Source: Patescibacteria group bacterium (lineage in GTDB: Bacteria; Patescibacteriota; Patescibacteriia; Magasanikbacterales; UBA922). From it: a stretch of DNA of 64,000 nt. Numbering within the stretch: the first letter of the stretch is position 1; the number at the start of each line of letters is the position of its first letter. The stretch lies in the NCBI GenBank assembly GCA_041658785.1, contig JBAZZL010000002.1, positions 1,714-65,713 of the forward strand, in the 5' to 3' direction. Under the pieces are notes generated by a model, which was not told the DNA's origin, searched no databases, and worked only from the letters and a program-made list of their open reading frames with translations. The position numbers were made by a program, and so were the translations under genes. Positions 1 to 64,000 of the stretch are shown here, piece after piece.

Positions 1-841
1 AGAAGTCTTGAGCGACCAGACATTTTATCGTGTTGATACAGTAACATGGTCGCCAACCAAAGATGAAGCTGTTCTGGAATATCCTGACGGCGCCAACATC
101 TACTATAATTTCGCGACCAAAAAACAAGTTACCTTGCCAAAACATTGGGAAGAGTTCTCTTTTTCTTCATTAGGTGACAAAATAGCATCAAAAAGCATTG
201 GTCTGGCTCCAGAAAATCGCTGGCTAATAACAGCCAGTCCAGAGGGCAATGACATTGAACTCATTGAACCGATGGGAAATAACGCTGACAAAGTTACCGT
301 AGACTGGTCTCCAAATAAGCAAATAGTGGCTCTCTCTTTGACCGGCGAACCGCAAGGAGCCAACCGGCAGGAAGTGCTGTTTGTCGGCCTGCACGGAGAA
401 AATTTCAAATCAACAATCGTGGAAGGCCGAGGGATCATCAGCCAATGGTCGCCATCAGGAAAAAGGCTGCTTTACAGCGTGTACAACGCGCGCAACGATT
501 ACAAGCCGGAGCTGTGGATAGAAAACGCGGAAGGCGATGAAATCGGCACGGGCAGAAAAATTCTTAATATTAATACCTGGGCAGACAAATGCGCGTTCGC
601 GGACGAAAGATTTGTCTATTGCGCAGCGCCGAATTCTCTAAAACGCGGCGCCGGTTTTGCCCCGCAGACCGCCGACGACACGGCTGATACTATTTATAGA
701 ATTGATACTGAGACCGGCCTGCGCGCTCCAATTGAAACGGATGAATCCCGCACAATTAAATCAATGTTTTTAAGCGATGACGGCCGAAATCTATATTTTA
801 CCGACAAAAAACAAGAGGGCCTTTTCCAATTAGCGCTATAG
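1..841 (+). CDS. beta-propeller (TolB/WD40-like) repeat protein, 5'-truncated at window edge
   Basis: Frame is open from position 2 to the stop at 841. Repeated WSP/DG..L motifs are typical of beta-propeller blades. No upstream stop within the window. Confidence 0.45.
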   Translation, partial: EVLSDQTFYRVDTVTWSPTKDEAVLEYPDGANIYYNFATKKQVTLPKHWEEFSFSSLGDKIASKSIGLAPENRWLITASPEGNDIELIEPMGNNADKVTVDWSPNKQIVALSLTGEPQGANRQEVLFVGLHGENFKSTIVEGRGIISQWSPSGKRLLYSVYNARNDYKPELWIENAEGDEIGTGRKILNINTWADKCAFADERFVYCAAPNSLKRGAGFAPQTADDTADTIYRIDTETGLRAPIETDESRTIKSMFLSDDGRNLYFTDKKQEGLFQLAL

Positions 842-843
842 AT

Positions 844-1497
844 ATGATCAAAACTCGACACATTTTATTTATCTTGCTTCCGGCAATTCTCATCGTGGCT
901 TTTGCCTTGTTTGTGCGCGCGCTTCAATACGAACCGCTGCAGCCAAAAAAAACAGAAGAAAAAGAAACGGTGGAACCAAAGACTGCTAAACTGCAAATAC
1001 CAATTTCCCCGGATGACCCGATTATGGGCGGCAAAAAAGCTCCCATCACTCTTATTGCTTTTGAAGATCTTGCCTGCGGACACTGCGCCGAACAAGACGC
1101 GATATTCAAAGAGTTGCTGGCAAAACATCCGAATAAAATAAAAATTATCTGGAAGCCTCTGCCGGTAATTTTTTTACCCTATCCATCAGGTACCGCTCAT
1201 AAATACGCGTTTTGCGCCAATAAACAAAATAAATTTGAAGAATTTAAAACTATCGCTTTCTCCAACCAAATGGAACTATCTCCAAACATACTAAGCGCGA
1301 TAGCGGAACAAATTAATCTAAATCCCGAAATATTGCAATCGTGCCTTGAGTCTGGCGAGGTTGCGTCATATTTAGAAACCACGAAACAGCTGGGAATAGC
1401 GCTGAATATTCAATCAGTCCCCGCGATATTTTTTAATAACGTCCAAATTGAAAACCAAACAACAGTTACTGGATGGAAAACTTTACTCCAATTATGA
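844..1497 (+). CDS. membrane-anchored DsbA-like thiol:disulfide oxidoreductase (thioredoxin fold)
   Basis: N-terminal TM helix. C-G-H-C active-site motif in DLACGHCAEQ. Size (217 aa) fits DsbA-like proteins. Confidence 0.6.
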   Translation: MIKTRHILFILLPAILIVAFALFVRALQYEPLQPKKTEEKETVEPKTAKLQIPISPDDPIMGGKKAPITLIAFEDLACGHCAEQDAIFKELLAKHPNKIKIIWKPLPVIFLPYPSGTAHKYAFCANKQNKFEEFKTIAFSNQMELSPNILSAIAEQINLNPEILQSCLESGEVASYLETTKQLGIALNIQSVPAIFFNNVQIENQTTVTGWKTLLQL

Positions 1498-3929
1498 CAA
1501 AACACGCTAATAATAAAAAACCTCTGCTGGCATGGATGGCAATGATTTTTTTTGTGTTTGCGATTATTTTCTTGCCAATGGCAACAAACGCGCAAACCAG
1601 CCAAGACAGTCCATGCGACAATGTAGATACCGGCGTAAGCAGCGTCTGGCAAGTTCTCGGCACTACCGCTGGAACCCGCTCCGAAGGACTGGAAAACAGA
1701 AATCCGGCAAACGCGTCAGACGAAATACTAGGCATAATCTGCCAGCCGCAACCAAGGATCAAATTACCGGGCCTGACATTCAGCAGTCCGCAAGATGTGG
1801 CAAATACCGCGGTGCGAGAGCCAGACGGTTCGGTCTATGTCTATATCCCCTTTTTGGGCGAATATCTGGCCGCGGTGTACAAATGGGCAGTAGGCGCCGC
1901 CGGCATCATCGCGGTCCTCATGATCATCGTTTCCGGCATTCAATATATGCTGCCAGGCAATGTCATCACCAATGTGCTGACAAAATTAGGCGGAGAGCGC
2001 CAGGAAGAGTCGGTCAACAAAGCAAAAAAAAGAATAGCCGGCGCGATCATCGGGCTCATCCTCGCTGTGGGATCATACGTTATCTTGTGGACAATCAACC
2101 CTGAGCTGGTGCAGTTCAAAAATTTGAAAGTGCAGTATATCAGACCTGAAGGAGGCCGTCCCACCACCCTCAATGTCGCCTGCGCTTTTCCTCTCGCCTC
2201 GGGCAGTCTTGATACAACCGGCGCCGCGGATGAATATAACCAAATGGGAATTAACTACAACTTTGGTGAAGTACGAACTGACACAAATGACCTTTGTTCT
2301 TCTACAAATAACAGATGTCACACCGGAATAGACATCCATACCCAGCCGCCCGGGCAAGTGGTAGCGGTAGCAGAGGGCACTGTTATTTCAATTAGCGAAA
2401 GAATGTCAAAATGCGATAAAGGCTGGGGAGTGGTAACAAACTCTCCAAACTCTCAAGACAATGACAATGGCAAATACAGAGGTGTCGGCGTTTTAATTTT
2501 CCACCCTTCGCTAAACAAGATCATTAATTATGGCGAATTGGACAAATCATCTGTAACTCTTGATGTGGGAAATACTGTCCAACCTGGCGCGCTTCTAGGC
2601 ATAGCCAGCTATTGCGGTATGCTGCATCTGGAAGTTTATGATGGTAGTAATTATGGTCAAGCAGGCGGTTTTGACACAGGATTCGGATACTTTGGAACAG
2701 GTAATGTCACCTTGAACTGGTGTCCGCGAGAAGAAATTAATATAACTAATGCAGAAGAAAAATGTAAAAGCTACCTGGTAGCAGGCCGAGGTCCAAATGG
2801 CCTGATAGATTCAACCGACTTGGTGCGCCAGCTAGAAAGCGGCTCTTGCGCGGGTGGAGCAAACACCGTGCCTGTTGGCGCCTTGGCCACCTGCGACAGC
2901 ACAGCTGGAACCACCATTGCCAGCGATTCAACTCCTGAATCATCAATAGAATCTGTAAAAAATCGTTGGGAAAACGCCGCCAACGAAAAAAATTTAATAG
3001 GAAATACCTTAATTACCAAATTTGGCTCAAACGGTCAGGCGGACGGATTGTATAGAAAAGATGTTGGCAGAATCACAATAATTTATGTGCCTTGCAGTGT
3101 CAACTGGAATAATCCGGTTGAATTAATTTATTATTTCCATGGCAACAACGGTTTTGACAGCCAATTAAATATTAATCAAAGAGTAATTCCTCAACTCAAA
3201 ACCATGCAGGACGCGAGAAGAAATTTCATTTTTGTCTTCCCTGAATTGCCATGGTCAGCAGACAAGGATGGCAGTACAACAAGAAACTATCTTCCTGGAC
3301 CTGGCGATGCAGGCGATAGAGGTGAAACTGTCGATGGCGTCCAATATCCATCTCGAGGCAGTATGTCAGACTTTGCAATGGACAATTTTCAAGCAGATGT
3401 CGTGTTATGGATCAATACTCAATTTCCAAATATTCCAAAAAACTTTGTCATTTCCATGAGCGGCCACAGTCGTGGAGGCAATGCCTTGAATAAAATTGCC
3501 GACAAATTGGATAACATTGATTCTCTCGGCGCAATTAGATCCATAACTTTTTCTGACGCTGATTATGGAAATCCAGAATTAAATCCAAGTAGAATAAGTT
3601 ACGCGATGAATATCTATAATCAATATGTAAGAGTAAACCACGGAACAGAATTAAATCTGCTGGTTGAAGATCCGAGCCTTCCCACAGCCCATTTACCAAC
3701 CCAAAATGCGATAAGTCTGGTTAACTTGCTTACTACCCCTCCTTTTGACACTCCTTGGGAATGGATAGATGGCGGCGATGAAACAGCATCGGCAGGCACG
3801 CCAGGAGCACTTCCTGACGTTCCATACTATGTTCAAGGACATAATAATAATATTATATATCTACCACTTAATAAGAATCACGAGGGAGTTGGAAACATGT
3901 CCATAGCTTGGCCAACACCAATGCCTTGA
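1473..3929 (+). CDS. large secreted multidomain protein: M23 (LytM-type) metallopeptidase domain plus C-terminal alpha/beta-hydrolase (esterase-like) domain
   Basis: Signal peptide ends ...ATNAQ. Two hydrophobic helices flank a charged loop at about aa 120-200. HTGIDIH (HxxxD) and HLEVY (HxH) motifs mark the M23 domain. GHSRGG nucleophile elbow and FHGNNGF mark the hydrolase. Confidence 0.6.
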   Translation: MENFTPIMTKHANNKKPLLAWMAMIFFVFAIIFLPMATNAQTSQDSPCDNVDTGVSSVWQVLGTTAGTRSEGLENRNPANASDEILGIICQPQPRIKLPGLTFSSPQDVANTAVREPDGSVYVYIPFLGEYLAAVYKWAVGAAGIIAVLMIIVSGIQYMLPGNVITNVLTKLGGERQEESVNKAKKRIAGAIIGLILAVGSYVILWTINPELVQFKNLKVQYIRPEGGRPTTLNVACAFPLASGSLDTTGAADEYNQMGINYNFGEVRTDTNDLCSSTNNRCHTGIDIHTQPPGQVVAVAEGTVISISERMSKCDKGWGVVTNSPNSQDNDNGKYRGVGVLIFHPSLNKIINYGELDKSSVTLDVGNTVQPGALLGIASYCGMLHLEVYDGSNYGQAGGFDTGFGYFGTGNVTLNWCPREEINITNAEEKCKSYLVAGRGPNGLIDSTDLVRQLESGSCAGGANTVPVGALATCDSTAGTTIASDSTPESSIESVKNRWENAANEKNLIGNTLITKFGSNGQADGLYRKDVGRITIIYVPCSVNWNNPVELIYYFHGNNGFDSQLNINQRVIPQLKTMQDARRNFIFVFPELPWSADKDGSTTRNYLPGPGDAGDRGETVDGVQYPSRGSMSDFAMDNFQADVVLWINTQFPNIPKNFVISMSGHSRGGNALNKIADKLDNIDSLGAIRSITFSDADYGNPELNPSRISYAMNIYNQYVRVNHGTELNLLVEDPSLPTAHLPTQNAISLVNLLTTPPFDTPWEWIDGGDETASAGTPGALPDVPYYVQGHNNNIIYLPLNKNHEGVGNMSIAWPTPMP

Positions 3930-3935
3930 CTTGAA

Positions 3936-5399
3936 GTGAATATTTTTATGGTTAAAATAAAAAATATTATTTTTATCTGTTCCAACTGCGGCGCTCAATA
4001 CCAGAAATGGGTTGGGCGTTGTTTGGAGTGCGGGAAGTGGGGAACGATTGAACAACAGACAAAATACCTGGAAAAAAATACAAACCAGTCCGAGCATCCT
4101 GTGGCGCGGACAAAGGGTTTGCATGAAATAGAAATGACGAATGTCAAAAGAATAATGACAGGTATTGGTGAATTGGATAGAGTTTTAGGCGGCGGGATCG
4201 TGCCGGGCAGTTTAATCTTGCTCGGCGGCGAGCCGGGCATTGGCAAGTCCACGCTCGCCTTGCAACTCGCCGCGTCGGTGAAAAATACTCTCTACATCTC
4301 CGGCGAAGAATCGGTTGAACAAATTGCGATGAGGGCGAAGCGATTGTTGAAACTGGAAACTAGAAACTTGAAACAGGAAGAGAAAACATTGGCTTCAACA
4401 CCAGTTTCCAGTTTCCAGTTTCCAATTTCTTCTCTCCAGCTTGCCAACGAGACAAACACCGAAACGATCTGCGCGACAATAAAGAAAGATTCGCCACCCC
4501 TCGCCATCATTGATTCTATTCAAACTATCTACTCGGACGAAGTCGCCGGCGAACCCGGCAACCCCACCCAAATCCGCGCCTGCGCCGCCAAACTTCTTGA
4601 AACAGCAAAAACAAACAACTCGCTATCCGTAAATCAGGATTATCCGTTATCCGTAAGTCCCGTAAGTCCCGCAATAATCATTATTGGTCATGTAACGAAA
4701 GACGGCTCCGTCGCCGGCCCAAAAATGCTGGAACACCTCGTTGACACGGTTTTATATTTTGAAGGCGACCAGCATCATAACCTACGAATTTTAAGAGCAA
4801 CGAAAAACCGCTTCGGCTCAACCGACGAAGTGGGAATTTTTGAAATGGCTGAAGCGGGACTAAAAGAAGTAAAAAATCCCTCGCAATACTTGCTGGACGA
4901 ACGCGGCGAAAACATGCCAGGCAGTGTGGTAACATGTCTCATGGAAGGAACGCGGCCGCTCCTCGTGGAAGTGCAAGCATTAGTAAGTAAAACTTCTTTT
5001 GGCTACCCGGTGCGCAAAGCCAGCGGGTTTGATTTGAATCGTTTGCATGTTTTGACCGCGGTACTGCAAACACGCGCGGGATTAAATCTCGCTCAATACG
5101 ATATTCATCTCAATATTGTCGGCGGAGTCAAAGCCGACGAGCCAGCTACTGACCTCGCCGTATGCCTAGCAATCGCCAGCGCGTACAAAAACAAGGCGCT
5201 GGGGGCTGATTTGGTGGTATTTGGTGAAGTGGGGCTGGGCGGCGAAGTTAGATCAGTCAAGCAGGTGGAAAGAAGAATTAAAGAATGCGAGAATTTGGGG
5301 ATGAAGCGGGTGATTACCCGTTTGAGGAGCGGAGCGAGCGCGAAGATTAAGGCGGCGGATGTGAAGAATATCGGGGAGTTGATCAAAATGTCGGCGTAG
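3936..5399 (+). CDS. radA: DNA repair protein RadA/Sms, with in-frame repeat-derived insertions
   Basis: CxxC..CxxC zinc finger at the N-terminus. Walker A GEPGIGKST. KNRFG motif. Lon-like C-terminal domain. Insertions at about 4380-4440 and 4620-4680 carry the heptamer repeat (peptide FQFPISSLQ). Confidence 0.9.
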   Translation: MNIFMVKIKNIIFICSNCGAQYQKWVGRCLECGKWGTIEQQTKYLEKNTNQSEHPVARTKGLHEIEMTNVKRIMTGIGELDRVLGGGIVPGSLILLGGEPGIGKSTLALQLAASVKNTLYISGEESVEQIAMRAKRLLKLETRNLKQEEKTLASTPVSSFQFPISSLQLANETNTETICATIKKDSPPLAIIDSIQTIYSDEVAGEPGNPTQIRACAAKLLETAKTNNSLSVNQDYPLSVSPVSPAIIIIGHVTKDGSVAGPKMLEHLVDTVLYFEGDQHHNLRILRATKNRFGSTDEVGIFEMAEAGLKEVKNPSQYLLDERGENMPGSVVTCLMEGTRPLLVEVQALVSKTSFGYPVRKASGFDLNRLHVLTAVLQTRAGLNLAQYDIHLNIVGGVKADEPATDLAVCLAIASAYKNKALGADLVVFGEVGLGGEVRSVKQVERRIKECENLGMKRVITRLRSGASAKIKAADVKNIGELIKMSA

Positions 5400-5474
5400 T
5401 CTGCGACCGCCCGACAACTCATCCTCTGTCTGGCAGTTAATCCGAGCGATGGTGCTCCAACTTTCTCTGGCGGT

Positions 5475-5680
5475 AGTCCGACAACTCTATCCCTGTCCCT
5501 TTCCCTTATGAAGGGAAAGGGAACCCATTAAGCGGGTTCAATTAAAATTCAATCGTTAGGTCATTTTCCTTTAGAAGAGAAAGCGCGGTTAACGATTGAA
5601 TTAAGGATAAACTTTCTTAACGAGTCCTCCTTCCCTTCATAAGGGAAGGAGACAGAGGATGAGTTGTCGGATTACCGCCA
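5475..5680. repeat. ~205-bp foldback (MITE-like) element, copy 1, with nested inverted repeats; extra terminal-repeat copy at 5411-5432
   Basis: Near-identical to 34400-34604. Terminal inverted repeats CCGACAACTC..GGGA / TCCC..GAGTTGTCGG. Internal palindromes TTCCCTTATGAAGGGAA and ATTCAATCGTTA/TAACGATTGAAT. Confidence 0.6.
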
Positions 5681-5867
5681 GCCCTGGGAAACAGAGAGAT
5701 TGTCGAGCCACCACCCACCCCCTGTTTGCACCGCCCAATGAAGGTATTTATAAATTCATCTCTTATGGTACTGCCCGCGACACCTCATCCCCTGCCCTTC
5801 TCCTAAAAGGAGAAGGGAGACGAAACAAACTCCTCCTTCTCCTAAAGCAGAAAATACCACAAAATAT

Positions 5868-6170
5868 ATGGACCCAAAGAAAATAAAACTTGATCCCGAA
5901 GAACAATGGATTGATGACCACGTTGAAGAATTCGTGCCCGTTTCCACTGAAGAAAAACAGAGATTCGGGCAAGCAATGGCAAAGGCCAGAAAAGACCATA
6001 CGATCAGTCTGCGGCTAAACGGCACGGAACTTTTGGAGTTAAAACAAATCGCCAGACAAGAATGCCTCCCCTACCAGACCTTTGTTTCCAGCATCCTGCA
6101 CAAATATCTCACCCACCAGCTCATTGACGCGCGGGAAGTAAAGAAGATTCTCGCTCTTATGAAAAAGTAA
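5868..6170 (+). CDS. BrnA/CopG-like (ribbon-helix-helix) antitoxin-family protein, no cognate toxin seen
   Basis: ISLRLNGTELLELKQIA...LPYQTFVSSILHKYL matches the BrnA-type antitoxin signature. 100 aa. Confidence 0.4.
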   Translation: MDPKKIKLDPEEQWIDDHVEEFVPVSTEEKQRFGQAMAKARKDHTISLRLNGTELLELKQIARQECLPYQTFVSSILHKYLTHQLIDAREVKKILALMKK

Positions 6171-6359
6171 ATCGCCACAACCTCGATTTCTTTATACACC
6201 TCATACACTTATCCACACCTCATCCTTGAACTCTCTCTCTCTATGATTTACTACCTCTGGTTCTTTATACGTTCTGTCTGACTTAATCGCGGCGTGGTGT
6301 AATTAAGCATCGCGTGGTGTGATTAAGAAAGACAAACAAAAAAAGGAAAGAGAGAAGTC

Positions 6360-7199
6360 ATGAGAGATTTAAAACAAAATCTGGCAGTTGGTGGATTCAT
6401 GTTATCGCTTCTGTCCTGCGGGACGGAGAGTCGGCAGGAGGTGCCACAGCCGCGTGACAACCGTGACGTGCCACAGCACTTCACTGTGAACCTGAATCTG
6501 CGCTTCCAACGGACGACGGAGGGAGTCCTCTACGGCCAAATGATCGGCCGACTGGAGTACGATGAGACACTCCAGCAACTAGCGCAGGAAACCATTGACT
6601 CAGGTCAGTTCGCGGACAACCCCCAGGAGGTGGAGCTCCTGGAGAAGATCACAACTGGCAGTACCGAAGTCGGTCTCGCCGACTTCACCATCGAACTAGG
6701 AAGCGAACACACTGTCACCGACCACGATGGTACCTTCCAGCTCGCTATCACCGGCGAAGATTCCTTCATCACTGTGAAGTACGACGAAGTGGATGGCACT
6801 ACCTCCACGCTGGCCACCTTTGACATTCCTCAAGAGCCTGGTATGATGGAGATGTTCGTCCCGCTCCAGTTCGACCATCAACACTCCCAGAGCCGCCCTC
6901 TCCACGATCACAGTATAGATCAAGGAGAGTATCAGCAAGTCGAACAGGGACTCAATTATACCAGGGATCTTTCCTGCCGGAAATGCAACGGCTGGTGGGA
7001 CCGGGACGGCGGTCGGGCAGGTAGCGACTGTTTCCGTGCACTCAGCCAAAGGTTCGCTCCTTGCTGGGCTGAAATGATGAAGATTCCATCGATCTTGGGG
7101 GGTCGATTCTGCAACGGCACCAGAAACTGCTCAATCCAGATCGGCCACGGTTGGAATGACACCCACACCCACGGCAGTTCGGTCTGGTACTGCCGCTGA
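6360..7199 (+). CDS. hypothetical lipoprotein with Cys-rich C-terminus in a GC-rich islet
   Basis: Lipobox LSLLSC-G. Acidic middle region. Multiple Cys in the last 80 aa. Local GC clearly higher than flanking DNA. Confidence 0.4.
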   Translation: MRDLKQNLAVGGFMLSLLSCGTESRQEVPQPRDNRDVPQHFTVNLNLRFQRTTEGVLYGQMIGRLEYDETLQQLAQETIDSGQFADNPQEVELLEKITTGSTEVGLADFTIELGSEHTVTDHDGTFQLAITGEDSFITVKYDEVDGTTSTLATFDIPQEPGMMEMFVPLQFDHQHSQSRPLHDHSIDQGEYQQVEQGLNYTRDLSCRKCNGWWDRDGGRAGSDCFRALSQRFAPCWAEMMKIPSILGGRFCNGTRNCSIQIGHGWNDTHTHGSSVWYCR

Positions 7200-7221
7200 C
7201 ATTCTCTCTCCTGACACACAT

Positions 7222-7260
7222 GGTGGCTGTTCGCTTGGTTCTACCAAGCGAACAGCCACC
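7222..7260 (+). terminator. perfect 18-bp stem / 3-nt loop hairpin directly after the 6360-7199 ORF
   Basis: GGTGGCTGTTCGCTTGGT-TCT-ACCAAGCGAACAGCCACC. No trailing U-tract, so intrinsic-terminator function is uncertain. Confidence 0.35.
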
Positions 7261-7797
7261 GCTTCCCTCCTGATCATGACATCTATTCATTGTATTCATC
7301 TAAATATGTACACCATTCTTTTTCAACTCTTCCTCATATTATCCTTAATCTCCTTTATTATAGGACAATATCACATCGTCCGTTGGGTGATAAGACGAGT
7401 CTTGAAAAACGTTCAGCACACTCGCCTGATCACTATCATTTGCTTGATTATTTTACTCATCCTGGAGGGCATACTTTTCATATATAATTGGGATCAGTCG
7501 ATGAACTTGCCGTGATTGGCAGTATCCCTGGCAGAAGACAAAAAAATTGGTAAAAAATAGCTATAATGGACTGGAAAATCTGAACAGCACTATCATAAAC
7601 AAAAAACCACCAACCCTCTTGGTGATTTTTTATTCATCAACACGCGCTATCACGCTACCGCGCGTTGACAAGGGTTGGGGGACGCGGTATTTCACACGTA
7701 CACCCCACCCTCCTTGGTGGGTCCCCGCCCGAAATGGCAGGGAGTTGGAAAGAAACTATGGCCTCAGGTCTTTGAGGCCGGTGGGAAACGACGATGG

Positions 7798-8109
7798 CTA
7801 GAAGATCGCGCTCAACTCTTCCACCAGTTTCGGCCTGTCCTCCAGATGAGAAGGCATGCCGATGACCGCTCCATCTCGAACGAGGATCTCTACCTTGTGT
7901 CCACTACCCTTGACGATGGCGTCAGCATCCAAGCGCTCCTTCCGGAACGCCAGGGCTACCTTCGCCCGAAGAGTAGTGTCGAGCTTCCCATTGCGTCCCA
8001 CGACCACATGACCCCCAAACTGACTGGAGAATACCTCGATCTTCACAAGACTCATCGCGACCTCTCTGACTATGGCCTTCGGTTTTGTGTTCGCTTCCCT
8101 TGCGAACAA
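7798..8109 (-). CDS. hypothetical protein (GC-rich islet)
   Basis: 103-aa ORF with coding-like composition. No motif recognised. Confidence 0.3.
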   Translation of the reverse strand: MFAREANTKPKAIVREVAMSLVKIEVFSSQFGGHVVVGRNGKLDTTLRAKVALAFRKERLDADAIVKGSGHKVEILVRDGAVIGMPSHLEDRPKLVEELSAIF

Positions 8110-8322
8110 ACCTCAGGCTGTTGATGAAAAAATCATACCAAAATAAAAACCCAGTGTCAAGAGCAGACACAGGGTAATGACTCCAAACCATCAATCACTA
8201 ATATGGTTCCACACAATCTTTCGGTCTTCCGATCTTTCAGTCTTTGACTCTCGATCTTCAACATTTGGGTATTGGCAATTGGAAATTTTATTAGGTGAAT
8301 TAGAAATTAGGTGAATTAGAAA

Positions 8323-10560
8323 TTACTCAAGATGCACCCTCCCCTCCCATTCCCTCACCCTCTCTCTCAACGCCGGATACTTCCCAAAATCAATACCCCG
8401 CGCCAATTCCCGCGCGAGTTTTATTAATTCATGGTCATGAAAGGTCGCGAGCCGCAGATTCATCATCCCGCTCTGGGCCGTGCCGTACACCTCGCCCGGA
8501 CCGCGCGTTTTCAGATCATACTCGGCAACTTTGAATCCGTCCGTTACTTTTTCAAAATATGCCAACCGCTCTCTCACCTTTTCGCTGTCGCTGTCTGTGA
8601 ACAAAAAACAATACGATTGATGCTCGCTTCTCCCAACCCGTCCGCGAAACTGATGCAGTTGCGCCAAACCAAACCTGTCCGCCCCCTCAATCATCATCAC
8701 GCTCGCGTTCGGAATGTCCACGCCGACCTCCACCACTGATGTGGAAACTAATACGTTGATTGTTCCATTGTTAAATTGTTCCATTGTCTTGTCTTTATCG
8801 CCGGTCTTCATCCTTCCGTGTAAAAAACCGACTTTTAAATCTGGAAAAATATTTTTAGATAACTTCTCGTACTCTCTCAATACACTCTTCTTTTCGTCAA
8901 AATGTGTAACTTGTAACTTGTCCCGCAGCGAGCGGGATCCCGTTGCGGCGGGATAACTTGTAACTTGTCCATCAATCTCCGGCTTCCGGCTTCCAGCTTC
9001 CGGCTTCCGGCTCAAAGTTCTTTCTTCAATCAGCGGGCAGATAACAAAAACCTGTCTTCCTGTCTCAACCTGCGAACGTATAAACCCGTACGCCTTCTCT
9101 CTACTCCGCGACTCTACCGCGCGCGTCTTTACCGGCTTCCGTCCCACGGGCAGTTCGCGGATAATGGACAAATCCAAATCCCCGTAAATCGTCAGCGCAA
9201 ACGACCGTGGTATCGGCGTCGCCGTCATGCTCAAGAAATGCGGCACGGTATTCTTCTGTCCGGATTTATCCGACGCAACTTCAGTGAAACCGGATTTTTC
9301 TCTAATCACTTTTCTCTGCTCCACCCCAAACCGATGCTGTTCGTCCACTACCACTAAACCTAAATTTTTAAACTCAACATCCTCGGTCAAAAGTGCGTGA
9401 GTGCCAACAATTATTTGCACCTCGCCCTCTCTAATTAACTTCAAAGTTTCTTCTCTCATCTTTCTTTTTGAACCATCTCCAATTTCCAATTTCCAATTTC
9501 CAATTTCCTCACTGGTCAACAATACCATCGGACGGTCAGAAAATAACTTTTTTAATGTCTCAAAGTGCTGTTTTGAAAGTATCTCCGTCGGCGCCATAAT
9601 CGCCGTCTGCAGCCCGTTCAGCGCCGCGTTATACGCCGCGATGCCGGCCACCACGGTCTTTCCCGAACCGACATCCCCTTCCAACAGACGATTCATCGGC
9701 TCCCCTTTTTCCAAATCCCGCAAAATCTCCCACGCCGCGATCTTCTGATCGCGGGTCAGCGTGAACGGCAGTGACTGGACAAATTCCCGCGTCTCCTTTT
9801 CTTTAAATTTAATCCGCGACGCCTGGTAACGCTTCATTGACTGGCGAATCATCTCGGCCCGCAACTGCAAAACAAACAACTCGCCAAATTTAAGCCGCCG
9901 CTCGGCCTGTTTCAACTCTTCCTTGGTTTCTGGAAAATGAATCGCTTTTAACGCGAACGGCAGAGTAATCAAATCAGCTTTCTCTAAAATTTCCTCCGGC
10001 AGCCATTCGTCAATTTTCTCCGCCTCGCCAATCACCTGACTCATCAAAAATCTCAACTGTTTCTGGGTTATTCCGGAAGTCAAAGAATACATCGGAACTA
10101 TTCTAGCTGTATGCGTTGTACTCACAACATCATCTTTGTTTCTTGTTTCTTGTTTCTTGTTTCTTTCGTACGATGGTCCTTTCATCGTCACCCCAAACAT
10201 ATCGCCGCTAACCTTGCCAGAAAGATAAACATTATCCCCCACTCTTAAAATCTTGGTAATAAACGGCTGACCAAACCAAATAACTCTAATTCTGCCAGTC
10301 TCGTCCGCCACCACCGCCTCGGTGATAATTTTGCGCTTGCGCGGACTGCGCTTGTTGGCGATAATCTCAATCTTGCCTTTTACTGTAGTCTGCATGCCGT
10401 CTTTTAGGTCTTTAATCAGGGTAACTTGACTATAATCTTCATAGCGAAACGGGAAATAAAAAAGCAGGTCTTGGACAATTTCCACGCCCAGGCGCCTTAG
10501 TTTTCTTTCCAACGTCTTGCCAACGCGATTTAACTCAGTAACTTTGGTTTTCAAATTCAT
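8323..10560 (-). CDS. recG: ATP-dependent DNA helicase RecG with three in-frame repeat insertions
   Basis: OB wedge domain. Helicase motifs GDVGSGKT, DEQHRFG. C-terminal TRG region. Inserts: (CCGGCTT)n and the GGGATCCCG element at 8920-9010; (TTCCAAT)n at 9478-9508 encoding GNWKLEIG; (CTTGTTT)n at 10136-10166. Confidence 0.9.
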   Translation of the reverse strand: MNLKTKVTELNRVGKTLERKLRRLGVEIVQDLLFYFPFRYEDYSQVTLIKDLKDGMQTTVKGKIEIIANKRSPRKRKIITEAVVADETGRIRVIWFGQPFITKILRVGDNVYLSGKVSGDMFGVTMKGPSYERNKKQETRNKDDVVSTTHTARIVPMYSLTSGITQKQLRFLMSQVIGEAEKIDEWLPEEILEKADLITLPFALKAIHFPETKEELKQAERRLKFGELFVLQLRAEMIRQSMKRYQASRIKFKEKETREFVQSLPFTLTRDQKIAAWEILRDLEKGEPMNRLLEGDVGSGKTVVAGIAAYNAALNGLQTAIMAPTEILSKQHFETLKKLFSDRPMVLLTSEEIGNWKLEIGDGSKRKMREETLKLIREGEVQIIVGTHALLTEDVEFKNLGLVVVDEQHRFGVEQRKVIREKSGFTEVASDKSGQKNTVPHFLSMTATPIPRSFALTIYGDLDLSIIRELPVGRKPVKTRAVESRSREKAYGFIRSQVETGRQVFVICPLIEERTLSRKPEAGSRKPEIDGQVTSYPAATGSRSLRDKLQVTHFDEKKSVLREYEKLSKNIFPDLKVGFLHGRMKTGDKDKTMEQFNNGTINVLVSTSVVEVGVDIPNASVMMIEGADRFGLAQLHQFRGRVGRSEHQSYCFLFTDSDSEKVRERLAYFEKVTDGFKVAEYDLKTRGPGEVYGTAQSGMMNLRLATFHDHELIKLARELARGIDFGKYPALRERVREWEGRVHLE

Positions 10561-10648
10561 AGCAAATCAATTGTAGCACAAAATCTTCTCTCAAGGAAAA
10601 TGCCTTGACTGATACCCGTTTTTTTATTATACTTTTGGCAATATTAAA

Positions 10649-10720
10649 GCGCCCATAGTTTAATGGATAGAACGCGAGATTGCGGATCTCGTAATGCAGG
10701 TTCGATTCCTGCTAGGCGCA
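10649..10720 (+). tRNA. tRNA, anticodon read as GCG (Arg); one C-A mismatch in the acceptor stem
   Basis: Cloverleaf: GCGCCCA acceptor, D-arm GTTTAATGGATAGAAC, anticodon stem CGAGA/TCTCG with loop TTGCGGA, T-arm GCAGGTTCGATTCCTGC. Not folded computationally. Confidence 0.6.
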
Positions 10721-10727
10721 CAAAAAA

Positions 10728-10761
10728 CTCGTCCGCCAGCTGGCGGACGAGTTTTTATTTT
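10728..10761 (+). terminator. rho-independent terminator
   Basis: CTCGTCCGCCAGCTGGCGGACGAG hairpin followed by TTTTTATTTT. Confidence 0.7.
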
Positions 10762-10792
10762 GTGTCATGTTGTCTGCATTATGTGTCGCGTC

Positions 10793-11296
10793 TTAGTGTA
10801 TCCGCCAATTCCTAGCCATCCGATCCGTCAAAGGTTCTTCTTCTTTATCCACATCCTCTTTTAAAAATTCTTTTAATGTGTGCCTAATCTCAATTGGATT
10901 CATATCCAAGAGCGGAATGCGGAGAACCGGGCGAAATGTGCTTGAAGTTTCCAAAAAAAGAGTCTTTACATGCGGCGGCTCATAGATAATGTAAAAAAAA
11001 CTAAATTCCGACCAAGCATAAAAACGATTGCTTACTATAATCCCGAGTTCAGAAATTTTAAACGGTATTTGCAGCGGTTCCTGATGGGATTGTAAAAACA
11101 AAATTACCGCGAACAAAATAATGATCAAAGCAAACAAAAAATTGCCGGTAAACATCGCAAATAATACCAAACCCAGTCCTATCGTTATTCCCAGTATATA
11201 CCACAAAACTCCGCGCTCGTGCCGCTCATATTCCTGAATCGTCCACTCATGCAGAACATCTCCAACTAATGTTGTTTCGTTAATTTGTTTTGGCAT
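10793..11296 (-). CDS. hypothetical membrane protein
   Basis: Two predicted TM helices near the N-terminus. No family recognised. Confidence 0.35.
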   Translation of the reverse strand: MPKQINETTLVGDVLHEWTIQEYERHERGVLWYILGITIGLGLVLFAMFTGNFLFALIIILFAVILFLQSHQEPLQIPFKISELGIIVSNRFYAWSEFSFFYIIYEPPHVKTLFLETSSTFRPVLRIPLLDMNPIEIRHTLKEFLKEDVDKEEEPLTDRMARNWRIH

Positions 11297-11500
11297 ATTT
11301 TTTACTTAAACCAGCCGTTTCCTTATCGCCTTATTATTACCCTGTCTCGGCCGATAAGAAAACTTTTTTAATGTACCCGTATATATTAATGTACCCGTAT
11401 ATATCATAGCATATACGTTGCGCGAAAGCAAACAAAATAATTCAGCGCAATCTTGCAAATATACAAAAAATCCGCTATAGTATAATATGGATAGTATAGG

Positions 11501-12943
11501 ATGAACAGTATGGAAAACCAGCCGCTCAATTTTTTAGAAACAACAGACCAAAAAGATCCACAGGAACCACAGCGATCTCCCAGACGATCTATTTTTTTTA
11601 TAGGCCTTGCCTTGCTGATATTTTTTGCCGGCTGTATTGCCTACGGCTCTATAAAGTATCAAATGCCAGACGATCCTGCGGATTATGATCCAGTCACCCT
11701 CGCACCCAAAAAACCAGAAGGACTGCTAAAGAGAATCGGCCACTTTGTATTCAACCGAGATGCGGTACTGGAAGGAACTCGCGACGACCGGATAAATTTG
11801 CTTTTACTGGGGATGGGCGGTATTGGGCATGATGGTCCATTTCTGACTGATACCATTATTATCGCCAGTATAAAACCATCCACAAACCAAATTGCGATGA
11901 TATCAATTCCGCGAGATCTGGGAGCCAAAATCCCCGGCCACGGATGGAATAAAATCAACCATGCCAATGCCTATGGCGAAGCAGAAAAAAAAGATTGGGG
12001 CGCGGCCTTTGCGGCCGAAGTTGTAGAAGATACTTTTGACATCGCTATCCAATACTATGTCCGTATTGACTTCAAAGCTTTTGAAGAAATCGTAGACGAA
12101 ATGAATGGCGTGGCTATCAATGTTGAGCGTCCATTCACAGATTCGCTTTATCCGGCGCAAAATGAAGAATACCAAACATTGACTTTCTCAGCCGGGGTCC
12201 AAACCATGGATGGAAAACGAGCGCTCCAATATGTCCGTTCGCGCCACGGCTCAAACGACGAAGGTTCTGATTTTGCCCGCGCCAAAAGGCAGCAAAAGCT
12301 GATTCTTGCGCTCAAAGATAAGATATTATCATTTGGAACTCTGGCCAATCCAGTAAAAATAAATAATATAATGAAAACGCTTAACAGACATATTACGACA
12401 AACATGGAATTCCCCGACACTATTGCTTTAATAAAATTTGCAAAAGAAATTGATACCACGAACATCGTCAGGCTGGTTTTGGATACCAGTCCGGAAGGAT
12501 ACCTGCAAAATTCTTTTACCGAAGATGGAGCATTTATCCTTGAGCCAAAAAGCGGTGATTTCAAACAAATTAATTCTCTCATCAAAAATATATTTGAAGA
12601 AAAACTGCCTTCCTATTTTGACGATACGCCCGCGCAAACAAAGCCTGTGTACACCACGGCAAACATTGAAATACAAAACGGCGCCTGGAACGCTGGAATG
12701 GCCATGCGGATAAAAAAAACGCTTGAAGACAACGGATTTCAAGTAACGAAAATAGGAAATACCCAAGAACGGCCGCAAGCGGAAAGTGGAATATTTACGA
12801 TTTCAGATAAAAATCCCAGCGATGTCTTGGCCGGCCTGCAAAACGAACTGCGCATCCCCATAAAACAAGCCGCTCCTTACGGCATATCTGCTGCCAGCAC
12901 GACTGATATTTTGATTATTTTGGGAGAAAATTTTAATGAATAA
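11501..12943 (+). CDS. LytR-CpsA-Psr (LCP) family cell-envelope phosphotransferase
   Basis: TM anchor. Core INLLLLGMGG...TDTIIIASI...ISIPRDL is typical of LCP. C-terminal LytR_C-like region. Confidence 0.75.
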   Translation: MNSMENQPLNFLETTDQKDPQEPQRSPRRSIFFIGLALLIFFAGCIAYGSIKYQMPDDPADYDPVTLAPKKPEGLLKRIGHFVFNRDAVLEGTRDDRINLLLLGMGGIGHDGPFLTDTIIIASIKPSTNQIAMISIPRDLGAKIPGHGWNKINHANAYGEAEKKDWGAAFAAEVVEDTFDIAIQYYVRIDFKAFEEIVDEMNGVAINVERPFTDSLYPAQNEEYQTLTFSAGVQTMDGKRALQYVRSRHGSNDEGSDFARAKRQQKLILALKDKILSFGTLANPVKINNIMKTLNRHITTNMEFPDTIALIKFAKEIDTTNIVRLVLDTSPEGYLQNSFTEDGAFILEPKSGDFKQINSLIKNIFEEKLPSYFDDTPAQTKPVYTTANIEIQNGAWNAGMAMRIKKTLEDNGFQVTKIGNTQERPQAESGIFTISDKNPSDVLAGLQNELRIPIKQAAPYGISAASTTDILIILGENFNE

Positions 12944-13059
12944 AATAATCCAAATGCAAGAAATTTTATTGGAATCTACGAATATCCGAATGAGTTAAAT
13001 TTACACTATTCGGATATTCGTAGATTCGGATGTCATCCGTATATTAGGATTACATTTAT

Positions 13060-14430
13060 ATGGCCACTCCAGCCGCAATCCAATCTGACAATCTCCCCGT
13101 CGTCGCCCTCGTCGGCCGGGTTAATGTCGGCAAATCAACTTTATTCAATCGCTTAATTGAAGAAAAAAAAGCGATTGTTTCCAACATCCCCGGAACTACG
13201 CGCACCAGTAATGAAGGTGCGGCTCTTTGGCGCGGCAAAGAACTAAAAATAATTGACACGGGCGGACTAGCCTTTACCGACAATGTCCCGCTGGAAGATG
13301 AAATTATTAAACAGACAGAAATCGCCATTAAACATGCTGATATCATCGTAATGGTTACGGATGTTGAATATGGTATTTTGCCGCAAGAAAAAGAGTTGGC
13401 CAAAAAATTAAAAATGTCAGGCAAACCAATTGTCTTGGTAGCTAATAAAGTTGACAGCCAAAACAAAGAAATGGAGATTGAACATAGTGTCTGGAGCCGG
13501 CTCAACCTCGGCCACCCCTTTTTAATTTCAGCCGCCAATGGCAGAAATATCGGCGACCTGCTTGATTTACTATTCAAAAAATGCGGCCAGATTAAAAAAA
13601 GGCCGAAACAATTTAAGGAAAAAAAAGAACCAATTATCAAAATCAGCATCATTGGCAAGCCAAATGTTGGCAAATCCTCGCTCTTCAACAAGCTGATTGG
13701 CGAAGAAAAAGCAATTGTCAATGCCCTGCCGCATACCACGCGTGAATCCCACAATACTCTGGTTAAATACGAAAATCAGCTGATTGATTTTATTGATACT
13801 GCCGGTATTAGAAGAAAAACCAAAGTGGAGGGCGGTTTGGAGTGGGAGGGTATTGGCAAAAGTCTGAACTCAATAGAAGAATCAGACCTGGCGCTTTTTG
13901 TGATTGATGGCAATGAAACCATCTCCAGCCAAGATATGCAGCTGGGCGGGCTTTTAGAAAAAAAATCAAAAAGTGTTATAATTTTAGTAAATAAATGGGA
14001 TCTGTCCGACGACAACAGCGAAAAAAATCAAAAAGAAGTGAAAAAAAAAGCGCTGGTTTATTTCCCCCATCTGAAATTCTCGCCCATCATGCTCGTCAGC
14101 GGCAAAACCGGCCTAAACACCCACAAAATCTTCCCGCTCATTATGACCGTATGGCAAGCGCGGCAGACGACAATTACTGATCGCGATCTGGAAACATTTT
14201 TGAAAAATTGCGTCAGAAATAAACAACCCAGCCGAGGCAAAGGCACCCGCCACCCGGAACTCATGGGTCTGCGGCAAATCAATACCGCCCCGCCCATTTT
14301 TGAACTCTTCATCAAGCCAAAAACATCGGTGCACAGTTCGTATGTCAGCTATCTGGAAAACAAATTAAGAGAACGATTTGACTTTTTGGGTACGCCGATT
14401 GTGATTAAGCTGACGAAGATGAAGAAATAA
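13060..14430 (+). CDS. der: ribosome-biogenesis GTPase Der (EngA)
   Basis: Two tandem GTPase domains (GRVNVGKST; GKPNVGKSS). KH-like C-terminus. Confidence 0.9.
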   Translation: MATPAAIQSDNLPVVALVGRVNVGKSTLFNRLIEEKKAIVSNIPGTTRTSNEGAALWRGKELKIIDTGGLAFTDNVPLEDEIIKQTEIAIKHADIIVMVTDVEYGILPQEKELAKKLKMSGKPIVLVANKVDSQNKEMEIEHSVWSRLNLGHPFLISAANGRNIGDLLDLLFKKCGQIKKRPKQFKEKKEPIIKISIIGKPNVGKSSLFNKLIGEEKAIVNALPHTTRESHNTLVKYENQLIDFIDTAGIRRKTKVEGGLEWEGIGKSLNSIEESDLALFVIDGNETISSQDMQLGGLLEKKSKSVIILVNKWDLSDDNSEKNQKEVKKKALVYFPHLKFSPIMLVSGKTGLNTHKIFPLIMTVWQARQTTITDRDLETFLKNCVRNKQPSRGKGTRHPELMGLRQINTAPPIFELFIKPKTSVHSSYVSYLENKLRERFDFLGTPIVIKLTKMKK

Positions 14431-14433
14431 ATA

Positions 14434-14945
14434 GATACGAAATACGAAAGAATACGAAATTACGAAAATAAACTTTACGAAGAATATTATATTTTATGCC
14501 ACAAGGAGGTAAACAATATATATTGAGAAAAAACGACTTACTTTATCCGGAACTTAGTTTCCGTATTAACGGAGTATTATTTGAAGTGTATAGACAAATG
14601 GGTGGCGGACATCATGAAAAATATTATCAAAAAGCCGTTGTTCTTGGATTATTGAAAGAAAAAATTAAATTCAGAGAACAAGTCTATGTGCCGTTAAAGT
14701 TTAATGATAAAATTGTGGGAAAATATTTTTTAGACTTTTTAATTGAAGATAAAATTATTTTAGAGTTAAAAAGAGGCAAGATGATACCAATACTCAATTT
14801 AAAACAGACAAAACAATACTTATCCACATTAAATTTAAAATTAGGAATTGTTGCCAGCTTTACGCAAGAAGGGGTCGTGATAAAAAGAATAATAAATGAA
14901 TACTAACTGTCTTTCGTAATTTCGTATTCTTTCGTATTTCGTATC
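14434..14945. mobile_element. GxxExxY-gene cassette bounded by perfect 34-bp inverted repeats
   Basis: Left GATACGAAATACGAAAGAATACGAAATTACGAAA (14434-14467) is the exact reverse complement of 14911-14945. A third solo copy lies at 36732-36766. Confidence 0.45.
14496..14906 (+). CDS. GxxExxY family protein
   Basis: GVLFEVY (GxxExxY) motif. 136 aa. Family is commonly found as an inserted accessory gene. Confidence 0.6.
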   Translation: MPQGGKQYILRKNDLLYPELSFRINGVLFEVYRQMGGGHHEKYYQKAVVLGLLKEKIKFREQVYVPLKFNDKIVGKYFLDFLIEDKIILELKRGKMIPILNLKQTKQYLSTLNLKLGIVASFTQEGVVIKRIINEY

Positions 14946-14948
14946 ATT

Positions 14949-15497
14949 ATGAAAATAATCATCGGCCTCGGCAATCCGGGAAAAGATTATCAGAAGACGC
15001 GCCACAACGCCGGGTTTATGGTTGTTGACGCTCTGTGTGAAAAATTTAAAGAATACGGCGTTTCCGACTGGTCGCTCTCCAAAAAATTCAACGCCGAAGT
15101 CTCTGAAGTAAAAATAAAAGACGAAAATATCCTGCTCGTGAAACCCATGACTTTTATGAATCGTTCCGGCGAAACCGCCCATCTCATCATGCGCTTTTAC
15201 AAACTGCCTCCCAAAGATCTGATAATTATTCACGATGACAAGGACTTGAAGCTCGGCGAAATAAAAATCCAGACCGACCGCGGCGACGCCGGACACAATG
15301 GCGTGAAATCAGTCATTGAACACCTCGGGACAAAAGATTTTACCAGAGTCCGCGTGGGGATCGCGAGCGAAGAGGAAAAAAAGATGAGTGATACTTCAAA
15401 ATTCGTTTTAGGAAAATTTGGAATCAGAGAGAAAAAACGATTCAATGAGGCGGCAAGGCGGACGGTTGAAGAAATTAAAAAGGTGATAAAAAATTAA
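14949..15497 (+). CDS. pth: peptidyl-tRNA hydrolase
   Basis: MKIIIGLGNPG..Y..TRHNAGF signature. Confidence 0.9.
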   Translation: MKIIIGLGNPGKDYQKTRHNAGFMVVDALCEKFKEYGVSDWSLSKKFNAEVSEVKIKDENILLVKPMTFMNRSGETAHLIMRFYKLPPKDLIIIHDDKDLKLGEIKIQTDRGDAGHNGVKSVIEHLGTKDFTRVRVGIASEEEKKMSDTSKFVLGKFGIREKKRFNEAARRTVEEIKKVIKN

Positions 15498-15610
15498 ACG
15501 AAATTATACGGAATTATACAAAATTGGACAAAATTTTTTTTAATTTATTTTAATTCTGTTCAATTCTTTATAATTTCGTTTAATTTTGTATAATTCCCTA
15601 CAACCTCCTA

Positions 15611-16690
15611 ATGCTAAAAGAGATCTTATTATCTTACTTCCCTAAAATCACCCCCAAACGCTACCGCCAACTGGCGGCGGCTTTTTCTTCATTCGCGGAA
15701 ATCAAAAGCGCCGGCTTTGATGAGTTCAAAAAGCTTGGCTGGGAAGATGATTTGGCAACCGCGTTTTTGCTCTGGCGGGATAAACTGGAGGAAGAGAAAA
15801 TAACTAAGGTTTTAGATCAAGAAAAAATCCATTGCGTTACGCCGAACGATCCGGAATATCCGGCCAACCTCAAACAGATTTATGATCCGCCCTTTTGCCT
15901 GTTTGTCCGCGGCGAATTGAAAAAGGATGATTTTTGCTTGGCCGTGGTCGGCACCAGAAAATTCAGCCGATATGGCCGGCAGATTACCGAGGAAATCGTG
16001 GCGGAGCTCGCCCGCGCCGGCATTACCATCATAAGCGGGCTGGCGCTGGGGATAGACGGCATCGCGCACGAAACGGCTTTGCAAGCAGGCGGAAACACGG
16101 TTGCCGTGCTCGGTTCAGGCATCAATCGCAGTCATGTCTACCCCAGCGCGCATCGCCGCCTCGCGGAAAAAATCATTCAGGCCGGCGGCGCAGTCATTTC
16201 CGAATACCCGCCCGGCGGCCTGCCAAGCAAATTCACTTTCCCCCGCCGAAATAGAATTATCGCCGGTATGTCGCTCGGCACCCTGGTAACCGAAGCGGGC
16301 GAAGCGAGCGGCGCCCTGATCACTGCCCAATGCTCGCTGGACAACAATCGCGAGGTCTTTACCGTGCCGCACAATATCACTTCGCAAACCGGCATCGGCC
16401 CCAATAATTTATTAAAACAGGGTGCTCTGCCGGTAACAAACGCTCAAGATATTATTGACGCCTTGAATCTGCGCGACATCAAACAATTCGTCTCCAATCG
16501 CGAAGTCATCCCCGACTCCCCCACTGAAGCAAAATTGCTTGAACACCTCTCCCGCGAGCCGATTCATGTTGACAGCCTGATCAAACAATCCAAATTAGAC
16601 AGCCCAACTGTAAATAGCACTCTCACGCTCATGGAAATGAAAGGAAAAGTGCGGAATTTGGGCGGGATGATGTATGTGTTGGCGAGGTAA
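15611..16690 (+). CDS. dprA: DNA-processing protein DprA (Smf)
   Basis: Rossmann core VVGTRKFS..YG...ISGLALGIDG..H. C-terminal wHTH. Confidence 0.85.
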   Translation: MLKEILLSYFPKITPKRYRQLAAAFSSFAEIKSAGFDEFKKLGWEDDLATAFLLWRDKLEEEKITKVLDQEKIHCVTPNDPEYPANLKQIYDPPFCLFVRGELKKDDFCLAVVGTRKFSRYGRQITEEIVAELARAGITIISGLALGIDGIAHETALQAGGNTVAVLGSGINRSHVYPSAHRRLAEKIIQAGGAVISEYPPGGLPSKFTFPRRNRIIAGMSLGTLVTEAGEASGALITAQCSLDNNREVFTVPHNITSQTGIGPNNLLKQGALPVTNAQDIIDALNLRDIKQFVSNREVIPDSPTEAKLLEHLSREPIHVDSLIKQSKLDSPTVNSTLTLMEMKGKVRNLGGMMYVLAR

Positions 16691-16743
16691 CAAAACTGTC
16701 ATTCCGAGCCCTCGCGGGCGAGGAATCCCTTTTTTATTTTATT

Positions 16744-16773
16744 GACACTATTCGTTAAACCATGCTAAAATGC
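16744..16773 (+). promoter_or_regulatory. sigma70-like promoter candidate (TTGACA-18-TAAAAT) with ~115-nt leader
   Basis: TTGACActattcgttaaaccatgcTAAAAT lies upstream of the 16891 ORF. Confidence 0.3.
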
Positions 16774-16890
16774 CGATTAGTTAATTGGTTTAATAGTTTA
16801 AGGGTGCGGACAGGAACTACTTATCTTAATACACACACTATCAAACCAATCAACCAATAAACCATTAAACTAATAATCATAACCAAATCT

Positions 16891-17559
16891 ATGCGCAAAA
16901 AAATCCTCTTCATCGTCCTCTTCGCCCTCGTCGGCTTTGGAGCGATGAAAGTGCCGTTTAGCCAGCTGGTCGGCGCGGAGAATCTCCGCTTCAGCTTGTT
17001 TGACTTTTACGGCCCAATCGCCGGCGCGTTTGTCGGCTCTGTCTGGGGGCTCGTAACTGTCGGCCTCATGCAGTTAATTAACTGGACTTTTGCCGGCTTT
17101 CCGGTGGACACCGGCACCATCCTCCGTTTCTTTCCGGTGCTGTTCGGCGTCCTCTATTTTGCCAAACATCAAAAATGGACGCTCGCTATCCCGGTTCTCG
17201 CCATGATCGCCTTTTGGGCGCATCCCGAAAGCCGCGCGGCTTGGTACTTCGCGCTTTATTGGACCATCCCGCTGATCATGTATCCTTTCCACAAAAAATT
17301 TATCTTTGCCCGCGCCCTTGGCACTACTTTTACCCAGCACGCGGTCGGCGGCGCTCTCTGGGTCTGGGTGTTCAACATGAAAGCGGCGCTCTGGATCGGC
17401 CTGATTCCAGTCGTTTGGAAAGAACGAATGCTGATGGCGATCGGCATTACCATTACTTATATTGTCTTTAATTATCTTTTCAGCTTGGTGCAAGTAAAAA
17501 CTAGCTTCAAACTCCCATTTGTTACGCTCCATCCGCGGTTCGTCGTCCGAACAAAATAA
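16891..17559 (+). CDS. polytopic membrane protein (possible small-molecule transporter substrate component)
   Basis: About six hydrophobic helices. No soluble domain. Confidence 0.35.
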   Translation: MRKKILFIVLFALVGFGAMKVPFSQLVGAENLRFSLFDFYGPIAGAFVGSVWGLVTVGLMQLINWTFAGFPVDTGTILRFFPVLFGVLYFAKHQKWTLAIPVLAMIAFWAHPESRAAWYFALYWTIPLIMYPFHKKFIFARALGTTFTQHAVGGALWVWVFNMKAALWIGLIPVVWKERMLMAIGITITYIVFNYLFSLVQVKTSFKLPFVTLHPRFVVRTK

Positions 17560-17597
17560 GCCGCGCGCCTCCTTTCAGCGGAGGCGCTTTTTCTGTT

Positions 17598-18938
17598 ATG
17601 ACATTTAATGACACTTACAATTATCTTCTTTCTTTGCAAAACCTCCCGCGCAAAGAATACATGAATCACCCGCGCCACTGCGGCATTTATTTGAAACGTC
17701 TGCAATTTTTCCTGAACATTCTGGGCAATCCGGAAAAGAAAATCCCCCGCTACATCCACGTCGCCGGCACCAGCGGCAAGGGCTCAGTAACGGCTTTCTT
17801 ACATTCAATTCTCCAAGCCGCCGGCAAAAAAGTCGGATCAACTCAATCCCCCCATCAGACCGCGATTACCGAACGCTGGAAAATCGGCAATCAATACATG
17901 AACAAAAAAGAATTTATTGATTTGGTGGAATTTATTAAACCAAAACTTGACGAATACATCCGAACCACGCCCTACGATATGCTCTCGTTTTTTGAAATAA
18001 TAGAGGCAATCGGTTTTATTTATTTTGCCAGACACAAAGTTCAATGGCTGGTGCTGGAAACCGGCTGTGGCGGACGATTTGATTCCAGCAATGTTATTCC
18101 GCGTAAAGACATCGCTGTCATCACCACCATCGGCCTGGATCACGTCGGCATCATCGGCGACAACAAATCGGAAATCGCTTATGAAAAGGCGGGAATAATC
18201 AAGCACGGGTGCAAAGTGTTTACGATGGAGGGAGATGAAAAAATAGTTGGCATTATTGAGAAAGAATGTGAAAAAAACAAAGCCAAATTAAATCACGTAT
18301 CACATACCACTTATCACGTATCAAATTTTAATTTAAATAATACTCAATTCATTTATCAAAACGAAACTTTTTGCCTTTCAACCATAGGCGAACACCAAGT
18401 AAAAAACGCGATTTTATGCATTGAAATCGCTCGGGCTCTCGGCATACCAGAAAACGCCATCAAAACCGGCCTAGCCAAAACCAAGCAACCCCTTCGCATG
18501 GAGATTGTATCAAAAAATCCGCTGATTATTCTTGACGGCGCGCACAATCCGGACAAGATGGGGACGACTGTGGCGACACTTCAGCACTTCAGCACTTCAG
18601 CACACAAACCAATAAACCAATCAACTATTAAACCAATAAACTTAATTGTTGGTTTTTCATCCGACAAAAATTACCTCCAAATGATCAAACAACTCTCCAC
18701 CCTGAAACCAAAATCCATCGCCTGCACAAGAAACACGGTCAACCCTTTCCGCAAAGTGGCCGACCCGCAGGATATTGCCAGAAGATTCAAAAAATTTTTA
18801 CCCAAAAGTAAAATCCAAATTTTCCTGGACCCGCGCGCGGCGTTGAATTGGAGCAAAAAACAATATAAAAAAAATAGTGGCCTGATTCTGGCCACTGGGT
18901 CTATTTTTTTGAGCGGGGAATTGCGCCACCGACTCTAA
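17598..18938 (+). CDS. Mur-ligase family folylpolyglutamate synthase-like protein (FolC-like) with in-frame low-complexity insert
   Basis: P-loop HVAGTSGKGS. Mur ligase central and C-terminal regions. Insert HFSTSAHKPINQSTIKPIN comes from (CACTTCAG)n/(ACCAATAA)n repeats at 18588-18650. Confidence 0.7.
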   Translation: MTFNDTYNYLLSLQNLPRKEYMNHPRHCGIYLKRLQFFLNILGNPEKKIPRYIHVAGTSGKGSVTAFLHSILQAAGKKVGSTQSPHQTAITERWKIGNQYMNKKEFIDLVEFIKPKLDEYIRTTPYDMLSFFEIIEAIGFIYFARHKVQWLVLETGCGGRFDSSNVIPRKDIAVITTIGLDHVGIIGDNKSEIAYEKAGIIKHGCKVFTMEGDEKIVGIIEKECEKNKAKLNHVSHTTYHVSNFNLNNTQFIYQNETFCLSTIGEHQVKNAILCIEIARALGIPENAIKTGLAKTKQPLRMEIVSKNPLIILDGAHNPDKMGTTVATLQHFSTSAHKPINQSTIKPINLIVGFSSDKNYLQMIKQLSTLKPKSIACTRNTVNPFRKVADPQDIARRFKKFLPKSKIQIFLDPRAALNWSKKQYKKNSGLILATGSIFLSGELRHRL

Positions 18939-18955
18939 CTCTAACTTTACCACCA

Positions 18956-19540
18956 TTATAATGTTTTTAATAACGCTTCTATATTCTGCATTTCCTGCTC
19001 ACAATAACTCTGATTTTTCTCTGTTATTTCACCGCTAGTAACAAAATCAAAGAGATATTTCCTTGCCTGACGGATTATCCGTTTCACTTCGGAAACAAAC
19101 GACCCCTCCATGACCATCCGTTGCAACCGTTCCAGCGATTCGTACTCCCTCGTCTGCGACAATGCTTGTTGGGTATCCTCTTCGGAAAAACTAGAAAATT
19201 CTTTCATCGTCTGAACACCCAGCTTCACCGCCTCAAGATAAGTGGCTAAAAAACCAACAAATCCTTCTTTATATTCTTTAAGCGCAACGGTCACCCGACG
19301 CACATCTTCCGATTTGCTCTTGTCGTTTGTATTTTTTTTCAACCATTCCTGTCGCCGTTCAATAGTATGGCAGGCCGTCTCAATATCATTTTGGGCAGAG
19401 AGAAAAATCCGCGCATTTTCAACGAGCCGCATAAACGGCGATTCCTCCCCCCTAACATCCGGTGGCGGCGGCTGTCTTACTAACCGCGGTGTTTTCTCTT
19501 CTGGCGGGATTGGCGGTTTAGTTTTTCTTTCCTCGGTCAT
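18956..19540 (-). CDS. hypothetical protein
   Basis: 194-aa ORF. Pro-rich N-terminus. No motif recognised. Confidence 0.3.
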   Translation of the reverse strand: MTEERKTKPPIPPEEKTPRLVRQPPPPDVRGEESPFMRLVENARIFLSAQNDIETACHTIERRQEWLKKNTNDKSKSEDVRRVTVALKEYKEGFVGFLATYLEAVKLGVQTMKEFSSFSEEDTQQALSQTREYESLERLQRMVMEGSFVSEVKRIIRQARKYLFDFVTSGEITEKNQSYCEQEMQNIEALLKTL

Positions 19541-19623
19541 ATATCAAAATTGCAACAAAATCTATATTACCCATCCTATCATAATTTGACAATCTTGACA
19601 AACTCGTCTATGCTATTTCCCGT

Positions 19624-22014
19624 ATGAAGACATTAGTTATCGTTGAGTCCCCCACCAAAGCCAAAACAATTTCTAAATTCCTCGGCGCGGATTATACCGT
19701 GGAATCTTCTTTTGGCCATGTGCGCGATCTGCCAAAAAGCAAGATGGGGATTGATATTGAAGGCGGCACTTTTGAGCCAAAGTACGTTGTCTCGCGCGAA
19801 CGCGGTAAAAATGTAAAAAAACTGAAAGATTTGGCAAAAAAAAGCGATGAGATTATTTTCGCTACTGACGAAGACCGCGAAGGCGAGGCCATCTCCTGGC
19901 ACCTTGCTTATCTATTGGATATTGATCCGGCCAAAGCCAAAAGAATCGTCTTTCACGAAATTACCAAGCACGCCATAGATGAAGCGCTAAAAAATCCCCG
20001 ACATATTGACCAGCATCTAGTTGATGCGCAGCAAGCAAGGCGCGTTCTTGACCGGCTGGTGGGTTATGAACTCTCCCCTCTTTTGTGGAAAAAAGTGGCG
20101 CGCGGGCTATCTGCCGGGCGCGTGCAATCGGTCGCGGTTCGGCTGATTGTGGAACGGGAACGAGAAATCCAAAAATTCAAATCCGAAGAGTACTGGACGA
20201 TTGAGGGTATTTTTAAATCAATCAACAAACAGCAATCTCAGACACAGACGGATCCGCCTCTGGCGGAAACAATCAACAATCAGTTTCTGGCAATCCTCCA
20301 TTCAATTGACAATAAAAAACTTGACAAATTTGATCTAAAAACAAAAGCGGACACTGATAAAATTTTGACTGATCTAGACGGCGCTAGTTATTCAATCTTG
20401 AACATTGAAAAAAAAGAAGTCAAGAGAACTCCGCCTCCCCCGTTTACCACCTCTTCGCTTCAGCAAAATGCCCACAACGCGTTTGGCTATTCGGCTAAGC
20501 AAATTATGCGCCTCGCTCAACAGCTTTATGAGGGTGTTAATCTCGGCGCGGAAGGGCATGTCGGACTCATTACTTACATGCGCACCGACTCCTTTAACCT
20601 GTCGCAAAAATTTCTAAATGAAACCAATGCTTTTGTTAAAAAAGAATATGGAGATAAATATAGTCTGAAAAAACCGCGTTTTTACAAAACCAAATCAAAA
20701 GGCGCCCAAGAAGCTCACGAGGCCATTCGGCCAACTGACCCGGCTCGCGCTCCCGAATCAATCAAACAATATCTTGACCCGCAACAATATAAACTTTATT
20801 CCCTAATCTGGCGCCGCGCCGTCGCCACCCAAATGGCCGAAGCACGGTTAAACAAAACCACGATAGACATCAACACGACAACACGACAACACAACAACAC
20901 GACAAACACACCTTCGTATCTATTCAGAGCGTCTGGGCAGATTATGTTGTTTGACGGCTGGCTAAAGCTCTATCCGGACATGATGAGAGAAGAAATGCTG
21001 CCAGAATTAACTAAAGAAGAAAAGCTGAACTGTAAAGAATTAAAACCCGAACAGCACTTTACCCAGCCCCCGGCCCGTTATTCAGATGCCACACTCGTTA
21101 AGGCGCTTGAGGAATTTGGCATTGGCCGGCCGTCTACTTACGCGCCGACGATTTCCACGATTGAAGATCGCGGCTATGTCTTTCGCAATGAGGAAAAACG
21201 GCTCCAGCCGAACGACATCGCTTTTATCGTCAATGATCTTTTGGTAAAACATTTTTCCCAAATTGTTGATTTTCAATTTACCGCCAAAATGGAGGAGCTG
21301 TTTGACGACATAGAAAATGGCGCCGCCGAATGGCAGCCGGTGATAAAAGATTTTTACGGACCTTTTCATCAGACAATTGAAACCAAGACCGCGGAATTAA
21401 ATAAACAGGACGTGGTGCAAGCGAGAGAAATCGGCATTGACCCCAAGACCGGCAAACCCATTTCCGCCCGCGTCGGCCGCTATGGCCCCTTTGTTCAACT
21501 GGGGACAAAAGACGACGAAGAAAAACCCCAATTCGCTTCGCTGGAAAAAGGCATGAGTGTGGAAACCGTAACGCTTGAACAGGCGCTAAAACTCTTGTCT
21601 TTACCGCGCACGCTGGGGACTGACGCGGAAGGAAACGAGATAATCACTGACCAAGGCCGTTTTGGACCGTATGTAAAGATCAATAAACAATTTTTTTCAA
21701 TTAAACCCAAAGATCCCTACACCATCACACTCGCCGAAGCCCGGGAAATCATCAAAGAGGGGGAAGAAAAAAAAGCCAACAAAACGATCAAAGAGTTTCT
21801 CGGCTCCGACATTAAAGTGCTGAACGGACGCTATGGGCCGTATGTGACGGACGGAAAAAAGAACGGCAAAATCCCCAAAGATATCACTGACCCGGCGGCC
21901 ATGACGCTCGCGCAATGCGAAGAGATAATGAAAGATGCCAAACCGCCAAAAAAAAGATCTCGACAATTGATTAGATATATAAATAAGACCAAAAAAGGAC
22001 AATTGGTTGCATAA
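19624..22014 (+). CDS. topA: DNA topoisomerase I with low-complexity insert
   Basis: Toprim start MKTLVIVESPTKAKTI. Active-site region and C-terminal Zn-ribbon-like repeats. Insert INTTTRQHNNTTNTPS from (ACACGACAAC)n at 20870-20910. Confidence 0.9.
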   Translation: MKTLVIVESPTKAKTISKFLGADYTVESSFGHVRDLPKSKMGIDIEGGTFEPKYVVSRERGKNVKKLKDLAKKSDEIIFATDEDREGEAISWHLAYLLDIDPAKAKRIVFHEITKHAIDEALKNPRHIDQHLVDAQQARRVLDRLVGYELSPLLWKKVARGLSAGRVQSVAVRLIVEREREIQKFKSEEYWTIEGIFKSINKQQSQTQTDPPLAETINNQFLAILHSIDNKKLDKFDLKTKADTDKILTDLDGASYSILNIEKKEVKRTPPPPFTTSSLQQNAHNAFGYSAKQIMRLAQQLYEGVNLGAEGHVGLITYMRTDSFNLSQKFLNETNAFVKKEYGDKYSLKKPRFYKTKSKGAQEAHEAIRPTDPARAPESIKQYLDPQQYKLYSLIWRRAVATQMAEARLNKTTIDINTTTRQHNNTTNTPSYLFRASGQIMLFDGWLKLYPDMMREEMLPELTKEEKLNCKELKPEQHFTQPPARYSDATLVKALEEFGIGRPSTYAPTISTIEDRGYVFRNEEKRLQPNDIAFIVNDLLVKHFSQIVDFQFTAKMEELFDDIENGAAEWQPVIKDFYGPFHQTIETKTAELNKQDVVQAREIGIDPKTGKPISARVGRYGPFVQLGTKDDEEKPQFASLEKGMSVETVTLEQALKLLSLPRTLGTDAEGNEIITDQGRFGPYVKINKQFFSIKPKDPYTITLAEAREIIKEGEEKKANKTIKEFLGSDIKVLNGRYGPYVTDGKKNGKIPKDITDPAAMTLAQCEEIMKDAKPPKKRSRQLIRYINKTKKGQLVA

Positions 22015-23500
22015 AACGCACTCTGTGCCAAAAAAAAAAGAAACAATTGATGATTTGATAAATAAGGTCTCGGCGTATACGGCTAAAGCAGACATAGAGA
22101 TCGTACGCCTGGCTTTTGATTTTGCCAACGAAGCGCACAAAGGCCAACACAGAAAAACAGGTGAAGCATATATAGAGCACCCGTTGGCCGCTGCTCACCT
22201 GTTGGCCGATATGCGTATTGATCCAGTAATAATCATTGCCGCGCTATTGCACGATGTTCCAGAAGACACCGATGTATCATTGGATGAAATAGAAAAAAAT
22301 TTTGGCGCTGAAATTGCATCACTTGTCAGCGGCATTACAAAATTGGGAAAACTCAAATATAGGGGAGTAGAACGATACATCGAAAATCTTAGAAAAATGT
22401 TTGTCGCCATGGCAGAAGATGTGCGGGTGATGATTATCAAATTTGCCGACCGTATTCATAATCTGCAAACCCTGGATGCTCTGCCGCCGCAAAAACAATA
22501 CCGCATTTCACTTGAAAGTTTGGAAATTTATGCTCCAATTGCCAATCGGCTGGGCATGGATGAAATGAAATCAAAATTGGAAGATCTGTCATTCAAATAC
22601 GTTTATCCAAAAGAATACCAAAGAATCAAGATTCTCAGAGAGAAAAAAATTGAAGGAAAAGAAAAATACTTCACAGAAGTGCAAAAAATAGCAAAAAAAG
22701 AAATGGAAAAAGCGGGAATAAATATCATTGAAATATCCGGCAGAAATAAACGGCTATATAGTTTTTACAAAAAATTGCTTAAAAAAAATAATGACATCAA
22801 TAAAGTCTACGATCTGATAGCTATCCGAATAATTGTAAAAACTGTAGCCGACTGTTACGCTGTACTCGGCATCCTGCATAATATTTGGAAACCGATGAAA
22901 GGAAGAATTAAAGACTATATTTCCCAGCCCAAACCTAATGGATATCAATCATTGCATACTACGGTATTCGGAGAGGATGGAGAACTGGTGGAATTCCAAA
23001 TCAGAACACAGGAAATGCAGGACGAAGCGCAATATGGAGTAGCCGCGCACTGGCATTATGATGAACACGGATCTCGCGTACCCAAAAAACAAATAAAATG
23101 GGTAAAAGAGCTTGCGGAAATACAAAAAGACATACTTTCCAAACTCTCTGATTTGGAGGAAATAAAAATTGATTTTTTACAATCACGCATTTTTATATTT
23201 ACGCCAAAAGGCGACGTAATTGACCTGCCGGAAGGAGCCGTGCCGGTAGACTTTGCTTATCACATTCATTCAGATATCGGAAATAAATGTATCGGAGCGC
23301 GCATCAACGACAAGATGGTTAGTCTGGATACCGAGCTTAATAGTGGCGACATGGTAGAGATAATTATCGACAAAAATCGCAAAGGGCCCAGCCGGGATTG
23401 GCTCGACTTCGTAAAAACTCACACCGCAAGAGCGAGAATAAAAGCGGAACAAAAAAAATCTTTAACCGGATGGTTAAGATCAGTTCTGCCAAAAAAATAA
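22007..23500 (+). CDS. bifunctional (p)ppGpp synthetase/hydrolase (RelA/SpoT homolog, short form)
   Basis: HD domain (H..HD motif). RelA_SpoT synthetase region. TGS domain. Confidence 0.85.
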   Translation: MHKTHSVPKKKETIDDLINKVSAYTAKADIEIVRLAFDFANEAHKGQHRKTGEAYIEHPLAAAHLLADMRIDPVIIIAALLHDVPEDTDVSLDEIEKNFGAEIASLVSGITKLGKLKYRGVERYIENLRKMFVAMAEDVRVMIIKFADRIHNLQTLDALPPQKQYRISLESLEIYAPIANRLGMDEMKSKLEDLSFKYVYPKEYQRIKILREKKIEGKEKYFTEVQKIAKKEMEKAGINIIEISGRNKRLYSFYKKLLKKNNDINKVYDLIAIRIIVKTVADCYAVLGILHNIWKPMKGRIKDYISQPKPNGYQSLHTTVFGEDGELVEFQIRTQEMQDEAQYGVAAHWHYDEHGSRVPKKQIKWVKELAEIQKDILSKLSDLEEIKIDFLQSRIFIFTPKGDVIDLPEGAVPVDFAYHIHSDIGNKCIGARINDKMVSLDTELNSGDMVEIIIDKNRKGPSRDWLDFVKTHTARARIKAEQKKSLTGWLRSVLPKK

Positions 23501-23524
23501 AAAATCAAATAGTCTCTGCTCTAA

Positions 23525-24382
23525 TCAAGACAATTCCTCCATCAACCTCCTCAGCTCTTCTCTTGAATAATACTCAATCACTATCGTTCCCCTTTCTCCT
23601 CTTTGGGTAATATGCACTTTTGTGCCCAAGTTCTCTTCCAAAAGCTGTTCTTGCGCCAACAGATTCGGATCACGACGGACAGAACCTTTTCTTGATTTTG
23701 GTCCTCTGGCTGCAACCGTCCGCTCAACATCCCTTACGGTCACCGACTCCCCTATCATGCTGGAAAATACCTTCAATTGATCCTTTTGATTTTTCAAGCT
23801 CAAAAGCGCGCGGGCTTTGCCGGCGCTTAATTTGCCATCAACCAACGCCTTTTGGATCTCATCTGGCAAATCTAGCAGCCTGATTGTGTTGGCAATCGCC
23901 GATCGGCTCTTGCCCACTTGGTCGGCAATTTCTTGCTGTGTAAGACCAAACTCATCAATTAAGCGCTGATAAGCAAACGCCTCTTCAATCGGATTCAAAT
24001 CCTGCCTTTGGATATTTTCCACCAAGGCGAGCTCCAATTTTTCCTGTTGCGTCGCTGCGCGCACAATAGCGGGAATAGTCGGCAACCCAGCCATCTGCGA
24101 AGCTCGCAAACGCCTTTCTCCAGCCACCAACTCATAACCCCCGTCATCGCGCTCTATTACCGTCACAGGTTGTAATATGCCGTGGCGCTTGATAGAAGCA
24201 ACCAAGCCCTCAAGTTCCTGGTGCGAAAAATCGCGCCTAGGTTGCTCGCTATTGGGGACAATTTCAAAAATTGGAATATGCCAAATCTGATTGCCGTTTA
24301 ATACCGGTATTTCTTCCTTTTGAACTTTTCTGCGTGTTTTTTGTTGTGGAATTAATGAACCCAAACCCTTTCCGAGTGCCAT
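23525..24382 (-). CDS. parB: chromosome partitioning protein ParB/Spo0J
   Basis: ParB box GERRLRA. HTH region. Confidence 0.85.
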   Translation of the reverse strand: MALGKGLGSLIPQQKTRRKVQKEEIPVLNGNQIWHIPIFEIVPNSEQPRRDFSHQELEGLVASIKRHGILQPVTVIERDDGGYELVAGERRLRASQMAGLPTIPAIVRAATQQEKLELALVENIQRQDLNPIEEAFAYQRLIDEFGLTQQEIADQVGKSRSAIANTIRLLDLPDEIQKALVDGKLSAGKARALLSLKNQKDQLKVFSSMIGESVTVRDVERTVAARGPKSRKGSVRRDPNLLAQEQLLEENLGTKVHITQRGERGTIVIEYYSREELRRLMEELS

Positions 24383-24404
24383 ATTGTAAATAATAATTCT
24401 AATT

Positions 24405-25181
24405 TTATACTTGATGCTTTTCTAGCACCTCCCTTGCCAGTCTCTCATAAGCTTTTGCGCCCTTTCCGCTAGGATCATAATGAAAAATTGATTGTCCAAA
24501 ACTTGGGGCTTCGGCAAGACGAATGGTGCGTGGGATAATTGATCTAAATATTGTATCAGGAAAATATTTATAAAGTTCATTCATAACATCTTCTGACAAT
24601 CGCGTCCGCTTATCAAACATGGTAATGACAGCGCCTAAAACTTCTAATTCCGGTTTTAGGTGCTCTTGAATCAGTCCAATTGTCTCCAACAACTGCCCCA
24701 ACCCTTCCAAAGCATAGTATTCCGCTTGGACAGGAATTAAAATCTCATCTGCGGCAACTAGAGCATTGACGGTCAAAAGCCCAAGCGATGGAGGGCAATC
24801 AATAATTATATAATCGTACGCGTGTTTAACTTCGGAAAGAAGCTCTGCCAGCTGATATTCTCTGCGCTCCATGTTTACTAACTCAACATTGGCCCCGGCT
24901 AAATTTGGAGTCCCTGGCGCTATCCGAAGGCCTTCGTGCGCTGTGTTGTGGACCACATCATGAAGCCGTTTCTGACCAGCCAGGGCTTCATACAAGCCAT
25001 ATGGCAATTCTTTATATGTAATGCCAAAACCGCTGGTGGCATTTCCCTGCGGATCAATATCAACCAATAATACAAACTTTCCAAATTCGGCCAAAGCAGC
25101 CGCAAGGTTGACAGCGGTTGTTGTTTTACCAACTCCGCCTTTTTGGTTGACAATAGAGATTATTTTACTCATATTCATCAC
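24405..25181 (-). CDS. parA: chromosome partitioning ATPase ParA/Soj
   Basis: Deviant Walker A KGGVGKTT. Likely start is at MSKII (25172). Confidence 0.9.
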   Translation of the reverse strand: MMNMSKIISIVNQKGGVGKTTTAVNLAAALAEFGKFVLLVDIDPQGNATSGFGITYKELPYGLYEALAGQKRLHDVVHNTAHEGLRIAPGTPNLAGANVELVNMERREYQLAELLSEVKHAYDYIIIDCPPSLGLLTVNALVAADEILIPVQAEYYALEGLGQLLETIGLIQEHLKPELEVLGAVITMFDKRTRLSEDVMNELYKYFPDTIFRSIIPRTIRLAEAPSFGQSIFHYDPSGKGAKAYERLAREVLEKHQV

Positions 25182-25386
25182 GGTACACGATGCGCGTAAT
25201 CATAATTCATGATGCGCGCAACATGAATCATGACAAATTGTTCGAGATTAAGTCATGCTGGGCCTGCCCTGAGCCAAGCCGAAAGGTGCATCGTGCCGTA
25301 CGCATCATGATAATTATACACTAAATTGACAAAAAAACCAAAATGGGCTATAATCTTTCCACAAAAACCACACTAACAAAAAATTA

Positions 25387-25471
25387 TGCCGCCGTGGTGA
25401 AACTGGTAGACACGCACGACTCAAAATCGTGTGCTGAAAGGCATGTCGGTTCAACTCCGACCGGCGGCACC
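25387..25471 (+). tRNA. tRNA-Leu (anticodon CAA), CCA encoded
   Basis: Long variable arm. Anticodon loop CTCAAAA. T-arm GGTTCAACTCC. 3' CCA present. Confidence 0.8.
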
Positions 25472-25484
25472 ATGAATACTTCTT

Positions 25485-25964
25485 CTACAACAACCAGCGC
25501 AACGTCCCGCCAGCAAATAGAGTAATCAATGTTACCGCTGTCGCCGCCAAACACACTCCCGCCAAAATAGACCAAAAAGCTTTTTTAAAAGGGATGTTAA
25601 AAACAAATGCGGCGAGCGCTCCGGTCCATGCGCCGGTAAGCGGCAGCGGAATGCCTACAAAAATGGCCAAGCCAATAATTCCATATTTGGCATAACTGCC
25701 GGAAAACTTTTTTTCTGCTCTTTTGAGCAAATTTGTAAAAAATGATCCTAAAAATCTTTTACTTATCACCAACCGATGAACACTTGGTATAAAATACAAA
25801 ATAATCGCCGACGGCAGCATATTGCCAATAACCGAAATCAACCACGCCTTCCAGACTGTTAATTTATAAACTTCAATCGCAATCGGAATTGACGCCCTTA
25901 GTTCAGTCAAAGGAAGCATGGAGAGAAAAAAGTCGCGAGTTCGGACGACAGACCAGTAAACCAA
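25485..25964 (-). CDS. small membrane protein (COG2426-like putative small multidrug export protein)
   Basis: Four TM helices. 159 aa. Confidence 0.4.
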   Translation of the reverse strand: MVYWSVVRTRDFFLSMLPLTELRASIPIAIEVYKLTVWKAWLISVIGNMLPSAIILYFIPSVHRLVISKRFLGSFFTNLLKRAEKKFSGSYAKYGIIGLAIFVGIPLPLTGAWTGALAAFVFNIPFKKAFWSILAGVCLAATAVTLITLFAGGTLRWLL

Positions 25965-26091
25965 GTGACAGGATTTAAAACCATAAGATTGAAAGGCTTG
26001 TCCCGAGCGGAGTCGAGGGATTATAAGATTAAAAAATTATTTATTTCTAACGATGCTTTGGCAACAATCTTTTAGTTAGTCTTTCAATCTT

Positions 26092-27252
26092 TTAGTCTTC
26101 GTCTTCCGGCCAGCGATAATTCTCAAACACCCACTTCGCGATATCGCGCGCTTCGGTAAACCTCGCTTCATGCCTGTCTGCGCCCAATACAACAACATTT
26201 AACCAATGCTCTGCCTCATCTCCGATCTGAACTGCAAAATTATATCCGGCGGCCGGCGTATAACCTGTTTTTCCTCCGCTTAAATTAAAAAATTTATGTT
26301 GTATCCAGCCCAATAAAAGCCAATCTGTATTCCATATATGATGCGACTTGCGGCGTTCTCGAGAATACAAAGTCAGCTCTTTCTTGATTATTGTTTCCTT
26401 TATTTTCTGTTTTGTCAGCGCTTCATCAAGTAAAATAGAAACATCAGATGCGGTTGACACATTCTCATCATCTAGGCCGGTTGGATCTGCAAACCGCGTA
26501 TTACTCATCCCGAGCTCCAGCGCTTTTTGGTTCATGCGCTCGATAAAAGCCTCTTCTGGCCAGTCCAAAGCATTGGCCAATGTCTTTATTGCTTTATTTG
26601 ATGATCCAATTAATGCCGCATCCCACAACTCTTGGAGAGTATATGAATCAAAAGCATACATATGAGTATCAAGAGAATCTGCGCCAATCACCTCTGTAGT
26701 CGTTGACCAATCGATATCTTTTTCTAAAAGAACCAGCGCGCTCATCAGTTTTGTAATACTGGCAATCGGCCTTGCTTGGTATGGATTTTTGCTGTACAAC
26801 AATGCCCCTGTTTCACGATCTTTAACAACCATGCTTGCGGCGGTAAAAGTCTCTTCTGGCAACATCTCGCCGATCAATTCAGGCCGTTGCGGTTCTTGAA
26901 TTTTAGGAGGCGCAACTGTAATATCCCCGCCAGTTTGGGTTTCTGTTTCTGGTATGACCAGCGTTTTTGGCAAAAGCTGTCTGGCAAATTCCGCCTGTTC
27001 AGGAGTGATCTGTATAAATTTGATACTGGCCGCAATACCGATACCCAAGAATAAAATTCCCGCGCTAAGAACATTGCGCCATTTATTTGACTGGTCTTTT
27101 ATCGGATCTGGCGGTAAAAAAGTATTGGACATAATGACTAGAGGAGTGAAGCCGCTCCAAAAAACTATAATTAAATTTCGTAATTCAAAGTAAATTAATA
27201 CTAATCGTTGATATTTGGCGGTGGTTGGCTCTCCAATATCCGCCCCAAACAT
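26092..27252 (-). CDS. serine-type D-Ala-D-Ala carboxypeptidase (peptidase S11)
   Basis: SxxK motif ASITKLM. N-terminal TM. Probable true start near 27129 (MSNTF), which removes the overlap with scpB. Confidence 0.7.
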   Translation of the reverse strand: MFGADIGEPTTAKYQRLVLIYFELRNLIIVFWSGFTPLVIMSNTFLPPDPIKDQSNKWRNVLSAGILFLGIGIAASIKFIQITPEQAEFARQLLPKTLVIPETETQTGGDITVAPPKIQEPQRPELIGEMLPEETFTAASMVVKDRETGALLYSKNPYQARPIASITKLMSALVLLEKDIDWSTTTEVIGADSLDTHMYAFDSYTLQELWDAALIGSSNKAIKTLANALDWPEEAFIERMNQKALELGMSNTRFADPTGLDDENVSTASDVSILLDEALTKQKIKETIIKKELTLYSRERRKSHHIWNTDWLLLGWIQHKFFNLSGGKTGYTPAAGYNFAVQIGDEAEHWLNVVVLGADRHEARFTEARDIAKWVFENYRWPEDED

Positions 27253-27752
27253 TCATGAGTGTGTAAATTATCATATTCTGGCAATTCCTCAACTGAAGTA
27301 ATCCCAAGCTGGCGCAGAGCATCAAACGATAGTGTGTACACCATCGCCAACCTTCCATCGTCCTGCTTTTCCTCAATTAATCCGCGCATCAAAAGATTGC
27401 GCAAAATTATCGCGCAATTTACTCCGCGAATCTGTTCAAGCTCTGGTCTGGTAATCGGACTGCGATAAGCAATCACAGTCAAAGTTTCTAATTGCGGCTT
27501 AGTTAACTCGCCAGCAACTTCATCTTTGATAAATACCCGAATTGCGTCAGCATTTTTGGGATTTGTGCCCATTTGCACAGTTTCTCCATCAACAAAAAGA
27601 TGGATCCCGGATTCCTCGCGGTTATATTTCATTTTAAGCGTCTCAATTGCCCCTCCCACATCAGCAACATTTTTTCCAATCGCCCTTGCAATTGCTTCAA
27701 AAGCCAACGGCTTTGATGCGACAAAGAGAATTGATTCAATTTTGTCTAACAT
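27201..27752 (-). CDS. scpB: segregation and condensation protein B
   Basis: Tandem wHTH ScpB pattern. Confidence 0.8.
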   Translation of the reverse strand: MLDKIESILFVASKPLAFEAIARAIGKNVADVGGAIETLKMKYNREESGIHLFVDGETVQMGTNPKNADAIRVFIKDEVAGELTKPQLETLTVIAYRSPITRPELEQIRGVNCAIILRNLLMRGLIEEKQDDGRLAMVYTLSFDALRQLGITSVEELPEYDNLHTHECLGRILESQPPPNIND

Positions 27753-27871
27753 ATTTGCTTATTCTCCTTTTTTTATATACCCCTTCGCCTTACTAATTCC
27801 GATTTTGCAAAAATTAAATTCCAATTATTTTATTAAGTTTTAACTATGATTTAACGTTAGGCTTCGGAGTA

Positions 27872-28576
27872 TTATACGGAATTAAAATAACAATTGAGTA
27901 TAATAATATCTCCAAATACTTCATCCTGTCTCAACCCGACAACTTTCAGCTTCACAAGTTCTAACAATGCCAAAAAACCAACAATTACCTCTGTCCTATT
28001 TTGGCTGTTTTTTAGAACTTCGCCAAACAAAAAAGATTTTTTATTCTTTAATAGCCGTCGGATATAATCAACCTTCTCTTTCAACGAAATAGCTTTGTCT
28101 ATTTGCGTATACGGCAGCGCTTTCGGCGGCTTTAATCTGTTTAACAATTGTACCATACTTTCGCGCAAGGAATCTAGGCTAAGATTTATTGGCAAAACAA
28201 ATATTTCCACTTTTCTGGGGAGTTCAATTCTAAATACTCCACACCGGCTATTAAGCCACAATTTATTGACCTTTTTACTTGCTTCAACAAACGCCCGATA
28301 AAGCTTCAACTGCTCTTCCAGACTCTCTGTTTCTTCTTCCTCTGGCGCAAATTGCGGCAAAAGACGGCTTGATTTCAACAACAAAAGTTTAGCTGCCACC
28401 ACAAGAAAATCAGCCAGATCCTCAGGATTTTTCTTTTCCAACGAATCTAAATAATAAAGATATTGTTCAGTTACTTCGGAAATCGCGATCTCGCTGATAT
28501 CAAGCTTTTTTTCGCCAATTAGAGAAAGAAGCAAGTCATACGGCCCTTCAAATTGTTTAAGTTTGATAATTTTCAT
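27872..28576 (-). CDS. scpA: segregation and condensation protein A
   Basis: Kleisin ScpA N- and C-terminal motifs. Operon with scpB. Confidence 0.8.
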   Translation of the reverse strand: MKIIKLKQFEGPYDLLLSLIGEKKLDISEIAISEVTEQYLYYLDSLEKKNPEDLADFLVVAAKLLLLKSSRLLPQFAPEEEETESLEEQLKLYRAFVEASKKVNKLWLNSRCGVFRIELPRKVEIFVLPINLSLDSLRESMVQLLNRLKPPKALPYTQIDKAISLKEKVDYIRRLLKNKKSFLFGEVLKNSQNRTEVIVGFLALLELVKLKVVGLRQDEVFGDIIILNCYFNSV

Positions 28577-30366
28577 AATTCCTTTGGTTGAAATACCGTG
28601 TAATTTTTGTTTTCAAACTTTTTATCAAAATATTCTTCGTTGAACAATTTTCTTGGGATATTGACAACCAATTCTTTGAGCTGATAAGGAAAATCGTCTA
28701 AATGAAAGTATATCGGATAATAATCAGGATCTCCAGTATAAAAAATAAATAAATCAATCGCTCCAAATGGAGTCTTTTTTGTTGCCCAATAAAATTCGTC
28801 AGGGCTATTTATCAGCGCCAAAGATTTGATATAAGCCAAGCGCTCTGAAAATTGCGCGGCCGGGTGAGAATTGTGCTGGTTAAAATAAATAAAATCATTA
28901 AGCGGTAAAAAAGCGTGCAAAGGAGTCAGGCTGGAATGCAGGGTAATTTTTTTGTAAATATCAGCGTAATTATTCTCTAAAAATCCAATTAGCTCCTCCA
29001 TCTTCGGCTCTAAAGCGCGGGCGTGTTCTCTGGTTTTCAAAACTTTTGTTTGGTCAGCAAAAGTACCAAAAATCAGCTGGGTTGAAAGAAAAATCAAACC
29101 AACAATTGCAACGCTTTGCTGCCACGCTGCCTGGGGATAACGTTTTTTAAGATATCCCCACAATCTTTCAATTCCATAAGCCAAAGCAAGCGCTAAAATT
29201 GCTCTGTTGAAAAAATAAAAACCTTTTGACTCTTGCAAAGGCGAGGCTAAAAATAAAATGGTAAAAAGACCCATCAACTGCCACAAATAAGAAGCGGCAA
29301 ACAAACTCAAGAGTCCGCGGATATATAAATGCTGGCGCCAAATAATCAGCGCCGCGAAACCAACCATCATCAGCAACCCTCGCAAACTCAAATCAAACAA
29401 CGGTCCGGTTGTCGCGATCCATTCGGTCACAAAAAATCCCAATTGCCAATTTTCCGACCCGCGCTCAATATAAACTCTGATTAGAGGCGCCCAATAAAAA
29501 GCGCCGACAACTAAAACTACAATGCCCGTAGCCAGTAAAGAAAAATATTTTTTATATTCAATCTTTTTGCCTGCAAATAAATTGAAGAGGGCAATGCCGA
29601 TGGCGGCGAGAAAAAACCAAAAATAAAAAAGCAGAAACAATATCCCGCCTGTTATCCCAAAAACAATCACCCTCATTCCCTTCAGTTTATTTTGATGCAG
29701 CTGATAAATTAACAAAACGGTCCAAAGTACAACCAGCGAAGCGCTGACCAATTCATATGGTTTGATAATAACAGCATCCCAATCAATAAAGACAAATAAA
29801 AAAATGGCTGATAAAAACCACGCCAGCGCTCCTGGAGCTTCCTTGGCTCTGTCCGCCATCTGATTCTTCAGCCAAAACCGCTTTTGAATTAAAAAAAATA
29901 AAACCGGATAAAAAACAATAGCGCCAACAGCTCCAATTTTTGCTATCTGAATGCCGTTATAATTCAAAAACTTTCCTATTAAGCCAAAAATCCAAAACCA
30001 AAGCGGAGGATAAAACGGCGGCAGAGACGCGTAAGCAAAATCAGACAAGAGGCTGCCATGGGCAAACATTTCATACATCGCGGCAATAGTAATTTCATCC
30101 GCTTCCAACCCCCAAAACATCAGCTTCATCTGATGAACCAAAAAAAAATAAGCCAACCCGGAAGAAATCCCAATTAAAAACAAAAAATAACCAAATCTCC
30201 ATTTTTGATAAATGGCAACGAGCCCTAGCGCGATAAAAAGAAAAAAAAACAGCTTCACTGCGATAATGTGTTGTAAATCATTGTATGATAACAAAACATC
30301 CATAATGAATAAAAAAGTAATTGGTAAATGGTAAATAGTAATTATCTTTACATTTTCAAACACCAA
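28573..30366 (-). CDS. large polytopic membrane protein (GT-C-like glycosyltransferase fold suspected)
   Basis: More than 12 predicted TM helices. 597 aa. Confidence 0.4.
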   Translation of the reverse strand: MVFENVKIITIYHLPITFLFIMDVLLSYNDLQHIIAVKLFFFLFIALGLVAIYQKWRFGYFLFLIGISSGLAYFFLVHQMKLMFWGLEADEITIAAMYEMFAHGSLLSDFAYASLPPFYPPLWFWIFGLIGKFLNYNGIQIAKIGAVGAIVFYPVLFFLIQKRFWLKNQMADRAKEAPGALAWFLSAIFLFVFIDWDAVIIKPYELVSASLVVLWTVLLIYQLHQNKLKGMRVIVFGITGGILFLLFYFWFFLAAIGIALFNLFAGKKIEYKKYFSLLATGIVVLVVGAFYWAPLIRVYIERGSENWQLGFFVTEWIATTGPLFDLSLRGLLMMVGFAALIIWRQHLYIRGLLSLFAASYLWQLMGLFTILFLASPLQESKGFYFFNRAILALALAYGIERLWGYLKKRYPQAAWQQSVAIVGLIFLSTQLIFGTFADQTKVLKTREHARALEPKMEELIGFLENNYADIYKKITLHSSLTPLHAFLPLNDFIYFNQHNSHPAAQFSERLAYIKSLALINSPDEFYWATKKTPFGAIDLFIFYTGDPDYYPIYFHLDDFPYQLKELVVNIPRKLFNEEYFDKKFENKNYTVFQPKEL

Positions 30367-30397
30367 TTATCAATTACCATTTATTAATTACTGTGAA

Positions 30398-30703
30398 TTA
30401 CTTTTTCACAAATCGCATCTTCTCCTGCTTTGACGCCAAAATCTCTCTCGCCCTCTCCCTTCCCTTTCTCGTCAATTTTACATCCGTAACAAACCACTTA
30501 TGCGGCGTGCGCCGGCCGTAGCCAATTAGTAATTCTTTGTTTATCAATCGCTCCAAACTATTGGTAATAATCCCCTCTTCGTACTTGGCAACCGCGCCGC
30601 TCTCTCGCTTTTCATAAAACTCCCGGAAAATCTTTCGGTCAATCTTTCCCCCTTTTTCAAAACAGCGAAGGATGATGTGTTTTTGGAGAGAGCTTAAATA
30701 CAT
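30398..30703 (-). CDS. hypothetical small basic protein
   Basis: 101-aa ORF. Possible wHTH. Confidence 0.3.
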   Translation of the reverse strand: MYLSSLQKHIILRCFEKGGKIDRKIFREFYEKRESGAVAKYEEGIITNSLERLINKELLIGYGRRTPHKWFVTDVKLTRKGRERAREILASKQEKMRFVKK

Positions 30704-30870
30704 ATCTTATCAATTCACCTAATTCATCTAATTGTCTAATTCACCTAATAAAAATTCCAATTTCCAATTTAAAAAATATTAACGTAGAGCAACTGGAATG
30801 TTTGGCATTATCTTATTTGAAATTTTATTAGGTGGATTAGGTGAATTAGACAATTAGGTGAATTTTCAGA
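30697..30870. repeat. ~40-bp inverted repeat arms (TTAGGTGAATTAG family) flanking a heptamer-containing core
   Basis: Arms aattcacctaattcatctaattgtctaattcacctaat / attaggtggattaggtgaattagacaattaggtgaatt. Related copy at 8285-8325. Confidence 0.5.
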
Positions 30871-30871
30871 C

Positions 30872-32644
30872 TTACTTTTTCTCTGTGATCCTTATTCCCA
30901 ACTCCTCCAACTGTTTCTTATCAACTTCCCCCGGCGCGCCAGTCATCACCTCTTCCGCCTGCTGATTCTTCGGAAACGGCACCACCGCGCGGATGTTTCT
31001 TTCGTTCAATAAAACCATGGCCAGCCGCTCAATACCAGGAGCAAATCCACAGTGCGGCGGAGCGCCGTATTCAAACGCGTCAATCATGTGGCCGAACTTT
31101 TTATCAACTTGCTCTTTGGAATAACCGGCAATGGCAAACGCCTTATACATTATTTCCGGATCTTTATTTCTAACCGCGCCGGAGGATAATTCAAAACCAT
31201 TGGCAATAATATCGTACTGCTCCGCGATAATTTTTAACGGATCTTCTTTTTGGAGCGTCTCAAGTCCTCCCCGCGGCTGGGAAAACGGATTATGCCCGAA
31301 GTCAATCTTTTTAAACTCTTCATTGTACTCGTACATGGGAAAATCCACAATCCACGCCCAGGCAATCATGTTCGGATCTTTTAAATTCATTTTCTCTCCC
31401 ACCAATTCTCGCACCGCCCCCAGCGCTTTACAACTCACTTCCCATTTATCAGCAACAAAAAACAAAATATAATTCTGTTTAATTTTGTTTAATTTTGTCA
31501 AATTCTTTAATTCTTTCAAATGCTCTTCACTAACAAATTTAGAAATCCCGCCATCTAACTTCCCATCAATAACTTTAAACCACGCCAACCCCTTGGCATG
31601 CGCGCGAACAGCCGCGTCCAAAAATTCGCCGTCCAATTCGCTCCGGTTGAAACTTTCGCCGCCGGGAACAATCAAACAACGAACGTATTCGGCATTTTGG
31701 AAGACCTTAAAATCCGTCCGCTTAGCCCACGCGGTAACATCGGTTAATTTTAAATCAAACCTCAAGTCCGGCCGGTCGCTCCCGTAGGTTTCCAAACATT
31801 CTCTGAACGGAATGCGGGGAAACGGCTTTTGCAAAACTTTTTTGCCCGCCACTTCCTCGGTGAGGCCGATAAACAATGGCTCCATTTCCTGAAAAAATTC
31901 TTCCGGCGTCAGAAAACTCGTCTCCACGTCCAATTGATAAAATTCACCGGGAGAACGATCGGCCCGCGCGTCTTCGTCGCGCATGCAGGGAGCAATCTGG
32001 TAGTATTTATCAAAACCCGCGACCATCAATAATTGTTTATACTGTTGCGGCGCCTGAGGCAAAGCGTAAAACTTGCCCGGGTGGATCCGGCTCGGCACCA
32101 GATAATCCCGCGCACCCTCGGGCGATGAAACCGTCAGAATCGGCGTGGCAATATGCGTAAACCCGCGCCCATCCATATAGTCGCGGATGTACTTCTCCAT
32201 CTTCGCCCGGAATAAAATATTATTTTTCAACTGCTCCCGCCGCAATTCCAAATAACGGTATTTCAATCGCAACTCTTCATCCTCTTCTCCCTTGCGCGCG
32301 TCAAAAATTTCAAACGGCAATGTTTTCGCCCGGCTCAAAATTTCCACCGCGCTCGCCGCTAACTCAATCTCGCCCGTGGCTAATTCCTTGTTTACCGTCT
32401 TCGCCTCGCGTTTTACCACTTCACCCGTAACTTTGATAACATACTCGTATTTTAACTCTTCGGCCGCGGCGTAATTTCCGGTCTTCTCCGGACTAAAAAC
32501 CACCTGCGTAATCCCATACCGGTCCCGTAAATCAACAAAAATCAAGCCGCCAAACTTGCGCCTCTTATGCACCCAGCCGGACAAGGTTACTTTTTTCCCG
32601 GCGTGTTTTTTAGTTAATTCTCCGCAGGTGTGAGTTCTATACAT
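30872..32644 (-). CDS. aspS: aspartate--tRNA ligase (bacterial type)
   Basis: 590 aa. Class II motifs 2/3 (FRDE, GLDR). GAD insertion domain. Short repeat-derived stretch at 31460-31500. Confidence 0.9.
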   Translation of the reverse strand: MYRTHTCGELTKKHAGKKVTLSGWVHKRRKFGGLIFVDLRDRYGITQVVFSPEKTGNYAAAEELKYEYVIKVTGEVVKREAKTVNKELATGEIELAASAVEILSRAKTLPFEIFDARKGEEDEELRLKYRYLELRREQLKNNILFRAKMEKYIRDYMDGRGFTHIATPILTVSSPEGARDYLVPSRIHPGKFYALPQAPQQYKQLLMVAGFDKYYQIAPCMRDEDARADRSPGEFYQLDVETSFLTPEEFFQEMEPLFIGLTEEVAGKKVLQKPFPRIPFRECLETYGSDRPDLRFDLKLTDVTAWAKRTDFKVFQNAEYVRCLIVPGGESFNRSELDGEFLDAAVRAHAKGLAWFKVIDGKLDGGISKFVSEEHLKELKNLTKLNKIKQNYILFFVADKWEVSCKALGAVRELVGEKMNLKDPNMIAWAWIVDFPMYEYNEEFKKIDFGHNPFSQPRGGLETLQKEDPLKIIAEQYDIIANGFELSSGAVRNKDPEIMYKAFAIAGYSKEQVDKKFGHMIDAFEYGAPPHCGFAPGIERLAMVLLNERNIRAVVPFPKNQQAEEVMTGAPGEVDKKQLEELGIRITEKK

Positions 32645-32759
32645 AGCCGCCTATTGACAAGATTAAATTTAAATTATACAATACAGTTGGAATTGACACT
32701 GCCTCAAATAGTCCCGTTCATCGGGTGCGTCCTCCTAGAGAGGTAAGAGGCAGTGTTTT

Positions 32760-33389
32760 TTATTTCGGCCAAATTTGTACCCAAATTTCTTTAGGAGAAA
32801 TATATTGATAATACAAACTCCAATCTTTCTTATTCTGAACTTTCCTGTTGATAATGCCGGAAACATAATCAGCTACTTGCAGTAAACTGTTAGCGGAGGA
32901 ACGCTGTTGTTTAAATTTCTTTATCGGCCTCTTATCTCTATTATTTAACTTTGATCTTAGATATTTTCCCAAACTTTTCCGGAAATCCGGCGAGCCGGAT
33001 CTGTCCAGCACCACGATTGCGTTGTCCAAATAAGGCAGAGCATTAGTAAAAGTCATCTGGCACGCATATTTGTAAAAAGATTCTTTGACGGAAAAACCCG
33101 GGCCGTACAGCTTGCTAGGATCTTTGTTTATCACGACGGAAAAATAAGTAAAATGATACGGTCGTATCGCTTGCAAAAAAGCTTGGCGCACCCGCCTGGA
33201 ATTATGCGTGAAATGAAATTCAAAATTTGCCGGATAACCAAGTTCTTTTCTCAATAACGCGACGCGCTTGTCGCAATCGCCGGCGATCTCATTATCCTGA
33301 AATAATATCATTGAAATTATAAAAAACTGACTTGAGCCCTCACCGACCTTTCGGCCAGTATCACCTGACTCATCGATAAATACGAGCAT
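32760..33389 (-). CDS. DUF3800 family protein
   Basis: Hallmark N-terminus MLVFIDESGD. Confidence 0.65.
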   Translation of the reverse strand: MLVFIDESGDTGRKVGEGSSQFFIISMILFQDNEIAGDCDKRVALLRKELGYPANFEFHFTHNSRRVRQAFLQAIRPYHFTYFSVVINKDPSKLYGPGFSVKESFYKYACQMTFTNALPYLDNAIVVLDRSGSPDFRKSLGKYLRSKLNNRDKRPIKKFKQQRSSANSLLQVADYVSGIINRKVQNKKDWSLYYQYISPKEIWVQIWPK

Positions 33390-33534
33390 AGTTTTACTTC
33401 AAAATCGCCCTATTATTGTACCAATTCTCGGCTCTTTACGCAAGTTATCAACAGATAGGTTGTTTTTTTTTGCGGGGTGGTAGAATACACTGAAAGCGCC
33501 ATTCGCTTTGTATTAACAATTTAATGATAGTTTT

Positions 33535-34275
33535 ATGTCACCAGGAGAACATCAAGGTTATAGACCACCCGACGCAGATAAACCTATCACAAATGATGGA
33601 GTAGAAACGCTAAAACGACAACGGGAAAAAACGGCAGCCGCCTTAGCCGAAGCGGAGAAGGAGGAAGAAGAAGAGGCAAGAATAGATCTCGTAGGTGATT
33701 TAATAAATGAAATAGAAATAATAGATGATGAACTAAGAAAAAAATATTGGTCGTCGCAAAAGGCAACCGAAAATGAAACCGTCGGTAGCGAGGTTCAGAC
33801 ACGAATCGCCGGAATAGCCGAGAGATTATTGCCAGAATATGAAGAGATGTTAAGAAGAAATGGCGGACAATACCACTATAGTGATGAACATGTCAATAAA
33901 GAAGGACAAGTCGTCCGCGAAACAAGAATTATCTCTGACCATGAAGAAGTCGTAAAAAGAGCGTTAATCAAACTTGATAAAATCTGTAAAGGTGAACCCT
34001 ACTGTAAAGGAATTCCCGCGGTTGAAGTTGGAGAAAGAAGTGGATATGTTGGGGAAAATAAAACCGAGTTGCGACAATTATCCGATGACTTATTTTTGTA
34101 TACGGACTCTCGACTTATGAATAATGAAACAGGTGTATTTGACCCTGAAGTGCATCTGGTGAATTCGCAGGAAGCGCGAGAACTGCATGAGTCCTTTGGT
34201 GAAAAATCACGACTCAAAATTGCAGAATTAGAAAATCAAATGAAGGCAGGACAAACAATGTTGAACAAATTGTAA
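33535..34275 (+). CDS. hypothetical protein with acidic/coiled-coil N-terminal region
   Basis: 246-aa ORF. Divergent from the DUF3800 gene. Confidence 0.35.
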   Translation: MSPGEHQGYRPPDADKPITNDGVETLKRQREKTAAALAEAEKEEEEEARIDLVGDLINEIEIIDDELRKKYWSSQKATENETVGSEVQTRIAGIAERLLPEYEEMLRRNGGQYHYSDEHVNKEGQVVRETRIISDHEEVVKRALIKLDKICKGEPYCKGIPAVEVGERSGYVGENKTELRQLSDDLFLYTDSRLMNNETGVFDPEVHLVNSQEARELHESFGEKSRLKIAELENQMKAGQTMLNKL

Positions 34276-34304
34276 AAATAGCACGAATCAAAATCATGTA
34301 TCAA

Positions 34305-34340
34305 TCGCCGCCCTTTATCATTCAGGGCGGTTTTTTATTT
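34305..34340 (+). terminator. rho-independent terminator
   Basis: GCCGCCCTTTATCATTCAGGGCGG followed by TTTTTTATTTT. Confidence 0.6.
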
Positions 34341-34399
34341 TCACCTCCCCAGCCCCGCCGCGTTGTTGCGGTCTGGTTGCTCCCCTCTTCGGTGGTAAT

Positions 34400-34604
34400 C
34401 CGACAACTCTATCCCTGTCCCTTTCCCTTATGAAGGGAAAGGGAACCCATTAAGCGGGTTCAACTAAAATTCAATCATTAGGTCATTTCCCTTTAGAAGA
34501 GAAAGCGCGGCCTAACGATTGAATTAAGAACAAACCCTCTTAACGAGTCCTCCTTCCCTTCATAAGGGAAGGAGACAGAGGATGAGTTGTCGGGCTACCG
34601 CCAG
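34400..34604. repeat. ~205-bp foldback (MITE-like) element, copy 2
   Basis: About 93% identical by eye to 5475-5680. Confidence 0.6.
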
Positions 34605-34702
34605 AGAAAGGCAGAGGATAGATTATTGGGCTACCGCGAAGAAAATTTAAACCGCATTCGTTCAGTTTTCAACCTATCAACACCCCATCCCCCTTATCCA
34701 CA

Positions 34703-35752
34703 TCACCCCACCCTTTGAACTTTCGCCACAAAAAACCCTTTCATCTCCCTATCCGGCATTATTCTCAATGCCTTTTTTATTACTTCGTCATGAACGCGCC
34801 GTCCGCGCCACTCCTTCACCATCGGCGCCCGATTAATATTCAAGTTCCCAATATCCAATATCTCGCAATCACTATTTCTCTCTAACAATCGTGTTATCTG
34901 CAACTCATTCTCCTCCGGCGCGAAGGTGCAGGTGGAATAAACCAAAACGCCGCCGGGCTTTAACGCGCCCCAGGCGGAAAATAACAATTGCCTTTGTTTG
35001 TAGGCCATTTCTTTAATTTTTCTCTCTTTCCAATATCCAAACGTTTTCGGATCGTCCGTGATAAACCGCGCTTCGGCGCTGCACGGCGCGTCCAGTAAAA
35101 TTTTATCAAAATACCCCGGATACTCGCGGCACAACGCCGCCCCGTGTTCCATACGCAAAGAAAACACCCAGCTCGAATCGTCTCCCTCTCCTTTTAGGAA
35201 AGGGCTGAGGTGAGGTGTCGGACTACCTCCGTCCAGCGGATGAGATGCCGTCGCCACTCCCAGCGCCTCCATATTATGCTTCAACTTAAAAAACCTCGGC
35301 TTATTATTATCGTTCGCCACCAACTCCCCTTGGCAACCCATCAAAGCGGCAATCTGCGAGGTCTTGCTCCCGGGCGCGGCGGTCAGGTCCAATACTTTTT
35401 CTCCCGGCGTTGGATCAAGGACGAGCGGTGGCGCCATGCTCGCTAAACTCTGGATATAGATTTTTCCGTTTGAGTACAAATCTGACTCGCCCAACTCCCG
35501 TTTAGTTTTATTCTGCAAAATAAACGCGTCCCGATACCACGGCACGTTTTTTATTTTAAACCCTTCTCTTTGCAAACTTTCTAAAACTTCTTCTCTTTTC
35601 GCTTTAATCGTATTGACCCGAAAAGTGGTGGGGCGTTCAATAAAAGTTTTGTTGATCTCCAAAAATAAACCAGGCCCAAAAATTTCTTTGAGCCTGTTTT
35701 GAAATACTTCTGGAATGGTTTTTTGACTATTCCCTTTTTGCTTTCTGCTCAC
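34703..35752 (-). CDS. NOL1/NOP2/Sun-family RNA (cytosine-C5) methyltransferase (RsmB/RsmF-like) with repeat-fragment insert
   Basis: SAM motif LDLTAAPGSKT. Catalytic DAPCS and TC motifs. Insert at 35186-35232 resembles the foldback element's terminal inverted repeat and encodes SPFLKGEGDDSSW. Confidence 0.75.
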   Translation of the reverse strand: MSRKQKGNSQKTIPEVFQNRLKEIFGPGLFLEINKTFIERPTTFRVNTIKAKREEVLESLQREGFKIKNVPWYRDAFILQNKTKRELGESDLYSNGKIYIQSLASMAPPLVLDPTPGEKVLDLTAAPGSKTSQIAALMGCQGELVANDNNKPRFFKLKHNMEALGVATASHPLDGGSPTPHLSPFLKGEGDDSSWVFSLRMEHGAALCREYPGYFDKILLDAPCSAEARFITDDPKTFGYWKERKIKEMAYKQRQLLFSAWGALKPGGVLVYSTCTFAPEENELQITRLLERNSDCEILDIGNLNINRAPMVKEWRGRRVHDEVIKKALRIMPDREMKGFFVAKVQRVG

Positions 35753-35758
35753 AACTTT

Positions 35759-36028
35759 TTATTTGTATAACTGGCTGTGCGTTCCGATTTCCACAAATTC
35801 CACCCATTCAATTTCCCCGCCTTCAAGTTCGCGATACAATGCCCGCCAATTCGCTGTAACATCTATACTTCTGAATCCCTCCCATTTTCCTTTAAGCGCG
35901 TGATTGCGAAGCGAACGATTAAATTGATCATGACGAAAAATCTCCACACTCCTTTCTAAAGCAAACTGTATCTTCTCCGGGGCTTTATAGAAATGTTTCA
36001 AAAATATTTTTGAATAAGTTATTTTCAT
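35759..36028 (-). CDS. YafQ/RelE-family type II toxin
   Basis: 89 aa. H..LKGKW.G.R..D motif pattern of YafQ/RelE. Confidence 0.65.
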   Translation of the reverse strand: MKITYSKIFLKHFYKAPEKIQFALERSVEIFRHDQFNRSLRNHALKGKWEGFRSIDVTANWRALYRELEGGEIEWVEFVEIGTHSQLYK

Positions 36029-36330
36029 ACCTTAACTTTTCCGGTCCTCACATCTTCCAAAAACTTAACCGCCTTATCCGAATCTTCAAATGTGTAATAA
36101 TCGCCGCGTTTCCTTGCTTCATCCGCTTCTTTTAGCGAAGCAACTAAATAATCGCTTGGCTCAAGTTCCTCCTCGTCCACGGCGCTAAAATAAACGCTTT
36201 TTGTGTTTAAAAAATGATGCAGATAAGCATTCAACAAACTGCTCAAACTCAACCCGATTTGTTCGGCGAGTTTCGCGGCTTTTTCTTTCACCTCCGGTTT
36301 GGTTTTGAAATTAATTTGGGCTGAACGCAT
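36025..36330 (-). CDS. DinJ/RelB-family antitoxin
   Basis: Start reassigned to MRSAQINF. INFKT.PEVKE.A..LA...G.SLS. ribbon-helix-helix antitoxin signature. 4-bp overlap with the toxin. Confidence 0.6.
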   Translation of the reverse strand: MRSAQINFKTKPEVKEKAAKLAEQIGLSLSSLLNAYLHHFLNTKSVYFSAVDEEELEPSDYLVASLKEADEARKRGDYYTFEDSDKAVKFLEDVRTGKVKV

Positions 36331-36764
36331 ATTATTATATAAAAAGTATAGAATAAGTGTATATTTACTATACACTTTATCTATAATTTTGTCAAGAGAC
36401 CGCTGGTTCAATCCACGCCATACTTATCATCCGCTTTTTGAAGCGTGATCATCCTTTTACCGGAACGCAAAATCAAGCGCGCCATTTTCACTCGCTTCTT
36501 TAATTCTTTGCTTCGCGATGCGCATTGATCTTCCAAAATTTCTTCAAATTCTTTTTTTAAAAAATCGGCTTGCCTCTTATCCATAAAGCATTCGCGTTTA
36601 GTTCTTTATTTTTATGTGGATTAGCGAATTGAGCCCGGCCGGGCGAAATTCGCGCCGGAGCACCGCCAGCGCGAAATTCGTCTGCGGACTCATTTCGCTA
36701 CTCCATCGGATCTGCCGCGGATTTTTTATTTTTCGTAATTTCGTACTCTTTCGTATTTCGTATC

Positions 36765-38057
36765 CTACGGCCTCACCCGATTAATCATCCGCGGAAACGG
36801 AATCGTCTCCCGAATATGATGAATGCCGGAAATCCAGCGGGTGAGCCGCTCAATGCCCAGGCCAAAGCCGCAGTGCGGTACCGAGCCGTACCGCCGCAAA
36901 TCAAGATACCAGTCAAATTGTTCCAGATTCAGCCCCGCTTTTTGAATGGAGGACTTAAGAATTTCAAAGTTATCTTCACGCTCCGAACCGCCGATAATTT
37001 CGCCAAAGCCGCGCGGCGCCAGCACGTCCGCGTTGCAGACTAAATCAGGGTTATCGGGATGCGTTTTCATGTAAAACGGTTTGATGTTTTTCGGCCAATT
37101 TTTCACGATCACCGCCGCGTCCGAATCTTGCGTCAACAAAACCTCATCATCCGCCCCCAAATCATCGCCATATTTAATATCCGAACCGCGTTTTTGGAGT
37201 TCAGTAATCGCCGCGCCGTATTCGTAATGAATAAAAGGACTGGCTGCCGTCGCTTTCAGCTCATCCGTGTTTCTTTCCAAAATCGCCAGCTCCTCCCTCC
37301 CCCGTTCCAGCGCGTACTGAACCAGATGTTTAACGCCCGCTTCTTGTATTTTCAAACTTTCTTCGTGATGAATGTACGCAATCTCCGGATTCAGAGTCCA
37401 AAATTCCGTCAGATGCTTGCGCGTTTTGGATTTTTCCGCGCGGAAATTCGGGCACAAATCATAAACTTTGCCAAACGCCAAACACATCGCTTCCAGATAA
37501 AGCTGGCCGTTTTGGGTTAAATATACGGTATTGCCAAAATAATCAACCGGAAACAAATCGCTTGTCCCTTCGCAAGAATTGGGAGTAAAAGTGGGAGTAT
37601 CCAGTTCAATATATCCGTTAGAATTAAAATAATCCTGCAAACCGGTTTTTACCAAATGTCTTATTCTTAAAACCGCCCACTGCTTTTTGCTGCGCAGCCA
37701 CAAGTGGCGATTATCCAGCAAAAACTCCGGTCCGTGTTCTTTGTGAGCAATCGGATATTCTTCGGCAATCTGAACAATTTTTATGTTCAAAACCTGCAGT
37801 TCAAACTCACGCTCTTTTTTGGGATGTTTAGACACTTTTCCCGTAACAATCAAAGACGACTCCTGCGTCAATTTTCCCGCGCTTTCCCAAACCGCTGGTT
37901 CTACTTCGTTTTTGGAAACAACGGCCTGAAGAAAACCCGATCCATCGCGCAATTCCAAAAAAACAATTGATCCAGAAGACCGCTTGTTGTACAGCCAGCC
38001 TTTTATTTCCACGCTTTTATCAATAAATCCGGAAATGTCTTTGATTAGAATATGCAT
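36765..38057 (-). CDS. asnS: asparagine--tRNA ligase (class IIb; AsnRS, or archaeal-type AspRS as alternative)
   Basis: 430 aa. N-terminal OB fold. FRAEKSKTRKHLTEFW motif 2. GLGIERL motif 3. Confidence 0.7.
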   Translation of the reverse strand: MHILIKDISGFIDKSVEIKGWLYNKRSSGSIVFLELRDGSGFLQAVVSKNEVEPAVWESAGKLTQESSLIVTGKVSKHPKKEREFELQVLNIKIVQIAEEYPIAHKEHGPEFLLDNRHLWLRSKKQWAVLRIRHLVKTGLQDYFNSNGYIELDTPTFTPNSCEGTSDLFPVDYFGNTVYLTQNGQLYLEAMCLAFGKVYDLCPNFRAEKSKTRKHLTEFWTLNPEIAYIHHEESLKIQEAGVKHLVQYALERGREELAILERNTDELKATAASPFIHYEYGAAITELQKRGSDIKYGDDLGADDEVLLTQDSDAAVIVKNWPKNIKPFYMKTHPDNPDLVCNADVLAPRGFGEIIGGSEREDNFEILKSSIQKAGLNLEQFDWYLDLRRYGSVPHCGFGLGIERLTRWISGIHHIRETIPFPRMINRVRP

Positions 38058-38070
38058 AAATTTGATTAAA

Positions 38071-38158
38071 GAAACTAGAAATTAAAAACTGGAAACTGGA
38101 AACTGGCTGTAAAACAATAATTTCCAGTTTCTAATTTCTAGTTTCTAGTTTCCTGATT
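38071..38158. repeat. palindromic array of heptamer repeats (GAAACTG/GAAATTA vs TTTCCAG/TTTCTAA)
   Basis: gaaactagaaattaaaaactggaaactggaaactgg ... tttccagtttctaatttctagtttctagtttcc. Confidence 0.6.
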
Positions 38159-38165
38159 TCCCAAG

Positions 38166-38570
38166 TTAAACAGAAGACTTCCACAGCCCATGCAAATTGC
38201 AATACGCCCTCGCCTCAATTACCTTGGAGCGAGTATGAAAAACCGCTTCCGGCTTATCGCCCGGCTTCAAAAAGACCCTGCCGCGGCGATTATCTTCCAG
38301 CACAATTTCAATCCATTCAATATAATGTTTTTCCTCCATTGGATGTTCTTCCGAGCCCACTTTAACTTTCACGCCATCGCTCACTTTGCACTCATCGGCC
38401 GGCAAGATTTCAATCACCGGTACGTGCTTTTCTCGCGACGCGTCTACCGTATTTTCGGCTTGCAAGACCATGGGCTGGCCGCAACAAACCAGCTCCCCCG
38501 CTCCGGCGTGCACCATCTCCACGATGTTGCCGCAGATATTGCATTTGTAAACTTGATTTAATTGAGTCAT
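38166..38570 (-). CDS. dfx: desulfoferrodoxin (2Fe superoxide reductase)
   Basis: N-terminal desulforedoxin CxxC...CC. C-terminal SOR His/Cys ligand set. Confidence 0.8.
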
Positions 38571-38720
38571 AGGTAAAATTTTTTAGTGTTTTTTGAATAA
38601 TTCGTTAGATTATTAATCTGTATATCTGGATTAAGTTTATTACAAATAGAGTGTGCGGTCAAGTTATGGTATAGCGGCAACCACTGAACGGGGTTTAATT
38701 TCTTATTTCTTATTTCTTCC

Positions 38721-38830
38721 GCAATAAGCGGGATCCCGCCCCGCAATGGAGTCGAGTCCCCGTTCGCTGCGGGGCTCGCTGCCACCGCCACAGCGGGGCC
38801 CCGTCTTCTTTGCGGGGCGGGACAATTTCT
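38721..38830. repeat. GCGGGATCCCGC-centred hairpin-rich repeat element (full copy A) flanked by TTTCTTA heptamers
   Basis: About 70-nt core shared with 63907-63980. Partial copies at 8922-8956 and 50741-50768. Confidence 0.55.
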
Positions 38831-38873
38831 AATTTCTTCAATCATATTTCTATTTATTTCAACCTATTTCTTG

Positions 38874-40160
38874 TTACCCTCGACTCGTCTTAATTTCAAT
38901 CATTTTTTCCACCCGCCTGATATCAGCCAACAAATCCGAGCGCTTTTTATTGAATAACACTAGATCGCAAACCGCCTTGCCGCCATGCTTGGCAAATCGG
39001 CACCGATCCCCAATTTTGCGATAAATTTTTATATCTATAAAAGATTTCAAATCTTGCGCCTTCTTAATTCCTCGCAGACTAACCAATCTTCCTTCTTTCT
39101 TAGCATAAAACTTCAAAGCCGCGGCGTATCCTTTGACTTTTTTTGAAATTATGGGTTTCTGGGGAATTCTTATTAAAACATCATTCAGACAATGATCTAT
39201 GTTATAAGAGAGCCGATACATCTCGGCGCGAAAACCGCCGATGCGCGGACCTATTTCAATTATTTTCCATCCATCGTTCGTTTTGATTAGTTCAATATGC
39301 GCTGTGCTGCTGCGCAATCCCAAAGCATAAATCGCTTTTTTCGCTACCTCTTCGGCTTTGGCGACGCTTTCCTTGTTCAAAGTCGTGGGAGTAATTCTTT
39401 TGTAACAAAAAAAATCATCAATGCCGATTGATTGTCCGGTGGTGAAATGCACCAAAGGGCAAAAATACACCTTACCGCGAGAACTAACATAAGCATCCAC
39501 CGAATACGTCTCTCCTTCCATCATTTGCTCTACCAAAATTTTTGGAACAATCTCTCTTTTATTATCTTTATAAATTTTTTTAATCTGGCGAAATATTTTT
39601 TTTAAATTCGCCGCCAGTTCCTCTTCGTGATAGCAAACAGTTACAAGCAGGCTCGCCGCGAGCCCCGCCGGCTTCATGATCAAAGGAAAGCCGACTTTAT
39701 CTTTTATTTTCTTGATTGAATTCTTACCTTTGCCGCTCACAATCGTAAACTTGGGAGCGATCTTTTTGTCATAAGCCCGAAACATCCGGCGCATATAAAT
39801 TTTGTCGGTTGACCAGAGTATTGACTGAACTGTCGGAGTTTTCAAATACGGCACGTGCGGAATCACTTTGATGAAAGCCGCCATGTTGCTTTCACCGCGG
39901 CAAGTAATCGCTAAAAATTCTCTTTGATAATGAACAAGCATCTTTTTAATCTCCAACGGTTTATCAAGATCGCCGGAAAATAAAATATCCACCCCGCGAT
40001 CGTCGGCTTTTTTTTTCCAGTCTTTTTTTTTGGCATCGCGAATCACTCCGATTCGAATTCTTTGCTTGGTTTTCCGAGCGTATTGTTTGATACTTTCAAT
40101 CGAACCTGCCGAGGCGCTATTGATAAATAATATTATATTCTTATTATTCATAATAAACAA
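38874..40160 (-). CDS. ATP-grasp domain protein (carboxylate-amine ligase-like)
   Basis: ATP-grasp B/C-domain motifs (KP..G..S.GV, E.IEI). Confidence 0.55.
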   Translation of the reverse strand: MFIMNNKNIILFINSASAGSIESIKQYARKTKQRIRIGVIRDAKKKDWKKKADDRGVDILFSGDLDKPLEIKKMLVHYQREFLAITCRGESNMAAFIKVIPHVPYLKTPTVQSILWSTDKIYMRRMFRAYDKKIAPKFTIVSGKGKNSIKKIKDKVGFPLIMKPAGLAASLLVTVCYHEEELAANLKKIFRQIKKIYKDNKREIVPKILVEQMMEGETYSVDAYVSSRGKVYFCPLVHFTTGQSIGIDDFFCYKRITPTTLNKESVAKAEEVAKKAIYALGLRSSTAHIELIKTNDGWKIIEIGPRIGGFRAEMYRLSYNIDHCLNDVLIRIPQKPIISKKVKGYAAALKFYAKKEGRLVSLRGIKKAQDLKSFIDIKIYRKIGDRCRFAKHGGKAVCDLVLFNKKRSDLLADIRRVEKMIEIKTSRG

Positions 40161-40260
40161 AAATCCAATCCTATTCCATAATATAGATATAAAAAATTAT
40201 CTTTTTTAACGCTATTATTGTATAATACCTACCGCTAAAAAGCAATCTAATTTTAACCTT

Positions 40261-41211
40261 ATGCCTATGGCCAAAAGAACCAAAATCATCCTAGGAATAG
40301 CGATTGTTGTCATCGCTATAATCATTGTTGCCTTCATTCGCGTTTTCAAAGACCCGATTGAGATCAGCAGTTCTGGCTATATTGGAGGCGTATCTGTAGA
40401 CGGAGCGTCACCTCCTCCCGCTGATATGGTTTTTTCCAAAAGAGTCTCGCTAACTGCGGAAGAAAGCATGGCCTCTCCCCAAATCGCGCCAGGTTCTTCT
40501 GGCAATGGCGCTGACCAAAGCATTGACCGCTTGGTAATAAAAACCGGCCGGTTTTCTATTGTGGTAAAAGAAGTAAGGGAAGCGGCGCAAGCAGTAAATG
40601 ATTATGCTATTCAAAAAGGCGGTTTTGTGGTTTCAAGCGATATTTCCCAAACCGGACTGGCTCCTTACGCCACCGTGGTTATTCGCGTACCAGTCAAAGT
40701 ATTTGACGAAGGCGTGGGAGAAATTAAGAATTTAGGCGAAGTGGAAAGCGAATATATTGAAGGTCAGGATGTTACTGAGGAATTTGTGGATCTTGACGCC
40801 AGATTAAAAAACCTGCGCGCCACTGAAAATCAATATCTGGAAATCATGAAAAAGGCGATAAAAATTGAAGATATTTTACAAGTGCAAAATTATCTTTCAG
40901 CCGTAAGAGCAGAAATTGAAAGCCTCCAAGGCCGGATGAAATATCTGCGGGAAAGCGCGGACATGTCTACTTTGACTGTTTACCTCTCCACCGATCCCGA
41001 AGTTCTGCCAATAGTGGACAGCCAAGACAAGTGGAAACCGTGGAGCGAAGTAAAAACAGCAGCGAGAAGCTTGCTTGGGTTGGGTAAGGGATTAAGCTAT
41101 TTAATTATCTGGTTTGTGATATATATTCCGCTTTGGGCATTTGTCGGGCTGGTGATCTCGCTGGTGTACAGGAATATGAAGAAAAGAAAAGAGAAAAAAA
41201 TAAATCTCTAA
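40261..41211 (+). CDS. DUF4349 domain membrane protein
   Basis: N-terminal TM. Core RFSIVVKEV..A. Coiled coil. C-terminal TM. Confidence 0.65.
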   Translation: MPMAKRTKIILGIAIVVIAIIIVAFIRVFKDPIEISSSGYIGGVSVDGASPPPADMVFSKRVSLTAEESMASPQIAPGSSGNGADQSIDRLVIKTGRFSIVVKEVREAAQAVNDYAIQKGGFVVSSDISQTGLAPYATVVIRVPVKVFDEGVGEIKNLGEVESEYIEGQDVTEEFVDLDARLKNLRATENQYLEIMKKAIKIEDILQVQNYLSAVRAEIESLQGRMKYLRESADMSTLTVYLSTDPEVLPIVDSQDKWKPWSEVKTAARSLLGLGKGLSYLIIWFVIYIPLWAFVGLVISLVYRNMKKRKEKKINL

Positions 41212-41504
41212 TATTGGTTCCCGCAGGTAGAAATTAAACCTGTGATGCTCGCGTTAATTCCGATAATGGCTCCGAAGGCTGAACGAAATCCAAACTTTTT
41301 TTCGCGAAAATCCGAACGTTGAATTTTGAAAAATTTTTAATCGACCTGCTCTATAATCACCACATAATTTTTGCCATATTTCTTGGCGCACTTGGGGCAA
41401 GTGTTTTTTCAATCAGCAGGCGCAAAATCTCTATACAATGAAAAAGCCTGCTGATAAATCATATCCAAGACACCCTCAATAACTGCGTAACTAAATCCAT
41501 TCCT

Positions 41505-41534
41505 CAACAACAACAGCAACAACAGCAACAACAA
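41505..41534. repeat. (CAA/CAG)n trinucleotide microsatellite
   Basis: caacaacaacagcaacaacagcaacaacaa. Confidence 0.7.
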
Positions 41535-41574
41535 TTTAACGTTCGCTCGGAGCCGCGACTTCAGCACTTCATTA

Positions 41575-41760
41575 CTTCTGCCAAAAATTTCTCGTCAAAT
41601 ATGGAAATCTCCGGTTTGGCTTTGTCCTTCATGGCAAAAATATAGATCACTCCTTCGGCGGAAATGCTCTGAGAAACTAATTTGCGAATGGCCGACTCAA
41701 TTTCCGGTCCAATCTCGCCGCCAGCAGTAACTATCCTTAACCTTCTAACATCTTTTGATT
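41575..41760 (-). pseudogene. possible relic of type I restriction enzyme HsdR C-terminal region
   Basis: Minus-frame translation ...IGPEIESAIRKLVSQSISAEGVIYIFAMKDKAKPEISIFDEKFLAEVMKC* resembles the HsdR C-terminal ..DDEFLAEV.. segment. Only about 60 codons survive, with no start. Confidence 0.3.
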
Positions 41761-42678
41761 ATACTTCGCCAATTCCAAACGAACTTTCCGCTCCATTTCT
41801 TTATGCGAAACATCGCCGGCACTACCCAAAATCTCTTTATCATTCAAAATCAAAAAGCCGTCAAGTTTTTTTATCCAGTCCTTCATATACATTACTCTTT
41901 GTTCCACGCTCTGCAATTCAGCGAAAGAAAGAAACTGTTCCACCAATAAATTTAATCGCTTTAACTCCAACTCCTCTAAATAATTTTTGGCGATTTCGGC
42001 CTGCTCGCGGGTGATAATTTCACCCTTCCAATTTGTTAAACCCAGATTATCTTTTCGGCTATCAACCCTGCTGTGGACAATTTCCGCCGCAGTTAAACCG
42101 GTAATCGCGTAATGAAATTTATTCTGCACAATAGCAAAGAATTGCTTGGCGTAATCCAATTTTGGATTATAATCCGCACTCAAAGCAAACACATCTTTCA
42201 CTTTTTGATAAAAATTGGCTTCGGAGGTTCTAATTTTGCGAATGCGCTCTTCCAATTCTTGAAAGTACGGCTTGGCCACTCGCCCGCTCTCCAAACGCTC
42301 ATCATCCATGACAAAACCCTTAATTATATACTCTTTCAACTTTTGGGTGGCCCAAATACGAAATTGCGTGCCACGCAAAGAATTGATCCGATATCCAACA
42401 GAAATTATCGCGTCCAAATTGTAGTGTTTAACAAGGTAATTTTTACCGTCGGCGGCAGTTACCGAGTATTCCTCGGCAACTGAATTTTCGCTAAGTTCGG
42501 CTTCTTTAAATACATTCTTCAAATGCAAACTGATATTATCGGCGCTACAATCAAAAAGCTCGGCCATTTGCTTTTGCGAAAGCCAAACGGTTTCATTTTC
42601 CATCTTTACTTCAATCTTTGTCTGCCCGTCTTCGGTGTTGTAGATGATGATTTGGTTGTTTTTATTTGGGGCGTGCAT
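41737..42678 (-). CDS. rhuM: RhuM-family protein (virulence/RM-associated DNA-binding protein)
   Basis: Characteristic N-terminus IIYNTEDGQTKIEVKMENETVWLSQKQMAELF. 313 aa. Confidence 0.7.
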   Translation of the reverse strand: MHAPNKNNQIIIYNTEDGQTKIEVKMENETVWLSQKQMAELFDCSADNISLHLKNVFKEAELSENSVAEEYSVTAADGKNYLVKHYNLDAIISVGYRINSLRGTQFRIWATQKLKEYIIKGFVMDDERLESGRVAKPYFQELEERIRKIRTSEANFYQKVKDVFALSADYNPKLDYAKQFFAIVQNKFHYAITGLTAAEIVHSRVDSRKDNLGLTNWKGEIITREQAEIAKNYLEELELKRLNLLVEQFLSFAELQSVEQRVMYMKDWIKKLDGFLILNDKEILGSAGDVSHKEMERKVRLELAKYNQKMLEG

Positions 42679-42743
42679 AAATCACTTCTTACTTTCAACG
42701 TCGACGGAATTTGTGCCAGCGTTAGCTAGTGCGCCGCTTAAAA

Positions 42744-43910
42744 TTATTTTGCCGTCCAATTTCCAGCTTCGTCAAAATTTTGTGATCGTTTGAAACCGCA
42801 AGCATTCCAAATTAGGTCAAACATCGGACGCAAAATATCTTTTGGCTCTGTATTGTATGATTCGATAATTGTTTCCGGCAATTGTAAAATATCTCGATCA
42901 ATTTTGTAATGATCATGATGCCAAAATATTTCGTCAACGCCCATTTCCCAATCTTTAACCCAAATCAGTGTCAAAAAAATAACAATCGGCATATTAACGC
43001 CAAGCTGTTTTGCTAAATTCAAATATTCCGCCAACGATTTTATCAACTCCAACTCATAGGTAAAACTTGGAATAATTTTTTTCTCTCTATCTGCTCTTAA
43101 TATTAAACCTTCAACAGCCTCAATAATTCCATTTCGGTATAACTGAATGTATGAATGGGATTTATCGTTTTTTCCACCAGAATAAGACAAAACGCCTTCA
43201 AGATTAATCCGATGGCTCAAGCCGGAAGCGTATATCGGCTGTAATTTTGCAGGTACATTTATTATCGGGTTCAAATCAATGCTATGATTCGGACTAAAGG
43301 ATCCTAATGGTATGAGATGTAAAACGATTTTACCGCCCTCGTAAAATGGAAGCGGTAAATTATCAGCAACAAGTTGGGCAATTCTTTCTACTTTGAATTT
43401 ATTTATTTGCTCGGTTAGTGTTTGAGAAAGATTAAAAGCATTTTTTAATTCGTTCGTATCCAGCGCGTATTTTCCGGCGGAATTTCTTGAATAAAATTTG
43501 TCATGTCCTTTGTAAATAACGCGGTGCGGTCCCGCCCAGCTTCTATTTATTCGGAATATAAAAACATTCTTTTTGTCGGAAACATTGACGGTTCGTGTCG
43601 CAAAAATAATTCTCGGCTCAATTCCGTCTCGAATAATGTTTTCATATTTTCTGATTTCCTCATCAACATTTTCTATTTCCACGCCATCAATACTTTTCGG
43701 ACTTCCGTTTTCTTCCGAAATGCCGAAAATCAAATCCCCGCCGGAAGCATTAGCAAAAGATGAAATATCAGCCAAAAATTCTTTTCTGTCTGCGTCGGAA
43801 TTACTCGGTAATAATTTTTTATATTCAATTGTTTTGCCTTCTAAAACAGCGTTGCTTCGCAACTGCTCTAAATCATTAAATTCAATTTTATCAAGATGTT
43901 TATTTATCAT
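42744..43910 (-). CDS. AlbA_2/Schlafen-like putative DNA-binding domain protein
   Basis: E..IEYKK....L...ISSFANASGGDLIFGI matches the AlbA_2 signature. Sits between rhuM and hsdS. Confidence 0.55.
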   Translation of the reverse strand: MINKHLDKIEFNDLEQLRSNAVLEGKTIEYKKLLPSNSDADRKEFLADISSFANASGGDLIFGISEENGSPKSIDGVEIENVDEEIRKYENIIRDGIEPRIIFATRTVNVSDKKNVFIFRINRSWAGPHRVIYKGHDKFYSRNSAGKYALDTNELKNAFNLSQTLTEQINKFKVERIAQLVADNLPLPFYEGGKIVLHLIPLGSFSPNHSIDLNPIINVPAKLQPIYASGLSHRINLEGVLSYSGGKNDKSHSYIQLYRNGIIEAVEGLILRADREKKIIPSFTYELELIKSLAEYLNLAKQLGVNMPIVIFLTLIWVKDWEMGVDEIFWHHDHYKIDRDILQLPETIIESYNTEPKDILRPMFDLIWNACGFKRSQNFDEAGNWTAK

Positions 43911-43914
43911 AAAA

Positions 43915-45276
43915 TTACCCTAAAATCATTTGTTCTATTTCTTTTTGCGCTCCGGCGACAGTGCTTTCCGCTTCTTGCCGCAAGCGTTTTACTTTTTTAT
44001 AAATTGTATTTACGCCAGCGATAATTTTTTCTTGTTTTTCAACGCTGGGCAATGGCACGACTAATTTTTTCAATGCGTCATAATCCAACGCTGGGCGCGT
44101 GCCACCCGTTGTGGAGCGGAAAGATAATTCACGACCAATTTTTGTATTGAAAAAAGACGCTACATATTCGGGCAATATCTTTGTTTTCCCCACTTCGTTT
44201 TGCAAGTGAAAACGGACAGAGTGCTGATTGATATTTCCCTCAAAATTATCTGGCACAACTGCAACGCTTCCAATTCTTCCCGTGATAGTAAAAATTAAAT
44301 CGTCTTTTTTCAACTGCGAACGCTTAAGCATTGTTTCGTGAATTTCTGGTTTGATAAATTTTACATCGTCAAGTTTTATTCCCATTTCCGTAATATTCTG
44401 TACTCGCAAGAATGGCACGCCGCCCTCGTCCGAATAATAATCACCCGTAACTTTTGGCGTTGCTCCACCGGACATATCGGCTATGGCTTGGCCAAGCGCA
44501 AAGTGTTTTTTATTTTTAATCTGCTCCAATAAACTACGCAGGTATGGTTTGTAAAATAAAGCGTCAATACGACCCTCAATTTCATCGCTCCAAATCTGAA
44601 ATACCCGCTCTGCCCCCCCCCGCGGCATATCTATACCAAGCTCGCCCAAAACAAAATCGTCAATTGAGGACAAAATTTTCAAAATTTCCGCTTGTTTCTT
44701 TTTCTTTTGTTCGTATGCTTCTTGAATTTTCTTGACGACTTCGTTTTGAACCGAAAGAGGCGGAATGGGAATATCAAAATTCTTTATTGTTTCAATTGTT
44801 ATATTTCCTTGAATTGCGCCGATTTTTTCGCGCTCAATCAATTTTCGGCTCGCTTCACTGTTTAGCCACGCGGAAATATATTGTTTGTTGATTTTGGTAT
44901 TAAGACAAAACTTAATCATAAAAGAGCCGAAGGCAAATCCTTCCGCCTCTTTCGGAACGACAACGACAATACCAACCGAGCCGCTTCTTGAAATAAGTAG
45001 GTCGCCCTCGTGAACAATCGCTTTTCCTACTTCTTTGCGTTGTTCTTCGGACAAATAAACAACATCGCCCACATCAATCCCGTCATTTTTCAAATTGAGA
45101 ATACGCAAAAACGGTATTCCAAAATCAACATAATCGTTTGCCGTAGAAAGTCCGTAGCGAATATCGGTAATAAAATCGCCGAGTTTTTGCGATTTATATT
45201 TCCCGTTTTGAATCGCTTTTTGAAGCTCGCGGATTGCCGGTAACCAATATTTCGCGTCAAGCCGTCCGCCGCTCAA
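43915..45276 (-). CDS. hsdS: type I (or IIB-like) restriction-modification specificity subunit HsdS, two target-recognition domains
   Basis: LLISRSGSVG and TITGRIGSVAVV TRD cores. Central and C-terminal conserved helices. TTG start. Confidence 0.8.
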   Translation of the reverse strand: MSGGRLDAKYWLPAIRELQKAIQNGKYKSQKLGDFITDIRYGLSTANDYVDFGIPFLRILNLKNDGIDVGDVVYLSEEQRKEVGKAIVHEGDLLISRSGSVGIVVVVPKEAEGFAFGSFMIKFCLNTKINKQYISAWLNSEASRKLIEREKIGAIQGNITIETIKNFDIPIPPLSVQNEVVKKIQEAYEQKKKKQAEILKILSSIDDFVLGELGIDMPRGGAERVFQIWSDEIEGRIDALFYKPYLRSLLEQIKNKKHFALGQAIADMSGGATPKVTGDYYSDEGGVPFLRVQNITEMGIKLDDVKFIKPEIHETMLKRSQLKKDDLIFTITGRIGSVAVVPDNFEGNINQHSVRFHLQNEVGKTKILPEYVASFFNTKIGRELSFRSTTGGTRPALDYDALKKLVVPLPSVEKQEKIIAGVNTIYKKVKRLRQEAESTVAGAQKEIEQMILG

Positions 45277-46426
45277 AACATCGCCGCTCCAAGTTGTAAA
45301 AATTTCGAGCGAAGCCGAGCTCTTTTTGCTTTCTCACTTCATCAAGAGCGTGCAAAAGAAATCCGCCCGAACCGCAAGCGGGGTCAAGCACAAGATCGTC
45401 ATTTTTTATATTCATCATCTTGACGGCGAAGCTCACAATTTCGCGCGGAGTAAAGTATTGTCCGCTTTTGCCCTTGAAAAAATCCTCCATAAACTGCTCA
45501 AAAGCAACGCCTTTTGTATCAAGATCGGTTTTATTGAGCGACACGCTTTGCAAGTGTTCAACGACGGTATAAAGCTCCTCTGGCTCGATTTTCAAACTTT
45601 CCTTAAACACTTCGGGGTCTTTTTCTTTCGCTTCAAGATAAATTTCGTTTATGCGCCGATAAACGCTTTCGGCTTTTTCGTGCGTCTTGATTTGAAAATC
45701 GTAATACTCGCCGGTTTTTCGTCCGCGCTTTTCGTCGCGAATTTTTACGAAAATGATTTTGCAAAGTTCGTCAAAAGCAACGGTTGGATTTCTTTTGCCA
45801 CCAGCCCAAAGCGTATTATGGGATTTTTCAAGGGCGCGTTTTAATTCTGATTTATCAAGCACTTTCAAATCCCAGTCCGGATCGCCTTTTTTGTAACGAA
45901 ACTCCTCAATCTTTCCGTAAGAAATAGGAATATCGGTAATGGTCGCTTTTTCCGGTTCTTTGTCGTTCCATTCGGCGGTTTCCATTGCTCGGCGAGTATT
46001 GCCCGCAACGCAAATCGCAAGCGGGGCGTGAAGCACGCGAGCGTTAGCGATTGCCTGTTTGGTGGCTTGCTCAAATTCCGCGTCGGAAATGCCGTCTTTT
46101 TTACACTCAACGACGATATAAGGTCTCTTTTTTGCGTCATCCTCATAAATAACTATGTCCGCGTAGCGTTCCGGCGTCCGGTCCGGCATCTCTATTTCAA
46201 GCTCAATCCGTTTTGCCGGATAGTGATATTTTTCAATCAGGTCAAAATAATATTCGGCGCGGACTTTTTCTTCGGGATCAGTAAAATTATATTTTTTACC
46301 AGAAGCCGAATATTTAATTTTACTGCCATCAAACACAAAGTACCCTCTGTTTTCACCAATTTCTAAATAATCATTAAAACTACTCGTGCCCCCATCTTGT
46401 TGTGGTTTATAGATTGTGTCAGTCAT
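45257..46426 (-). pseudogene. truncated RM subunit: N-terminal PD-(D/E)xK nuclease-like domain fused to an N6-adenine MTase that stops just after motif I
   Basis: D..IVIY...IVVECKK nuclease-like motif. MTase motif X QYFTPREIV and motif I LDPACGSGGFL are present. The ORF ends about 30 aa later, with no NPPF/NPPY motif IV, and overlaps hsdS. Confidence 0.55.
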
Positions 46427-46481
46427 ATTTTATTTATAATCCCAATTTTCCCCGTCAGCTTGCTGCGGGGTCGTCGTTTCA

Positions 46482-46733
46482 TTAATACACCTCCTGCCGA
46501 TGCCCAATTTTAACCACGATCACCAACAGCTCGTGTTTATAAATTTTATAAATAATTCGGTACGGCCAAACCCGCACGGAATATTCTCCGGCGTGCTCGC
46601 CTGTCAGCTTTTTACCCTGAAACGGATCTTGCCCCAATAATTTCAGCGCCAAAGCGACGCGGATTCGGTATCGGGAATCAATTCTGGCGAGATCTTTTTG
46701 CGCTTTTTTTGGGAGAACCACGGCGTACGCCAT
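46482..46733 (-). CDS. relE: RelE/StbE-family type II toxin (start at MAYAVV)
   Basis: YRIIYKIY..ELLVIVVKIGHRQEVY C-terminal signature. Confidence 0.7.
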   Translation of the reverse strand: MAYAVVLPKKAQKDLARIDSRYRIRVALALKLLGQDPFQGKKLTGEHAGEYSVRVWPYRIIYKIYKHELLVIVVKIGHRQEVY

Positions 46734-47037
46734 ACTTCTTTTTACCTTTATCGGCGATGAGAAAACCCTCTTTGGCCAGGTATTCGTCCAAAGTGATGTA
46801 ATCGCCTTTTTTATAATCCCTCTCCGCTTCTTCAATATCCTTTTTCAAATCCGGAAAGTCCTTCATCACCTCCAGCGTTTCTACCCACGATTCAAATTCT
46901 TCGGCCGACATCATTACCGCTTTGGGGCGGCCTTTTTCCGTCAGGGTATAATAAACCCCCGGCTTTTGCACTTCTTTGGCCAGGTCAAAAATTCTTTTTC
47001 TCGCTTCGGATATCGGTAAAGTATTTCTGGTATTCAT
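46678..47037 (-). CDS. Phd/YefM-family antitoxin; C-terminal ~20 codons overlap the toxin start
   Basis: Phd/YefM core VYYTLTEKGRPKAVMMSAEEFESWVETLEV. T8 homopolymer at 46703-46711 lies inside the 56-nt overlap. Confidence 0.6.
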   Translation of the reverse strand: MNTRNTLPISEARKRIFDLAKEVQKPGVYYTLTEKGRPKAVMMSAEEFESWVETLEVMKDFPDLKKDIEEAERDYKKGDYITLDEYLAKEGFLIADKGKKKYGVRRGSPKKSAKRSRQN

Positions 47038-47102
47038 AAAAGTTTTTAAGTATTTATATGTACATAATAATGTACGCTACAAATTTTGTCAAGCCGATAT
47101 TA

Positions 47103-47765
47103 TCAACAATGCCCCAGCTTTTTTAAACTGGCGTAAGAACCATTTGACACAATCACATGATCCACAAGCTCAATCCCCAAAATTTTCCCCGCTTCGATCA
47201 AACGTTTGGTAATCTTAATATCTTCTTCCGACGGTTCCGTCTCTCCGGAAGGATGATTGTGCGCCACAATCACTTGCGCGGCCAAATGCCGGACTGCCGG
47301 CTCAAATACTTCGCGCGGATGAACGAGATTGGCATTAAGCGAACCGACCGAAACGATTTCACGCTTGATTTCTTGATTTCTGGAATCCAAAAAGAAAATT
47401 ACGAAATGCTCTTTTTTATGATCACGGATATCCTTGAGTTCGTCCCAAACATCCTTTGGCGATAGAATCAAAACTGATTGTTTGTTTTGCAAATGACGGC
47501 GACCAAGTTCGTAGCAGGCGACGATTTCGCACGCTTTCGCGCTACCAAGACCGAATGTATTTTTTAATTCTTTAACCGAGGCCTTGGCCAAACCAACGCC
47601 ACTGAATTTCCTTAAAATCTTACTGGATAATTCCACGACATTTATGCCTTCGCTTCCGGTGCGTAAAAGAATCGCCAAAAGTTCGGAATCCGAAAGCCGC
47701 TCGGGACCGTATTTTTCCAGCTTCTCCCGCGGCCGATCAATTTTGGGTAAGTCCTTTATTTTCAT
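47103..47765 (-). CDS. radC: RadC-family JAB/MPN domain protein
   Basis: HNHPSG..PS..D JAMM motif. N-terminal HhH region. Confidence 0.85.
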   Translation of the reverse strand: MKIKDLPKIDRPREKLEKYGPERLSDSELLAILLRTGSEGINVVELSSKILRKFSGVGLAKASVKELKNTFGLGSAKACEIVACYELGRRHLQNKQSVLILSPKDVWDELKDIRDHKKEHFVIFFLDSRNQEIKREIVSVGSLNANLVHPREVFEPAVRHLAAQVIVAHNHPSGETEPSEEDIKITKRLIEAGKILGIELVDHVIVSNGSYASLKKLGHC

Positions 47766-47800
47766 ACTTATTTATTTGGCGATTTCCTTTAACATCTATT

Positions 47801-48496
47801 TTATTTTTCACTTTCTGCTCTGGCTTTGAACAAAAAAATGGTTTCTGATTTTAATTTCGCACGCGCCCAATCTTTCTGTGGTTCGGATAATGACTCCCCT
47901 AAACCGACCAATAAATTGCGATCCGCCATTTTTTCAATCTGATCAACGCATTTTTGCAACGCTTCTTTGAAAGAAACACCGGATCGCCTTTTAACTATTT
48001 CCTTGTTAATCGGCCAATTATTTTTCAAAAAGTACCAGACATCATAAATATCGCGGCTAGTCTTTCCGATACGCTCTAACATCGCCATTAACTTATGGGC
48101 AAACATATCCTCGGGAATCATAACCAACATAGAAATACCCAATAGGGTCTTTACTTCAAACTTTGATCCGAAATCCCGTCTGTTAACTTCTATTTTGATG
48201 TTTTGTGATTTAGTGTCATACGAGATGACAATTAGCAAATTGAATTTTTTGATTTTTGAATCTATGACCTTGCCATAGCTCTCCGCAATTTTTTGGATTT
48301 TCTCAAAGACCATTTGCTCTTTGCTTTCATCCAATAAATCAAAATCCAAATCAAACGAATCTCTATTCAATCCATAGAACAAGTGAGCGGCCGTTCCGCC
48401 TTTGAATCCTAAATATGGAGAGATGGAAGTATTGGAATAAATATCCTTTAGGATTTGCAATAATATGTTTTTATGCTTGGAGTAATCAACGGTCAT
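47801..48496 (-). CDS. AbiEii/AbiGii-family nucleotidyltransferase toxin
   Basis: GGTAAHLFYGLNR.S.DLD nucleotidyltransferase motif of the AbiEii (DUF1814-like) family. Confidence 0.65.
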   Translation of the reverse strand: MTVDYSKHKNILLQILKDIYSNTSISPYLGFKGGTAAHLFYGLNRDSFDLDFDLLDESKEQMVFEKIQKIAESYGKVIDSKIKKFNLLIVISYDTKSQNIKIEVNRRDFGSKFEVKTLLGISMLVMIPEDMFAHKLMAMLERIGKTSRDIYDVWYFLKNNWPINKEIVKRRSGVSFKEALQKCVDQIEKMADRNLLVGLGESLSEPQKDWARAKLKSETIFLFKARAESEK

Positions 48497-49092
48497 ACGT
48501 TTGAATTTTTATAGTTTTTAAAATAATCATTAACCCTCTTTTCCATTTTTTTGTTATTGTAGATCGGCAAAATTTGAAACACCTTGTCCCAATTCAAGCC
48601 GTTTAAATTATCAAAATGATAGTCTTTGCTTATATATATCCTGTCCAAAAACGCTCTCTCTTTTGTAGCAACGGCTATGCCATTTTGATGTTCGATGCCA
48701 ATAGTGTTACTCAATACGTAATCCTTCATGCGGATTAAGGAAATTTTTTGTTCGGGAATTTCAATCTCTCGGGTCACATACGATGCGACAAAAATAGAAT
48801 CGTAGTACTGAAAATTAATTCCGGCACGGGTCAATACCGTTTCAAAGCTGATGTATGAGGGAGTATAAATGCGCGTCACCAATTCAAAACGATCATAATT
48901 TTTATCTTTGGCATATATGCCGCGCCGGACCCTGATTAATTTTCCAGCGTTAACATATTTAATTAATCGGCTGGCTACGGTCTGCTCTTTTTCTTCTCCC
49001 CACAACAAAGCCACGTCTTTTGTCGAAAAGACGGCCCGAGGAGATCGCAATAAGACCTCTAAATATTCACCTTTGGTGGGTTTTTTATCCAT
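48493..49092 (-). CDS. AbiEi-family antitoxin/transcriptional regulator (type IV TA)
   Basis: N-terminal wHTH. 4-bp overlap with the AbiEii gene. Size and order typical of AbiEi-AbiEii. Confidence 0.55.
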   Translation of the reverse strand: MDKKPTKGEYLEVLLRSPRAVFSTKDVALLWGEEKEQTVASRLIKYVNAGKLIRVRRGIYAKDKNYDRFELVTRIYTPSYISFETVLTRAGINFQYYDSIFVASYVTREIEIPEQKISLIRMKDYVLSNTIGIEHQNGIAVATKERAFLDRIYISKDYHFDNLNGLNWDKVFQILPIYNNKKMEKRVNDYFKNYKNSNV

Positions 49093-49316
49093 ATATAGAC
49101 TGGAATAAGCCTTAAAGGTTTGTTCCAGTTAAATTATATGCTAAAATGCAAATAAGCGCAAGATCCTTTGGATAATAAGCAAATTGCTACTAAGACTCGA
49201 ACCGCGTTTTGCTTTCGCAAAAGGTGGCGATTGAACCGAAAAAATCTTGGCAAATACTATACAATCTGCCTGCCGACCCCGCCGTGGCGGGGGAGGAAAA
49301 CTCGCAACATCCAATT

Positions 49317-49372
49317 TGGCTCCCTCTGTAGGACTCGAACCTACAACATCTACGTTAACAGTCCCGATAAAA
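49317..49372 (-). other. tRNA 3'-half fragment (anticodon-arm remnant + T-arm + acceptor 3' strand + CCA), directly abutting tRNA-Asn
   Basis: Minus-strand read ..GGGACTGTTAACGTAGATGTTGTAGGTTCGAGTCCTACAGAGGGAGCCA. No matching 5' acceptor/D-arm. Confidence 0.4.
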
Positions 49373-49447
49373 GCTCCGAGAGCAGGGTTCGAACCTGCGA
49401 CATCCGCGTTAACAGCGCGGCGTTCTACCACTGAACTATCTCGGAGC
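49373..49447 (-). tRNA. tRNA-Asn (GTT)
   Basis: Minus strand GCTCCGAGATAGTTCAGTGGTAGAACGCCGCGCTGTTAACGCGGATGTCGCAGGTTCGAACCCTGCTCTCGGAGC. Confidence 0.8.
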
Positions 49448-49491
49448 GCTTATCGGGATTCTACCTTTGAACTACAGGGGAATAATATGCA

Positions 49492-49513
49492 AAACCCGCC
49501 TTTTCAGCGGGTT
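49492..49513. terminator. bidirectional terminator hairpin between tRNA-Asn and recO
   Basis: AAACCCGCC-TTTTCAG-CGGGTTT with flanking T/A runs. Confidence 0.5.
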
Positions 49514-49609
49514 TGTTAGTTTTGGATAAAATGCAAAACTACCCGCTGATTAGCTGTTTATTATTGTTATTATTATTGTGGAGCAAGTATTGCATATAAA
49601 AACAATCTA

Positions 49610-50404
49610 TCATGAATTAAGCCTCTTGTCAAATTTCTGCCAGTCAAAAATTTTTCTCTCACTGTGAAAAACCGTGTACTCTTGCACTAAATTATGCAAT
49701 GAATCCGCCTCATCCCCCTTAAATTTCAAATTATTAATTAACTGCCAATCCCCCTCCAAAAGCAATCGTAAATTCTTCGCCTGCTCCGCGTTACAATTCA
49801 AAATCCGTTCCCCCAATTTTTCTTTTTTCTCCCGGCAAACTTTACAAATAACCCCTCCCCCAGCCGGATACAAATCCGCTATTTCTTCAATCCCGCACAC
49901 CACACAGATCTTTAGCTCCGGCGCAAAACCTAAATAATTTAGTAATTTAATGATAAAACCATCCACCAGTACAGGCGCATTGCAATGCGCCTCAACTAAC
50001 GCATTGCAATGCGTCTCAACTAACGCATTGCAATGCGTCTCAACTGAAGCAATAAATTCCAACCAACTTTTCAACAAATCAAAAATCCTCTCCTCCCTTT
50101 CTCCTGTATGCGTTAATTTATCAACCACAGAAACCAGATAACTGGCAGCTAAACTTTTCTCAGCATTTTTTCTAACGCTTGAAAAAAACTCTACCGGCTG
50201 TACTTTGGTCAGATGATCTATTTCCTTGCCTTTTTCCACCACGATATCAACCAAAGAAAACGGCTCAAGATGAGCCGAATTTTTGCTGGTTATTTTTTTC
50301 ACTCCGCGCGCGAGCAGTTCAAGCTTGCCTTGATCTTTCGTGAAAAGGGAAATGATCTGGTCTGACTCGCGGAAATCTCGCCGGGATAATATAATTGAAA
50401 GCAT
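49610..50404 (-). CDS. recO: DNA repair protein RecO with 24-nt x3 in-frame tandem repeat
   Basis: N-terminal OB fold. CxxC...CxxC zinc motif. Repeat VETHCNAL x3 at 49970-50045. Confidence 0.8.
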   Translation of the reverse strand: MLSIILSRRDFRESDQIISLFTKDQGKLELLARGVKKITSKNSAHLEPFSLVDIVVEKGKEIDHLTKVQPVEFFSSVRKNAEKSLAASYLVSVVDKLTHTGEREERIFDLLKSWLEFIASVETHCNALVETHCNALVEAHCNAPVLVDGFIIKLLNYLGFAPELKICVVCGIEEIADLYPAGGGVICKVCREKKEKLGERILNCNAEQAKNLRLLLEGDWQLINNLKFKGDEADSLHNLVQEYTVFHSERKIFDWQKFDKRLNS

Positions 50405-50459
50405 ATAAGCATAATAAGCAATAAGCAGAGTAAGCAGTAAGTATCCGTGCTTACTTTGC

Positions 50460-50879
50460 TTATTGCTTACTCTGCTTACTCTGCTCCAAATATGATTGCA
50501 GAATCACCATCGCCGCTTTCTCATCTCTACTCACCGTTCCTCCCATCGCATCCGCCTGCCTCGAAGTAAACCTCTCGTCAACGAATTCAATTGGTAAGTC
50601 AATTCGTTTTTTTAATTCTTTCACGAACGCTTGAACAATTTTTGTGTTCTCATTCTCTTTTCCATCCAAACCAATCGGCAACCCCACGACAATTTTATCT
50701 ATCTTTTCTTTGGCAATCAAATCTGAAATCTGTCCCGCCAAAACGGGATCCCGCTCGCTGCGGGAAATTCTGAAATCTGAAATCAAAAATTGGCCAAATG
50801 GCAAAACAACCCCAAGGCCAGTCTCCACCCAAGCCAATCCAATATTTTTTCTGCCGTAATCAATGCCGAGTATATTCAT
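50460..50879 (-). CDS. ruvX: YqgF/RuvX-family Holliday-junction resolvase-like nuclease, with in-frame GGGATCCCG element
   Basis: MNILGIDYGRKNIGLA N-terminus. Insert at 50741-50768 encodes RSERDPV. Confidence 0.85.
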   Translation of the reverse strand: MNILGIDYGRKNIGLAWVETGLGVVLPFGQFLISDFRISRSERDPVLAGQISDLIAKEKIDKIVVGLPIGLDGKENENTKIVQAFVKELKKRIDLPIEFVDERFTSRQADAMGGTVSRDEKAAMVILQSYLEQSKQSKQ

Positions 50880-50955
50880 AATTTAATGGGTTAGGGTAAG
50901 AGTAAAAAAGCCTGAAAAAATCCGGCATCCTAACCCTTGCCCAAACACTCTAACA

Positions 50956-51810
50956 TCATCTTTCGTTAGGCCGCCGAGTGACTACGCGCGGTTTGCCCTC
51001 CGTAATAATAACCGTATGCTCAAAATGCGCGCATAAACTTTTATCCAATGTTGATATGCTCCAACCATCATCCGCCACGCCGATTTTATAATCCCCCATC
51101 GTCACCATCGGCTCTATCGCGATTACCACGCCCGGCTCTAATTTCCAATTTTCTAAATTCTTATCATAATAATTCGGCACTCTCGGCTCCTCGTGCACCG
51201 CGTGCCCAACTCCATGCCCCACCAGATCCCGCACCACCCCAAACCCAAACTGCTCAACATAGTTTTGAATCGCTTTACCGATATCCGCTATAGTATTACC
51301 TACTACACATTTTTCAATCCCAATCTCCAATGCCTGCTTAGTCACTTCCAGTAATTTCTTCGTTGCCTTCGTCACCTTCCCCGCTGCCACGGTAATTGAA
51401 GTATCCGTAAACAACCCCCGTCCCCCATTCCCCTTTCCCCGTCCCACCGGGTATTCCATTCCAATATCAATACTCACAATATCGCCTTTTTTAACAACTT
51501 TCTCTTTATTGGCAATCCCGTGAACCAAATCCTCGTTAATACAAAAACAAACCGCGGTCGGAAACGGCGGATCGTTTTTTTTTCCTTGATAACCTTTAAA
51601 TGAAGGCAGACCGCCCGCTTTTTTTATCAACCTCTCTGCTTCGTCGTCAATTTCTTTGGCATTAACGCCCGGTTTAATCATTTTCGCTAACTTTGCTAAA
51701 ATCCGGCCAAGAATCTCGCCGCCTGCTTGTATTATCTTAACCTCCTCGGGTGTTTTTAGATACGCCATACGTTCATTACAATTTACCCCTCCAATCCGGC
51801 GGGCAAGCAA
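50956..51810 (-). CDS. map: type I methionine aminopeptidase
   Basis: Metal ligands D, D, H, E, E in the characteristic order. Likely start at MAYLK (51765). Confidence 0.9.
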   Translation of the reverse strand: MLARRIGGVNCNERMAYLKTPEEVKIIQAGGEILGRILAKLAKMIKPGVNAKEIDDEAERLIKKAGGLPSFKGYQGKKNDPPFPTAVCFCINEDLVHGIANKEKVVKKGDIVSIDIGMEYPVGRGKGNGGRGLFTDTSITVAAGKVTKATKKLLEVTKQALEIGIEKCVVGNTIADIGKAIQNYVEQFGFGVVRDLVGHGVGHAVHEEPRVPNYYDKNLENWKLEPGVVIAIEPMVTMGDYKIGVADDGWSISTLDKSLCAHFEHTVIITEGKPRVVTRRPNER

Positions 51811-52538
51811 TTACTATTTACCAACAACCGCCCAATCTCCTTTTCCACTTCCTCCATTGTTTTGCCCCCATCCACTCGCTTCAATACACCCCGCTTGTTA
51901 TAATAATCCAAAATTCCCCTAATCGCTTCATTACCCTGATCAATGATCCGTTTTTTAATCACTTCTTCGCTATCATCCGGGCGCGGTTTGATTTCCCCGC
52001 CGCACTTGGGGCAGACGGTTAAACTGTAAGTAGCCGGAATCCAAGGAATTATCTCTCCACACGCCACGCACATCCGACGTTGGGTTAATCGATTGAATGA
52101 TTCTTCATCAGACAAGGCGATTTCTAATACCAAAACATCCTTAGCTAAATTCTTTTCTGTAAAAAATTCTTGATATTTTTTCGCTTGATCCAAATTTCTA
52201 ATCGCGCCGTCCAAAACCACGCCATTGCCTTGGTTTAAATATTTTTCAATTTCTTGAAATGCCAACTTATAAATCAACTTGTCGGCGACCAATTTACCCG
52301 CTTTCATGTTGGCAAGCATTTTTTTATCTTCCGGCTCGGCGTTCGGGTTGGCGTCCAACGCGCGCAACAAATCGCCGGTGGAGATGTGGCCGTAATCATG
52401 CTTCTCGACAATTTTCTTTGCTTGGGTGCCCTTGCCGCTGCCGGGTGCGCCCATGAGAATTATCACTTTCTTCATAGACCAAAATTTAACCAAATTATCC
52501 CAAATTACATGAAATCTATTTTGAGAAATACTCAACAA
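51783..52538 (-). CDS. adk: adenylate kinase with zinc-binding lid
   Basis: GAPGSGKGTQ P-loop. CxxC..CxxC lid. Likely start MKKVII (52475). Confidence 0.9.
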   Translation of the reverse strand: MLSISQNRFHVIWDNLVKFWSMKKVIILMGAPGSGKGTQAKKIVEKHDYGHISTGDLLRALDANPNAEPEDKKMLANMKAGKLVADKLIYKLAFQEIEKYLNQGNGVVLDGAIRNLDQAKKYQEFFTEKNLAKDVLVLEIALSDEESFNRLTQRRMCVACGEIIPWIPATYSLTVCPKCGGEIKPRPDDSEEVIKKRIIDQGNEAIRGILDYYNKRGVLKRVDGGKTMEEVEKEIGRLLVNSNCLPAGLEG

Positions 52539-52800
52539 AAACCCTCATCAGTCCATCCCGATCGTACTGGCTGATTTTATTATTGTTTTTTAAGCCAGCC
52601 AATGCCTCGTAAATCTGCCGCAGAGAAATCTTACCATCGCCGCGCCGCTTGTCAATAATTGTCCGTTCCACCAATTCCACCTCGCCTGCTGCAAGAGTTC
52701 GGACATCCGTCTGCGAAACCATTCTCTTGATGTCAAACTCCGACAATTGTTTTTCCTCTTTTGAATATTTGTCCCCGGGTGAACCAAATAAAAATCCCAT
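52516..52800 (-). CDS. hypothetical protein between secY and adk
   Basis: 94-aa ORF. No motif recognised. Confidence 0.3.
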   Translation of the reverse strand: MGFLFGSPGDKYSKEEKQLSEFDIKRMVSQTDVRTLAAGEVELVERTIIDKRRGDGKISLRQIYEALAGLKNNNKISQYDRDGLMRVFVEYFSK

Positions 52801-52941
52801 ATGTTTTAAGTTAAAAATTAGCTTAGATTAGCCAAATTAGTATAACACTTGATTGATGCTTCGTCAAATATCAAAAACCCGCCAACAGGCGGATGATAAT
52901 TCGTATCTTGTGTTTCGTGTTACGTGCCTCGTGCCTCGTGA

Positions 52942-54240
52942 TTAAACTCGATCGTACTCATGCATTGTCAGCTGCGCTTCAATCTGCTTGAAAATATCAA
53001 TTGCCACCGCAACAACGATAAGCAAACTGGTGCCGCCAATAGCCAAACTATTTGTTCCGGTAAAGCCCTGCAAGATAAGCGGCAGTATCGCAATCATACC
53101 CAGGAATAAAGCGCCAATTAAGACAATTCTATTCATGGTCTTGCCAATATACTCCTCTGTCTGCTTCCCCGGCCGAATACCGGGAATAAAACCTCCTTGC
53201 CTCTGCAAATTTTCCGCAACTTTATTGGGATGAAAAATAACTGCAGTATAAAAATAGGTAAAACAAAAAACAAGAAGAAAATAAAATATTCCATAAAACC
53301 ACTGATTCTGAAAAATATAGATAATCTGCCTGGCAATGTTCGCCAACCTTCCGCCGCTATTTACAAAAAACTGCGCGACCGTTGGAGGGAATAAAATAAC
53401 TGAAATAGCAAAAATGATTGGGATAACGCCGGCAGTGTTTACTCTAAGCGGCAGATGCGACTGGGCGCCTCCATAACCGCCGTGAGCGCCATGCGCCATT
53501 CTGGCATAACTAACAGGTATATTACGTTGTCCTTCACTAATAATTACCACTCCGACGACCGTTACAATCGCAATTACCAAAAACATAATGTATGTATACA
53601 AATCGGATGGATTGTAGTTTACAAGTAAATTCTGCAAGGCCCCGGGAAGGGCGGCTATAATACCGGCAAAAATCAACAACGAGATGCCATTCCCAATATT
53701 TCTTTCTGTAATAAGTTCGCCGATCCACATTAAAAAAATGGTTCCGGCTGTGACGGTAATCATAATCGCCGCCAACCGATATGCGCTAAAATCCGGGATA
53801 ATATTGGTTTGTGTCTGTCCCAAAAGCTTGATCAGACCAAAGGCCTGCAGCAGCGCAAGCGGCACCGCGGCAATCCGCGTATAATTGTTAATTCTGCGCC
53901 GTCCTGCCTCGCCTTCCTTCTGCATCTCCTCCAGTTGCGGAACTACCATCGCCAACAATTGGAAGATAATGGAAGAGGTAATATACGGAGCAACACCAAG
54001 CATAGCAATAGAAAAATTCTCAATAGTACCCCCAGAAAAAATATTCAATAGCCCCAAAATTTGATTGCCTGCCAAAAAGCTTCGCAAAGCCGCCACATCT
54101 ACGCCCGGAATTGGGATATGAGCAACCGCTCTAAAAATAACAAGCATCCCCAAAACAAAAAGGATGCTATTGCGAAGACTTTTAATTTTCCAAATACGTT
54201 GAATTTTTTCCCACATACAGTTATAAAATACAAGATACAT
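52942..54240 (-). CDS. secY: preprotein translocase subunit SecY
   Basis: 10-TM pattern. Position after rplO. Confidence 0.9.
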   Translation of the reverse strand: MYLVFYNCMWEKIQRIWKIKSLRNSILFVLGMLVIFRAVAHIPIPGVDVAALRSFLAGNQILGLLNIFSGGTIENFSIAMLGVAPYITSSIIFQLLAMVVPQLEEMQKEGEAGRRRINNYTRIAAVPLALLQAFGLIKLLGQTQTNIIPDFSAYRLAAIMITVTAGTIFLMWIGELITERNIGNGISLLIFAGIIAALPGALQNLLVNYNPSDLYTYIMFLVIAIVTVVGVVIISEGQRNIPVSYARMAHGAHGGYGGAQSHLPLRVNTAGVIPIIFAISVILFPPTVAQFFVNSGGRLANIARQIIYIFQNQWFYGIFYFLLVFCFTYFYTAVIFHPNKVAENLQRQGGFIPGIRPGKQTEEYIGKTMNRIVLIGALFLGMIAILPLILQGFTGTNSLAIGGTSLLIVVAVAIDIFKQIEAQLTMHEYDRV

Positions 54241-54354
54241 GGATCAACACACAATATACATTGAGAAAAATACAAAATCAAATTTACTAATTGTTTTGAA
54301 TTACGAAATGTCATTGTCTATCATTCCATGTATATTGTAGTATATTGTATTTTG

Positions 54355-54801
54355 TTAAAAAGTAATCGTTCCTCCCGCTTTCTCTATCAATTCTATCGCC
54401 TTTTTGCTGGCAATACAATGCCTGATTTCCAATTTCTTCTTAAGCTCGCCTGAAGCAACAATTTTGACACCATTTAGCGACGAGCGCACTACACCTTTTT
54501 TGGCAAGTAACACCGGAGTTACTTTCTCCTCTTCAGAACAAACACGTTCAAGTGTGGCAAGAGTAACTACTCCTTTTTTCGGATATAAACTATTAAAACC
54601 GCGGAGTTTGGGAACCTTTTGCAATGATTGTTTGAACCCTAGCCGCTTCAAACCGCCTTTTCCGCCGGATCTTGCTTTTTGTCCTTTCAGCCCGCGCGCC
54701 GCATAAGTACCCTTTCCAGAGGCATTACCGCGACCCACACGCTTTGACTTCTTTTGTGATCCTCGTGCTGGCTTAATTGTATTTGGCGCTAAAGATGTCA
54801 T
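54355..54801 (-). CDS. rplO: 50S ribosomal protein L15
   Basis: Gly/Arg/Lys-rich N-terminus. 148 aa. Directly follows rpsE (no L30 gene). Confidence 0.85.
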   Translation of the reverse strand: MTSLAPNTIKPARGSQKKSKRVGRGNASGKGTYAARGLKGQKARSGGKGGLKRLGFKQSLQKVPKLRGFNSLYPKKGVVTLATLERVCSEEEKVTPVLLAKKGVVRSSLNGVKIVASGELKKKLEIRHCIASKKAIELIEKAGGTITF

Positions 54802-54805
54802 ATCT

Positions 54806-55486
54806 TTATGTTGGGTTAAAGTCTATTTCTTTTTTTTGTTCTCTGTTCTCTTGATTTTCCAGCTTTATATCCTTTATATCTTTTGTAATATCTGTAATAT
54901 CCTCATTACCCGCATTCAATTTATCTTTCTTTTTTTCGTCTTTCCTTTGTTCAAATCTCTTATCAACAATTTTTGCTTTTTGCAAAAACGACTGCAAGGC
55001 CTTAAAAGTCGCCTTTACATTTACGACTTTATTGTTAGATCTGCCCATCATCTTTGCCGATGCGTTTGGCACCCCTGCCAACTCAAGCACTGTCCGAATT
55101 GAGCTGCCGGCAATAATGCCAGAACCTTGCGGCGCCGGCTTTATCATTACTCGGCCAGCTTTGAACTTGGCTTCTACACGGTGCGGAATTGTCTTTTTTT
55201 CAATTGGAACATAAATCATCGCCTTCTTTGCTTGATTCACGGCTTTTTCAACAGCAATCTGTACGTCCTTTCCTTTGTCCAAACCATAACCTACTCTGCC
55301 CTTGCGGTCGCCAATAACCACACAGGCGCGAAAACTTAACTGCTTGCCTCCTTTGGTAACACGGGTAACACGCGCCAAATCAACAATGTGCTGGTCAAAT
55401 TCAGGTTTTTCTTTTTTAAATCTTTTTCCATCTCTGGACTTTCCTTTTCCTTGTGCCATACTTTTAATTATTAATTTTAACAACAA
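54806..55486 (-). CDS. rpsE: 30S ribosomal protein S5 with Lys/Glu-rich C-terminal extension
   Basis: dsRBD and S5 C-terminal motifs. About 50 extra C-terminal residues. Confidence 0.85.
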   Translation of the reverse strand: MLLKLIIKSMAQGKGKSRDGKRFKKEKPEFDQHIVDLARVTRVTKGGKQLSFRACVVIGDRKGRVGYGLDKGKDVQIAVEKAVNQAKKAMIYVPIEKKTIPHRVEAKFKAGRVMIKPAPQGSGIIAGSSIRTVLELAGVPNASAKMMGRSNNKVVNVKATFKALQSFLQKAKIVDKRFEQRKDEKKKDKLNAGNEDITDITKDIKDIKLENQENREQKKEIDFNPT

Positions 55487-55498
55487 AAAATACTTTAA

Positions 55499-55873
55499 TT
55501 AGAATAACAAACCATTCTCTCTTGCTCCTTCGGCCAATGCCTTGATTTTGCCGTGGTATTTATAACCAGCTCTGTCAAAGACAACAGTCTCTATTTTCAA
55601 AATCTTTGCTTTTTCCGCCAAAAGCTTGCCTAGCAAATATGCCTGCGCCACCTTTCCTTTTCGTTCTCCGGCATCACCCTGAACCTCGGCGGTTTTGCTG
55701 TTCAAAGCCGCGAGCGTCTTCCCTTCTTGATCATCAATAAGCTGAATATACATGCCGTTCAAGCTGCGGTGTATATTCAATCTGGGCTTTTCTGCTGTAC
55801 CAGAAATCTTTGCTCGCACTCTCAATCGCCGGCGCTCTCTTCTTTCGCGCTTTGTGATGCGTTTTTTATTCAT
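55499..55873 (-). CDS. rplR: 50S ribosomal protein L18
   Basis: 124 aa. Sequence and operon position. Confidence 0.85.
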   Translation of the reverse strand: MNKKRITKRERRERRRLRVRAKISGTAEKPRLNIHRSLNGMYIQLIDDQEGKTLAALNSKTAEVQGDAGERKGKVAQAYLLGKLLAEKAKILKIETVVFDRAGYKYHGKIKALAEGARENGLLF

Positions 55874-55916
55874 ACTTCTTTTTATAAATGATATAAATCA
55901 AAAAAACAAAATATGA

Positions 55917-56471
55917 TTAAGCCCCGGCCGTCTTGCCAGCCACCTTGCCGGCCTTTCTCCGGACTACTTCATCAAGATACTTGATGCCTTTGCCTTTATA
56001 CGGCTCTGGCTTGCGAACTGATCTAACCTCTGCGGCGACCTGGCCCAAAAGTTCCTTATCAGCGCTTTCAAGTGTAATGATATTTTTTTCTACCGCCACG
56101 CTCATCCCTTTCGGCATTTCAAATATTATTGGATGGGAAAAACCAACTTCTATTTTCAAATCTTTCCCCTGTAATGAAATCTTGTATCCAACCCCATTGA
56201 TTTCCAATTGTTTTTTGAATCCCTCTGAAACGCCAGTGATCATATTCTTTATGTGGGAAGCAAACGTGCCCCACAACGCGCGCTCTTTCTTCTCCTCTTT
56301 GTTTACTACATCACAAGTAACGGTACTGCCATCATTGACATTAACCGCAACCAATGGATTGAGTACTCGCTTCAATTCGCCTTTTGGCCCCTTTACCGCG
56401 ACAAAACCATCTTTTACTTCAACAGTTACGCCTTGAGGGATGTGAATTGTTTGTTTTCCAATTCTTGACAT
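55917..56471 (-). CDS. rplF: 50S ribosomal protein L6
   Basis: Two-domain L6 pattern. 184 aa. Confidence 0.9.
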   Translation of the reverse strand: MSRIGKQTIHIPQGVTVEVKDGFVAVKGPKGELKRVLNPLVAVNVNDGSTVTCDVVNKEEKKERALWGTFASHIKNMITGVSEGFKKQLEINGVGYKISLQGKDLKIEVGFSHPIIFEMPKGMSVAVEKNIITLESADKELLGQVAAEVRSVRKPEPYKGKGIKYLDEVVRRKAGKVAGKTAGA

Positions 56472-56486
56472 ACAAATATTATAATC

Positions 56487-56600
56487 CTAATATTATTATC
56501 CTAATCTGCAAATTTCCGAATACCGCGAATATCTTAATAATTTTTTATTTCATTTGTTATTATTAGGATATTCGCAGATTCGGATGGAATTCGTTGTATT
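56487..56600. repeat. imperfect long palindrome (CGAATATCCGAAT family) in rplF-rpsH spacer
   Basis: Shares ATTCGGATATTCG motifs with the 12974-13025 palindrome. Confidence 0.4.
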
Positions 56601-56609
56601 CGGATTATA

Positions 56610-56999
56610 TTAATATACTGAACAAATAACCTCTCCTCCCACCCTTTCTTTCCTTGCCTGTTTATTGGTCATCAAACCTCTGGGGGTGGACACGATTGCA
56701 ATGCCATAATCATTTAATACGCGCGGCATGTCGCAGGCTTTTTTATAAATCCTATGTCCAGGCGTGCTTTCACGCTTTATTGACTGGATCGCGGGAATTT
56801 TTCCATTATATTTCAATTTCAACACCAATTTGGAATGCGTCCCTTCGACTTTTTTAACCTCATCAACATATCCTTCATGATTCAAAATATCAGCAACCGC
56901 CTTCTTTATTTTAGAAAAAGGAAGCTCCACAGCGCCCTTGCGCGCCAGCTGTGCGTTTCTTATTCGAGTTAACATGTCGGCAATTGGATCAGTCATCAT
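56610..56999 (-). CDS. rpsH: 30S ribosomal protein S8
   Basis: MMTDPIADMLTRIRNA N-terminus. Confidence 0.9.
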   Translation of the reverse strand: MMTDPIADMLTRIRNAQLARKGAVELPFSKIKKAVADILNHEGYVDEVKKVEGTHSKLVLKLKYNGKIPAIQSIKRESTPGHRIYKKACDMPRVLNDYGIAIVSTPRGLMTNKQARKERVGGEVICSVY

Positions 57000-57015
57000 A
57001 ATATTTTACACTTAA

Positions 57016-57212
57016 TCACTTTAACACTTTAGCACTTTAACACTTTAGCACTTGAGCACTTTAACACTTTAGCACTTGAGCACTTTAACACTTTAGCACT
57101 TGAGCACTTTAACACTTTAGCACTTTAGCACTTGAGCACTTTAACGCTGAGGCACTTTTCCAATTTACTTGGGAATAAATCGTGCTAAAGTGCTTCAGTG
57201 CTAAAGTGCTTA
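57016..57212. repeat. 24-nt tandem array (CACTTTAA-CACTTTAG-CACTTGAG, ~5.5 units) with inverted tail, between rpsZ and rpsH
   Basis: Direct units 57016-57150. Inverted copies 57182-57212 can pair back onto the array. Confidence 0.7.
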
Positions 57213-57219
57213 GGCGATT

Positions 57220-57405
57220 TTACCAGCTGGACTTTCTGACACCTGGCAATTTGCCTTGGTTTGCCAGCTCGCGAAAACAAATACGACACATATTAAACTT
57301 TCTCATATAGCCGCGCTTTCTGCCGCATTTCCAACAACGTCTGACTATTCTTGTGCTAAACTTTGGTTTTCTATTTGATTTTGCAATTTGTGACTTTTTC
57401 GCCAT
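57220..57405 (-). CDS. rpsZ: 30S ribosomal protein S14 type Z (zinc-binding)
   Basis: 61 aa. CxxC...CxxC. Confidence 0.85.
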
Positions 57406-57425
57406 ACAAATTATGTAAATTTACA

Positions 57426-57971
57426 TCATCTTTCACTAAACGGAAATCCCAGCGCCTTTAGCAGCGCCAGTCCTTCTTCTTTATTCTTGGCAGTAGTGGT
57501 GATAACGATTTCTAAACCATGAATCTTATCGACCGCTTCGCTTGAAATTTCAGGAAACGCGATATTCTCTTTCAAACCAAGGGTATAATTACCTTTTTTA
57601 TCAAAACTCTTTGGACTGATTCCACGAAAATCCCGGACTCGAGGCAATGTAACGCTAATTAACTTATCAACAAAATAATACATCATTTTCCCACGAAGTG
57701 TAACTGATGCGCCGACATCCATGCCTTGCCGGATCTTAAAGTTCGAAATAGCCTTTTTTGCCTTATTATGGATCGGCTTCTGTCCGGTGATTGATGCTAA
57801 TGTTTTCTCTACATTTTCAATAAAAGCGCTCTCTTTCGCGTGCCGGCCATACCCGACATTCACCGTTACCTTCTGAATTCTTGGGACTTGCATAATATTT
57901 TTATACCCAAGCTGATCCTTAAGCGCGGGAGCTATTTGTTCTTTGTATTGTTTGTACAATCTCGATTGCAT
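57426..57971 (-). CDS. rplE: 50S ribosomal protein L5
   Basis: 181 aa. L5 signature. Confidence 0.9.
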   Translation of the reverse strand: MQSRLYKQYKEQIAPALKDQLGYKNIMQVPRIQKVTVNVGYGRHAKESAFIENVEKTLASITGQKPIHNKAKKAISNFKIRQGMDVGASVTLRGKMMYYFVDKLISVTLPRVRDFRGISPKSFDKKGNYTLGLKENIAFPEISSEAVDKIHGLEIVITTTAKNKEEGLALLKALGFPFSER

Positions 57972-57974
57972 ATT

Positions 57975-58045
57975 AATCTAGTTCATGGTTCTCAGCCAAT
58001 AGCTATTAGTTATTTTGCAAAATTTTATTGGCTACAAATTATTGG
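57975..58045. repeat. imperfect palindrome of TAGTTCAnGGTTCnCAGCCAATAG family
   Basis: Related to 61752-61828. Confidence 0.4.
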
Positions 58046-58066
58046 CTTTGAACTGCCGGCTTAATC

Positions 58067-58387
58067 CTAATCAATAAATTCTCCGCTCCGTTTTGCGACT
58101 CTCTTTTTATCTTCACCTTCAATGACAAAACCGACACGGGTTGGCTTCCCTGATTTTGGATCAATCAGCATTACATTGCTGATATCAATCGGAGCAGACA
58201 ACTCTATTGTCTGCCCTTTCTGGCCGCGCTGGCGCGGACGCAGATGCTTTTTTAATATATTAATACCCTCTACAACCGCATATCTTCTATTTGTATTTTT
58301 ATTTGTTAATACCTGAATGACCTTGCCGGTTTTCCCGCGTTCTTTTCCTGATAATACTTTTATTTTGTCTCCAGTTTTAATTTTCAT
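58067..58387 (-). CDS. rplX: 50S ribosomal protein L24
   Basis: KOW motif. 106 aa. Confidence 0.85.
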   Translation of the reverse strand: MKIKTGDKIKVLSGKERGKTGKVIQVLTNKNTNRRYAVVEGINILKKHLRPRQRGQKGQTIELSAPIDISNVMLIDPKSGKPTRVGFVIEGEDKKRVAKRSGEFID

Positions 58388-58488
58388 AATTTGTTGATTC
58401 GAATCAGCTGATATACTCCCTTGCTCTATTTAATTTCAATTTTGAATTTTATCCATACATTATTATTCTATTAAGATTCAGCTAAAAA

Positions 58489-58538
58489 ACCAATTTCCAA
58501 TTTCCAATTTCTAATTTCTAATTTCTAATTTCCAATTA
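58489..58538. repeat. heptamer tandem array (TTCCAAT/TTCTAAT)n in rplN-rplX spacer
   Basis: ccaatttccaatttccaatttctaatttctaatttctaatttccaatt. Confidence 0.65.
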
Positions 58539-58919
58539 CACTACTTCCGACGCTAACGAAATAATCTTCTGGAATCCTTTGATGCGTAATTCTCGGGCAA
58601 CCGGACCAAAAATGCGCGTCCCTTTTGGTTCTTTGTCTTTTTTATCAATAATTACCGCCGCATTTTCATCAAATCTAATATAGGTGCCGTCTTTTCTGCG
58701 CCGCTCTTTCTTTTGTCTGACAATTACCGCGTGAACTATATCGCTCTTTTTGACTGCGCCGCGCGGGTCTGCCTCTTTTACTGTACACGTGATAATGTCG
58801 CCAAGCTGAGCATATCGTTTCTTGTATCCGCCAAGCACACGAATACACATTAGCTTTTTTGCGCCGCTATTATCTGCTACTTTTAACATTGTCCGGTGTT
58901 GAATCATATATACATCCAA
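58536..58919 (-). CDS. rplN: 50S ribosomal protein L14
   Basis: Likely start MIQHRT (58907). Confidence 0.9.
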
Positions 58920-58966
58920 ATTACTCCGCCTAAGGCTGACCTGCCTTGAGTGCAGAATGGCGCAAT

Positions 58967-59254
58967 TTACGACTTTTTAACAACTTCCAATAATCTCCAT
59001 CGTTTGGTCTTGCTCAACGGCCGACACTCTTGAAATATCACCCGATCTCCAACCTTTGTCTCGTTTTTCTCATCATGTATTGCATATTTCTTGGAACTAA
59101 TGTATTGCTTGTGGTACTTTTTATGCATCTTGGCGGTGATAACCAAAACATGCGCAGTCTTATTTTCATTTTTATTAACCACTTCCCCCTCAAATCGACG
59201 GCGTACTTTTGTCTGTCCGGTTTTCTGTTGCGATTGCTTCGTGTCTTTATCCAT
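58967..59254 (-). CDS. rpsQ: 30S ribosomal protein S17
   Basis: OB-fold S17 core. Confidence 0.85.
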
Positions 59255-59305
59255 ATTATTTTAAATTTGGCATCTATTGAGAAACTGCGCCATTGTTTTG
59301 GTTAA

Positions 59306-59530
59306 TTACTTTGAAAATTTTCTTTGATTCAAGATCGTCAAAATGCTCGCGATCGTCTTCCTGACTTTAGAAATTAATTTAACATTTTTTAGCTGTCCCT
59401 CGCTTGCTTTAAACCTCAGCTCGCGAAGCTCATTTTGCTTCTCTAAAAACAACTCATTCAACTCTTTATCATTTTTTCGTCTATAATCAATAGTTTCCAT
59501 ATTAACAAATTTATCTCCAACCCCTTCCAA
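59306..59530 (-). CDS. rpmC: 50S ribosomal protein L29
   Basis: Helical L29. Likely start METIDY (59500). Confidence 0.8.
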   Translation of the reverse strand: MEGVGDKFVNMETIDYRRKNDKELNELFLEKQNELRELRFKASEGQLKNVKLISKVRKTIASILTILNQRKFSK

Positions 59531-59589
59531 AATACCCCGCAGGAAGACACTTGGATTTAATCAATGGTATGAACCCTGGAGCAAACTCT

Positions 59590-59672
59590 GGACTCTTGTT
59601 CCGTCCCGACACAAAATCGGGACGGGAAAACTTGTCCGGCGCAGCCCGTCCGCCAGCTGGCGGACGGGCGGA
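59590..59672. repeat. palindromic insert in rplP-rpmC spacer containing CGTCCGCCAGCTGGCGGACG
   Basis: Hairpins GTCCCGAC-acaaaat-CGGGAC and GCCCGTCCGCCAGCTGGCGGACGGGC. Same 20-bp palindrome as the 10728-10751 terminator. Confidence 0.5.
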
Positions 59673-59688
59673 GACGGATTTATCAACT

Positions 59689-60102
59689 TCATTTCTTGGC
59701 GACAAATCTTGATTTAACTGGCATTTTGTGGCCGGCTAATACCAGCGCCTCTTGCGCTTTTTCTTTTGACACGCCTTCCATCTCAAACATCACCGTTCCC
59801 GGCTTGACTGTGCACACATAATGATCCGGCGTGCCTTTTCCCCCTCCCATCGGCACTTCCGATCCTTTCTTCGTCACTGGACGATCTGGAAAAATCCTTA
59901 TCCATATTTTCCCGCCACGTCTGACATATCTTGTCATTACTCGCCTTGCCGCTTCAATCTGTCTGGAAGTAACCCAAGAATACCCCAGCGAAGACAAACC
60001 ATAACTTCCAAAAGCTATAAAATTTGTCCTCGTAGCCAGACCCTTTCCTCCGCGGCGCGGCCGGTGCCATTTTCTGTGTTTTGCTTTCTTAGGTATTAAC
60101 AT
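59689..60102 (-). CDS. rplP: 50S ribosomal protein L16
   Basis: 137 aa. L16 signature. Confidence 0.9.
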   Translation of the reverse strand: MLIPKKAKHRKWHRPRRGGKGLATRTNFIAFGSYGLSSLGYSWVTSRQIEAARRVMTRYVRRGGKIWIRIFPDRPVTKKGSEVPMGGGKGTPDHYVCTVKPGTVMFEMEGVSKEKAQEALVLAGHKMPVKSRFVAKK

Positions 60103-60105
60103 ATC

Positions 60106-60831
60106 TCAATTACTAGCTACAAGTTGTTGCTTTCCTTTTTTTTCTTTTTTATCTCTTTTCTCATCGCTCTCTTCATTTTTACCAAATCGATCCTTCCTGG
60201 TAAATACTTCTCCCTTATAAATCCAGACTTTTATGCCAATCTTCCCATAAGTGGTATCAGCCTCTACAAGCGCATAATCAATATCGCTTCGAAGAGTGAT
60301 TAGAGGAACTTTGCCAAAAGAAAGGGTCTCGGTACGAGCAATTTCTACTCCGTTTAATCTTCCTGACATCCTTACTTTTACTCCTTGAGCGCCGGCTTTC
60401 ATCACTCGATCAATGCCTTGCTTCATTACGCGCCGGAATGGGATACGTCTCTTTATATCAGACTCCATCGTCTGCGCCGCTACCGACGCAGACAAAGCCG
60501 GCGAGCGCAGCTCCTGCACATTTATCTTAACTTTCAAACCCATCTTCAAAAATTTTCGTTCAATATGTTTTCTTACTTCATCCAGGCCCTTGCCGCCTCG
60601 GCCAATAATAAATCCCGGCTTTGCGGCGATAATAGTGACTGTCATATTCTTCGGACCGCGTTCAACACTAATTGCGTCAATATGCGCTTCCTTGAACTTA
60701 TCTCCCAAATATCCGCGTATTTTGATGTCTTGCTCCGCGTACTGCGCGTAATTCTTCTTTCCGAACCATTTCGAATCCCAAGAATACACTATCAGCATTC
60801 TGTGAATTGTTGGATGTACTTTGTGGCCCAT
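60106..60831 (-). CDS. rpsC: 30S ribosomal protein S3
   Basis: KH domain. C-terminal Lys-rich tail. Confidence 0.9.
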   Translation of the reverse strand: MGHKVHPTIHRMLIVYSWDSKWFGKKNYAQYAEQDIKIRGYLGDKFKEAHIDAISVERGPKNMTVTIIAAKPGFIIGRGGKGLDEVRKHIERKFLKMGLKVKINVQELRSPALSASVAAQTMESDIKRRIPFRRVMKQGIDRVMKAGAQGVKVRMSGRLNGVEIARTETLSFGKVPLITLRSDIDYALVEADTTYGKIGIKVWIYKGEVFTRKDRFGKNEESDEKRDKKEKKGKQQLVASN

Positions 60832-60839
60832 AATAATAT

Positions 60840-61244
60840 TTAATCTTTATCTTCTACCTTATCTTCTACCTTGCCCGCCGCTTTTCTTTTTGTTTTTTCA
60901 TCGGCATCTCCCTCTAAAATAATCGTGATATGACTTGTTCTTTTTTTTATCTTTGCCGCTCGGCCAAAGGCGCGGGGCATCCATCGATATAAAATCGGTC
61001 CGCCGTCAACAAAAGCTTGTTTAACAATCAAAGAATTTTCCTTCACATTGTCATTATGCGTCGCATTTGCAATTGCGGACTTCAGAAGTTTAATTACCGG
61101 CAAAGAGGCATGTTTTGTGGAAAGTTCTAATTGCGCAATCGCTTCCTTCACCTTCATGCCACGAACCAAACCAATCAATAGACGCACCTTTCTTGGACTC
61201 ATTCTCAAATATCTAAGTTTTGCTCTTGTTTCAACTTTTGTCAT
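60840..61244 (-). CDS. rplV: 50S ribosomal protein L22 (start reassigned to MTKVETRAK)
   Basis: The ORF-track start at 61280 would translate the heptamer array (MEIRNWKLEIGN). The ATG at 61244 gives a canonical L22. Confidence 0.85.
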   Translation of the reverse strand: MTKVETRAKLRYLRMSPRKVRLLIGLVRGMKVKEAIAQLELSTKHASLPVIKLLKSAIANATHNDNVKENSLIVKQAFVDGGPILYRWMPRAFGRAAKIKKRTSHITIILEGDADEKTKRKAAGKVEDKVEDKD

Positions 61245-61245
61245 A

Positions 61246-61366
61246 TTTCCAATTTCCAATTTCCAGTTTCTAATTTCCAATTTCCAATTTCCAGTTTCTA
61301 ATTTCCAGTTTCTAATTTCCAGTTTCTAATTTCCAGTTTCTAATTTCCAATTTCAATTTAATTAAC
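61246..61366. repeat. heptamer tandem array (~17 units of TTCCAAT/TTCCAGT/TTCTAAT) in rpsS-rplV spacer
   Basis: Longest array of the family in the window. Confidence 0.7.
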
Positions 61367-61407
61367 TCAATATCAATTCATTATAATAAATATTTTATGA
61401 CTGCGTA

Positions 61408-61749
61408 TTATTTTACTTTACTAGCAGTATTGGCAGTATTAACAGCGCTGGCGGTGCTCGCAGCGCCGGCAGCGGTCTGTTCCTTCGCTATCCTGCCTCC
61501 ATGAACTGTAAATTTTCTGGTTGGTGAAAACTCGCCAAGTTTGTGCCCAACCATATTTTCATCGGCAAAAACATCAATAAAAGAACGGCCATTGTGTACG
61601 GCAAACGTCATCCCCACCATCTCTGGTGTAATTGTGCTGGCTCGAGACCAAGTCTTGATCGGTTTTCTATCTTTTGTCGCTTTTGCCGCAGCAATCTTTT
61701 TTATCAAATTTAAATCAACGTATGGACCTTTTTTAAGACTTCTTGACAT
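61408..61749 (-). CDS. rpsS: 30S ribosomal protein S19 with Ala/Thr-rich C-terminal extension
   Basis: Core S19. About 20 extra C-terminal residues. Confidence 0.85.
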
Positions 61750-61751
61750 AT

Positions 61752-61828
61752 TTACTAGTTCATAGTTCAGAGCCAGTAGCCAATAGTTTTGAACCCCATT
61801 ATTGGCTATGAACTATTGGCTCTGAACT
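61752..61828. repeat. imperfect ~75-bp palindrome (TAGTTCATAGTTCAGAGCCAATAG family) in rplB-rpsS spacer
   Basis: Both halves are reverse complements with few mismatches. Confidence 0.4.
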
Positions 61829-61834
61829 AATAAT

Positions 61835-62686
61835 TTATTTTTTACGCTTACTAACAATCATCCTATTGCTCTTTTTCCCTCTTTTGCGCGTCTTTAGACC
61901 CATGGCTTTCTTGCCCCATGGCGTCTTTGGCCCTTTCCTCATGCCGATAGGAGAATGTCCTTCTCCGCCGCCGTGCGGGTGATCAACCGGATTCATATTC
62001 TTTCCTTTAACAGTAGGTCTCCAACCGCGATGGCGCATCCGTCCGGCCTTGCCAAGCCTGACCAACTTAATATCAGGATTGCCAACCATTCCAATCGTTG
62101 CCATACATTCTTTTTTTACTAGGCGCACTTCTCCAGAAGGCAACTTCAGTTGGGCAAACTTTCCTTCTACGGTCTGCAATTGCGCTCCTGTCCCAGCAGA
62201 CCTTACAATCTGTCCGCCTTTGTCCGGCTCAAGTTCAACATTATACACAAATAAACCAACCGGAATATTTTCAAGCGGCATCCGCACGCCTTTCTGCGCG
62301 TCTACTTTTCTTTTTGTCGATATTATTTTATCGCCAACTTTAAATCCCGCTCCGCCAAGAATATATGACTTTACCCCGTCCTCGTATTGAATCAAAGCGA
62401 TTCGCGCGTTACGATTTGGATCATATTCTATCGCAATCACTTCTGCTGGAATATCAAATCTCGCGCGTTTGAAATCAACCATTCTGTATAATCTTTTTAC
62501 TCCTCCGCCTCTATGGCGAACAGTAATCCGGCCGGTATTGTTTCTGCCCTTTCTGCGGCTTATTCCCCTGATAAGTGATTTTTCTGATTTTGTCTTTGTA
62601 ATATCAGAAAAATCCTGAACGCTTCCTTTTCGTCTTGATGAAGTGGTCGGTTTGTAATATTTAATTGCCATAATTTTACTCAACAA
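61835..62686 (-). CDS. rplB: 50S ribosomal protein L2
   Basis: GRNN/GGGQ motifs. Likely start MAIKYYKP. Confidence 0.9.
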   Translation of the reverse strand: MLSKIMAIKYYKPTTSSRRKGSVQDFSDITKTKSEKSLIRGISRRKGRNNTGRITVRHRGGGVKRLYRMVDFKRARFDIPAEVIAIEYDPNRNARIALIQYEDGVKSYILGGAGFKVGDKIISTKRKVDAQKGVRMPLENIPVGLFVYNVELEPDKGGQIVRSAGTGAQLQTVEGKFAQLKLPSGEVRLVKKECMATIGMVGNPDIKLVRLGKAGRMRHRGWRPTVKGKNMNPVDHPHGGGEGHSPIGMRKGPKTPWGKKAMGLKTRKRGKKSNRMIVSKRKK

Positions 62687-62722
62687 ATTTTCTATCTTTC
62701 ACCCATCCGCGCGAACCGGTTG

Positions 62723-63208
62723 TTAGACACCCTCATGAATATTAACCATCTGCCCCTTTGGGAGCGTAACAATCGCTTTTTTCCAATCACCGCGCTTGCC
62801 TGTTTGCCTGCCAAATCTTACTTTTCTTCCTTCTATATTCATGATACGCACTTTTACCGGCAAAATGCCATACAACTCTTTGATTGCTTTTTTAATCTCA
62901 ATTTTATTTGATCCTTTAGAAACAACAAAACTAATTACACCATCTTTCTCAACCATCGCCGCTTTTTCGCTAACAATTGGACGAACTAATATATTATACG
63001 CGCGCCCGAGCTTGACAGTCTTTTTTGCCGGCGGTGTCTCTAAATCAGGTTTTTTTTTCGCCTTTTCTTTTTTGGCCGCATTCTTTTCTGCATCAGCTGT
63101 TCTTTTCTGGCCGATATTTTTTTCCGCGCGGAAATCCGGCTCTTGATTCTCAACCGCTTCCAACTGGTCTTTTTTTTTCTTTTTGAACCACTTATCTAAA
63201 AGCACCAT
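62723..63208 (-). CDS. rplW: 50S ribosomal protein L23 with ~65-aa Lys-rich N-terminal extension
   Basis: C-terminal 95 aa is canonical L23. N-terminal KKKK/AEKN low-complexity extension. Confidence 0.8.
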   Translation of the reverse strand: MVLLDKWFKKKKKDQLEAVENQEPDFRAEKNIGQKRTADAEKNAAKKEKAKKKPDLETPPAKKTVKLGRAYNILVRPIVSEKAAMVEKDGVISFVVSKGSNKIEIKKAIKELYGILPVKVRIMNIEGRKVRFGRQTGKRGDWKKAIVTLPKGQMVNIHEGV

Positions 63209-63212
63209 ATTT

Positions 63213-63839
63213 TTATGATAATCTTTTTTCTAAAATATCAACGCCTTTTTTCGTTGCGATAACATATTGATGGCGCAAAAGATCCGCCACGTTCACATCT
63301 TGCGCTCTGCTTGCATCAATTTTATCTGCGTTATTAATCGCTCGCAAGATTATTTCATTTTTTTCTTCAGTCAGCAATAATGTGGTCTTGCCGGCGCCAG
63401 GAAGCTTTCTCCGAAGCGCGACTGCGTTTTTTGTCTTCCCATCAGCCGGCAGATTTTCCAACACGACAAATTGATTCTCTTTGGCCTTATCAGACAGACA
63501 CATTCTAACTGCTAACCTATTCATTTTTTTATTAATTTTTTTCTTAAAATTTCGGTTTGCATTTGGCCCAAAAGTCACGCCTCCGCCAACCCACAATGGC
63601 GAACGGATTGAGCCGTGCCTTGCTCGTCCTGTTCCTTTTTGCTTCCAAGGTTTACGGCCGCCTCCTCTTACTTCACTTCGATCTTTCACATGCGCCCATG
63701 GCTGGCGCAAATTTGACATAAGAGCGATATACACCTGATGCACGACAGACTCTTTTGGTTTGATGCCAAAAACATCATCTTTCAACTCCAGATTGCCGCT
63801 TTTCTCTCCATTTACATTGTATACATCAACTTTGACCAT
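63213..63839 (-). CDS. rplD: 50S ribosomal protein L4
   Basis: 208 aa. L4 core. Confidence 0.85.
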   Translation of the reverse strand: MVKVDVYNVNGEKSGNLELKDDVFGIKPKESVVHQVYIALMSNLRQPWAHVKDRSEVRGGGRKPWKQKGTGRARHGSIRSPLWVGGGVTFGPNANRNFKKKINKKMNRLAVRMCLSDKAKENQFVVLENLPADGKTKNAVALRRKLPGAGKTTLLLTEEKNEIILRAINNADKIDASRAQDVNVADLLRHQYVIATKKGVDILEKRLS

Positions 63840-63906
63840 ATCTATGACAAAACCAGTAATTAGCTGTTAAAATTATCATTCCGATCTTACACAGTTTCAA
63901 ATTTCT

Positions 63907-63980
63907 CCCGCAGTAAGCGGGATCCCGCCCCGCAATGGAGTCGTGTCCCCATTCGCTACGGGGCTCGCTGCAGGGACAAT
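63907..63980. repeat. GCGGGATCCCGC-centred repeat element (copy B) upstream of rplD
   Basis: cccgcagtaagcgggatcccgccccgcaatggagtcgtgtccccattcgctacggggctcgctgcag. Core shared with 38721-38830. Confidence 0.55.
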
Positions 63981-64000
63981 TTCCTCTTTCTTTTCTTCAT

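What the first reader, a model, noticed from the sequence alone, without database searches (positions are those of the whole stretch)
41505..49520. Decayed multi-system defence island abutting tRNA-Asn
Within 8 kb on one strand sit several defence-type genes:
- a possible hsdR C-terminal relic;
- RhuM;
- an AlbA_2/Schlafen-like gene;
- an intact two-TRD HsdS;
- a truncated nuclease-methyltransferase fusion;
- a RelE/Phd pair;
- RadC;
- an AbiEi/AbiEii abortive-infection pair.

The block ends at tRNA-Asn, which is followed by a tRNA 3'-half fragment. That is the classic footprint of site-specific integration into a tRNA gene.

No integrase is present, so this looks like an old, eroded island. 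The restriction function is apparently lost, while specificity, Schlafen/RhuM and toxin-antitoxin modules are retained.
Basis: partly seen in the sequence, partly recalled or inferred. Interest (0 to 1): 0.6.

Follow-up and report, generated by a model that had tools for sequence, protein, structure and literature searches.

The report
Decayed defence island beside nested tRNA-Asn
An ordinary, partly broken 8-kb cluster of anti-phage genes fills a variable slot next to tRNA-Asn in a Patescibacteria genome, but the "tRNA fragment" beside it is not an integration scar: the working tRNA-Asn gene sits inside an older, dead tRNA-Asn gene.

Summary
Profile searches support every gene call: RhuM, AlbA_2/Schlafen, two-TRD HsdS, a truncated nuclease-methyltransferase, Phd/RelE, RadC, AbiEi/AbiEii and a roughly 55-residue HsdR C-terminal relic.

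The block is non-core. The closest relative that carries both flanks (L010) has recO, tRNA-Asn, 5.9 kb of unrelated genes, then DUF4349. No integrase or intact hsdR was found among the ORFs of at least 120 aa tested outside the block.

- The methyltransferase and S genes are a BsaXI-like (Type IIB) two-gene system. A deletion of about 0.7 kb removed methyltransferase motif IV and the hsdS start codon.
- The hsdR relic comes from a separate Type I system.
- RadC travels with this R-M family.

The "classic integration footprint" is not supported.
- The 3' fragment has an unreported 5' partner. Together they are the resident tRNA-Asn gene.
- That gene is split in its anticodon arm by a 94-97-nt cassette: an intact tRNA-Asn on a 13-bp leader/trailer stalk.
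- The same layout, with compensatory stalk changes, occurs in an unrelated contig (L015) between core genes.
- tRNA-in-tRNA genes also turned up in viral contigs.

The island is ordinary. The nested tRNA is the unusual part, and how it arose is unresolved.

The parts
41409..41737 (-). Relic of the C-terminal region of a Type I HsdR. The frame at 41737-41560 is followed by a frameshift, a (TTG/CTG)n run at about 41535-41505, and a tail ORF at 41567-41409.
   Evidence: PF11867 T1RH-like_C: E 3.7e-11, 43.4 bits (cut-off 26.8), profile positions 117-162 of 329. The tail ORF has no family hit.
41737..42678 (-). RhuM-family gene (PADLOC candidate PDC-S05), full length at 313 aa.
   Evidence: Pfam PF13310, E 1e-97. 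PADLOC PDLC04853, E 1.2e-128, covering profile positions 4-310 of 336.
42744..43910 (-). AlbA_2/Schlafen-domain gene, 388 aa. The domain covers residues 24-150; the C-terminal roughly 230 aa are unassigned.
   Evidence: PF04326, E 2.8e-17. No PADLOC, NCBIfam or PDB sequence match.
43915..45312 (-). Specificity (S) gene with two TRDs. It has lost its native ATG and about 9 codons. The longest ORF starts at an internal TTG at 45276.
   Evidence: PF01420 matched in two stretches and PADLOC Specificity_I, E 3.6e-57. Comparison of the N-terminus with the S protein of L006. The TRD2 half is 82% identical at nucleotide level to L009.
45312..45327 (.). Junction of a deletion of about 0.7 kb. It removed codons of roughly 369-599 of the methyltransferase and the start of the S gene.
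   Evidence: Nucleotide homology to the intact loci L006, L007 and L009 stops at 45327/45326. Homology in the S-gene frame resumes at about 45312.
45257..46426 (-). Truncated RM subunit. The N-terminal HSDR_N_2 (PD-(D/E)xK-type) domain is intact. The methyltransferase part ends just after motif I, so motif IV (NPPF) is missing.
   Evidence: Pfam and PADLOC. It is 91% identical over residues 5-369 to the 599-aa P0121. P0121 has NPPF at about residue 447. The best solved relative of P0121 is RM.BsaXI, 8w0p, E 6e-39.
46482..46733 (-). RelE/ParE-family toxin, 83 aa counted from the ATG at 46733.
   Evidence: PF05016, E 6e-12. TIGR02385, above its cut-off. The same gene call was made in L002.
46678..47037 (-). 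Phd/YefM-family antitoxin, 119 aa. It overlaps the toxin gene by 56 nt.
   Evidence: PF02604, E 8e-15. TIGR01552.
47103..47765 (-). RadC (UPF0758_N plus a JAB domain). It is linked with this RM family in other genomes.
   Evidence: PF04002, E 5e-42. NF000642, 238 bits against a cut-off of 180. RadC lies directly upstream of the RM gene in L077-L080 and close to it in L006.
47801..49092 (-). AbiE pair: AbiEi (48493-49092) and AbiEii (47801-48496). The two genes overlap by 4 nt and both are full length.
   Evidence: PADLOC AbiEi PDLC02255, E 1.5e-58 (profile positions 3-185 of 186). PADLOC AbiEii PDLC02324, E 2.3e-75 (positions 2-224 of 231). PF08843.
49317..49361 (-). 3' part of the resident ('outer') tRNA-Asn gene, from the anticodon loop CTGTTAA to the encoded CCA. 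It is decayed, with two mismatches in the acceptor stem.
   Evidence: Sequence reading and direct-repeat family D2. The T arm is identical to that of the tRNA-Asn in L001. Its 3' flank matches the tRNA flank of L010 at 12 of 14 positions. ARAGORN calls tRNA-Asn once the 5 missing nt are put back.
49362..49458 (-). Inserted cassette: leader 49458-49446, intact tRNA-Asn(GTT) 49445-49374, trailer 49373-49362. Leader and trailer extend the acceptor stem by 13 bp.
   Evidence: ARAGORN and Rfam, 73.5 bits. Inverted repeat I5. Fold. Against the L015 cassette, 5 of the 13 stalk pairs changed on both sides and 97% of cells are paired. The region is identical in the independent assembly L002.
49458..49481 (-). 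5' half of the resident ('outer') tRNA-Asn gene (acceptor strand plus D arm). It lies at the native distance from the recO terminator.
   Evidence: Sequence. It matches the L001 tRNA-Asn 5' half at 22 of 25 positions and the L015 outer half at 23 of 25. The BLAST alignment to L001 runs from recO through this half.

Best explanation
The region 41.4-49.3 kb is a non-core, mosaic cluster of defence and addiction genes. It fills a variable slot between the tRNA-Asn locus and a conserved DUF4349 gene in a Patescibacteria genome related to Magasanikbacteria. It was assembled from at least three horizontally acquired pieces and is partly dead.

(1) The RadC / RM / S module.
- It is a BsaXI-like (Type IIB-like) two-gene restriction-modification system.
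- One protein carries both an N-terminal PD-(D/E)xK nuclease domain and a gamma-class N6-adenine methyltransferase. It is guided by a two-TRD S subunit, and no HsdR is needed.
- Here a deletion of about 0.7 kb removed the catalytic half of the methyltransferase and the start of the S gene. Restriction and modification are therefore both lost (shown).
- A Phd/RelE pair lies between RadC and the RM gene.

(2) RhuM, an AlbA_2/Schlafen-domain gene and a 55-residue HsdR C-terminal relic.
- These are what remains of a Type I locus of the common 'hsdS - embedded genes - hsdR' layout (inferred).

(3) A complete AbiEi/AbiEii pair.
- By family knowledge this is a type IV toxin-antitoxin and abortive-infection module.
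- Together with Phd/RelE, RhuM and the AlbA_2 gene, it is one of the full-length ORFs that could still act (function inferred, not shown).

How the block arrived cannot be read from the sequence. There is no integrase and no border repeat.

The tRNA pieces at the border are not attachment-site scars of the island.
- The resident tRNA-Asn gene was split in its anticodon arm by a 94-97-nt cassette, and 4-5 nt of the resident gene were lost.
- The cassette consists of an intact tRNA-Asn carried on a 13-bp leader/trailer stalk.
- The inserted copy now supplies tRNA-Asn, presumably released by RNase P and 3' processing, while the outer halves decay (inferred).
For: Gene identities.

The block is non-core:
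- L010 carries RecO (74%), then tRNA-Asn, then MFS, a YbaK-like gene, Fur and Zip, then DUF4349 (65%), with no defence gene in between.
- In L001 and L005, tRNA-Asn is followed by yet other genes.
- The left-flank synteny (AspRS, RsmF, AsnRS, ATP-grasp, desulfoferrodoxin, DUF4349) lies on a different contig of the L001 genome.

Horizontal origin:
- The RM gene is 85-91% identical at protein level to genes in other phyla.
- It is 90.5% identical at nucleotide level to a candidate division TA06 genome.

The RM system is a two-gene system:
- Intact loci are [HTH] - variable gene - RM (about 590 aa) - S, with no HsdR.
- The best PDB relative is RM.BsaXI.

The deletion.

No integrase or HsdR among 30 other ORFs of at least 120 aa in the window.

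Nested tRNA:
- Sequence and fold.
- The outer halves lie in the native flanks.
- ARAGORN calls the outer gene tRNA-Asn once the missing nucleotides are restored.
- The region is identical in the independent assembly L002, which otherwise differs from the window by 17 SNPs.
- There is a second instance in a different genomic context, with compensatory stalk changes.
Against: - Only one relative (L010) has both flanks on one contig, and it is distant (74% and 65% protein identity). The time and order of the gains and losses are therefore unknown.
- Base composition does not set the block apart from its flanks: 36-45% G+C against 40-46%.
- An old integrase-mediated insertion that used the outer tRNA's 3' end as attB cannot be excluded, because the island starts within about 15 nt of that tRNA's CCA.
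- The independent contig L002 stops at 45344, 17 nt before the deletion junction. The junction and everything to its left rest on one assembly, and an intact RM allele could coexist in the population.
- Nothing here shows that any of the intact genes is expressed or active.
Confidence: 0.75

Rival explanations
1. First reader's model. The whole 8-kb block is one integrative element that entered tRNA-Asn by site-specific recombination. The adjacent 3' half is the displaced attachment-site copy, and the integrase was lost later.
For: - The island begins about 15 nt after the CCA of the outer tRNA-Asn.
- tRNA genes are the usual targets of integrative islands (established knowledge).
- The 3' part starts exactly at the anticodon loop, where one class of integrases crosses over.
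- A related RM locus, L009, lies beside tRNA-Ala together with integrase fragments.
Against: - There is no tRNA-derived repeat at the distal border and none anywhere else in the window.
- The fragment lies between the tRNA and the island, not beyond the island.
- A 5' half lies on the other side of the intact tRNA, which this model does not predict.
- The same nested layout exists in L015 between core genes.
- The block is a mosaic whose modules have different relatives.
- No integrase was found among the tested ORFs of the 64-kb window.
Confidence: 0.15
2. The composite tRNA (5' half - stalk - tRNA - stalk - 3' part) and/or the truncated RM gene are metagenome assembly artefacts, for example chimeras of co-occurring strains.
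For: - The window comes from a metagenome-assembled genome. An identical DUF4349 protein is on record from an NCBI Patescibacteria MAG contig of 75.9 kb.
- L002 breaks 17 nt from the RM junction.
- The RM family is a highly conserved sequence shared between genomes.
Against: - The composite tRNA region is base-for-base identical in a second assembly, from another ENA analysis, that differs from the window at 17 SNPs and one 9-nt indel elsewhere.
- An unrelated JGI contig has the same architecture with a different stalk sequence.
- The leader and trailer sequences belong to neither tRNA allele nor to the native flanks of the relatives, so joining two alleles cannot produce them.
- Nucleotide identity of 87-90% between RM genes is too low to share long k-mers.
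Confidence: 0.05
3. The block is ancestral core genome of this lineage, and the relatives lost it. On this reading there is no island at all.
For: Relatives are distant (62-74% RecO identity), so loss in them cannot be formally excluded.
Against: - Three relatives carry three different gene sets after tRNA-Asn.
- The RM gene is about 90% identical at nucleotide level to one in another phylum, whereas core genes are about 70% identical even between the relatives.
- The content is entirely of the defence and toxin-antitoxin type.
Confidence: 0.05

Closest known systems
Defence islands and genomic islands beside tRNA genes, including Type I R-M loci with embedded genes such as RhuM between hsdS and hsdR
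   Same: Several defence and toxin-antitoxin modules are clustered in a variable slot next to a tRNA gene. They are of foreign origin and partly pseudogenised. RhuM and an AlbA_2 gene lie between an S gene and an hsdR remnant.
   Different: There is no integrase and there are no border repeats. The tRNA fragments at the border belong to a nested tRNA, not to att sites. The host is a small-genome Patescibacteria bacterium.
Type IIB restriction-modification enzymes of the BsaXI/BcgI kind (a bifunctional RM subunit plus an S subunit)
   Same: Intact homologues are two-gene units. The RM protein is about 590-600 aa, with an N-terminal nuclease-type domain and a gamma-class methyltransferase, followed by a two-TRD S gene that overlaps it. 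The best solved relative is RM.BsaXI.
   Different: PADLOC and NCBIfam label the family as a Type I M subunit or as MADS MAD2/MAD5-like, with the NCBIfam scores below cut-off. The cleavage behaviour of the family is untested. The copy in the window lacks motif IV and the start of the S gene.
AbiE (AbiEi/AbiEii) type IV toxin-antitoxin and abortive-infection system
   Same: Two overlapping genes in the antitoxin-toxin order. Both match PADLOC profiles over their full length.
   Different: Pfam finds no AbiEi domain, and the NCBIfam AbiEi score is below its cut-off. Function was not tested.
Disrupted tRNA genes left by mobile elements. Examples: the Caldiarchaeum subterraneum tRNA-Thr locus (PMC3293823) and tRNA 3' fragments at attR of integrative elements
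   Same: A fragment of the original tRNA gene lies next to a new, complete tRNA of the same identity, and the break is in the anticodon arm.
   Different: In Caldiarchaeum a 1.8-kb recombinase-encoding element separates the fragment from the new tRNA, and only a 5' fragment is seen there. Here both halves directly flank a cassette of under 100 nt with no protein gene, and the cassette has a 13-bp stalk.
Introns in tRNA anticodon loops (bacterial group I introns; archaeal BHB introns) and the split tRNAs of Nanoarchaeum, which have complementary leader sequences
   Same: The insertion is in the anticodon arm. The sequence after the 5' half is complementary to the sequence before the 3' half.
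   Different: The insert is too short for a group I intron and is itself a tRNA. The outer gene lacks 4-5 nt (window) or 5 nt (L015), so splicing cannot restore it. The outer gene shows decay. No splicing endonuclease is implied.

Membership tests
tRNA-targeting integrative genomic island | A tyrosine or serine integrase gene at the tRNA-proximal end | tested here: not met
   Pfam scans of the island ORFs and of 30 other ORFs of at least 120 aa in the window found no integrase or recombinase.
tRNA-targeting integrative genomic island | A direct repeat of the tRNA 3' segment at the distal border (attR) | tested here: not met
   The T-arm pattern allowed 3 mismatches and found only the adjacent fragment. 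The repeat search over 40-50 kb found only the copy next to the tRNA.
tRNA-targeting integrative genomic island | Absent from the same site in related genomes | tested here: met
   L010, L001 and L005 have other genes after tRNA-Asn. L010 has both flanks on one contig.
Type I restriction-modification system | An intact HsdR (helicase plus nuclease) subunit | tested here: not met
   Only a fragment of about 55 residues matching PF11867 positions 117-162 of 329 remains. No HsdR was found among the other ORFs tested in the window.
Type I restriction-modification system | An HsdM with methyltransferase motifs I and IV | tested here: not met
   Homology to full-length relatives stops at residue 368/369, after motif I. 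NPPF lies at about residue 447 in P0121.
Type I restriction-modification system | An HsdS with two target-recognition domains and conserved regions | tested here: met
   Two PF01420 stretches, and the central and C-terminal conserved regions are 92% identical at nucleotide level to L006. However, the native start and about 9 codons are deleted.
Type IIB (BsaXI/BcgI-like) restriction-modification system | One polypeptide carrying both a nuclease domain and a methyltransferase, working with a separate S subunit and without HsdR | tested here: inconclusive
   Intact homologues have HSDR_N_2 plus N6_Mtase in one protein of about 590 aa, followed by S, with no HsdR nearby. The best PDB match is RM.BsaXI, E 6e-39. 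Cleavage on both sides of the site is not testable here. The window copy is truncated.
AbiE abortive-infection / type IV toxin-antitoxin system | An AbiEi antitoxin gene directly upstream of an AbiEii nucleotidyltransferase gene | tested here: met
   PADLOC AbiEi, E 1.5e-58, and AbiEii, E 2.3e-75, both over the full profile. PF08843. The genes overlap by 4 nt.
AbiE abortive-infection / type IV toxin-antitoxin system | Toxicity of AbiEii neutralised by AbiEi, and protection against phage | not testable with these tools
   Needs an experiment.
Phd/YefM - RelE/ParE type II toxin-antitoxin system | A small antitoxin gene followed by a small toxin gene of these families | tested here: met
   PF02604, E 8e-15, and PF05016, E 6e-12. 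TIGR01552 and TIGR02385 score above their cut-offs. The 56-nt overlap between the genes is unusually long.
RhuM family (PADLOC candidate PDC-S05) | A full-length match to the family profile | tested here: met
   PF13310, residues 66-309 against profile positions 1-247 of 252, E 1e-97. PDLC04853, E 1.2e-128.
Schlafen / AlbA_2 proteins | An AlbA_2 (SLFN N-terminal) domain | tested here: met
   PF04326, E 2.8e-17, residues 24-150. The rest of the protein matches nothing, and it matches no PADLOC defence model.
Intron-containing tRNA gene (an insert that can be spliced out) | Removing the insert restores a complete tRNA | tested here: not met
   In the window and in L015, 4-5 nt (window) or 5 nt (L015) of the anticodon stem and loop are missing. 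ARAGORN calls the outer gene only after these nucleotides are added back in silico. By contrast, the viral examples L017 and L026 are restored simply by deleting the insert.
MITE-like non-autonomous transposon | Terminal inverted repeats plus a target-site duplication, in several copies per genome | tested here: inconclusive
   13-nt terminal inverted repeats are present. There is no target duplication but a 4-5-nt target loss. No other copy of the repeat exists in the 64-kb window. The whole genome was not available.

The most novel reading that the evidence does not exclude
The intact tRNA-Asn is the cargo of a small mobile or copy-in cassette.
- The cassette is 94-97 nt: a tRNA on a 13-bp stalk with conserved TCCC...GC / GC...GGGA ends.
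- It inserts into the anticodon arm of a resident tRNA-Asn gene, kills that gene and replaces its function.
- It has done so at least twice in unrelated bacterial lineages.
- It belongs to a wider, apparently undescribed class of tRNA genes nested inside tRNA genes, which also occurs in phage genomes. In some phage cases the outer tRNA stays restorable.

Mechanisms that remain possible:
- a non-autonomous element with terminal inverted repeats;
- spread of the whole composite by homologous recombination through the outer halves;
- an RNA-level event, in which a tRNA cut in its anticodon loop is ligated to a (pre-)tRNA and the product is copied back into DNA.
Probability: 0.4. Interest if true: 0.7.

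Novelty: new member of a known kind. Interest (0 to 1): 0.4.

Why it matters
The island adds one more example of the accretion and decay of defence genes at a tRNA-adjacent hotspot, this time in a small-genome Patescibacteria bacterium. It also shows that an R-M gene about 90% identical at nucleotide level has moved between phyla.

The practical lesson is that a tRNA fragment beside a tRNA is not by itself proof of integrase-mediated insertion.

The nested tRNA-Asn would matter more if confirmed as a recurrent process. It would be a way in which an essential, single-copy tRNA gene is replaced in place. It would also be a bacterial and phage counterpart to the disrupted tRNA genes of archaea, which feature in arguments about how tRNA introns and split tRNAs arose.

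Tried and rejected
- Distal att repeat. I searched the window for the T-arm of the fragment (up to 3 mismatches) and ran a repeat search over 40-50 kb. Only the adjacent copy was found.
- Possible third, decayed tRNA fragment at about 49215-49185 (AACGCGGTTCGAGTC). Rfam at E up to 1 did not report it, so I treat it as chance.
- The 18-of-19 inverted match between 42571-42589 and 49205-49223. One arm is a local GAAA-loop hairpin, and I judged the match to be chance.
- Splicing of the outer tRNA. Rejected because nucleotides are missing.
- Group I intron. The insert is too short, and there is no Rfam hit.
- Other copies of the stalk repeat in the window. None beyond chance.
- Stalks or half fragments at the other two tRNAs of the window. 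None.
- Viral scans for the exact inner tRNA and for the 3' junction. Both returned nothing.
- First viral hit, L014. It is an ordinary phage tRNA cluster.
- L021 in the script output. It is a false positive: the acceptor pairs with the next tRNA.
- Literature searches for nested, embedded or interrupted tRNA genes. They found only archaeal, eukaryotic and organellar cases.
- Contigs L003, L004 and L016 of close RecO relatives. They end before the tRNA and gave no information.
- The genome contigs and metagenome-contig scans were each limited to one, so no broader census of the nested layout could be made.

Full report
**1. What is in the interval**

- RhuM, 41737-42678: PF13310, E 1e-97; PADLOC candidate PDC-S05, E 1e-128.
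- An AlbA_2/Schlafen-domain protein, 42744-43910: PF04326, E 3e-17. The remaining roughly 230 residues match nothing, including PADLOC and PDB sequences.
- A two-TRD specificity gene, ORF 43915-45276.
- A protein with HSDR_N_2 and the first part of N6_Mtase, 45257-46426. It covers only positions 36-384 of a 670-position MTase_I profile.
- RelE/ParE, 46482-46733, and Phd, 46678-47037.
- RadC, 47103-47765.
- AbiEii, 47801-48496, and AbiEi, 48493-49092. Both match their PADLOC profiles over the full length, at E 2e-75 and 1.5e-58.
- The 'possible hsdR relic' is real. One frame of 41737-41560 matches the Type I HsdR C-terminal family PF11867 at E 3.7e-11, above Pfam's cut-off, over profile positions 117-162 of 329. 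It is followed by a frameshift, a (TTG/CTG)n run and a short tail ORF ending at 41409.

**2. The restriction-modification part**

The truncated methyltransferase belongs to a very widespread family of 590-600 residues. Its members are 85-91% identical to the window copy across Patescibacteria, candidate division TA06 and Bacteroidota records.

In three intact loci the layout is HTH regulator, a variable gene, the RM gene, then an S gene of 470-490 residues that overlaps the RM gene. No HsdR helicase is nearby. The best solved relative of the intact homologue P0121 is RM.BsaXI, a Type IIB enzyme (8w0p, E 6e-39). Classical HsdM proteins score far lower. I therefore read the pair as a BsaXI-like two-gene system that needs no HsdR.

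In the window:
- Nucleotide homology to L006, L007 and L009 stops at 45327, which is residue 368, just after motif I.
- Motif IV (NPPF, at about residue 447 in P0121) is missing.
- In the S-gene frame, homology resumes at about 45312, roughly residue 10 of the L006 S protein. A stop codon lies at 45336-45334, and the first possible start is an internal TTG at 45276.
- One deletion of about 0.7 kb therefore removed the catalytic half of the methyltransferase and the start of hsdS.

The same family is independently broken by a 1-nt frameshift at nearly the same place in another lineage, L077-L080. In that lineage RadC lies directly upstream of the RM gene, and it lies close to the RM gene in L006. 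RadC is therefore part of this module, and the Phd/RelE pair is an insertion between RadC and the RM gene.

The HsdR relic, RhuM and the AlbA_2 gene are best read as debris of a separate Type I locus. That is an inference from the common 'hsdS - embedded gene - hsdR' layout, which I take from general knowledge.

**3. Is it an island?**

The window is from a Patescibacteria genome whose RecO and DUF4349 relatives are annotated as Magasanikbacteria. Four observations bear on the question.

- The decisive comparison is L010, a 9.4-kb JGI contig. It carries RecO (74% identical), tRNA-Asn, and then an MFS transporter, a YbaK-like gene, Fur, Zip and some unassigned ORFs. DUF4349 (65% identical) follows in the same convergent orientation as in the window. 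The same two flanks therefore enclose 5.9 kb of quite different genes.
- In L001, tRNA-Asn is followed by ORFs that I read as Fur-like and ZIP-like, matching the Pfam FUR and Zip calls in L010. In L005 it is followed by an unrelated ORF.
- The left-flank synteny (AspRS, RsmF, AsnRS, ATP-grasp, desulfoferrodoxin, DUF4349) lies on another contig of the L001 genome.
- Core genes are about 70% identical at nucleotide level between these relatives. The RM gene is 90.5% identical, and half of hsdS 82% identical, to a TA06 genome.

So the slot after tRNA-Asn is a variable region, and the defence block is foreign and mosaic. Its base composition does not stand out.

Pfam scans of 30 further ORFs of at least 120 aa across the 64 kb found only housekeeping genes plus a DUF3800 and a RelB-like ORF. 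There was no integrase, recombinase or HsdR.

**4. The tRNA border**

Read on the minus strand, the region runs as follows.

| Element | Coordinates | Sequence |
|---|---|---|
| recO terminator | 49516-49493 | |
| spacer | 9 nt | |
| 5' half of a tRNA-Asn gene | 49481-49458 | TCCCCTGTAGTTCAAAGGTAGAAT |
| leader (its first T is also the last base of the 5' half) | 49458-49446 | TCCCGATAAGCGC |
| intact tRNA-Asn(GTT) | 49445-49374 | |
| trailer | 49373-49362 | CTTTTATCGGGA |
| 3' part of a tRNA-Asn gene | 49361-49317 | CTGTTAACGTAGATGTTGTAGGTTCGAGTCCTACAGAGGGAGCCA |

The leader, paired with the discriminator base plus the trailer, forms 13 pairs with one mismatch. This prolongs the acceptor stem of the intact tRNA.

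The two outer pieces are the halves of one gene that sits in the native position.
- The 5' half lies where the tRNA starts in L001, L005 and L010, and it has the same acceptor strand as the L001 tRNA.
- The 3' part has the same T arm as L001.
- Its downstream flank GCCAAATTGGATGTT matches GCCAAAATGGATTTT of L010 at 12 of 14 positions beyond the discriminator.
- With the 5 missing nucleotides of the anticodon stem put back, ARAGORN calls it tRNA-Asn.
- It cannot be restored by removing the insert, and two of its acceptor pairs are broken. It is a dead gene.

The inner tRNA is closest to the native tRNA-Asn of L005: 24 of 25 and 36 of 39 compared positions.

The whole composite is identical in L002. 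That is an independent assembly of the same species, which differs from the window by 17 substitutions and one 9-nt indel elsewhere. This argues against an assembly artefact.

**5. A second instance, and relatives**

One metagenome scan used a pattern requiring a D-arm end followed within 5-25 nt by the start of this type of tRNA-Asn. It returned a single contig, L015.

In L015, between TrpRS and an ABC-permease gene, the same layout is found:
- an outer tRNA-Asn 5' half running to nucleotide 29;
- a 13-nt leader, TCCCTCACTCTGC;
- an intact tRNA-Asn;
- a trailer, CAGAATGAGGGA;
- an outer 3' part starting at U35 and ending in CCA.

Five nucleotides of the outer gene are missing, and the universally conserved G53 is mutated.

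The two 97-nt cassettes align without gaps. The stalk ends are conserved (TCCC...GC and GC...GGGA). The seven middle positions all differ, yet they still pair. Of the 13 stalk pairs, 5 changed on both sides, 6 are invariant, and 2 have one unpaired cell each. Overall 97% of cells are paired, against 40-50% when the partner columns are slid. With only two sequences this is suggestive rather than statistical proof.

Because L015 has no island beside the nested tRNA, the tRNA pieces in the window say nothing about how the island arrived.

Looser pattern scans of viral contigs gave further tRNA-in-tRNA genes:
- L017: a complete tRNA-Asn with CCA lies between nucleotides 36 and 37 of a tRNA-Lys(UUU). 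Deleting the insert restores a tRNA that ARAGORN calls.
- L026: tRNA-Pro plus 12 nt lie inside the anticodon loop of a tRNA-Lys.
- L059, L061 and L076: a tRNA lies in the middle of another tRNA's anticodon loop.
- L028: a tRNA-Thr is flanked by a decayed 5' half and a 3' part, as in the window, but without a stalk.

Five literature searches found no description of a tRNA gene nested in a tRNA gene in bacteria or phages. The nearest case is the Caldiarchaeum tRNA-Thr locus, where a 5' fragment lies 1.8 kb upstream of a new tRNA-Thr with a recombinase element in between (PMC3293823). The library covers only open-access papers and preprints, so the absence is not conclusive.

**6. Mechanism**

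*Shown*
- The gene content.
- The RM deletion.
- The non-core status of the block.
- The nested arrangement, and its recurrence.

*Inferred*
- AbiE, Phd/RelE, RhuM and the AlbA_2 gene are the only potentially active parts.
- The inner tRNA is the functional tRNA-Asn. It would be released from a transcript that starts at or upstream of the outer 5' half. A promoter-like site lies at 49632-49604 and a terminator-like hairpin at 49270-49249.

*Unresolved*
How the cassette got in. Three facts constrain the answer:
- the loss of 4-5 target nucleotides, with no target duplication, argues against a classical DDE transposon;
- the insertion points differ between the two cases, nucleotides 26/27 to 32 in the window against 29 to 35 in L015, which argues against precise homing from one donor allele;
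- the terminal inverted repeats that covary fit either a helix selected at RNA level or the ends of an element.

Three mechanisms remain open:
- a small non-autonomous element;
- spread of the whole composite by recombination through the outer halves. The two outer genes are slightly more alike than the window's is to L001: 23/25 and 33/39 against 22/25 and 31/39;
- an RNA-level ligation of a precursor tRNA into a tRNA cut in its anticodon loop, followed by copying into DNA.

**7. Verdict**

- The interpretation 'decayed multi-system defence island next to tRNA-Asn' is supported.
- The interpretation 'classic integration footprint' is not.
- The island is an ordinary new member of a known kind.
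- The nested tRNA-Asn is the feature that deserves follow-up.

**Caveats**
- Relatives are distant.
- The RM junction and everything to its left rest on one assembly. L002 ends at 45344, 17 nt before the junction.
- No expression or function data exist.

Noticed in passing
window 49482-49632 (minus strand); L001 10755-10902; L005 1200-1347; L010 8782-8925: The recO / tRNA-Asn spacer is conserved at nucleotide level in four relatives. It holds a promoter-like site (TTGACA-17-TAGATT). It also holds a long hairpin (AGCGGGTAGTTTTG...CAAAACTAAC.AACCCGCT) whose 3' arm is also the 5' arm of the terminator CCCGCTGAAAAGGCGGGTTTT. The two hairpins exclude each other, so this looks like an attenuator directly upstream of tRNA-Asn. 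No Rfam family matches, and only 2 compensatory pairs were seen in 6 sequences.
   Followed up: partly
L017 6127-6170; L026 8225-8267; L028 5759-5789; L059 1685-1725; L061 8113-8153; L076 1299-1339 (IMG/VR contigs): Complete tRNA genes sit inside the anticodon loop or arm of another tRNA gene in viral contigs. In L017 and L026, deleting the insert restores a tRNA-Lys(UUU). That raises the possibility of RNase P / RNase Z release followed by ligation of the outer halves.
   Followed up: partly
L019, L020, L022-L024, L027, L033-L035 (mostly giant-virus GVMAG contigs): A recurring arrangement: a tRNA 5' half with anticodon-loop sequence CTTATG is followed by a second 5' half with CTTTTA, an intron-like insert, and a single 3' half whose acceptor strand can pair with either 5' half.
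   Followed up: no
window 45344 (end of L002) against the deletion junction at 45327: The independent contig L002 of the same species stops 17 nt before the RM deletion junction. The assembly graph may branch there, for example because intact and deleted RM alleles coexist.
   Followed up: no
L077-L080 (for example L079 3000-4821); L006 1376-6546: The same RM family is split by a 1-nt frameshift at about residue 361 in another Patescibacteria lineage. RadC lies directly upstream of the RM gene there and close to it in L006. This suggests a conserved RadC - RM - S module that is pseudogenised repeatedly.
   Followed up: partly
window 45327-46357 and 43915-44681, against L009 (candidate division TA06, MWDQ01000152): The RM gene is 90.5% identical, and the TRD2 half of hsdS 82% identical, at nucleotide level to a genome of another phylum. 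TRD1 is unrelated. This indicates recent cross-phylum transfer with TRD shuffling.
   Followed up: partly
window 41505-41535: A (TTG/CTG)n microsatellite-like run of about 30 nt lies inside the hsdR relic.
   Followed up: no
window 32760-33389 and 36025-36411: Two further accessory-type ORFs lie among core genes on the left flank: a DUF3800 protein and a RelB-antitoxin-like protein. No partner toxin was looked for.
   Followed up: no
window 49185-49225 (minus strand): The sequence AACGCGGTTCGAGTC resembles the 3' anticodon-stem strand of a tRNA-Asn joined directly to a T loop. It could be a third, heavily deleted tRNA fragment. It falls below any Rfam threshold and I treat it as chance.
   Followed up: partly
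window 1473-3929: An 818-aa ORF has a T4SS_pilin domain and a weak Peptidase_M23 match, at the far left of the window.
   Followed up: no

Follow-up and report, generated by a model that had tools for sequence, protein, structure and literature searches.

Genetic context and spacer lengths

The window analysed, a 64-kb stretch from the genome of a Magasanikbacteria-like member of the Patescibacteria (CPR), carries on its minus strand an S10-spc ribosomal protein operon with the gene order L4, L23, L2, S19, L22, S3, L16, L29, S17, L14, L24, L5, S14, S8, L6, L18, S5, L15 and secY; no L30 gene was present in it. The genome is poor in Shine-Dalgarno (SD) sequences (an SD-like motif in 11 of 69 genes, T at position -1 in 81%). 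For this genome the analysis covered 64 kb, and for each relative about 20 kb. An earlier note had described this normally compact operon as interrupted by repeat insertions, and comparison with relatives agrees: of its 18 spacers, eight have lengths of 85-220 nt, versus 0-30 nt in most relatives. The L16-L29 spacer, for instance, measures 188 nt instead of 4-17 nt.

Hairpins and heptamer arrays in the operon spacers

The operon elements described here are all on the minus strand. When checked against the sequence, the spacer repeats listed in the note proved to exist; six of its seven features are clearly real and the seventh is only a degenerate copy. The long palindrome placed at 56487-56600, between S8 and L6, corresponds to a hairpin at 56498-56605 (MFE -37.8, z -6.5) which begins 4 nt past the rpsH stop and whose arms are made of NCGAAUN-type units, with arm pairs including 56498-56522/56561-56585. 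In the S14-S8 spacer, the reported 24-nt tandem array with inverted tail (57016-57212) was recovered by TRF, inverted-repeat and folding analyses: 17.5 copies of an 8-nt unit, or 5.5 copies of the 24-nt super-period, occupy 57005-57158 and pair with an inverted tail at 57182-57219. The ensemble (57014-57219) folds as one hairpin (MFE -70.5, z -6.1), starting at the first base past the rpsZ stop and finishing 14 nt before the rpsH ATG. The palindromic insert between rplP and rpmC (59590-59672) consists of two adjacent GC-rich hairpins, 59596-59630 and 59635-59678, with a GGACGGG motif common to both; the whole L16-L29 spacer has an MFE of -82.5 (z -5) and no U-tract. The palindrome listed at 61752-61828, in the L2-S19 spacer, was found as a hairpin at 61763-61829 (MFE -29.1, z -4.8) that stops 13 nt short of the rpsS ATG. 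Tandem units of 14 nt form the arms and belong to the GCCAATAG/GAACTA family, present here at 61752-61833. To the same family belongs the palindrome announced at 57975-58045 in the L24-L5 spacer (57975-58066), but this copy is degenerate and weak, with arms of only 14 nt at 86% complementarity and an RNA z of -0.7 to -1.4.

Two elements were missing from the initial list: a hairpin at 54229-54339 (arms 54223-54255/54313-54345; MFE -31.1, z -2.8 to -3.9) in the 138-nt L15-secY spacer, and a GC-rich multi-hairpin element at L3-L4 (63906-63976), flanked by heptamers of the RTTTCYA family, with related copies at 8922-8954, 38706-38822 and 50735-50767. The geometry is recurrent: operon hairpins open 0-5 nt past a stop codon and close some 12 nt short of the following start codon, so that the unpaired remainder has the length of a normal compact spacer. 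Of the 52 expanded S10-spc spacers in nine CPR genomes, 33 reach a folding z ≤ -3; the median gap is 3 nt on the stop-codon side and 12 nt on the ATG side.

The two heptamer arrays (58489-58538 and 61246-61366 in the note) were also retrieved by TRF. The first, of mRNA-sense units GGAAAUU/AGAAAUU (58490-58537, 6.9 copies), starts at the rplN stop codon, and its family recurs at 4349, 4401, 9478, 30755, 38071 and 38118. The second, GGAAAUU AGAAACU in the S19-L22 spacer (61245-61359), comprises 16.6 heptamers, i.e. 8.3 copies of a 14-mer, and finishes at base -1 of the rplV ATG. Structure prediction, which the note had suggested, gave both arrays unusually little RNA structure (z +1.4 and +2.8, respectively). 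They have no inverted partner, and could differ from the hairpins in origin or role.

A repeat population extending beyond the operon

Elements with the same anatomy, units of 7-10 nt arranged head to tail and often facing an inverted copy of the array to give a long hairpin, are found throughout the window. TRF yielded 42 merged arrays, and tandem-repeat bases make up 13.8% of intergenic versus 1.25% of coding sequence. Their density, 27 bp/kb, compares with a median of 6.7 across 80 related loci; between 54000 and 64000 there are 565 such bases, where 50 dinucleotide shuffles gave 24 on average and 126 at most. The special status given earlier to the S10-spc block is not justified, as these elements also occupy other spacers and are inserted in essential coding genes. 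Dominant unit families are particular to each genome and are reused across several of its spacers.

Inside genes the repeats are in frame and occupy surface loops of essential proteins. Such inserts were found in radA, recG, recO, a murein ligase gene, topA, aspS and ruvX, and the two in radA are absent from S. pneumoniae RadA (PDB 5LKM). In the operon itself, TRF and translation revealed, on the minus strand, a 12-nt tandem repeat encoding the KVEDKVEDKD tail of L22 (60847-60872) and, in the extension at the C-terminus of S5, repeats of 9 and 15 nt (54837-54952, DITDITKDIKDIK...). These two tails had escaped the first reading.

Small-gene cassettes with the same architecture

On the plus strand, a cassette at 14434-14945 separates the stop codon of der (14430) from the start of pth (14949). 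It is bounded by perfect 34-nt inverted arrays of TACGAAA units (100% complementary) and carries a gene in its loop. The ORF (14496-14906) encodes a GxxExxY protein (TIGR04256, E 1.3e-24), a group with the PD-(D/E)XK fold. Homologues in four other contexts all have flanking inverted arrays of CGAA(A/T) units. A second type carries genes for four-helix-bundle (23S rRNA IVS) proteins: in L081, L218, L220 and L222 all are flanked by AATTCACCT/AGGTGAATT arrays, and in L093 the flanking unit differs. The right-hand repeat (IR-R) of this cassette puts AGGTGA 5-10 nt before the next ATG. Cassette terminal inverted repeats were seen in nine further contexts, in unrelated neighbourhoods and across CPR phyla.

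Copies of both types without an ORF are present in the window (30712-30864 and 36732-36766). The former, on the minus strand, is a hairpin with arms of AATTCACCT/AGGTGAATT units (29 nt at 97% complementarity) which begins 7 nt past the aspS stop, closes 8 nt before the next ATG and has 12-mers in common with the L081 cassette. The operon hairpin arms showed no significant similarity to the GxxExxY cassette repeats (z 0.5-1.6), and the AATTCACCT unit is absent from all of them; the link between operon and cassettes is therefore one of architecture, not of sequence. No transposase or RAYT gene was found in the 64-kb window, no target-site duplication could be defined and, to our knowledge, no enzyme mobilising these elements has been described.

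Variation among strains and relatives

A 99.5% identical sister strain differs from the window only in the arrays, by whole-unit indels: it lacks 56 nt (4 x 14, i.e. eight heptamers) of the 61245-61359 array and has 40 additional nt (5 x 8) in the S14-S8 unit array. It also has a different heptamer array 3' of secY. In the adk spacer, one strain has a duplicated 9-nt unit and another has an inverted arm of 48 nt; in one spacer, the full hairpin of one strain corresponds to a one-armed array in a second.

Among CPR relatives with expanded spacers, the expansions sit elsewhere in the operon, with a similar repeat style and sometimes identical units in different spacers. Insert positions are therefore not conserved among relatives. 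Identical 12-14-nt units occur at non-homologous sites, and also in species sharing only 75% identity in L5. The AGCACTTG/GTGCTAAA unit, for example, is in the L23-L2 spacer of one relative (L001) versus S14-S8 in the window, and the GCCAATAG/GAACTA family is present in L001 at L24-L5, S14-S8 and one more site. A hairpin of that family is found in the L24-L5 spacer of both L001 and the window, which could reflect inheritance, or function, at that single site.

Origin and possible roles of the inserts

From the above, we consider it probable that the operon inserts are the local representatives of a class of short-unit repeats found across the genome, and not devices of the ribosomal protein operon. 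Most likely, they are ORF-less members of the cassette-like class carried as tolerated passengers. The repeat population looks selfish and fast-changing, without the look of an operon-specific regulator, which is close to the relaxed selection against repeat spread proposed earlier: the repeats are genome-wide, their positions are not conserved and their copy number varies between strains. The operon hairpins would be ORF-less (MITE-like) members with other unit sequences, spread by some copy mechanism, with replication slippage and fold-back (template-switch) duplication later reshaping the copies. Stems that are long and nearly perfect are generic substrates of RNase III, as in rRNA intervening sequences. 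Presumably co-transcribed with the operon, the long stems would probably be cut likewise, leaving a segmented operon mRNA. The inserts may persist because an insertion that folds on itself, with the 12 nt or so in front of the ATG left free, would do little harm in an SD-poor organism. The RNA-processing role suggested earlier keeps a weak plausibility, through RNase III; such processing would come as a side effect of the elements rather than as a conserved operon function.

Several other explanations were considered. That the arrays are pure replication-slippage satellites, each arising in place out of the local sequence where selection is relaxed or mismatch repair weak, with neither copying between sites nor any relation to the gene cassettes, seems to us unlikely. 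The whole-unit strain differences (56 and 40 nt, and the 9-nt duplication) are what slippage would give, and heptamers are the commonest unit of long SSRs in bacteria, for which polymerase slippage has been proposed as a cause (Mrazek 2007, as cited in PMC4679880). However, slippage alone produces no inverted arms, and identical units at non-homologous sites and in other species, families reused in several spacers of a genome, and cassette genes that move with conserved unit arrays into unrelated neighbourhoods all argue against it.

Somewhat less likely still is that the elements serve translation, the purine-rich heptamer arrays as SD-independent landing pads or regulator-binding sites and the stop-to-start hairpins by joining stop and start codons for re-initiation. 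An equivalent proposal exists for TAACTGA repeats (PMC4679880), the S19-L22 array combines contact with the ATG with less structure than its shuffled versions, and the free 12 nt in an SD-poor genome and the AGGTGA of the four-helix-bundle cassette point the same way. Yet close relatives have 2-10 nt spacers at the same junctions, the sister strain does without eight of that array's heptamers, the same units lie inside coding regions and between convergent genes, and purifying selection on neutral inserts would leave a like geometry.

In E. coli, S8 control acts at the L24-L5 junction, at the start of L5. The inserts could be read as operon-specific regulators, either transcription attenuators or autoregulatory leaders to which a ribosomal protein such as S8 binds, given the high stability of the hairpins (z -4.8 to -6.5) and the family shared with L001 at that very spacer; we judge this very improbable. 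Insert positions differ among relatives, and the same unit families recur beyond the operon as well as in other spacers. As for the intra-operon attenuators proposed in the note, none of the spacer hairpins has a U-tract, in contrast to the canonical intrinsic terminator 3' of secY (52877-52894, minus strand), which marks the operon end and is the sole one on its coding strand. No Rfam family matched the inserts, stability is not biased to the sense strand (stronger in 16 cases, antisense in 16, p = 0.67) and copy number varies among strains.

Finally, assembly artefacts of short-read metagenomics, another possibility raised earlier, can be set aside almost entirely: short-read contigs do break within arrays (L082 ends at 57096 and 58519, L086/L087 begin at 50016) and the copy number of the two longest arrays varies between assemblies, but at least five independent assemblies (ENA ERZ27249422 and ERZ27247322, Logan SRR8449812 and SRR8449827, JGI 3300028032) are identical through hairpins and arrays, coding-region inserts stay in frame and unrelated MAGs have the same architecture.

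Relation to known repeats

Head-to-tail heptamers in cyanobacteria, the STRR, were reportedly described by Mazel et al. in 1990. Heptamer arrays 5' of start codons, including in ribosomal protein operons, occur in Beggiatoaceae, Cyanobacteria and Bacteroidetes, with 7-nt indels between strains (PMC4679880). Our elements resemble these long SSRs (5-11 nt units) and TAACTGA repeats in their head-to-tail 7-nt units, their strongly intergenic location, often directly 5' of SD-less starts and in ribosomal protein operons, their occasional copies within ORFs and their strain variation in 7-nt steps (PMC4679880). They differ in unit sequence, in the many families per genome (7, 8, 9, 10 and 14 nt), in the inverted copy with which most arrays are paired (BOGUAY has 169 direct sets and one indirect) and in doubling as terminal repeats of gene cassettes.

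In CPR rRNA genes, IVS-like inserts comprise short ORF-less inserts and others with 23S_rRNA_IVP ORFs (PMC11270868). Like the 23S rRNA IVSs (PF05635/TIGR02436), the present elements have a terminal-inverted-repeat stem with an optional small ORF of the same family in the loop, are inserted in a highly expressed transcript whose function stays intact and have a sporadic, apparently horizontal distribution; their location differs, being the mRNA spacers that separate protein genes instead of helices of the 23S rRNA. We know of no IVS with stems of tandem 7-9 nt units.

The features of the RAYT-associated REP and REPIN sequences were reportedly set out by Bertels and Rainey in 2011. Common to these and the present elements are short dispersed intergenic repeats, inverted pairs giving hairpins of about 70-110 nt just past gene 3' ends, genome-specific families and, presumably here, co-transcription with host genes. 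However, a REP arm is an imperfect palindrome of 20-40 nt whereas the arms here are direct tandem units, REPs are rarely in frame in coding regions and the 64-kb window has no RAYT gene. With MITEs and pneumococcal BOX elements they share the status of hairpin-forming, non-coding derivatives bearing the terminal inverted repeats of a gene-bearing element, with a variable number of internal modules; unlike MITEs, they come with no transposase in the window and no definable target-site duplication, and their gene-bearing partners encode a PD-(D/E)XK-fold or four-helix-bundle protein.

In-frame repeats tolerated in essential genes, where they add loops or disordered tails, recall the Rickettsia palindromic elements (RPE), reportedly described by Ogata et al. 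in 2000, and the repeats of Borgs. The latter are genic as well as intergenic and evolve rapidly (PMC9879509). The present repeats have no sequence relation to either: Borg arrays are perfect, longer and direct, without inverted partners, and RPEs are single-copy insertions of about 100-150 bp, not short-unit arrays as here.

Repeat-filled spacers of the S10-spc operon

The window has a G+C content of 43%, and its L5 protein finds its best GTDB matches, at 75% identity or less, in Patescibacteria MAGs, several of them named Candidatus Magasanikbacteria. From L4 (63839) to secY (52942), the genes of the S10-spc operon follow the usual order on the minus strand, except that L30 is missing. A terminator and promoter scan placed a promoter-like site upstream of L4 (63900-63872); in the promoter scan such sites were no commoner than in shuffled sequence. 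The only canonical stem-plus-U-tract terminator found by a coding-strand consensus scan of the minus-strand intergenic regions is located 3' of secY (52894-52877). Within the 10.9-kb operon block the spacers total 1457 nt (13%), and 1175 of these are contributed by the eight spacers of at least 85 nt.

The repeat features that an earlier note had listed in these spacers were borne out by Tandem Repeats Finder (TRF), inverted-repeat search and folding. All are described for the minus strand, and z compares the folding energy with that of shuffled sequence (negative means more structured). The 220-nt S14>S8 spacer contains a hairpin (57014-57219, z -6.1) in which an inverted tail pairs with an array of 8-nt units having a 24-nt super-period. 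Two of the long palindromes proposed in that note stood, as hairpins in the S8>L6 (56498-56605, z -6.5) and L2>S19 (61763-61829, z -4.8) spacers; the third (57975-58045) is weak, has arms of 14 nt only and is a copy, now decayed, from the 61752-61833 family. The 188-nt L16>L29 spacer carries a pair of GC-rich hairpins (z -5). Both heptamer arrays found by TRF (58490-58537 and 61245-61359) have less RNA structure than shuffled sequence. Between 54 and 64 kb, 565 bases are in tandem repeats versus a mean of 24 in shuffles, and the operon arrays are long SSRs, i.e. 5-11 nt units set head to tail beyond chance length (TRF, shuffles). Assembly errors had been mentioned as a possible source; since five independent assemblies give the same sequence, the spacer repeats are not an artefact. 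They are real DNA; how many copies of the unit the two longest arrays contain is uncertain.

In-frame repeats are also present in the tails of L22 and S5 (TRF, translation). Low-complexity extensions were seen in S19 (about 21 extra residues in the tail, 61408-61470), in L23 (about 60 N-terminal residues, 62723-63208) and in S5 (about 45 residues in the tail, 54806-54950); tandem repeats encode at least some of them.

Arrays and palindromes across the window

The idea that the S10-spc block is a special site did not hold, as arrays fill other spacers window-wide and also sit inside genes. TRF and inverted-repeat search revealed a window full of arrays of 7-10 nt units, many of them paired as inverted copies (4349/4401, 15486/15542, 30721/30836, 38071/38121 and 50406/50448). 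Among the units are GGAAATT/AGAAACT, AGCACTTT, TACGAAA and AATTCACCT. Arrays cover 13.8% of the intergenic bases versus 1.25% of the coding bases, and 17 of the 42 arrays are inside ORFs. The ORFs concerned are genuine genes in which the frame is kept: radA (3936-5399), recG (8323-10560), a Mur ligase gene (17598-18938), topA (19624-22014), aspS (30872-32644), recO (49610-50404) and ruvX. In radA, two repeat-encoded segments are clean insertions relative to the solved RadA of S. pneumoniae (5LKM). Arrays of 7- or 8-nt units, lengths that are not multiples of three, are found in frame in conserved genes, where they add loops of 7-28 residues.

Other repeats were observed beside the arrays. An element of about 215 nt is present in two copies (5467-5681 and 34386-34607, about 95% identical) and folds as a single long imperfect hairpin with arms of 75-92 nt; it has no Rfam family, giving only sub-threshold miRNA-precursor look-alikes, and appears to be a MITE-like family of its own. 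Four sites carry a GC-rich double-hairpin core (TCCCGCAGYRAGCGGGA TCCCG...CGGGA) between heptamer runs that form direct repeats on its two sides: 38706-38822 and 63906-63976 and, in frame within two essential genes, 8905-8968 (recG) and 50720-50785 (ruvX). The direct heptamer flanks of these cores could be target duplications or pre-existing arrays. Genes called on contig L083, which is identical, place a defence/addiction cluster (40460-49100) beside the recO-ruvX-map-adk block; it includes type I restriction-modification methylase and specificity subunits, AbiEii, RadC, Phd/ParE, SLFN/AlbA_2 and RhuM.

Variation among relatives and strains

In 80 related loci the S10-spc spacers are mostly 0-30 nt long. 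Expanded spacers were found in a CPR subset (loci L001, L003, L005, L017-19, L024 and L055) whose tandem-repeat density is high and similar to that of the window. There they occupy different junctions. The relatives' inserts are of the same style, with arms made of tandem units, and each genome has its own dominant unit families, reused across several spacers. Some window units recur in relatives at non-homologous sites: the AGCACTTG/GTGCTAAA units are in the L23>L2 spacer of L001, and the GCCAATAG/GAACTA family turns up at three sites in L001 as well as on one metagenome contig. This non-homologous sharing of units, together with the shifting junctions, argues both against conserved leaders and against a purely local origin. 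A metagenome scan for the TATTGGCTNNGAACTA family over the first 120 loci yielded little beyond isolated chance matches; one locus (L183) was a true relative, and no gene-bearing partner emerged.

Close strains differ by whole units (56 = 4 × 14, 40 = 5 × 8, and 9 nt). Within the operon, a contig sharing 99.5% identity with the window shows only point changes and two in-register indels, of -56 and +40 nt, both located in arrays. In the spacer upstream of adk, the window has a one-armed 10-mer array, another strain has an extra 9-nt unit, and in a third the hairpin is complete, its inverted arm being 48 nt long; one-armed arrays and hairpins are therefore states of one kind of element. The array after secY also differs in the 99.5% identical strain. 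There (window 52845-52940, L081 contig 15070-15180), unrelated heptamers, CACGAGG and TTTAGAT respectively, precede the same terminator in two strains of one species. Past these arrays the identity between the two falls from 99.5% to 88%, which suggests a recombination boundary downstream of secY.

The spacer hairpins considered as RNA

The earlier note had offered a regulatory role centred on the operon as one possibility, a reading left without support by the lack of U-tracts, Rfam matches, conserved position and strand bias. Of the 52 expanded spacers in nine CPR genomes, 33 fold with z <= -3, their hairpins starting a median of 3 nt past the stop codon and ending a median of 12 nt ahead of the ATG. 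The unpaired remainder, about 15 nt, is the size of a normal compact spacer. A conserved structured RNA would keep its position in relatives and be the more stable on the sense strand. Position is not conserved in the 80 related loci, and the sense strand is the more stable in 16 hairpins and the antisense strand in 16 (Wilcoxon p = 0.67). As there is no sense-strand stability bias, maintenance of the stems as RNA structure was dropped, and the data point to DNA-level palindromes, not selected RNA structures. Intrinsic terminators or attenuators would require a U-tract after the GC-rich stem; the coding-strand consensus scan flagged none of the spacer hairpins, its sole intergenic hit being the post-secY terminator. 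Known ribosomal-protein leaders and other curated RNA families were rejected for want of an Rfam covariance-model match: at gathering score the whole window gave tRNAs only, and a permissive search of 54-64 kb gave only sub-threshold miRNA-precursor look-alikes. TIGR-Tas and CRISPR-like arrays were set aside, since neither a 36-nt period with spacers nor an associated gene is present.

As to translation, an SD-like motif precedes only 16% of the 69 gene starts in the window and T is found at -1 in 81%, which suggests SD-independent initiation with a strong preference for U at -1.

Gene cassettes bounded by tandem-unit inverted repeats

Two TACGAAA-unit arrays (14434-14467 and 14912-14945) form a perfect 34-nt inverted pair around a gene for a GxxExxY protein, and this cassette occupies precisely the space from the der stop to the pth start. 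Just outside the window, in the same species, a four-helix-bundle gene (23S-rRNA-IVS protein family) lies inside AATTCACCT/AGGTGAATT arrays. In each of four other neighbourhoods, GxxExxY homologues have inverted arrays of CGAA(A/T) units on both sides. The four-helix-bundle homologues from Magasanik-, Moran- and Uhrbacteria contigs all sit inside AATTCACCT/AGGTGAATT arrays, which end 1-10 nt upstream of the next ATG; in one further copy the flanking units differ. Database searches returned 1772 matches for the four-helix-bundle query and 631 for the GxxExxY query.

Copies lacking the gene also exist, namely an ORF-less AATTCACCT-family hairpin (30712-30864) and a TACGAAA-family solo arm (36732-36766, z 18.6). 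At two loci the left array is present twice in direct orientation, with the ORF in between; recombination of these copies would leave a bare hairpin.

The operon hairpins have architecture and placement in common with the cassettes and differ in their units, the AATTCACCT unit being absent from them. Because their similarity to the GxxExxY-cassette repeats is not significant (z <= 1.6), we claim shared architecture and not membership of the cassette family, which we infer. In tblastn against all 90 loci the two cassette proteins gave self matches only, so cassette genes are uncommon in the ribosomal-protein operons of relatives. Inverted repeats 150-2500 nt apart, sought in all loci, comprised, besides the two cassettes, only same-family arrays in different spacers (L018, L055). 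No transposase or RAYT was detected by Pfam among the 30 larger ORFs of the window or in the gene calls of three contigs (L081, L083, L088).

Comparison with known elements

With long SSRs and heptamer direct repeats the arrays share 5-11 nt head-to-tail units and whole-unit changes between strains; they are unlike the TAACTGA family in that their units are other than TAACTGA. Heptamer direct repeats adjoin SD-less start codons in Beggiatoaceae, Cyanobacteria and Bacteroidetes, where they occur in ribosomal-protein operons and show 7-nt strain indels (PMC4679880); a survey of long SSRs with 5-11 nt units (Mrazek et al. 2007) is cited there. The AATTCACCT family resembles the 23S rRNA IVS in having a terminal-inverted-repeat stem with a PF05635-family ORF in the loop (L081, L218, L220, L222). 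It differs in site: the elements described here lie between or within protein genes, and Rfam finds no rRNA in the window. The operon hairpins are without ORF and have other units. CPR rRNA genes hold IVS-like inserts and 23S_rRNA_IVP ORFs (PMC11270868), and PF13366 has no known function (PMC3424549). The comparison with MITEs is divided: the ORF-less TACGAAA and AATTCACCT copies share terminal inverted repeats with a gene-bearing element, and the operon hairpins show no significant sharing of this kind. Rickettsia palindromic elements are alike in behaviour only, being in-frame inserts in essential genes. REP/REPIN sequences are unlike in their arms, a REP arm being an imperfect palindrome of 20-40 nt, whereas the arms here are direct tandem units of 7-14 nt. 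In the literature searched we found nothing on tandem-unit-arm hairpins in CPR or on GxxExxY/four-helix-bundle cassettes, and no paper linking tandem-unit inverted repeats with these two gene families.

Possible origin of the inserts

In the most likely reading, the inserts are tolerated and rapidly changing members of a class of short-unit palindromic elements that is genome-wide and has an architecture related to that of IVS-like gene cassettes. A wider proposal, which we hold to be rather unlikely, is that CPR host an undescribed class of mobile cassette that decays into ORF-less hairpins and one-armed arrays. The 7-9 nt unit arrays would be its terminal inverted repeats and putative iterated binding sites for its own small protein, with either a GxxExxY PD-(D/E)XK nuclease fold or the four-helix-bundle 'IVS' fold. 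Insertion would occur directly after stop codons, between co-directional genes, and RNase III might free the cassette from the host transcript by analogy with rRNA intervening sequences. On this view such elements would have colonised the ribosomal-protein operon as a highly expressed host transcript, and decay products would make up about 14% of intergenic DNA and also interrupt essential genes.

CPR genomes are small and usually called streamlined. Yet repeat-filled spacer accounts for 13% of this operon, which is the most conserved and the most highly expressed, and loops encoded by repeats are found in essential repair and replication proteins. Their variability among 99.5% identical strains makes the elements useful strain markers, and also a systematic source of broken contigs and wrongly called gene starts when CPR metagenomes are assembled. 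The four-helix-bundle and GxxExxY families are two very abundant families of small genes of unknown function; their link with the repeats leads to the hypothesis that both belong, as passengers or as agents, to a mobile cassette bounded by hairpins and akin to rRNA intervening sequences; the link also suggests a possible source of heptamer-type repeats in SD-poor bacteria.

Further observations on the cassette repeats

In the four-helix-bundle cassette, the right-hand repeat places an SD-like AGGTGA 5-10 nt before the downstream ATG (flanks of L218, L220 and L222), and the left-hand repeat contains TCACCT, the 16S rRNA 3' end motif; the window site is 30712-30749. This placement may be a coincidence, or a built-in means of keeping the downstream gene translated.

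A third kind of repeat-bounded small-gene cassette was seen in L095, a related Magasanikbacteria contig, where a small GIY-YIG gene is located between GC-rich GTCATTGCGAGC...-type repeats (5399-6096). A motif similar to these repeats is present in the window at 16696-16730.

Follow-up and report, generated by a model that had tools for sequence, protein, structure and literature searches.

In the S10-spc ribosomal-protein operon of a Patescibacteria group bacterium, a long tandem array of heptamers lies between the genes for proteins S19 and L22, and related arrays are dispersed over the stretch of DNA analysed here, a 64-kb sequence which we refer to as the window. Some of them lie within genes for conserved enzymes. 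The bacterium is uncultured and ultra-small and, judged from the homologs of its RadA, it falls in the Patescibacteria beside Candidatus Magasanikbacteria. The question raised by this locus is whether such arrays are simple repeats that arise where they are found or parts of some larger kind of element that is copied between sites. Genomes of the CPR/Patescibacteria are regarded as streamlined and repeat-poor and, in the searchable literature, we found no paper tying CPR to MITE, REP or tandem-repeat elements. Heptamer-dominated long SSRs have been documented in many bacteria (PMC4692102).

Repeat Arrays in the Window

Tandem arrays were sought with TRF at a score of at least 40, and the window yielded 11 arrays of period 7, seven each of periods 8 and 9, and four of period 10, while the corresponding values for dinucleotide shuffles (n = 20) at the same cut-off were 0, 0, 0.15 and 0.1 arrays. 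The density, 3.75 arrays per 10 kb, compares with a median of 0 and a mean of 0.77 in 119 unrelated loci covering 1.58 Mb. These control loci consisted of matches in distant phyla from a contig search with L22 and of metagenome contigs from a search with a RadA alignment; the latter were mostly relatives of at most 55% identity among the matches listed and they served as controls only. The window arrays are built of head-to-tail units within the 5-11-nt range of long-unit SSRs and are, like these, over-represented relative to composition. Clearly, the long-unit arrays are genuine and not due to chance, and they extend beyond heptamers.

The first-pass annotation had listed six heptamer sites, all of which exist (4401-4429, 9478-9508, 30755-30770, 38071-38153, 58490-58537 and 61245-61359), the fourth being self-complementary, as it had stated. 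Its view of a dispersed family is borne out by the recurrence of units between loci: there were 50 such links, whereas random units gave 18.8 on average and never more than 35. The core GAAACTG/TTTCCAR family contributes eight arrays at six loci. Arrays make up 13.3% of intergenic bases versus 1.3% of coding bases, and several spacers of the ribosomal operon are 67-89% array; by a count from the array table, about 45% of the window arrays are intragenic. The ends of arrays lie 0-14 nt from start codons. Heptamer pairs also turn up sporadically in unrelated metagenomic bacteria. The principal features are collected in Table 1.

Table 1. Arrays, hairpins, cassettes and in-frame inserts of the window; fold z is the z-score of RNA folding
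Feature	Position	Strand	Details
RadA in-frame hairpin insert	4349..4429	+	(GAAACTG) x4.4 ... (CCAGTTT) x4.1; fold z = -3.4
Second RadA in-frame insert, private, 7-/9-nt repeats, SLSVNQDYPLSVSPVS	4640..4671	+	clean 16-aa gap in 5LKM
Solo arm of 9-mer element	8277..8325	+	overlaps recG stop codon
RecG site 3, composite insert	8905..9012	-	about 38 aa in excess of 1GM5, inter-lobe linker
RecG site 2, core-family array	9478..9508	-	sense (GAAATTG)4, encodes EIGNWKLEIG
RecG site 1 array, TTGTTTC x4.3	10136..10165	-	NKKQETRNK, wedge domain
Stem-plus-ORF GxxExxY cassette	14434..14945	+	34-nt ATACGAA-type array arms, 100% complementary
Hairpin of inverted 10-nt arrays	15486..15603	+	fills Pth-DprA spacer; fold z = -7.7
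Intergenic AAACCAAT x4.2 array	16843..16876	+	unit common with 18606-18641
Mur ligase, three in-frame arrays	18292..18641	+	ATCACGT, CACTTCAG, AAACCAAT
Topoisomerase I in-frame octamer array	20871..20911	+	CAACACGA x4.4
Gene-less hairpin element	30705..30867	-	fold z = -5.6
AspRS in-frame 10-nt and 8-nt arrays	31470..31516	-	
Hairpin of inverted core-family heptamer arrays	38071..38153	-	desulfoferrodoxin / class II aaRS gap; fold z = -7.8
Hairpin of inverted 8-9-nt arrays (AAGCAATA / TGCTTACTC)	50399..50485	-	fold z = -9.2
Octamer hairpin	57005..57219	-	fills S14-S8 spacer; fold z = -8.2
L24-L5 spacer element	57972..58066	-	TGGCTA/GAACTA family
Unpaired core-family heptamer array, 6.9 units	58490..58537	-	begins at L14 stop codon; RNA unstructured, fold z = +2.7
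Main heptamer array	61245..61359	-	fills S19-L22 spacer, abuts L22 ATG (61244-61242)
L2-S19 spacer element, TGGCTA-type hairpin	61750..61834	-	3' end GAACTATGAACTAGTAAAT-ATG

Spacer Elements of the Ribosomal-Protein Operon

The S10-spc operon occupies the minus strand of the window between 50 and 64 kb. Its main array, 115 bases long, was resolved by TRF as 16.6 units of 7 nt, in agreement with the earlier estimate of about 17, and better as 8.3 units of 14 nt with a 92% match; on the sense strand it reads as ten TGGAAAT units, five TAGAAAC units and two degenerate ones. The RNA predicted from this array is unusually unstructured (z = +1.8), as is that of the array downstream of L14, and these two unpaired arrays share one sense orientation. 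Intergenic inverted pairs of arrays, on the other hand, form long near-perfect hairpins, with fold z ranging from -5.6 to -9.2. Among them is the hairpin between S14 and S8, in which an arm of 17.5 octamers (TTTAGCAC/CTTGAGCAC) pairs with one of 3.9 units (GTGCTTAA). The element between L2 and S19 is homologous to that between L24 and L5 and to two spacers of another genome, L131, whose assembly is GCA_018824545.1, and its motif had 0 matches across the 1.58 Mb of control loci; a covariation analysis of this TGGCTA/GAACTA element gave 0 of 14 compensatory pairs.

Related genomes differ at the same junctions. Between S19 and L22 there are 163 nt in the window, as against 3 nt in L130, 8 nt in L131 and an overlap in L132; between L14 and L24, 148 nt as against 6, 84 and 6 nt, respectively; and between S14 and S8, 220 nt as against 7, 87 and 5 nt. 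The close relatives L130 and L132 carry no arrays of this kind in the corresponding operon and, therefore, the trait is patchy. Moreover, since the junctions of these sister genomes are minimal, the operon arrays are lineage-specific insertions.

Shine-Dalgarno motifs are nearly absent from the window genes, and scans of the operon for promoters and terminators gave results near shuffle expectation, the array hairpins not being classical GC-rich terminators. At gathering thresholds, Rfam detected three tRNAs alone in the window, and no rRNA. The earlier suggestion that the ORF caller had mistaken the array for the N-terminus of L22 applies to the JGI call of 146 aa (P0121) but not to the ENA call of 134 aa.

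Variation between Strains

Independent assemblies are available for three strains about 99.5% identical to the source contig (L046), namely L044, L045 (from JGI) and L047 (from ENA). Over 11 kb of the operon, the length differences between the window and L044 are confined to two arrays. In L044 the main heptamer array is 56 nt, or exactly eight units, shorter and has an altered unit order, and the octamer array at 57005 is 40 nt, or exactly five units, shorter. Differences of 8 x 7 nt and 5 x 8 nt amount to the unit-number polymorphism that SSRs show among close relatives. Strains thus differ by whole units, units are homogenised within an array, and the arrays are active on the strain time-scale, in line with the activity that the first-pass annotation had proposed. 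The in-gene arrays of radA and recG showed no difference among the window, L045 and L047, which derive from other samples; they remain in frame in all three, and the out-of-frame unit-number variants expected of phase variation did not occur among them.

Hairpins, Cassettes and Solo Arms

The elements occur in three states: cassettes, in which inverted arms surround a small gene, hairpins that carry no gene, and solo arms or arrays, exemplified by 61245-61359. Units of 7-10 nt, repeated in tandem, make up their arms. The cassette genes are of two types, encoding either a four-helix-bundle 'S23p/IVP' protein or a GxxExxY PD-(D/E)XK-like protein. The cassette of the window belongs to the second type (TIGR04256 / PDDEXK_3; gene at 14496-14906) and is missing between der and pth of L042 and L128. 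In L128, moreover, the genes for Pth and DprA, which a hairpin separates in the window, overlap. Another hairpin, at 50399-50485, covers both the stop codon of RuvX and the start codon of RecO.

Cassettes of the first type were found in two other genomes. At 4344-4846 of L044, a TIGR02436 gene (23S_rRNA_IVP, four-helix-bundle) is flanked by inverted arms of ATTAGGTGA 9-mers and, at 16647-17126 of L129, whose assembly is GCA_900089805.1, a second gene of this family is enclosed by 52-nt heptamer arms. The gene-less element at 30705-30867 has outer arms of the same ATTAGGTGA 9-mers and an inner part with (TTCCAAT) x2.3; alignment showed its arms to be homologous to those of the L044 cassette and to solo copies, and a core, TTTTATTAGGTGAATTAGA-AATTAGGTGAATT, is found in the solo copies, in each arm of 30705-30867 and in the arms of the L044 cassette. 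The heptamer and 9-mer families are physically linked, because the inner part of the 9-mer arm holds core-family heptamers (AATTGGA). No gene-bearing cassette of the core TGGAAAT family was seen in the loci examined, and the membership of this family among the elements rests on the 9-mer inner arm and on two hairpins.

With their terminal inverted repeats, small size, lack of a transposase and multiple related copies, the elements resemble MITEs. The L044 and L129 cassettes also have the complementary termini round an S23p ORF that form the stem of an rRNA intervening sequence (IVS), although they lie between protein-coding genes and not in helix 25 or 45 of 23S rRNA. Together with the shared arms at unrelated sites described below, these features suggest that the elements behave as copied palindromes of an IVS/MITE-like kind.

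In-Frame Inserts in Conserved Proteins

The identities of radA and recG were confirmed with Pfam. The radA site, previously described as a single array at 4401-4429, is that array in an inverted pair with a second one at 4349-4379, and the whole insert encodes LKLETRNLKQEEKTLASTPVSSFQFPIS, 25 aa in excess of the RadA structure 5LKM. Peptides read from the arrays, VSSFQFPISSLQ in RadA and EEIGNWKLEIG in RecG, agree with the first-pass reading. The RadA loop at 4349-4429 carries four different repeats in four lineages. Homologous inserts are present here in the window and in L041, with their arm units homogenised differently.

RecG has three insert sites, all at gaps in the structure 1GM5. At site 2 the (GAAATTG)4 array of the window is, with one mismatch, the reverse complement of the (CAATTTT)4 array that occupies this site in L042 and L128. 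Site 3 is a composite of (TGTAACT)2.4, a mini-hairpin core of 32 nt that is GC-rich and bordered by a 15-nt direct repeat, (TAACTTG)2.1 and (TCCGGCT)5; TRF placed the TAACTTG/TGTAACT sub-arrays at 8905-8968 and the five TCCGGCT units at 8978-9012 and, together with the TTGTTTC array of site 1, they substantiate the additional recG heptamer arrays reported earlier. Arrays occur at the equivalent region of the L128 Mur ligase. The tail of S5 carries an in-frame array with a non-triplet unit, and RecO one with a 24-nt unit.

RadA and RecG are non-essential in model bacteria, so that the description of these arrays as lying inside essential genes does not fit the two genes for which it was given, but arrays are also present in AspRS, topoisomerase I and Mur ligase. 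All in-gene arrays are in frame. The earlier proposal that three-unit blocks insert in frame does not hold, because typical arrays have about 4.3 units (29-35 nt) and frame is kept by the net length of the insert, a multiple of three, and not by blocks of units. The 49-nt arm of the 9-mer element has one open frame out of six, and the same sequences occur within coding regions in both orientations.

Relative to orthologs, the RadA and RecG inserts fall at hypervariable, indel-rich spots, and they are absent as conserved residues from the orthologs. Judged from these sequence comparisons, the in-gene copies are lineage-specific insertions and not conserved native sequence. An AlphaFold2 model of RadA, built from a 15-sequence alignment, was weak overall (mean pLDDT 50), with the two inserts appearing as segments of pLDDT below 50 inside a better-modelled ATPase core. 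Since this model was too poor, surface mapping relied on gaps against the solved structures, and the inserts map to gaps in both 5LKM and 1GM5. They are thus palindromic or array-derived sequences, in frame in housekeeping ORFs at fold-compatible positions, as are Rickettsia palindromic elements (RPEs). Taken with the operon spacers, copies of the elements are seen at gene junctions that otherwise measure 0-8 nt and in frame in indel-tolerant protein loops.

Copies at Unrelated Sites

Particular arm sequences are found again at unrelated sites, both within one genome and across distant genomes. The solo arm at 8277-8325 of the window is identical over 49/49 nt to L129 13119-13167, where it lies in frame in mid-RecG; the flanks are unrelated, the RecG proteins of the two genomes are 68% identical and their GC contents are 0.43 and 0.36. 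Within L129, the insert at RecG site 3 matches the left arm of that genome's own cassette at 45/48 positions (score 81, shuffle maximum 31). An octamer family (AGCACTTG) forms the S14-S8 hairpin in the window and an L23-L2 hairpin in L131, and the composite element TGGCTAYTGGCT..GAACYAWGAACTA..TAAT-ATG lies ahead of S19 and L5 in the window but ahead of L5 and S8 in L131. In the 1.58 Mb of controls there was no match to the octamer family or to this TGGCTA/GAACTA composite. Identical or near-identical arms thus occur at non-orthologous, unrelated sites in distant genomes and, therefore, local slippage in place is insufficient. A likeness between the GC-rich core at RecG site 3 of the window and that at RecG site 1 of L129 was marginal (25 versus a shuffle maximum of 21) and was discarded.

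The 64-kb window encodes no transposase, RAYT, integrase, reverse transcriptase or RNase III, and no parent IS with matching inverted repeats and a transposase was found in the 64 kb and its flanks. The cassette genes encode GxxExxY or four-helix-bundle proteins, which are not known transposases. Copies of the 9-mer element showed no target-site duplication at their ends. A search of viral contigs with the 9-mer dimer gave no matches and hence no evidence of a phage vector.

Origin of the Arrays

We consider it reasonably probable that the heptamer array is one member of a clade-specific set of small insertion elements, palindromic in structure, that are copied and then resized by slippage. 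Elements would be copied to new sites, and replication slippage would afterwards change the lengths of their arms. Selection would retain, in genes, only those insertions that preserve reading frame and fold and, in a Shine-Dalgarno-poor host, only those after which the following start codon still has an A-rich leader free of structure; unstructured A-rich arrays would be compatible with Shine-Dalgarno-independent initiation. The long hairpins of the operon transcripts probably serve as targets of RNase III or stabilise 3' ends, by analogy with Correia elements and with the intervening sequences of rRNA. The simple-repeat system envisaged by the first-pass annotation is accordingly retained as far as activity and dispersal over the 64 kb and its flanks are concerned, but the arrays are modules of palindromic elements, with 8-, 9- and 10-nt units as well as heptamers, and their arms have probably been copied.

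The arrays could instead be pure long-unit SSRs, each born in place by polymerase slippage and persisting where tolerated, without any copying. Strain differences in multiples of the unit, the concerted homogenisation of units, the prevalence of arrays of about four units, the inverted pairs also shown by the Xanthomonas GGGAATC repeats (PMC4692102), the sporadic heptamer pairs of unrelated bacteria and the lack of a mobilising enzyme in the window all accord with this, yet we regard it as unlikely in view of the 49 identical nucleotides, set in unrelated flanks, of two genomes with RecG proteins diverged to 68% identity, the 45/48 match of a RecG insert to a cassette arm, the families common to different junctions in different genomes, and a recurrence of units (50 links) well above the random maximum of 35. 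It is slightly less likely still that the arrays are primarily cis-regulatory, acting as sites for an RNA-binding protein (S1, Csp or CsrA-like) or as processing signals that set the translation of cistrons without Shine-Dalgarno motifs, with the in-gene copies as by-products. Such a role would suit the closeness of array ends to start codons, the conservation of GAACYAWGAACTA..TAAT-ATG before L5 in two genomes and its presence before S19 and S8, the unstructured unpaired arrays in a single sense orientation, and the precedent of repeats in ribosomal-protein operons, a role having been suggested for the Beggiatoaceae TAACTGA repeats (PMC4679880); but the operon of sister genomes runs on array-free junctions of 0-8 nt, copy number halves freely between strains, and identical sequences lie inside coding regions in both orientations.

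Two further readings carry far less weight. Contingency loci, in which non-triplet units in radA, recG, recO and topA would frameshift the genes off and on and so generate hyper-recombinant or mutator subpopulations, draw on the fact that a change of one 7-, 8- or 10-nt unit shifts the frame, and on a tally from the tables by which about 8/14 of the strongest in-gene arrays are in DNA repair, recombination or topology genes. This is very improbable, since every in-gene array is in frame, those of three strain variants are identical while intergenic arrays vary, and AspRS and Mur ligase, where off-switching would be lethal, also carry arrays. Mis-assembly or collapse of repeats, a known weakness of short-read assemblies at tandem repeats, is more improbable again: the arrays are not assembly artefacts because the same ones are present in independent assemblies, across samples and pipelines, and the main array, at 115 nt, falls below k = 141 and long ORFs are preserved through the in-gene arrays. 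An artefactual origin is thus ruled out for the existence of the arrays, and uncertainty attaches solely to the exact copy number at 57005-57158, where the octamer array of 154 nt exceeds k = 141.

Comparison with Known Repeat Systems

Several established systems share part of these properties. The Xanthomonas GGGAATC repeats have a mode of about four units, some 70 convergent inverted pairs and variability between species, with 7-11% of them intragenic (PMC4692102) and, in the passages of that source which cite Mrazek 2007, the GGGGAYT repeats of Nostoc and other cyanobacterial heptamer repeats fall in the same SSR class. Common to these and to the window are one family spread over many loci, arrays of about four units and convergent inverted pairs able to form stem-loops and, for Xanthomonas, a location near the 3' end of the upstream ORF and variation in length and sequence among close relatives. 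In the window, however, the intragenic share is about 45%, several unit lengths and sequences coexist, and the arms can be connected with cassettes that carry genes and with copies of identical sequence in other genomes. Moreover, the window arrays have no G-quadruplex potential because their units, unlike those of Xanthomonas and Nostoc, are not G-rich.

The TAACTGA direct repeats of marine Beggiatoaceae lie in ribosomal-protein operons, just upstream of starts that lack a Shine-Dalgarno motif, and are also found in cyanobacteria and Bacteroidetes (PMC4679880). They match the window arrays as operon-internal heptamers a few nucleotides from start codons, with RNA predicted to be unstructured, a similar sense unit (UAACUGA, and AACUGGA here) and suspected horizontal spread without a known mechanism. 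Nevertheless, they have stops in all forward frames and intragenic copies at protein termini, whereas the units of the window are compatible with ORFs and lie inside catalytic domains; and one indirect repeat was reported for them, whereas inverted pairs are common here.

The 23S IVS of Coxiella burnetii combines a stem, an S23p ORF, strain-variable heptamers and RNase III cleavage (PMC4990558). It agrees with the present cassettes in its stem of about 28-50 bp, formed by complementary termini round an S23p / TIGR02436 ORF, in tandem heptamers whose copy number varies between strains and in its selfish-element behaviour. The cassettes differ in being placed between genes for proteins rather than within 23S rRNA (helix 25 or 45), in having arms composed wholly of tandem units, and in giving rise to gene-less and solo-arm derivatives, including in-frame copies in proteins.

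RPEs insert in frame in housekeeping genes, and Correia elements are cleaved by RNase III (PMC10969869). Like the elements described here, RPEs are short palindromes without a transposase of their own, in frame at fold-compatible positions of unrelated housekeeping genes. As described, they are set apart by a length of about 100-150 bp, a conserved encoded peptide and a non-tandem structure, while many of the present inserts are about 30 nt, and their hosts belong to another phylum than the CPR host. The repeats of Borgs are fast-evolving and genome-specific, occur in intergenic regions and ORFs, vary in unit number within populations and encode low-complexity protein segments, in all of which the window arrays are similar; however, Borg repeats in ORFs are perfect, direct and unique to a locus, with unit lengths always divisible by three (PMC9879509), whereas units of the window are of 7, 8 or 10 nt, often in inverted pairs and common to several loci. 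The combination of tandem-array arms, cassette, hairpin and solo states, in-frame copies in catalytic domains and a CPR host is found in none of the systems compared.

Implications

The data connect heptamer repeat families, cassettes of the type of rRNA intervening sequences, and abundant uncharacterised S23p and GxxExxY proteins and, as a result, the origin of each becomes testable in genomes that are already public. A bolder proposal, which we put forward as doubtful, is that the heptamer and other long-unit arrays of bacteria in general are arms or remnants of one widespread class of stem-loop cassette. If true, the heptamers of Xanthomonas (GGGAATC), cyanobacteria, Beggiatoaceae (TAACTGA) and the Coxiella IVS would all fall in a single class, with cassettes carrying TIGR02436 or TIGR04256 proteins and perhaps being mobilised with the help of those proteins, and rRNA intervening sequences would be copies that had landed in rRNA, protein inserts being copies in tolerant loops.

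At a practical level, the arrays mislead gene callers, as in the 146-aa call for L22, and they provide strain-level length markers for uncultured lineages. For the organism itself, they push ribosomal-protein cistrons that are otherwise contiguous 150-220 nt apart, and they furnish conserved enzymes, namely RadA, RecG, TopA, AspRS and Mur ligase, with repeat-coded loops of 10-40 residues.

Palindromic elements and a nuclease cassette

A separate palindromic element of about 215–234 nt, lacking any tandem-unit construction, occurs in two copies in the window which are about 92% identical to each other. Its inverted arms are 92 and 75 nt long, with a complementarity of 77%, and one copy lies directly downstream of radA. 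In L042, a RecG-carrying locus of a relative, another stem-loop cassette with a small nuclease-type gene is located immediately 3' of radA, where inverted 36-nt GC-rich arms without tandem units enclose a DUF559 (Vsr-like endonuclease) gene. The window also carries a gene cluster of defence or mobile type, the members of which are listed in the table.

Coordinates of the additional features
Feature	Locus	Position	Gene or content
Hypervariable segment	Window	3112-3597	ORF 1473-3929 (T4SS-pilin / M23-like)
Palindromic element, copy 1	Window	5467-5681	
Palindromic element, copy 2	Window	34386-34607	
GC-rich mini-palindrome	Window	8922-8953	recG
GC-rich mini-palindrome	Window	38734-38822	ORF 38567-38845
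RecG insert (GFTEVASDKSG)	Window	9240-9300	RecG residues ~421-436
Defence or mobile-type cluster	Window	41737-49092	RhuM, Schlafen AlbA_2, type I R-M specificity subunit, truncated methylase/HsdR_N fusion, Phd antitoxin, RadC, AbiEii toxin
24-nt repeat	Window	49976-50045	RecO
C-terminal tail	Window	61411-61473	S19, 3' end
DUF559 cassette	L042	2992-3437	DUF559 gene
9-mer arrays	L036	3417-6654	GGTAGAAAC

Inserts and variable segments within genes

Two mini-palindromes located inside coding sequences have a GC content of about 75%, compared with 42% for the genome, and the one in recG is bordered on both sides by a 15-nt direct repeat, TAACTTGTAACTTGT. An insert of similar layout, with only marginal sequence similarity, is present at RecG site 1 of a relative (L129). 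A further RecG insert, of 10–14 aa, is missing from the relatives' loci L042, L128 and L129 and from the solved RecG structure 1GM5, and no tandem array was flagged there by the repeat finder TRF. RecO carries three copies of VETHCNAL between its N- and C-terminal domains, encoded by 2.9 repeats of a 24-nt unit (97% match). S19 ends in a 21-aa tail, missing in three sister genomes, which is encoded by a degenerate stretch with 9-nt periodicity.

One segment of the T4SS-pilin / M23-like ORF is hypervariable between strains. Compared with the independently assembled strain variant L045, to which the surrounding 15 kb are nearly identical, this segment shows some 40 substitutions together with an indel of 12 nt. 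It looks like a diversifying segment of a surface protein.

Translation initiation and arrays in other lineages

Shine-Dalgarno motifs are nearly missing upstream of the 72 gene starts of the whole window and the leaders are A/U-rich, which together imply SD-independent initiation in this organism. In the Gracilibacteria control locus L036, a single 9-mer forms three directly oriented arrays of about five copies each, spaced about 1.5 kb apart, suggesting that other CPR lineages carry array families of their own.
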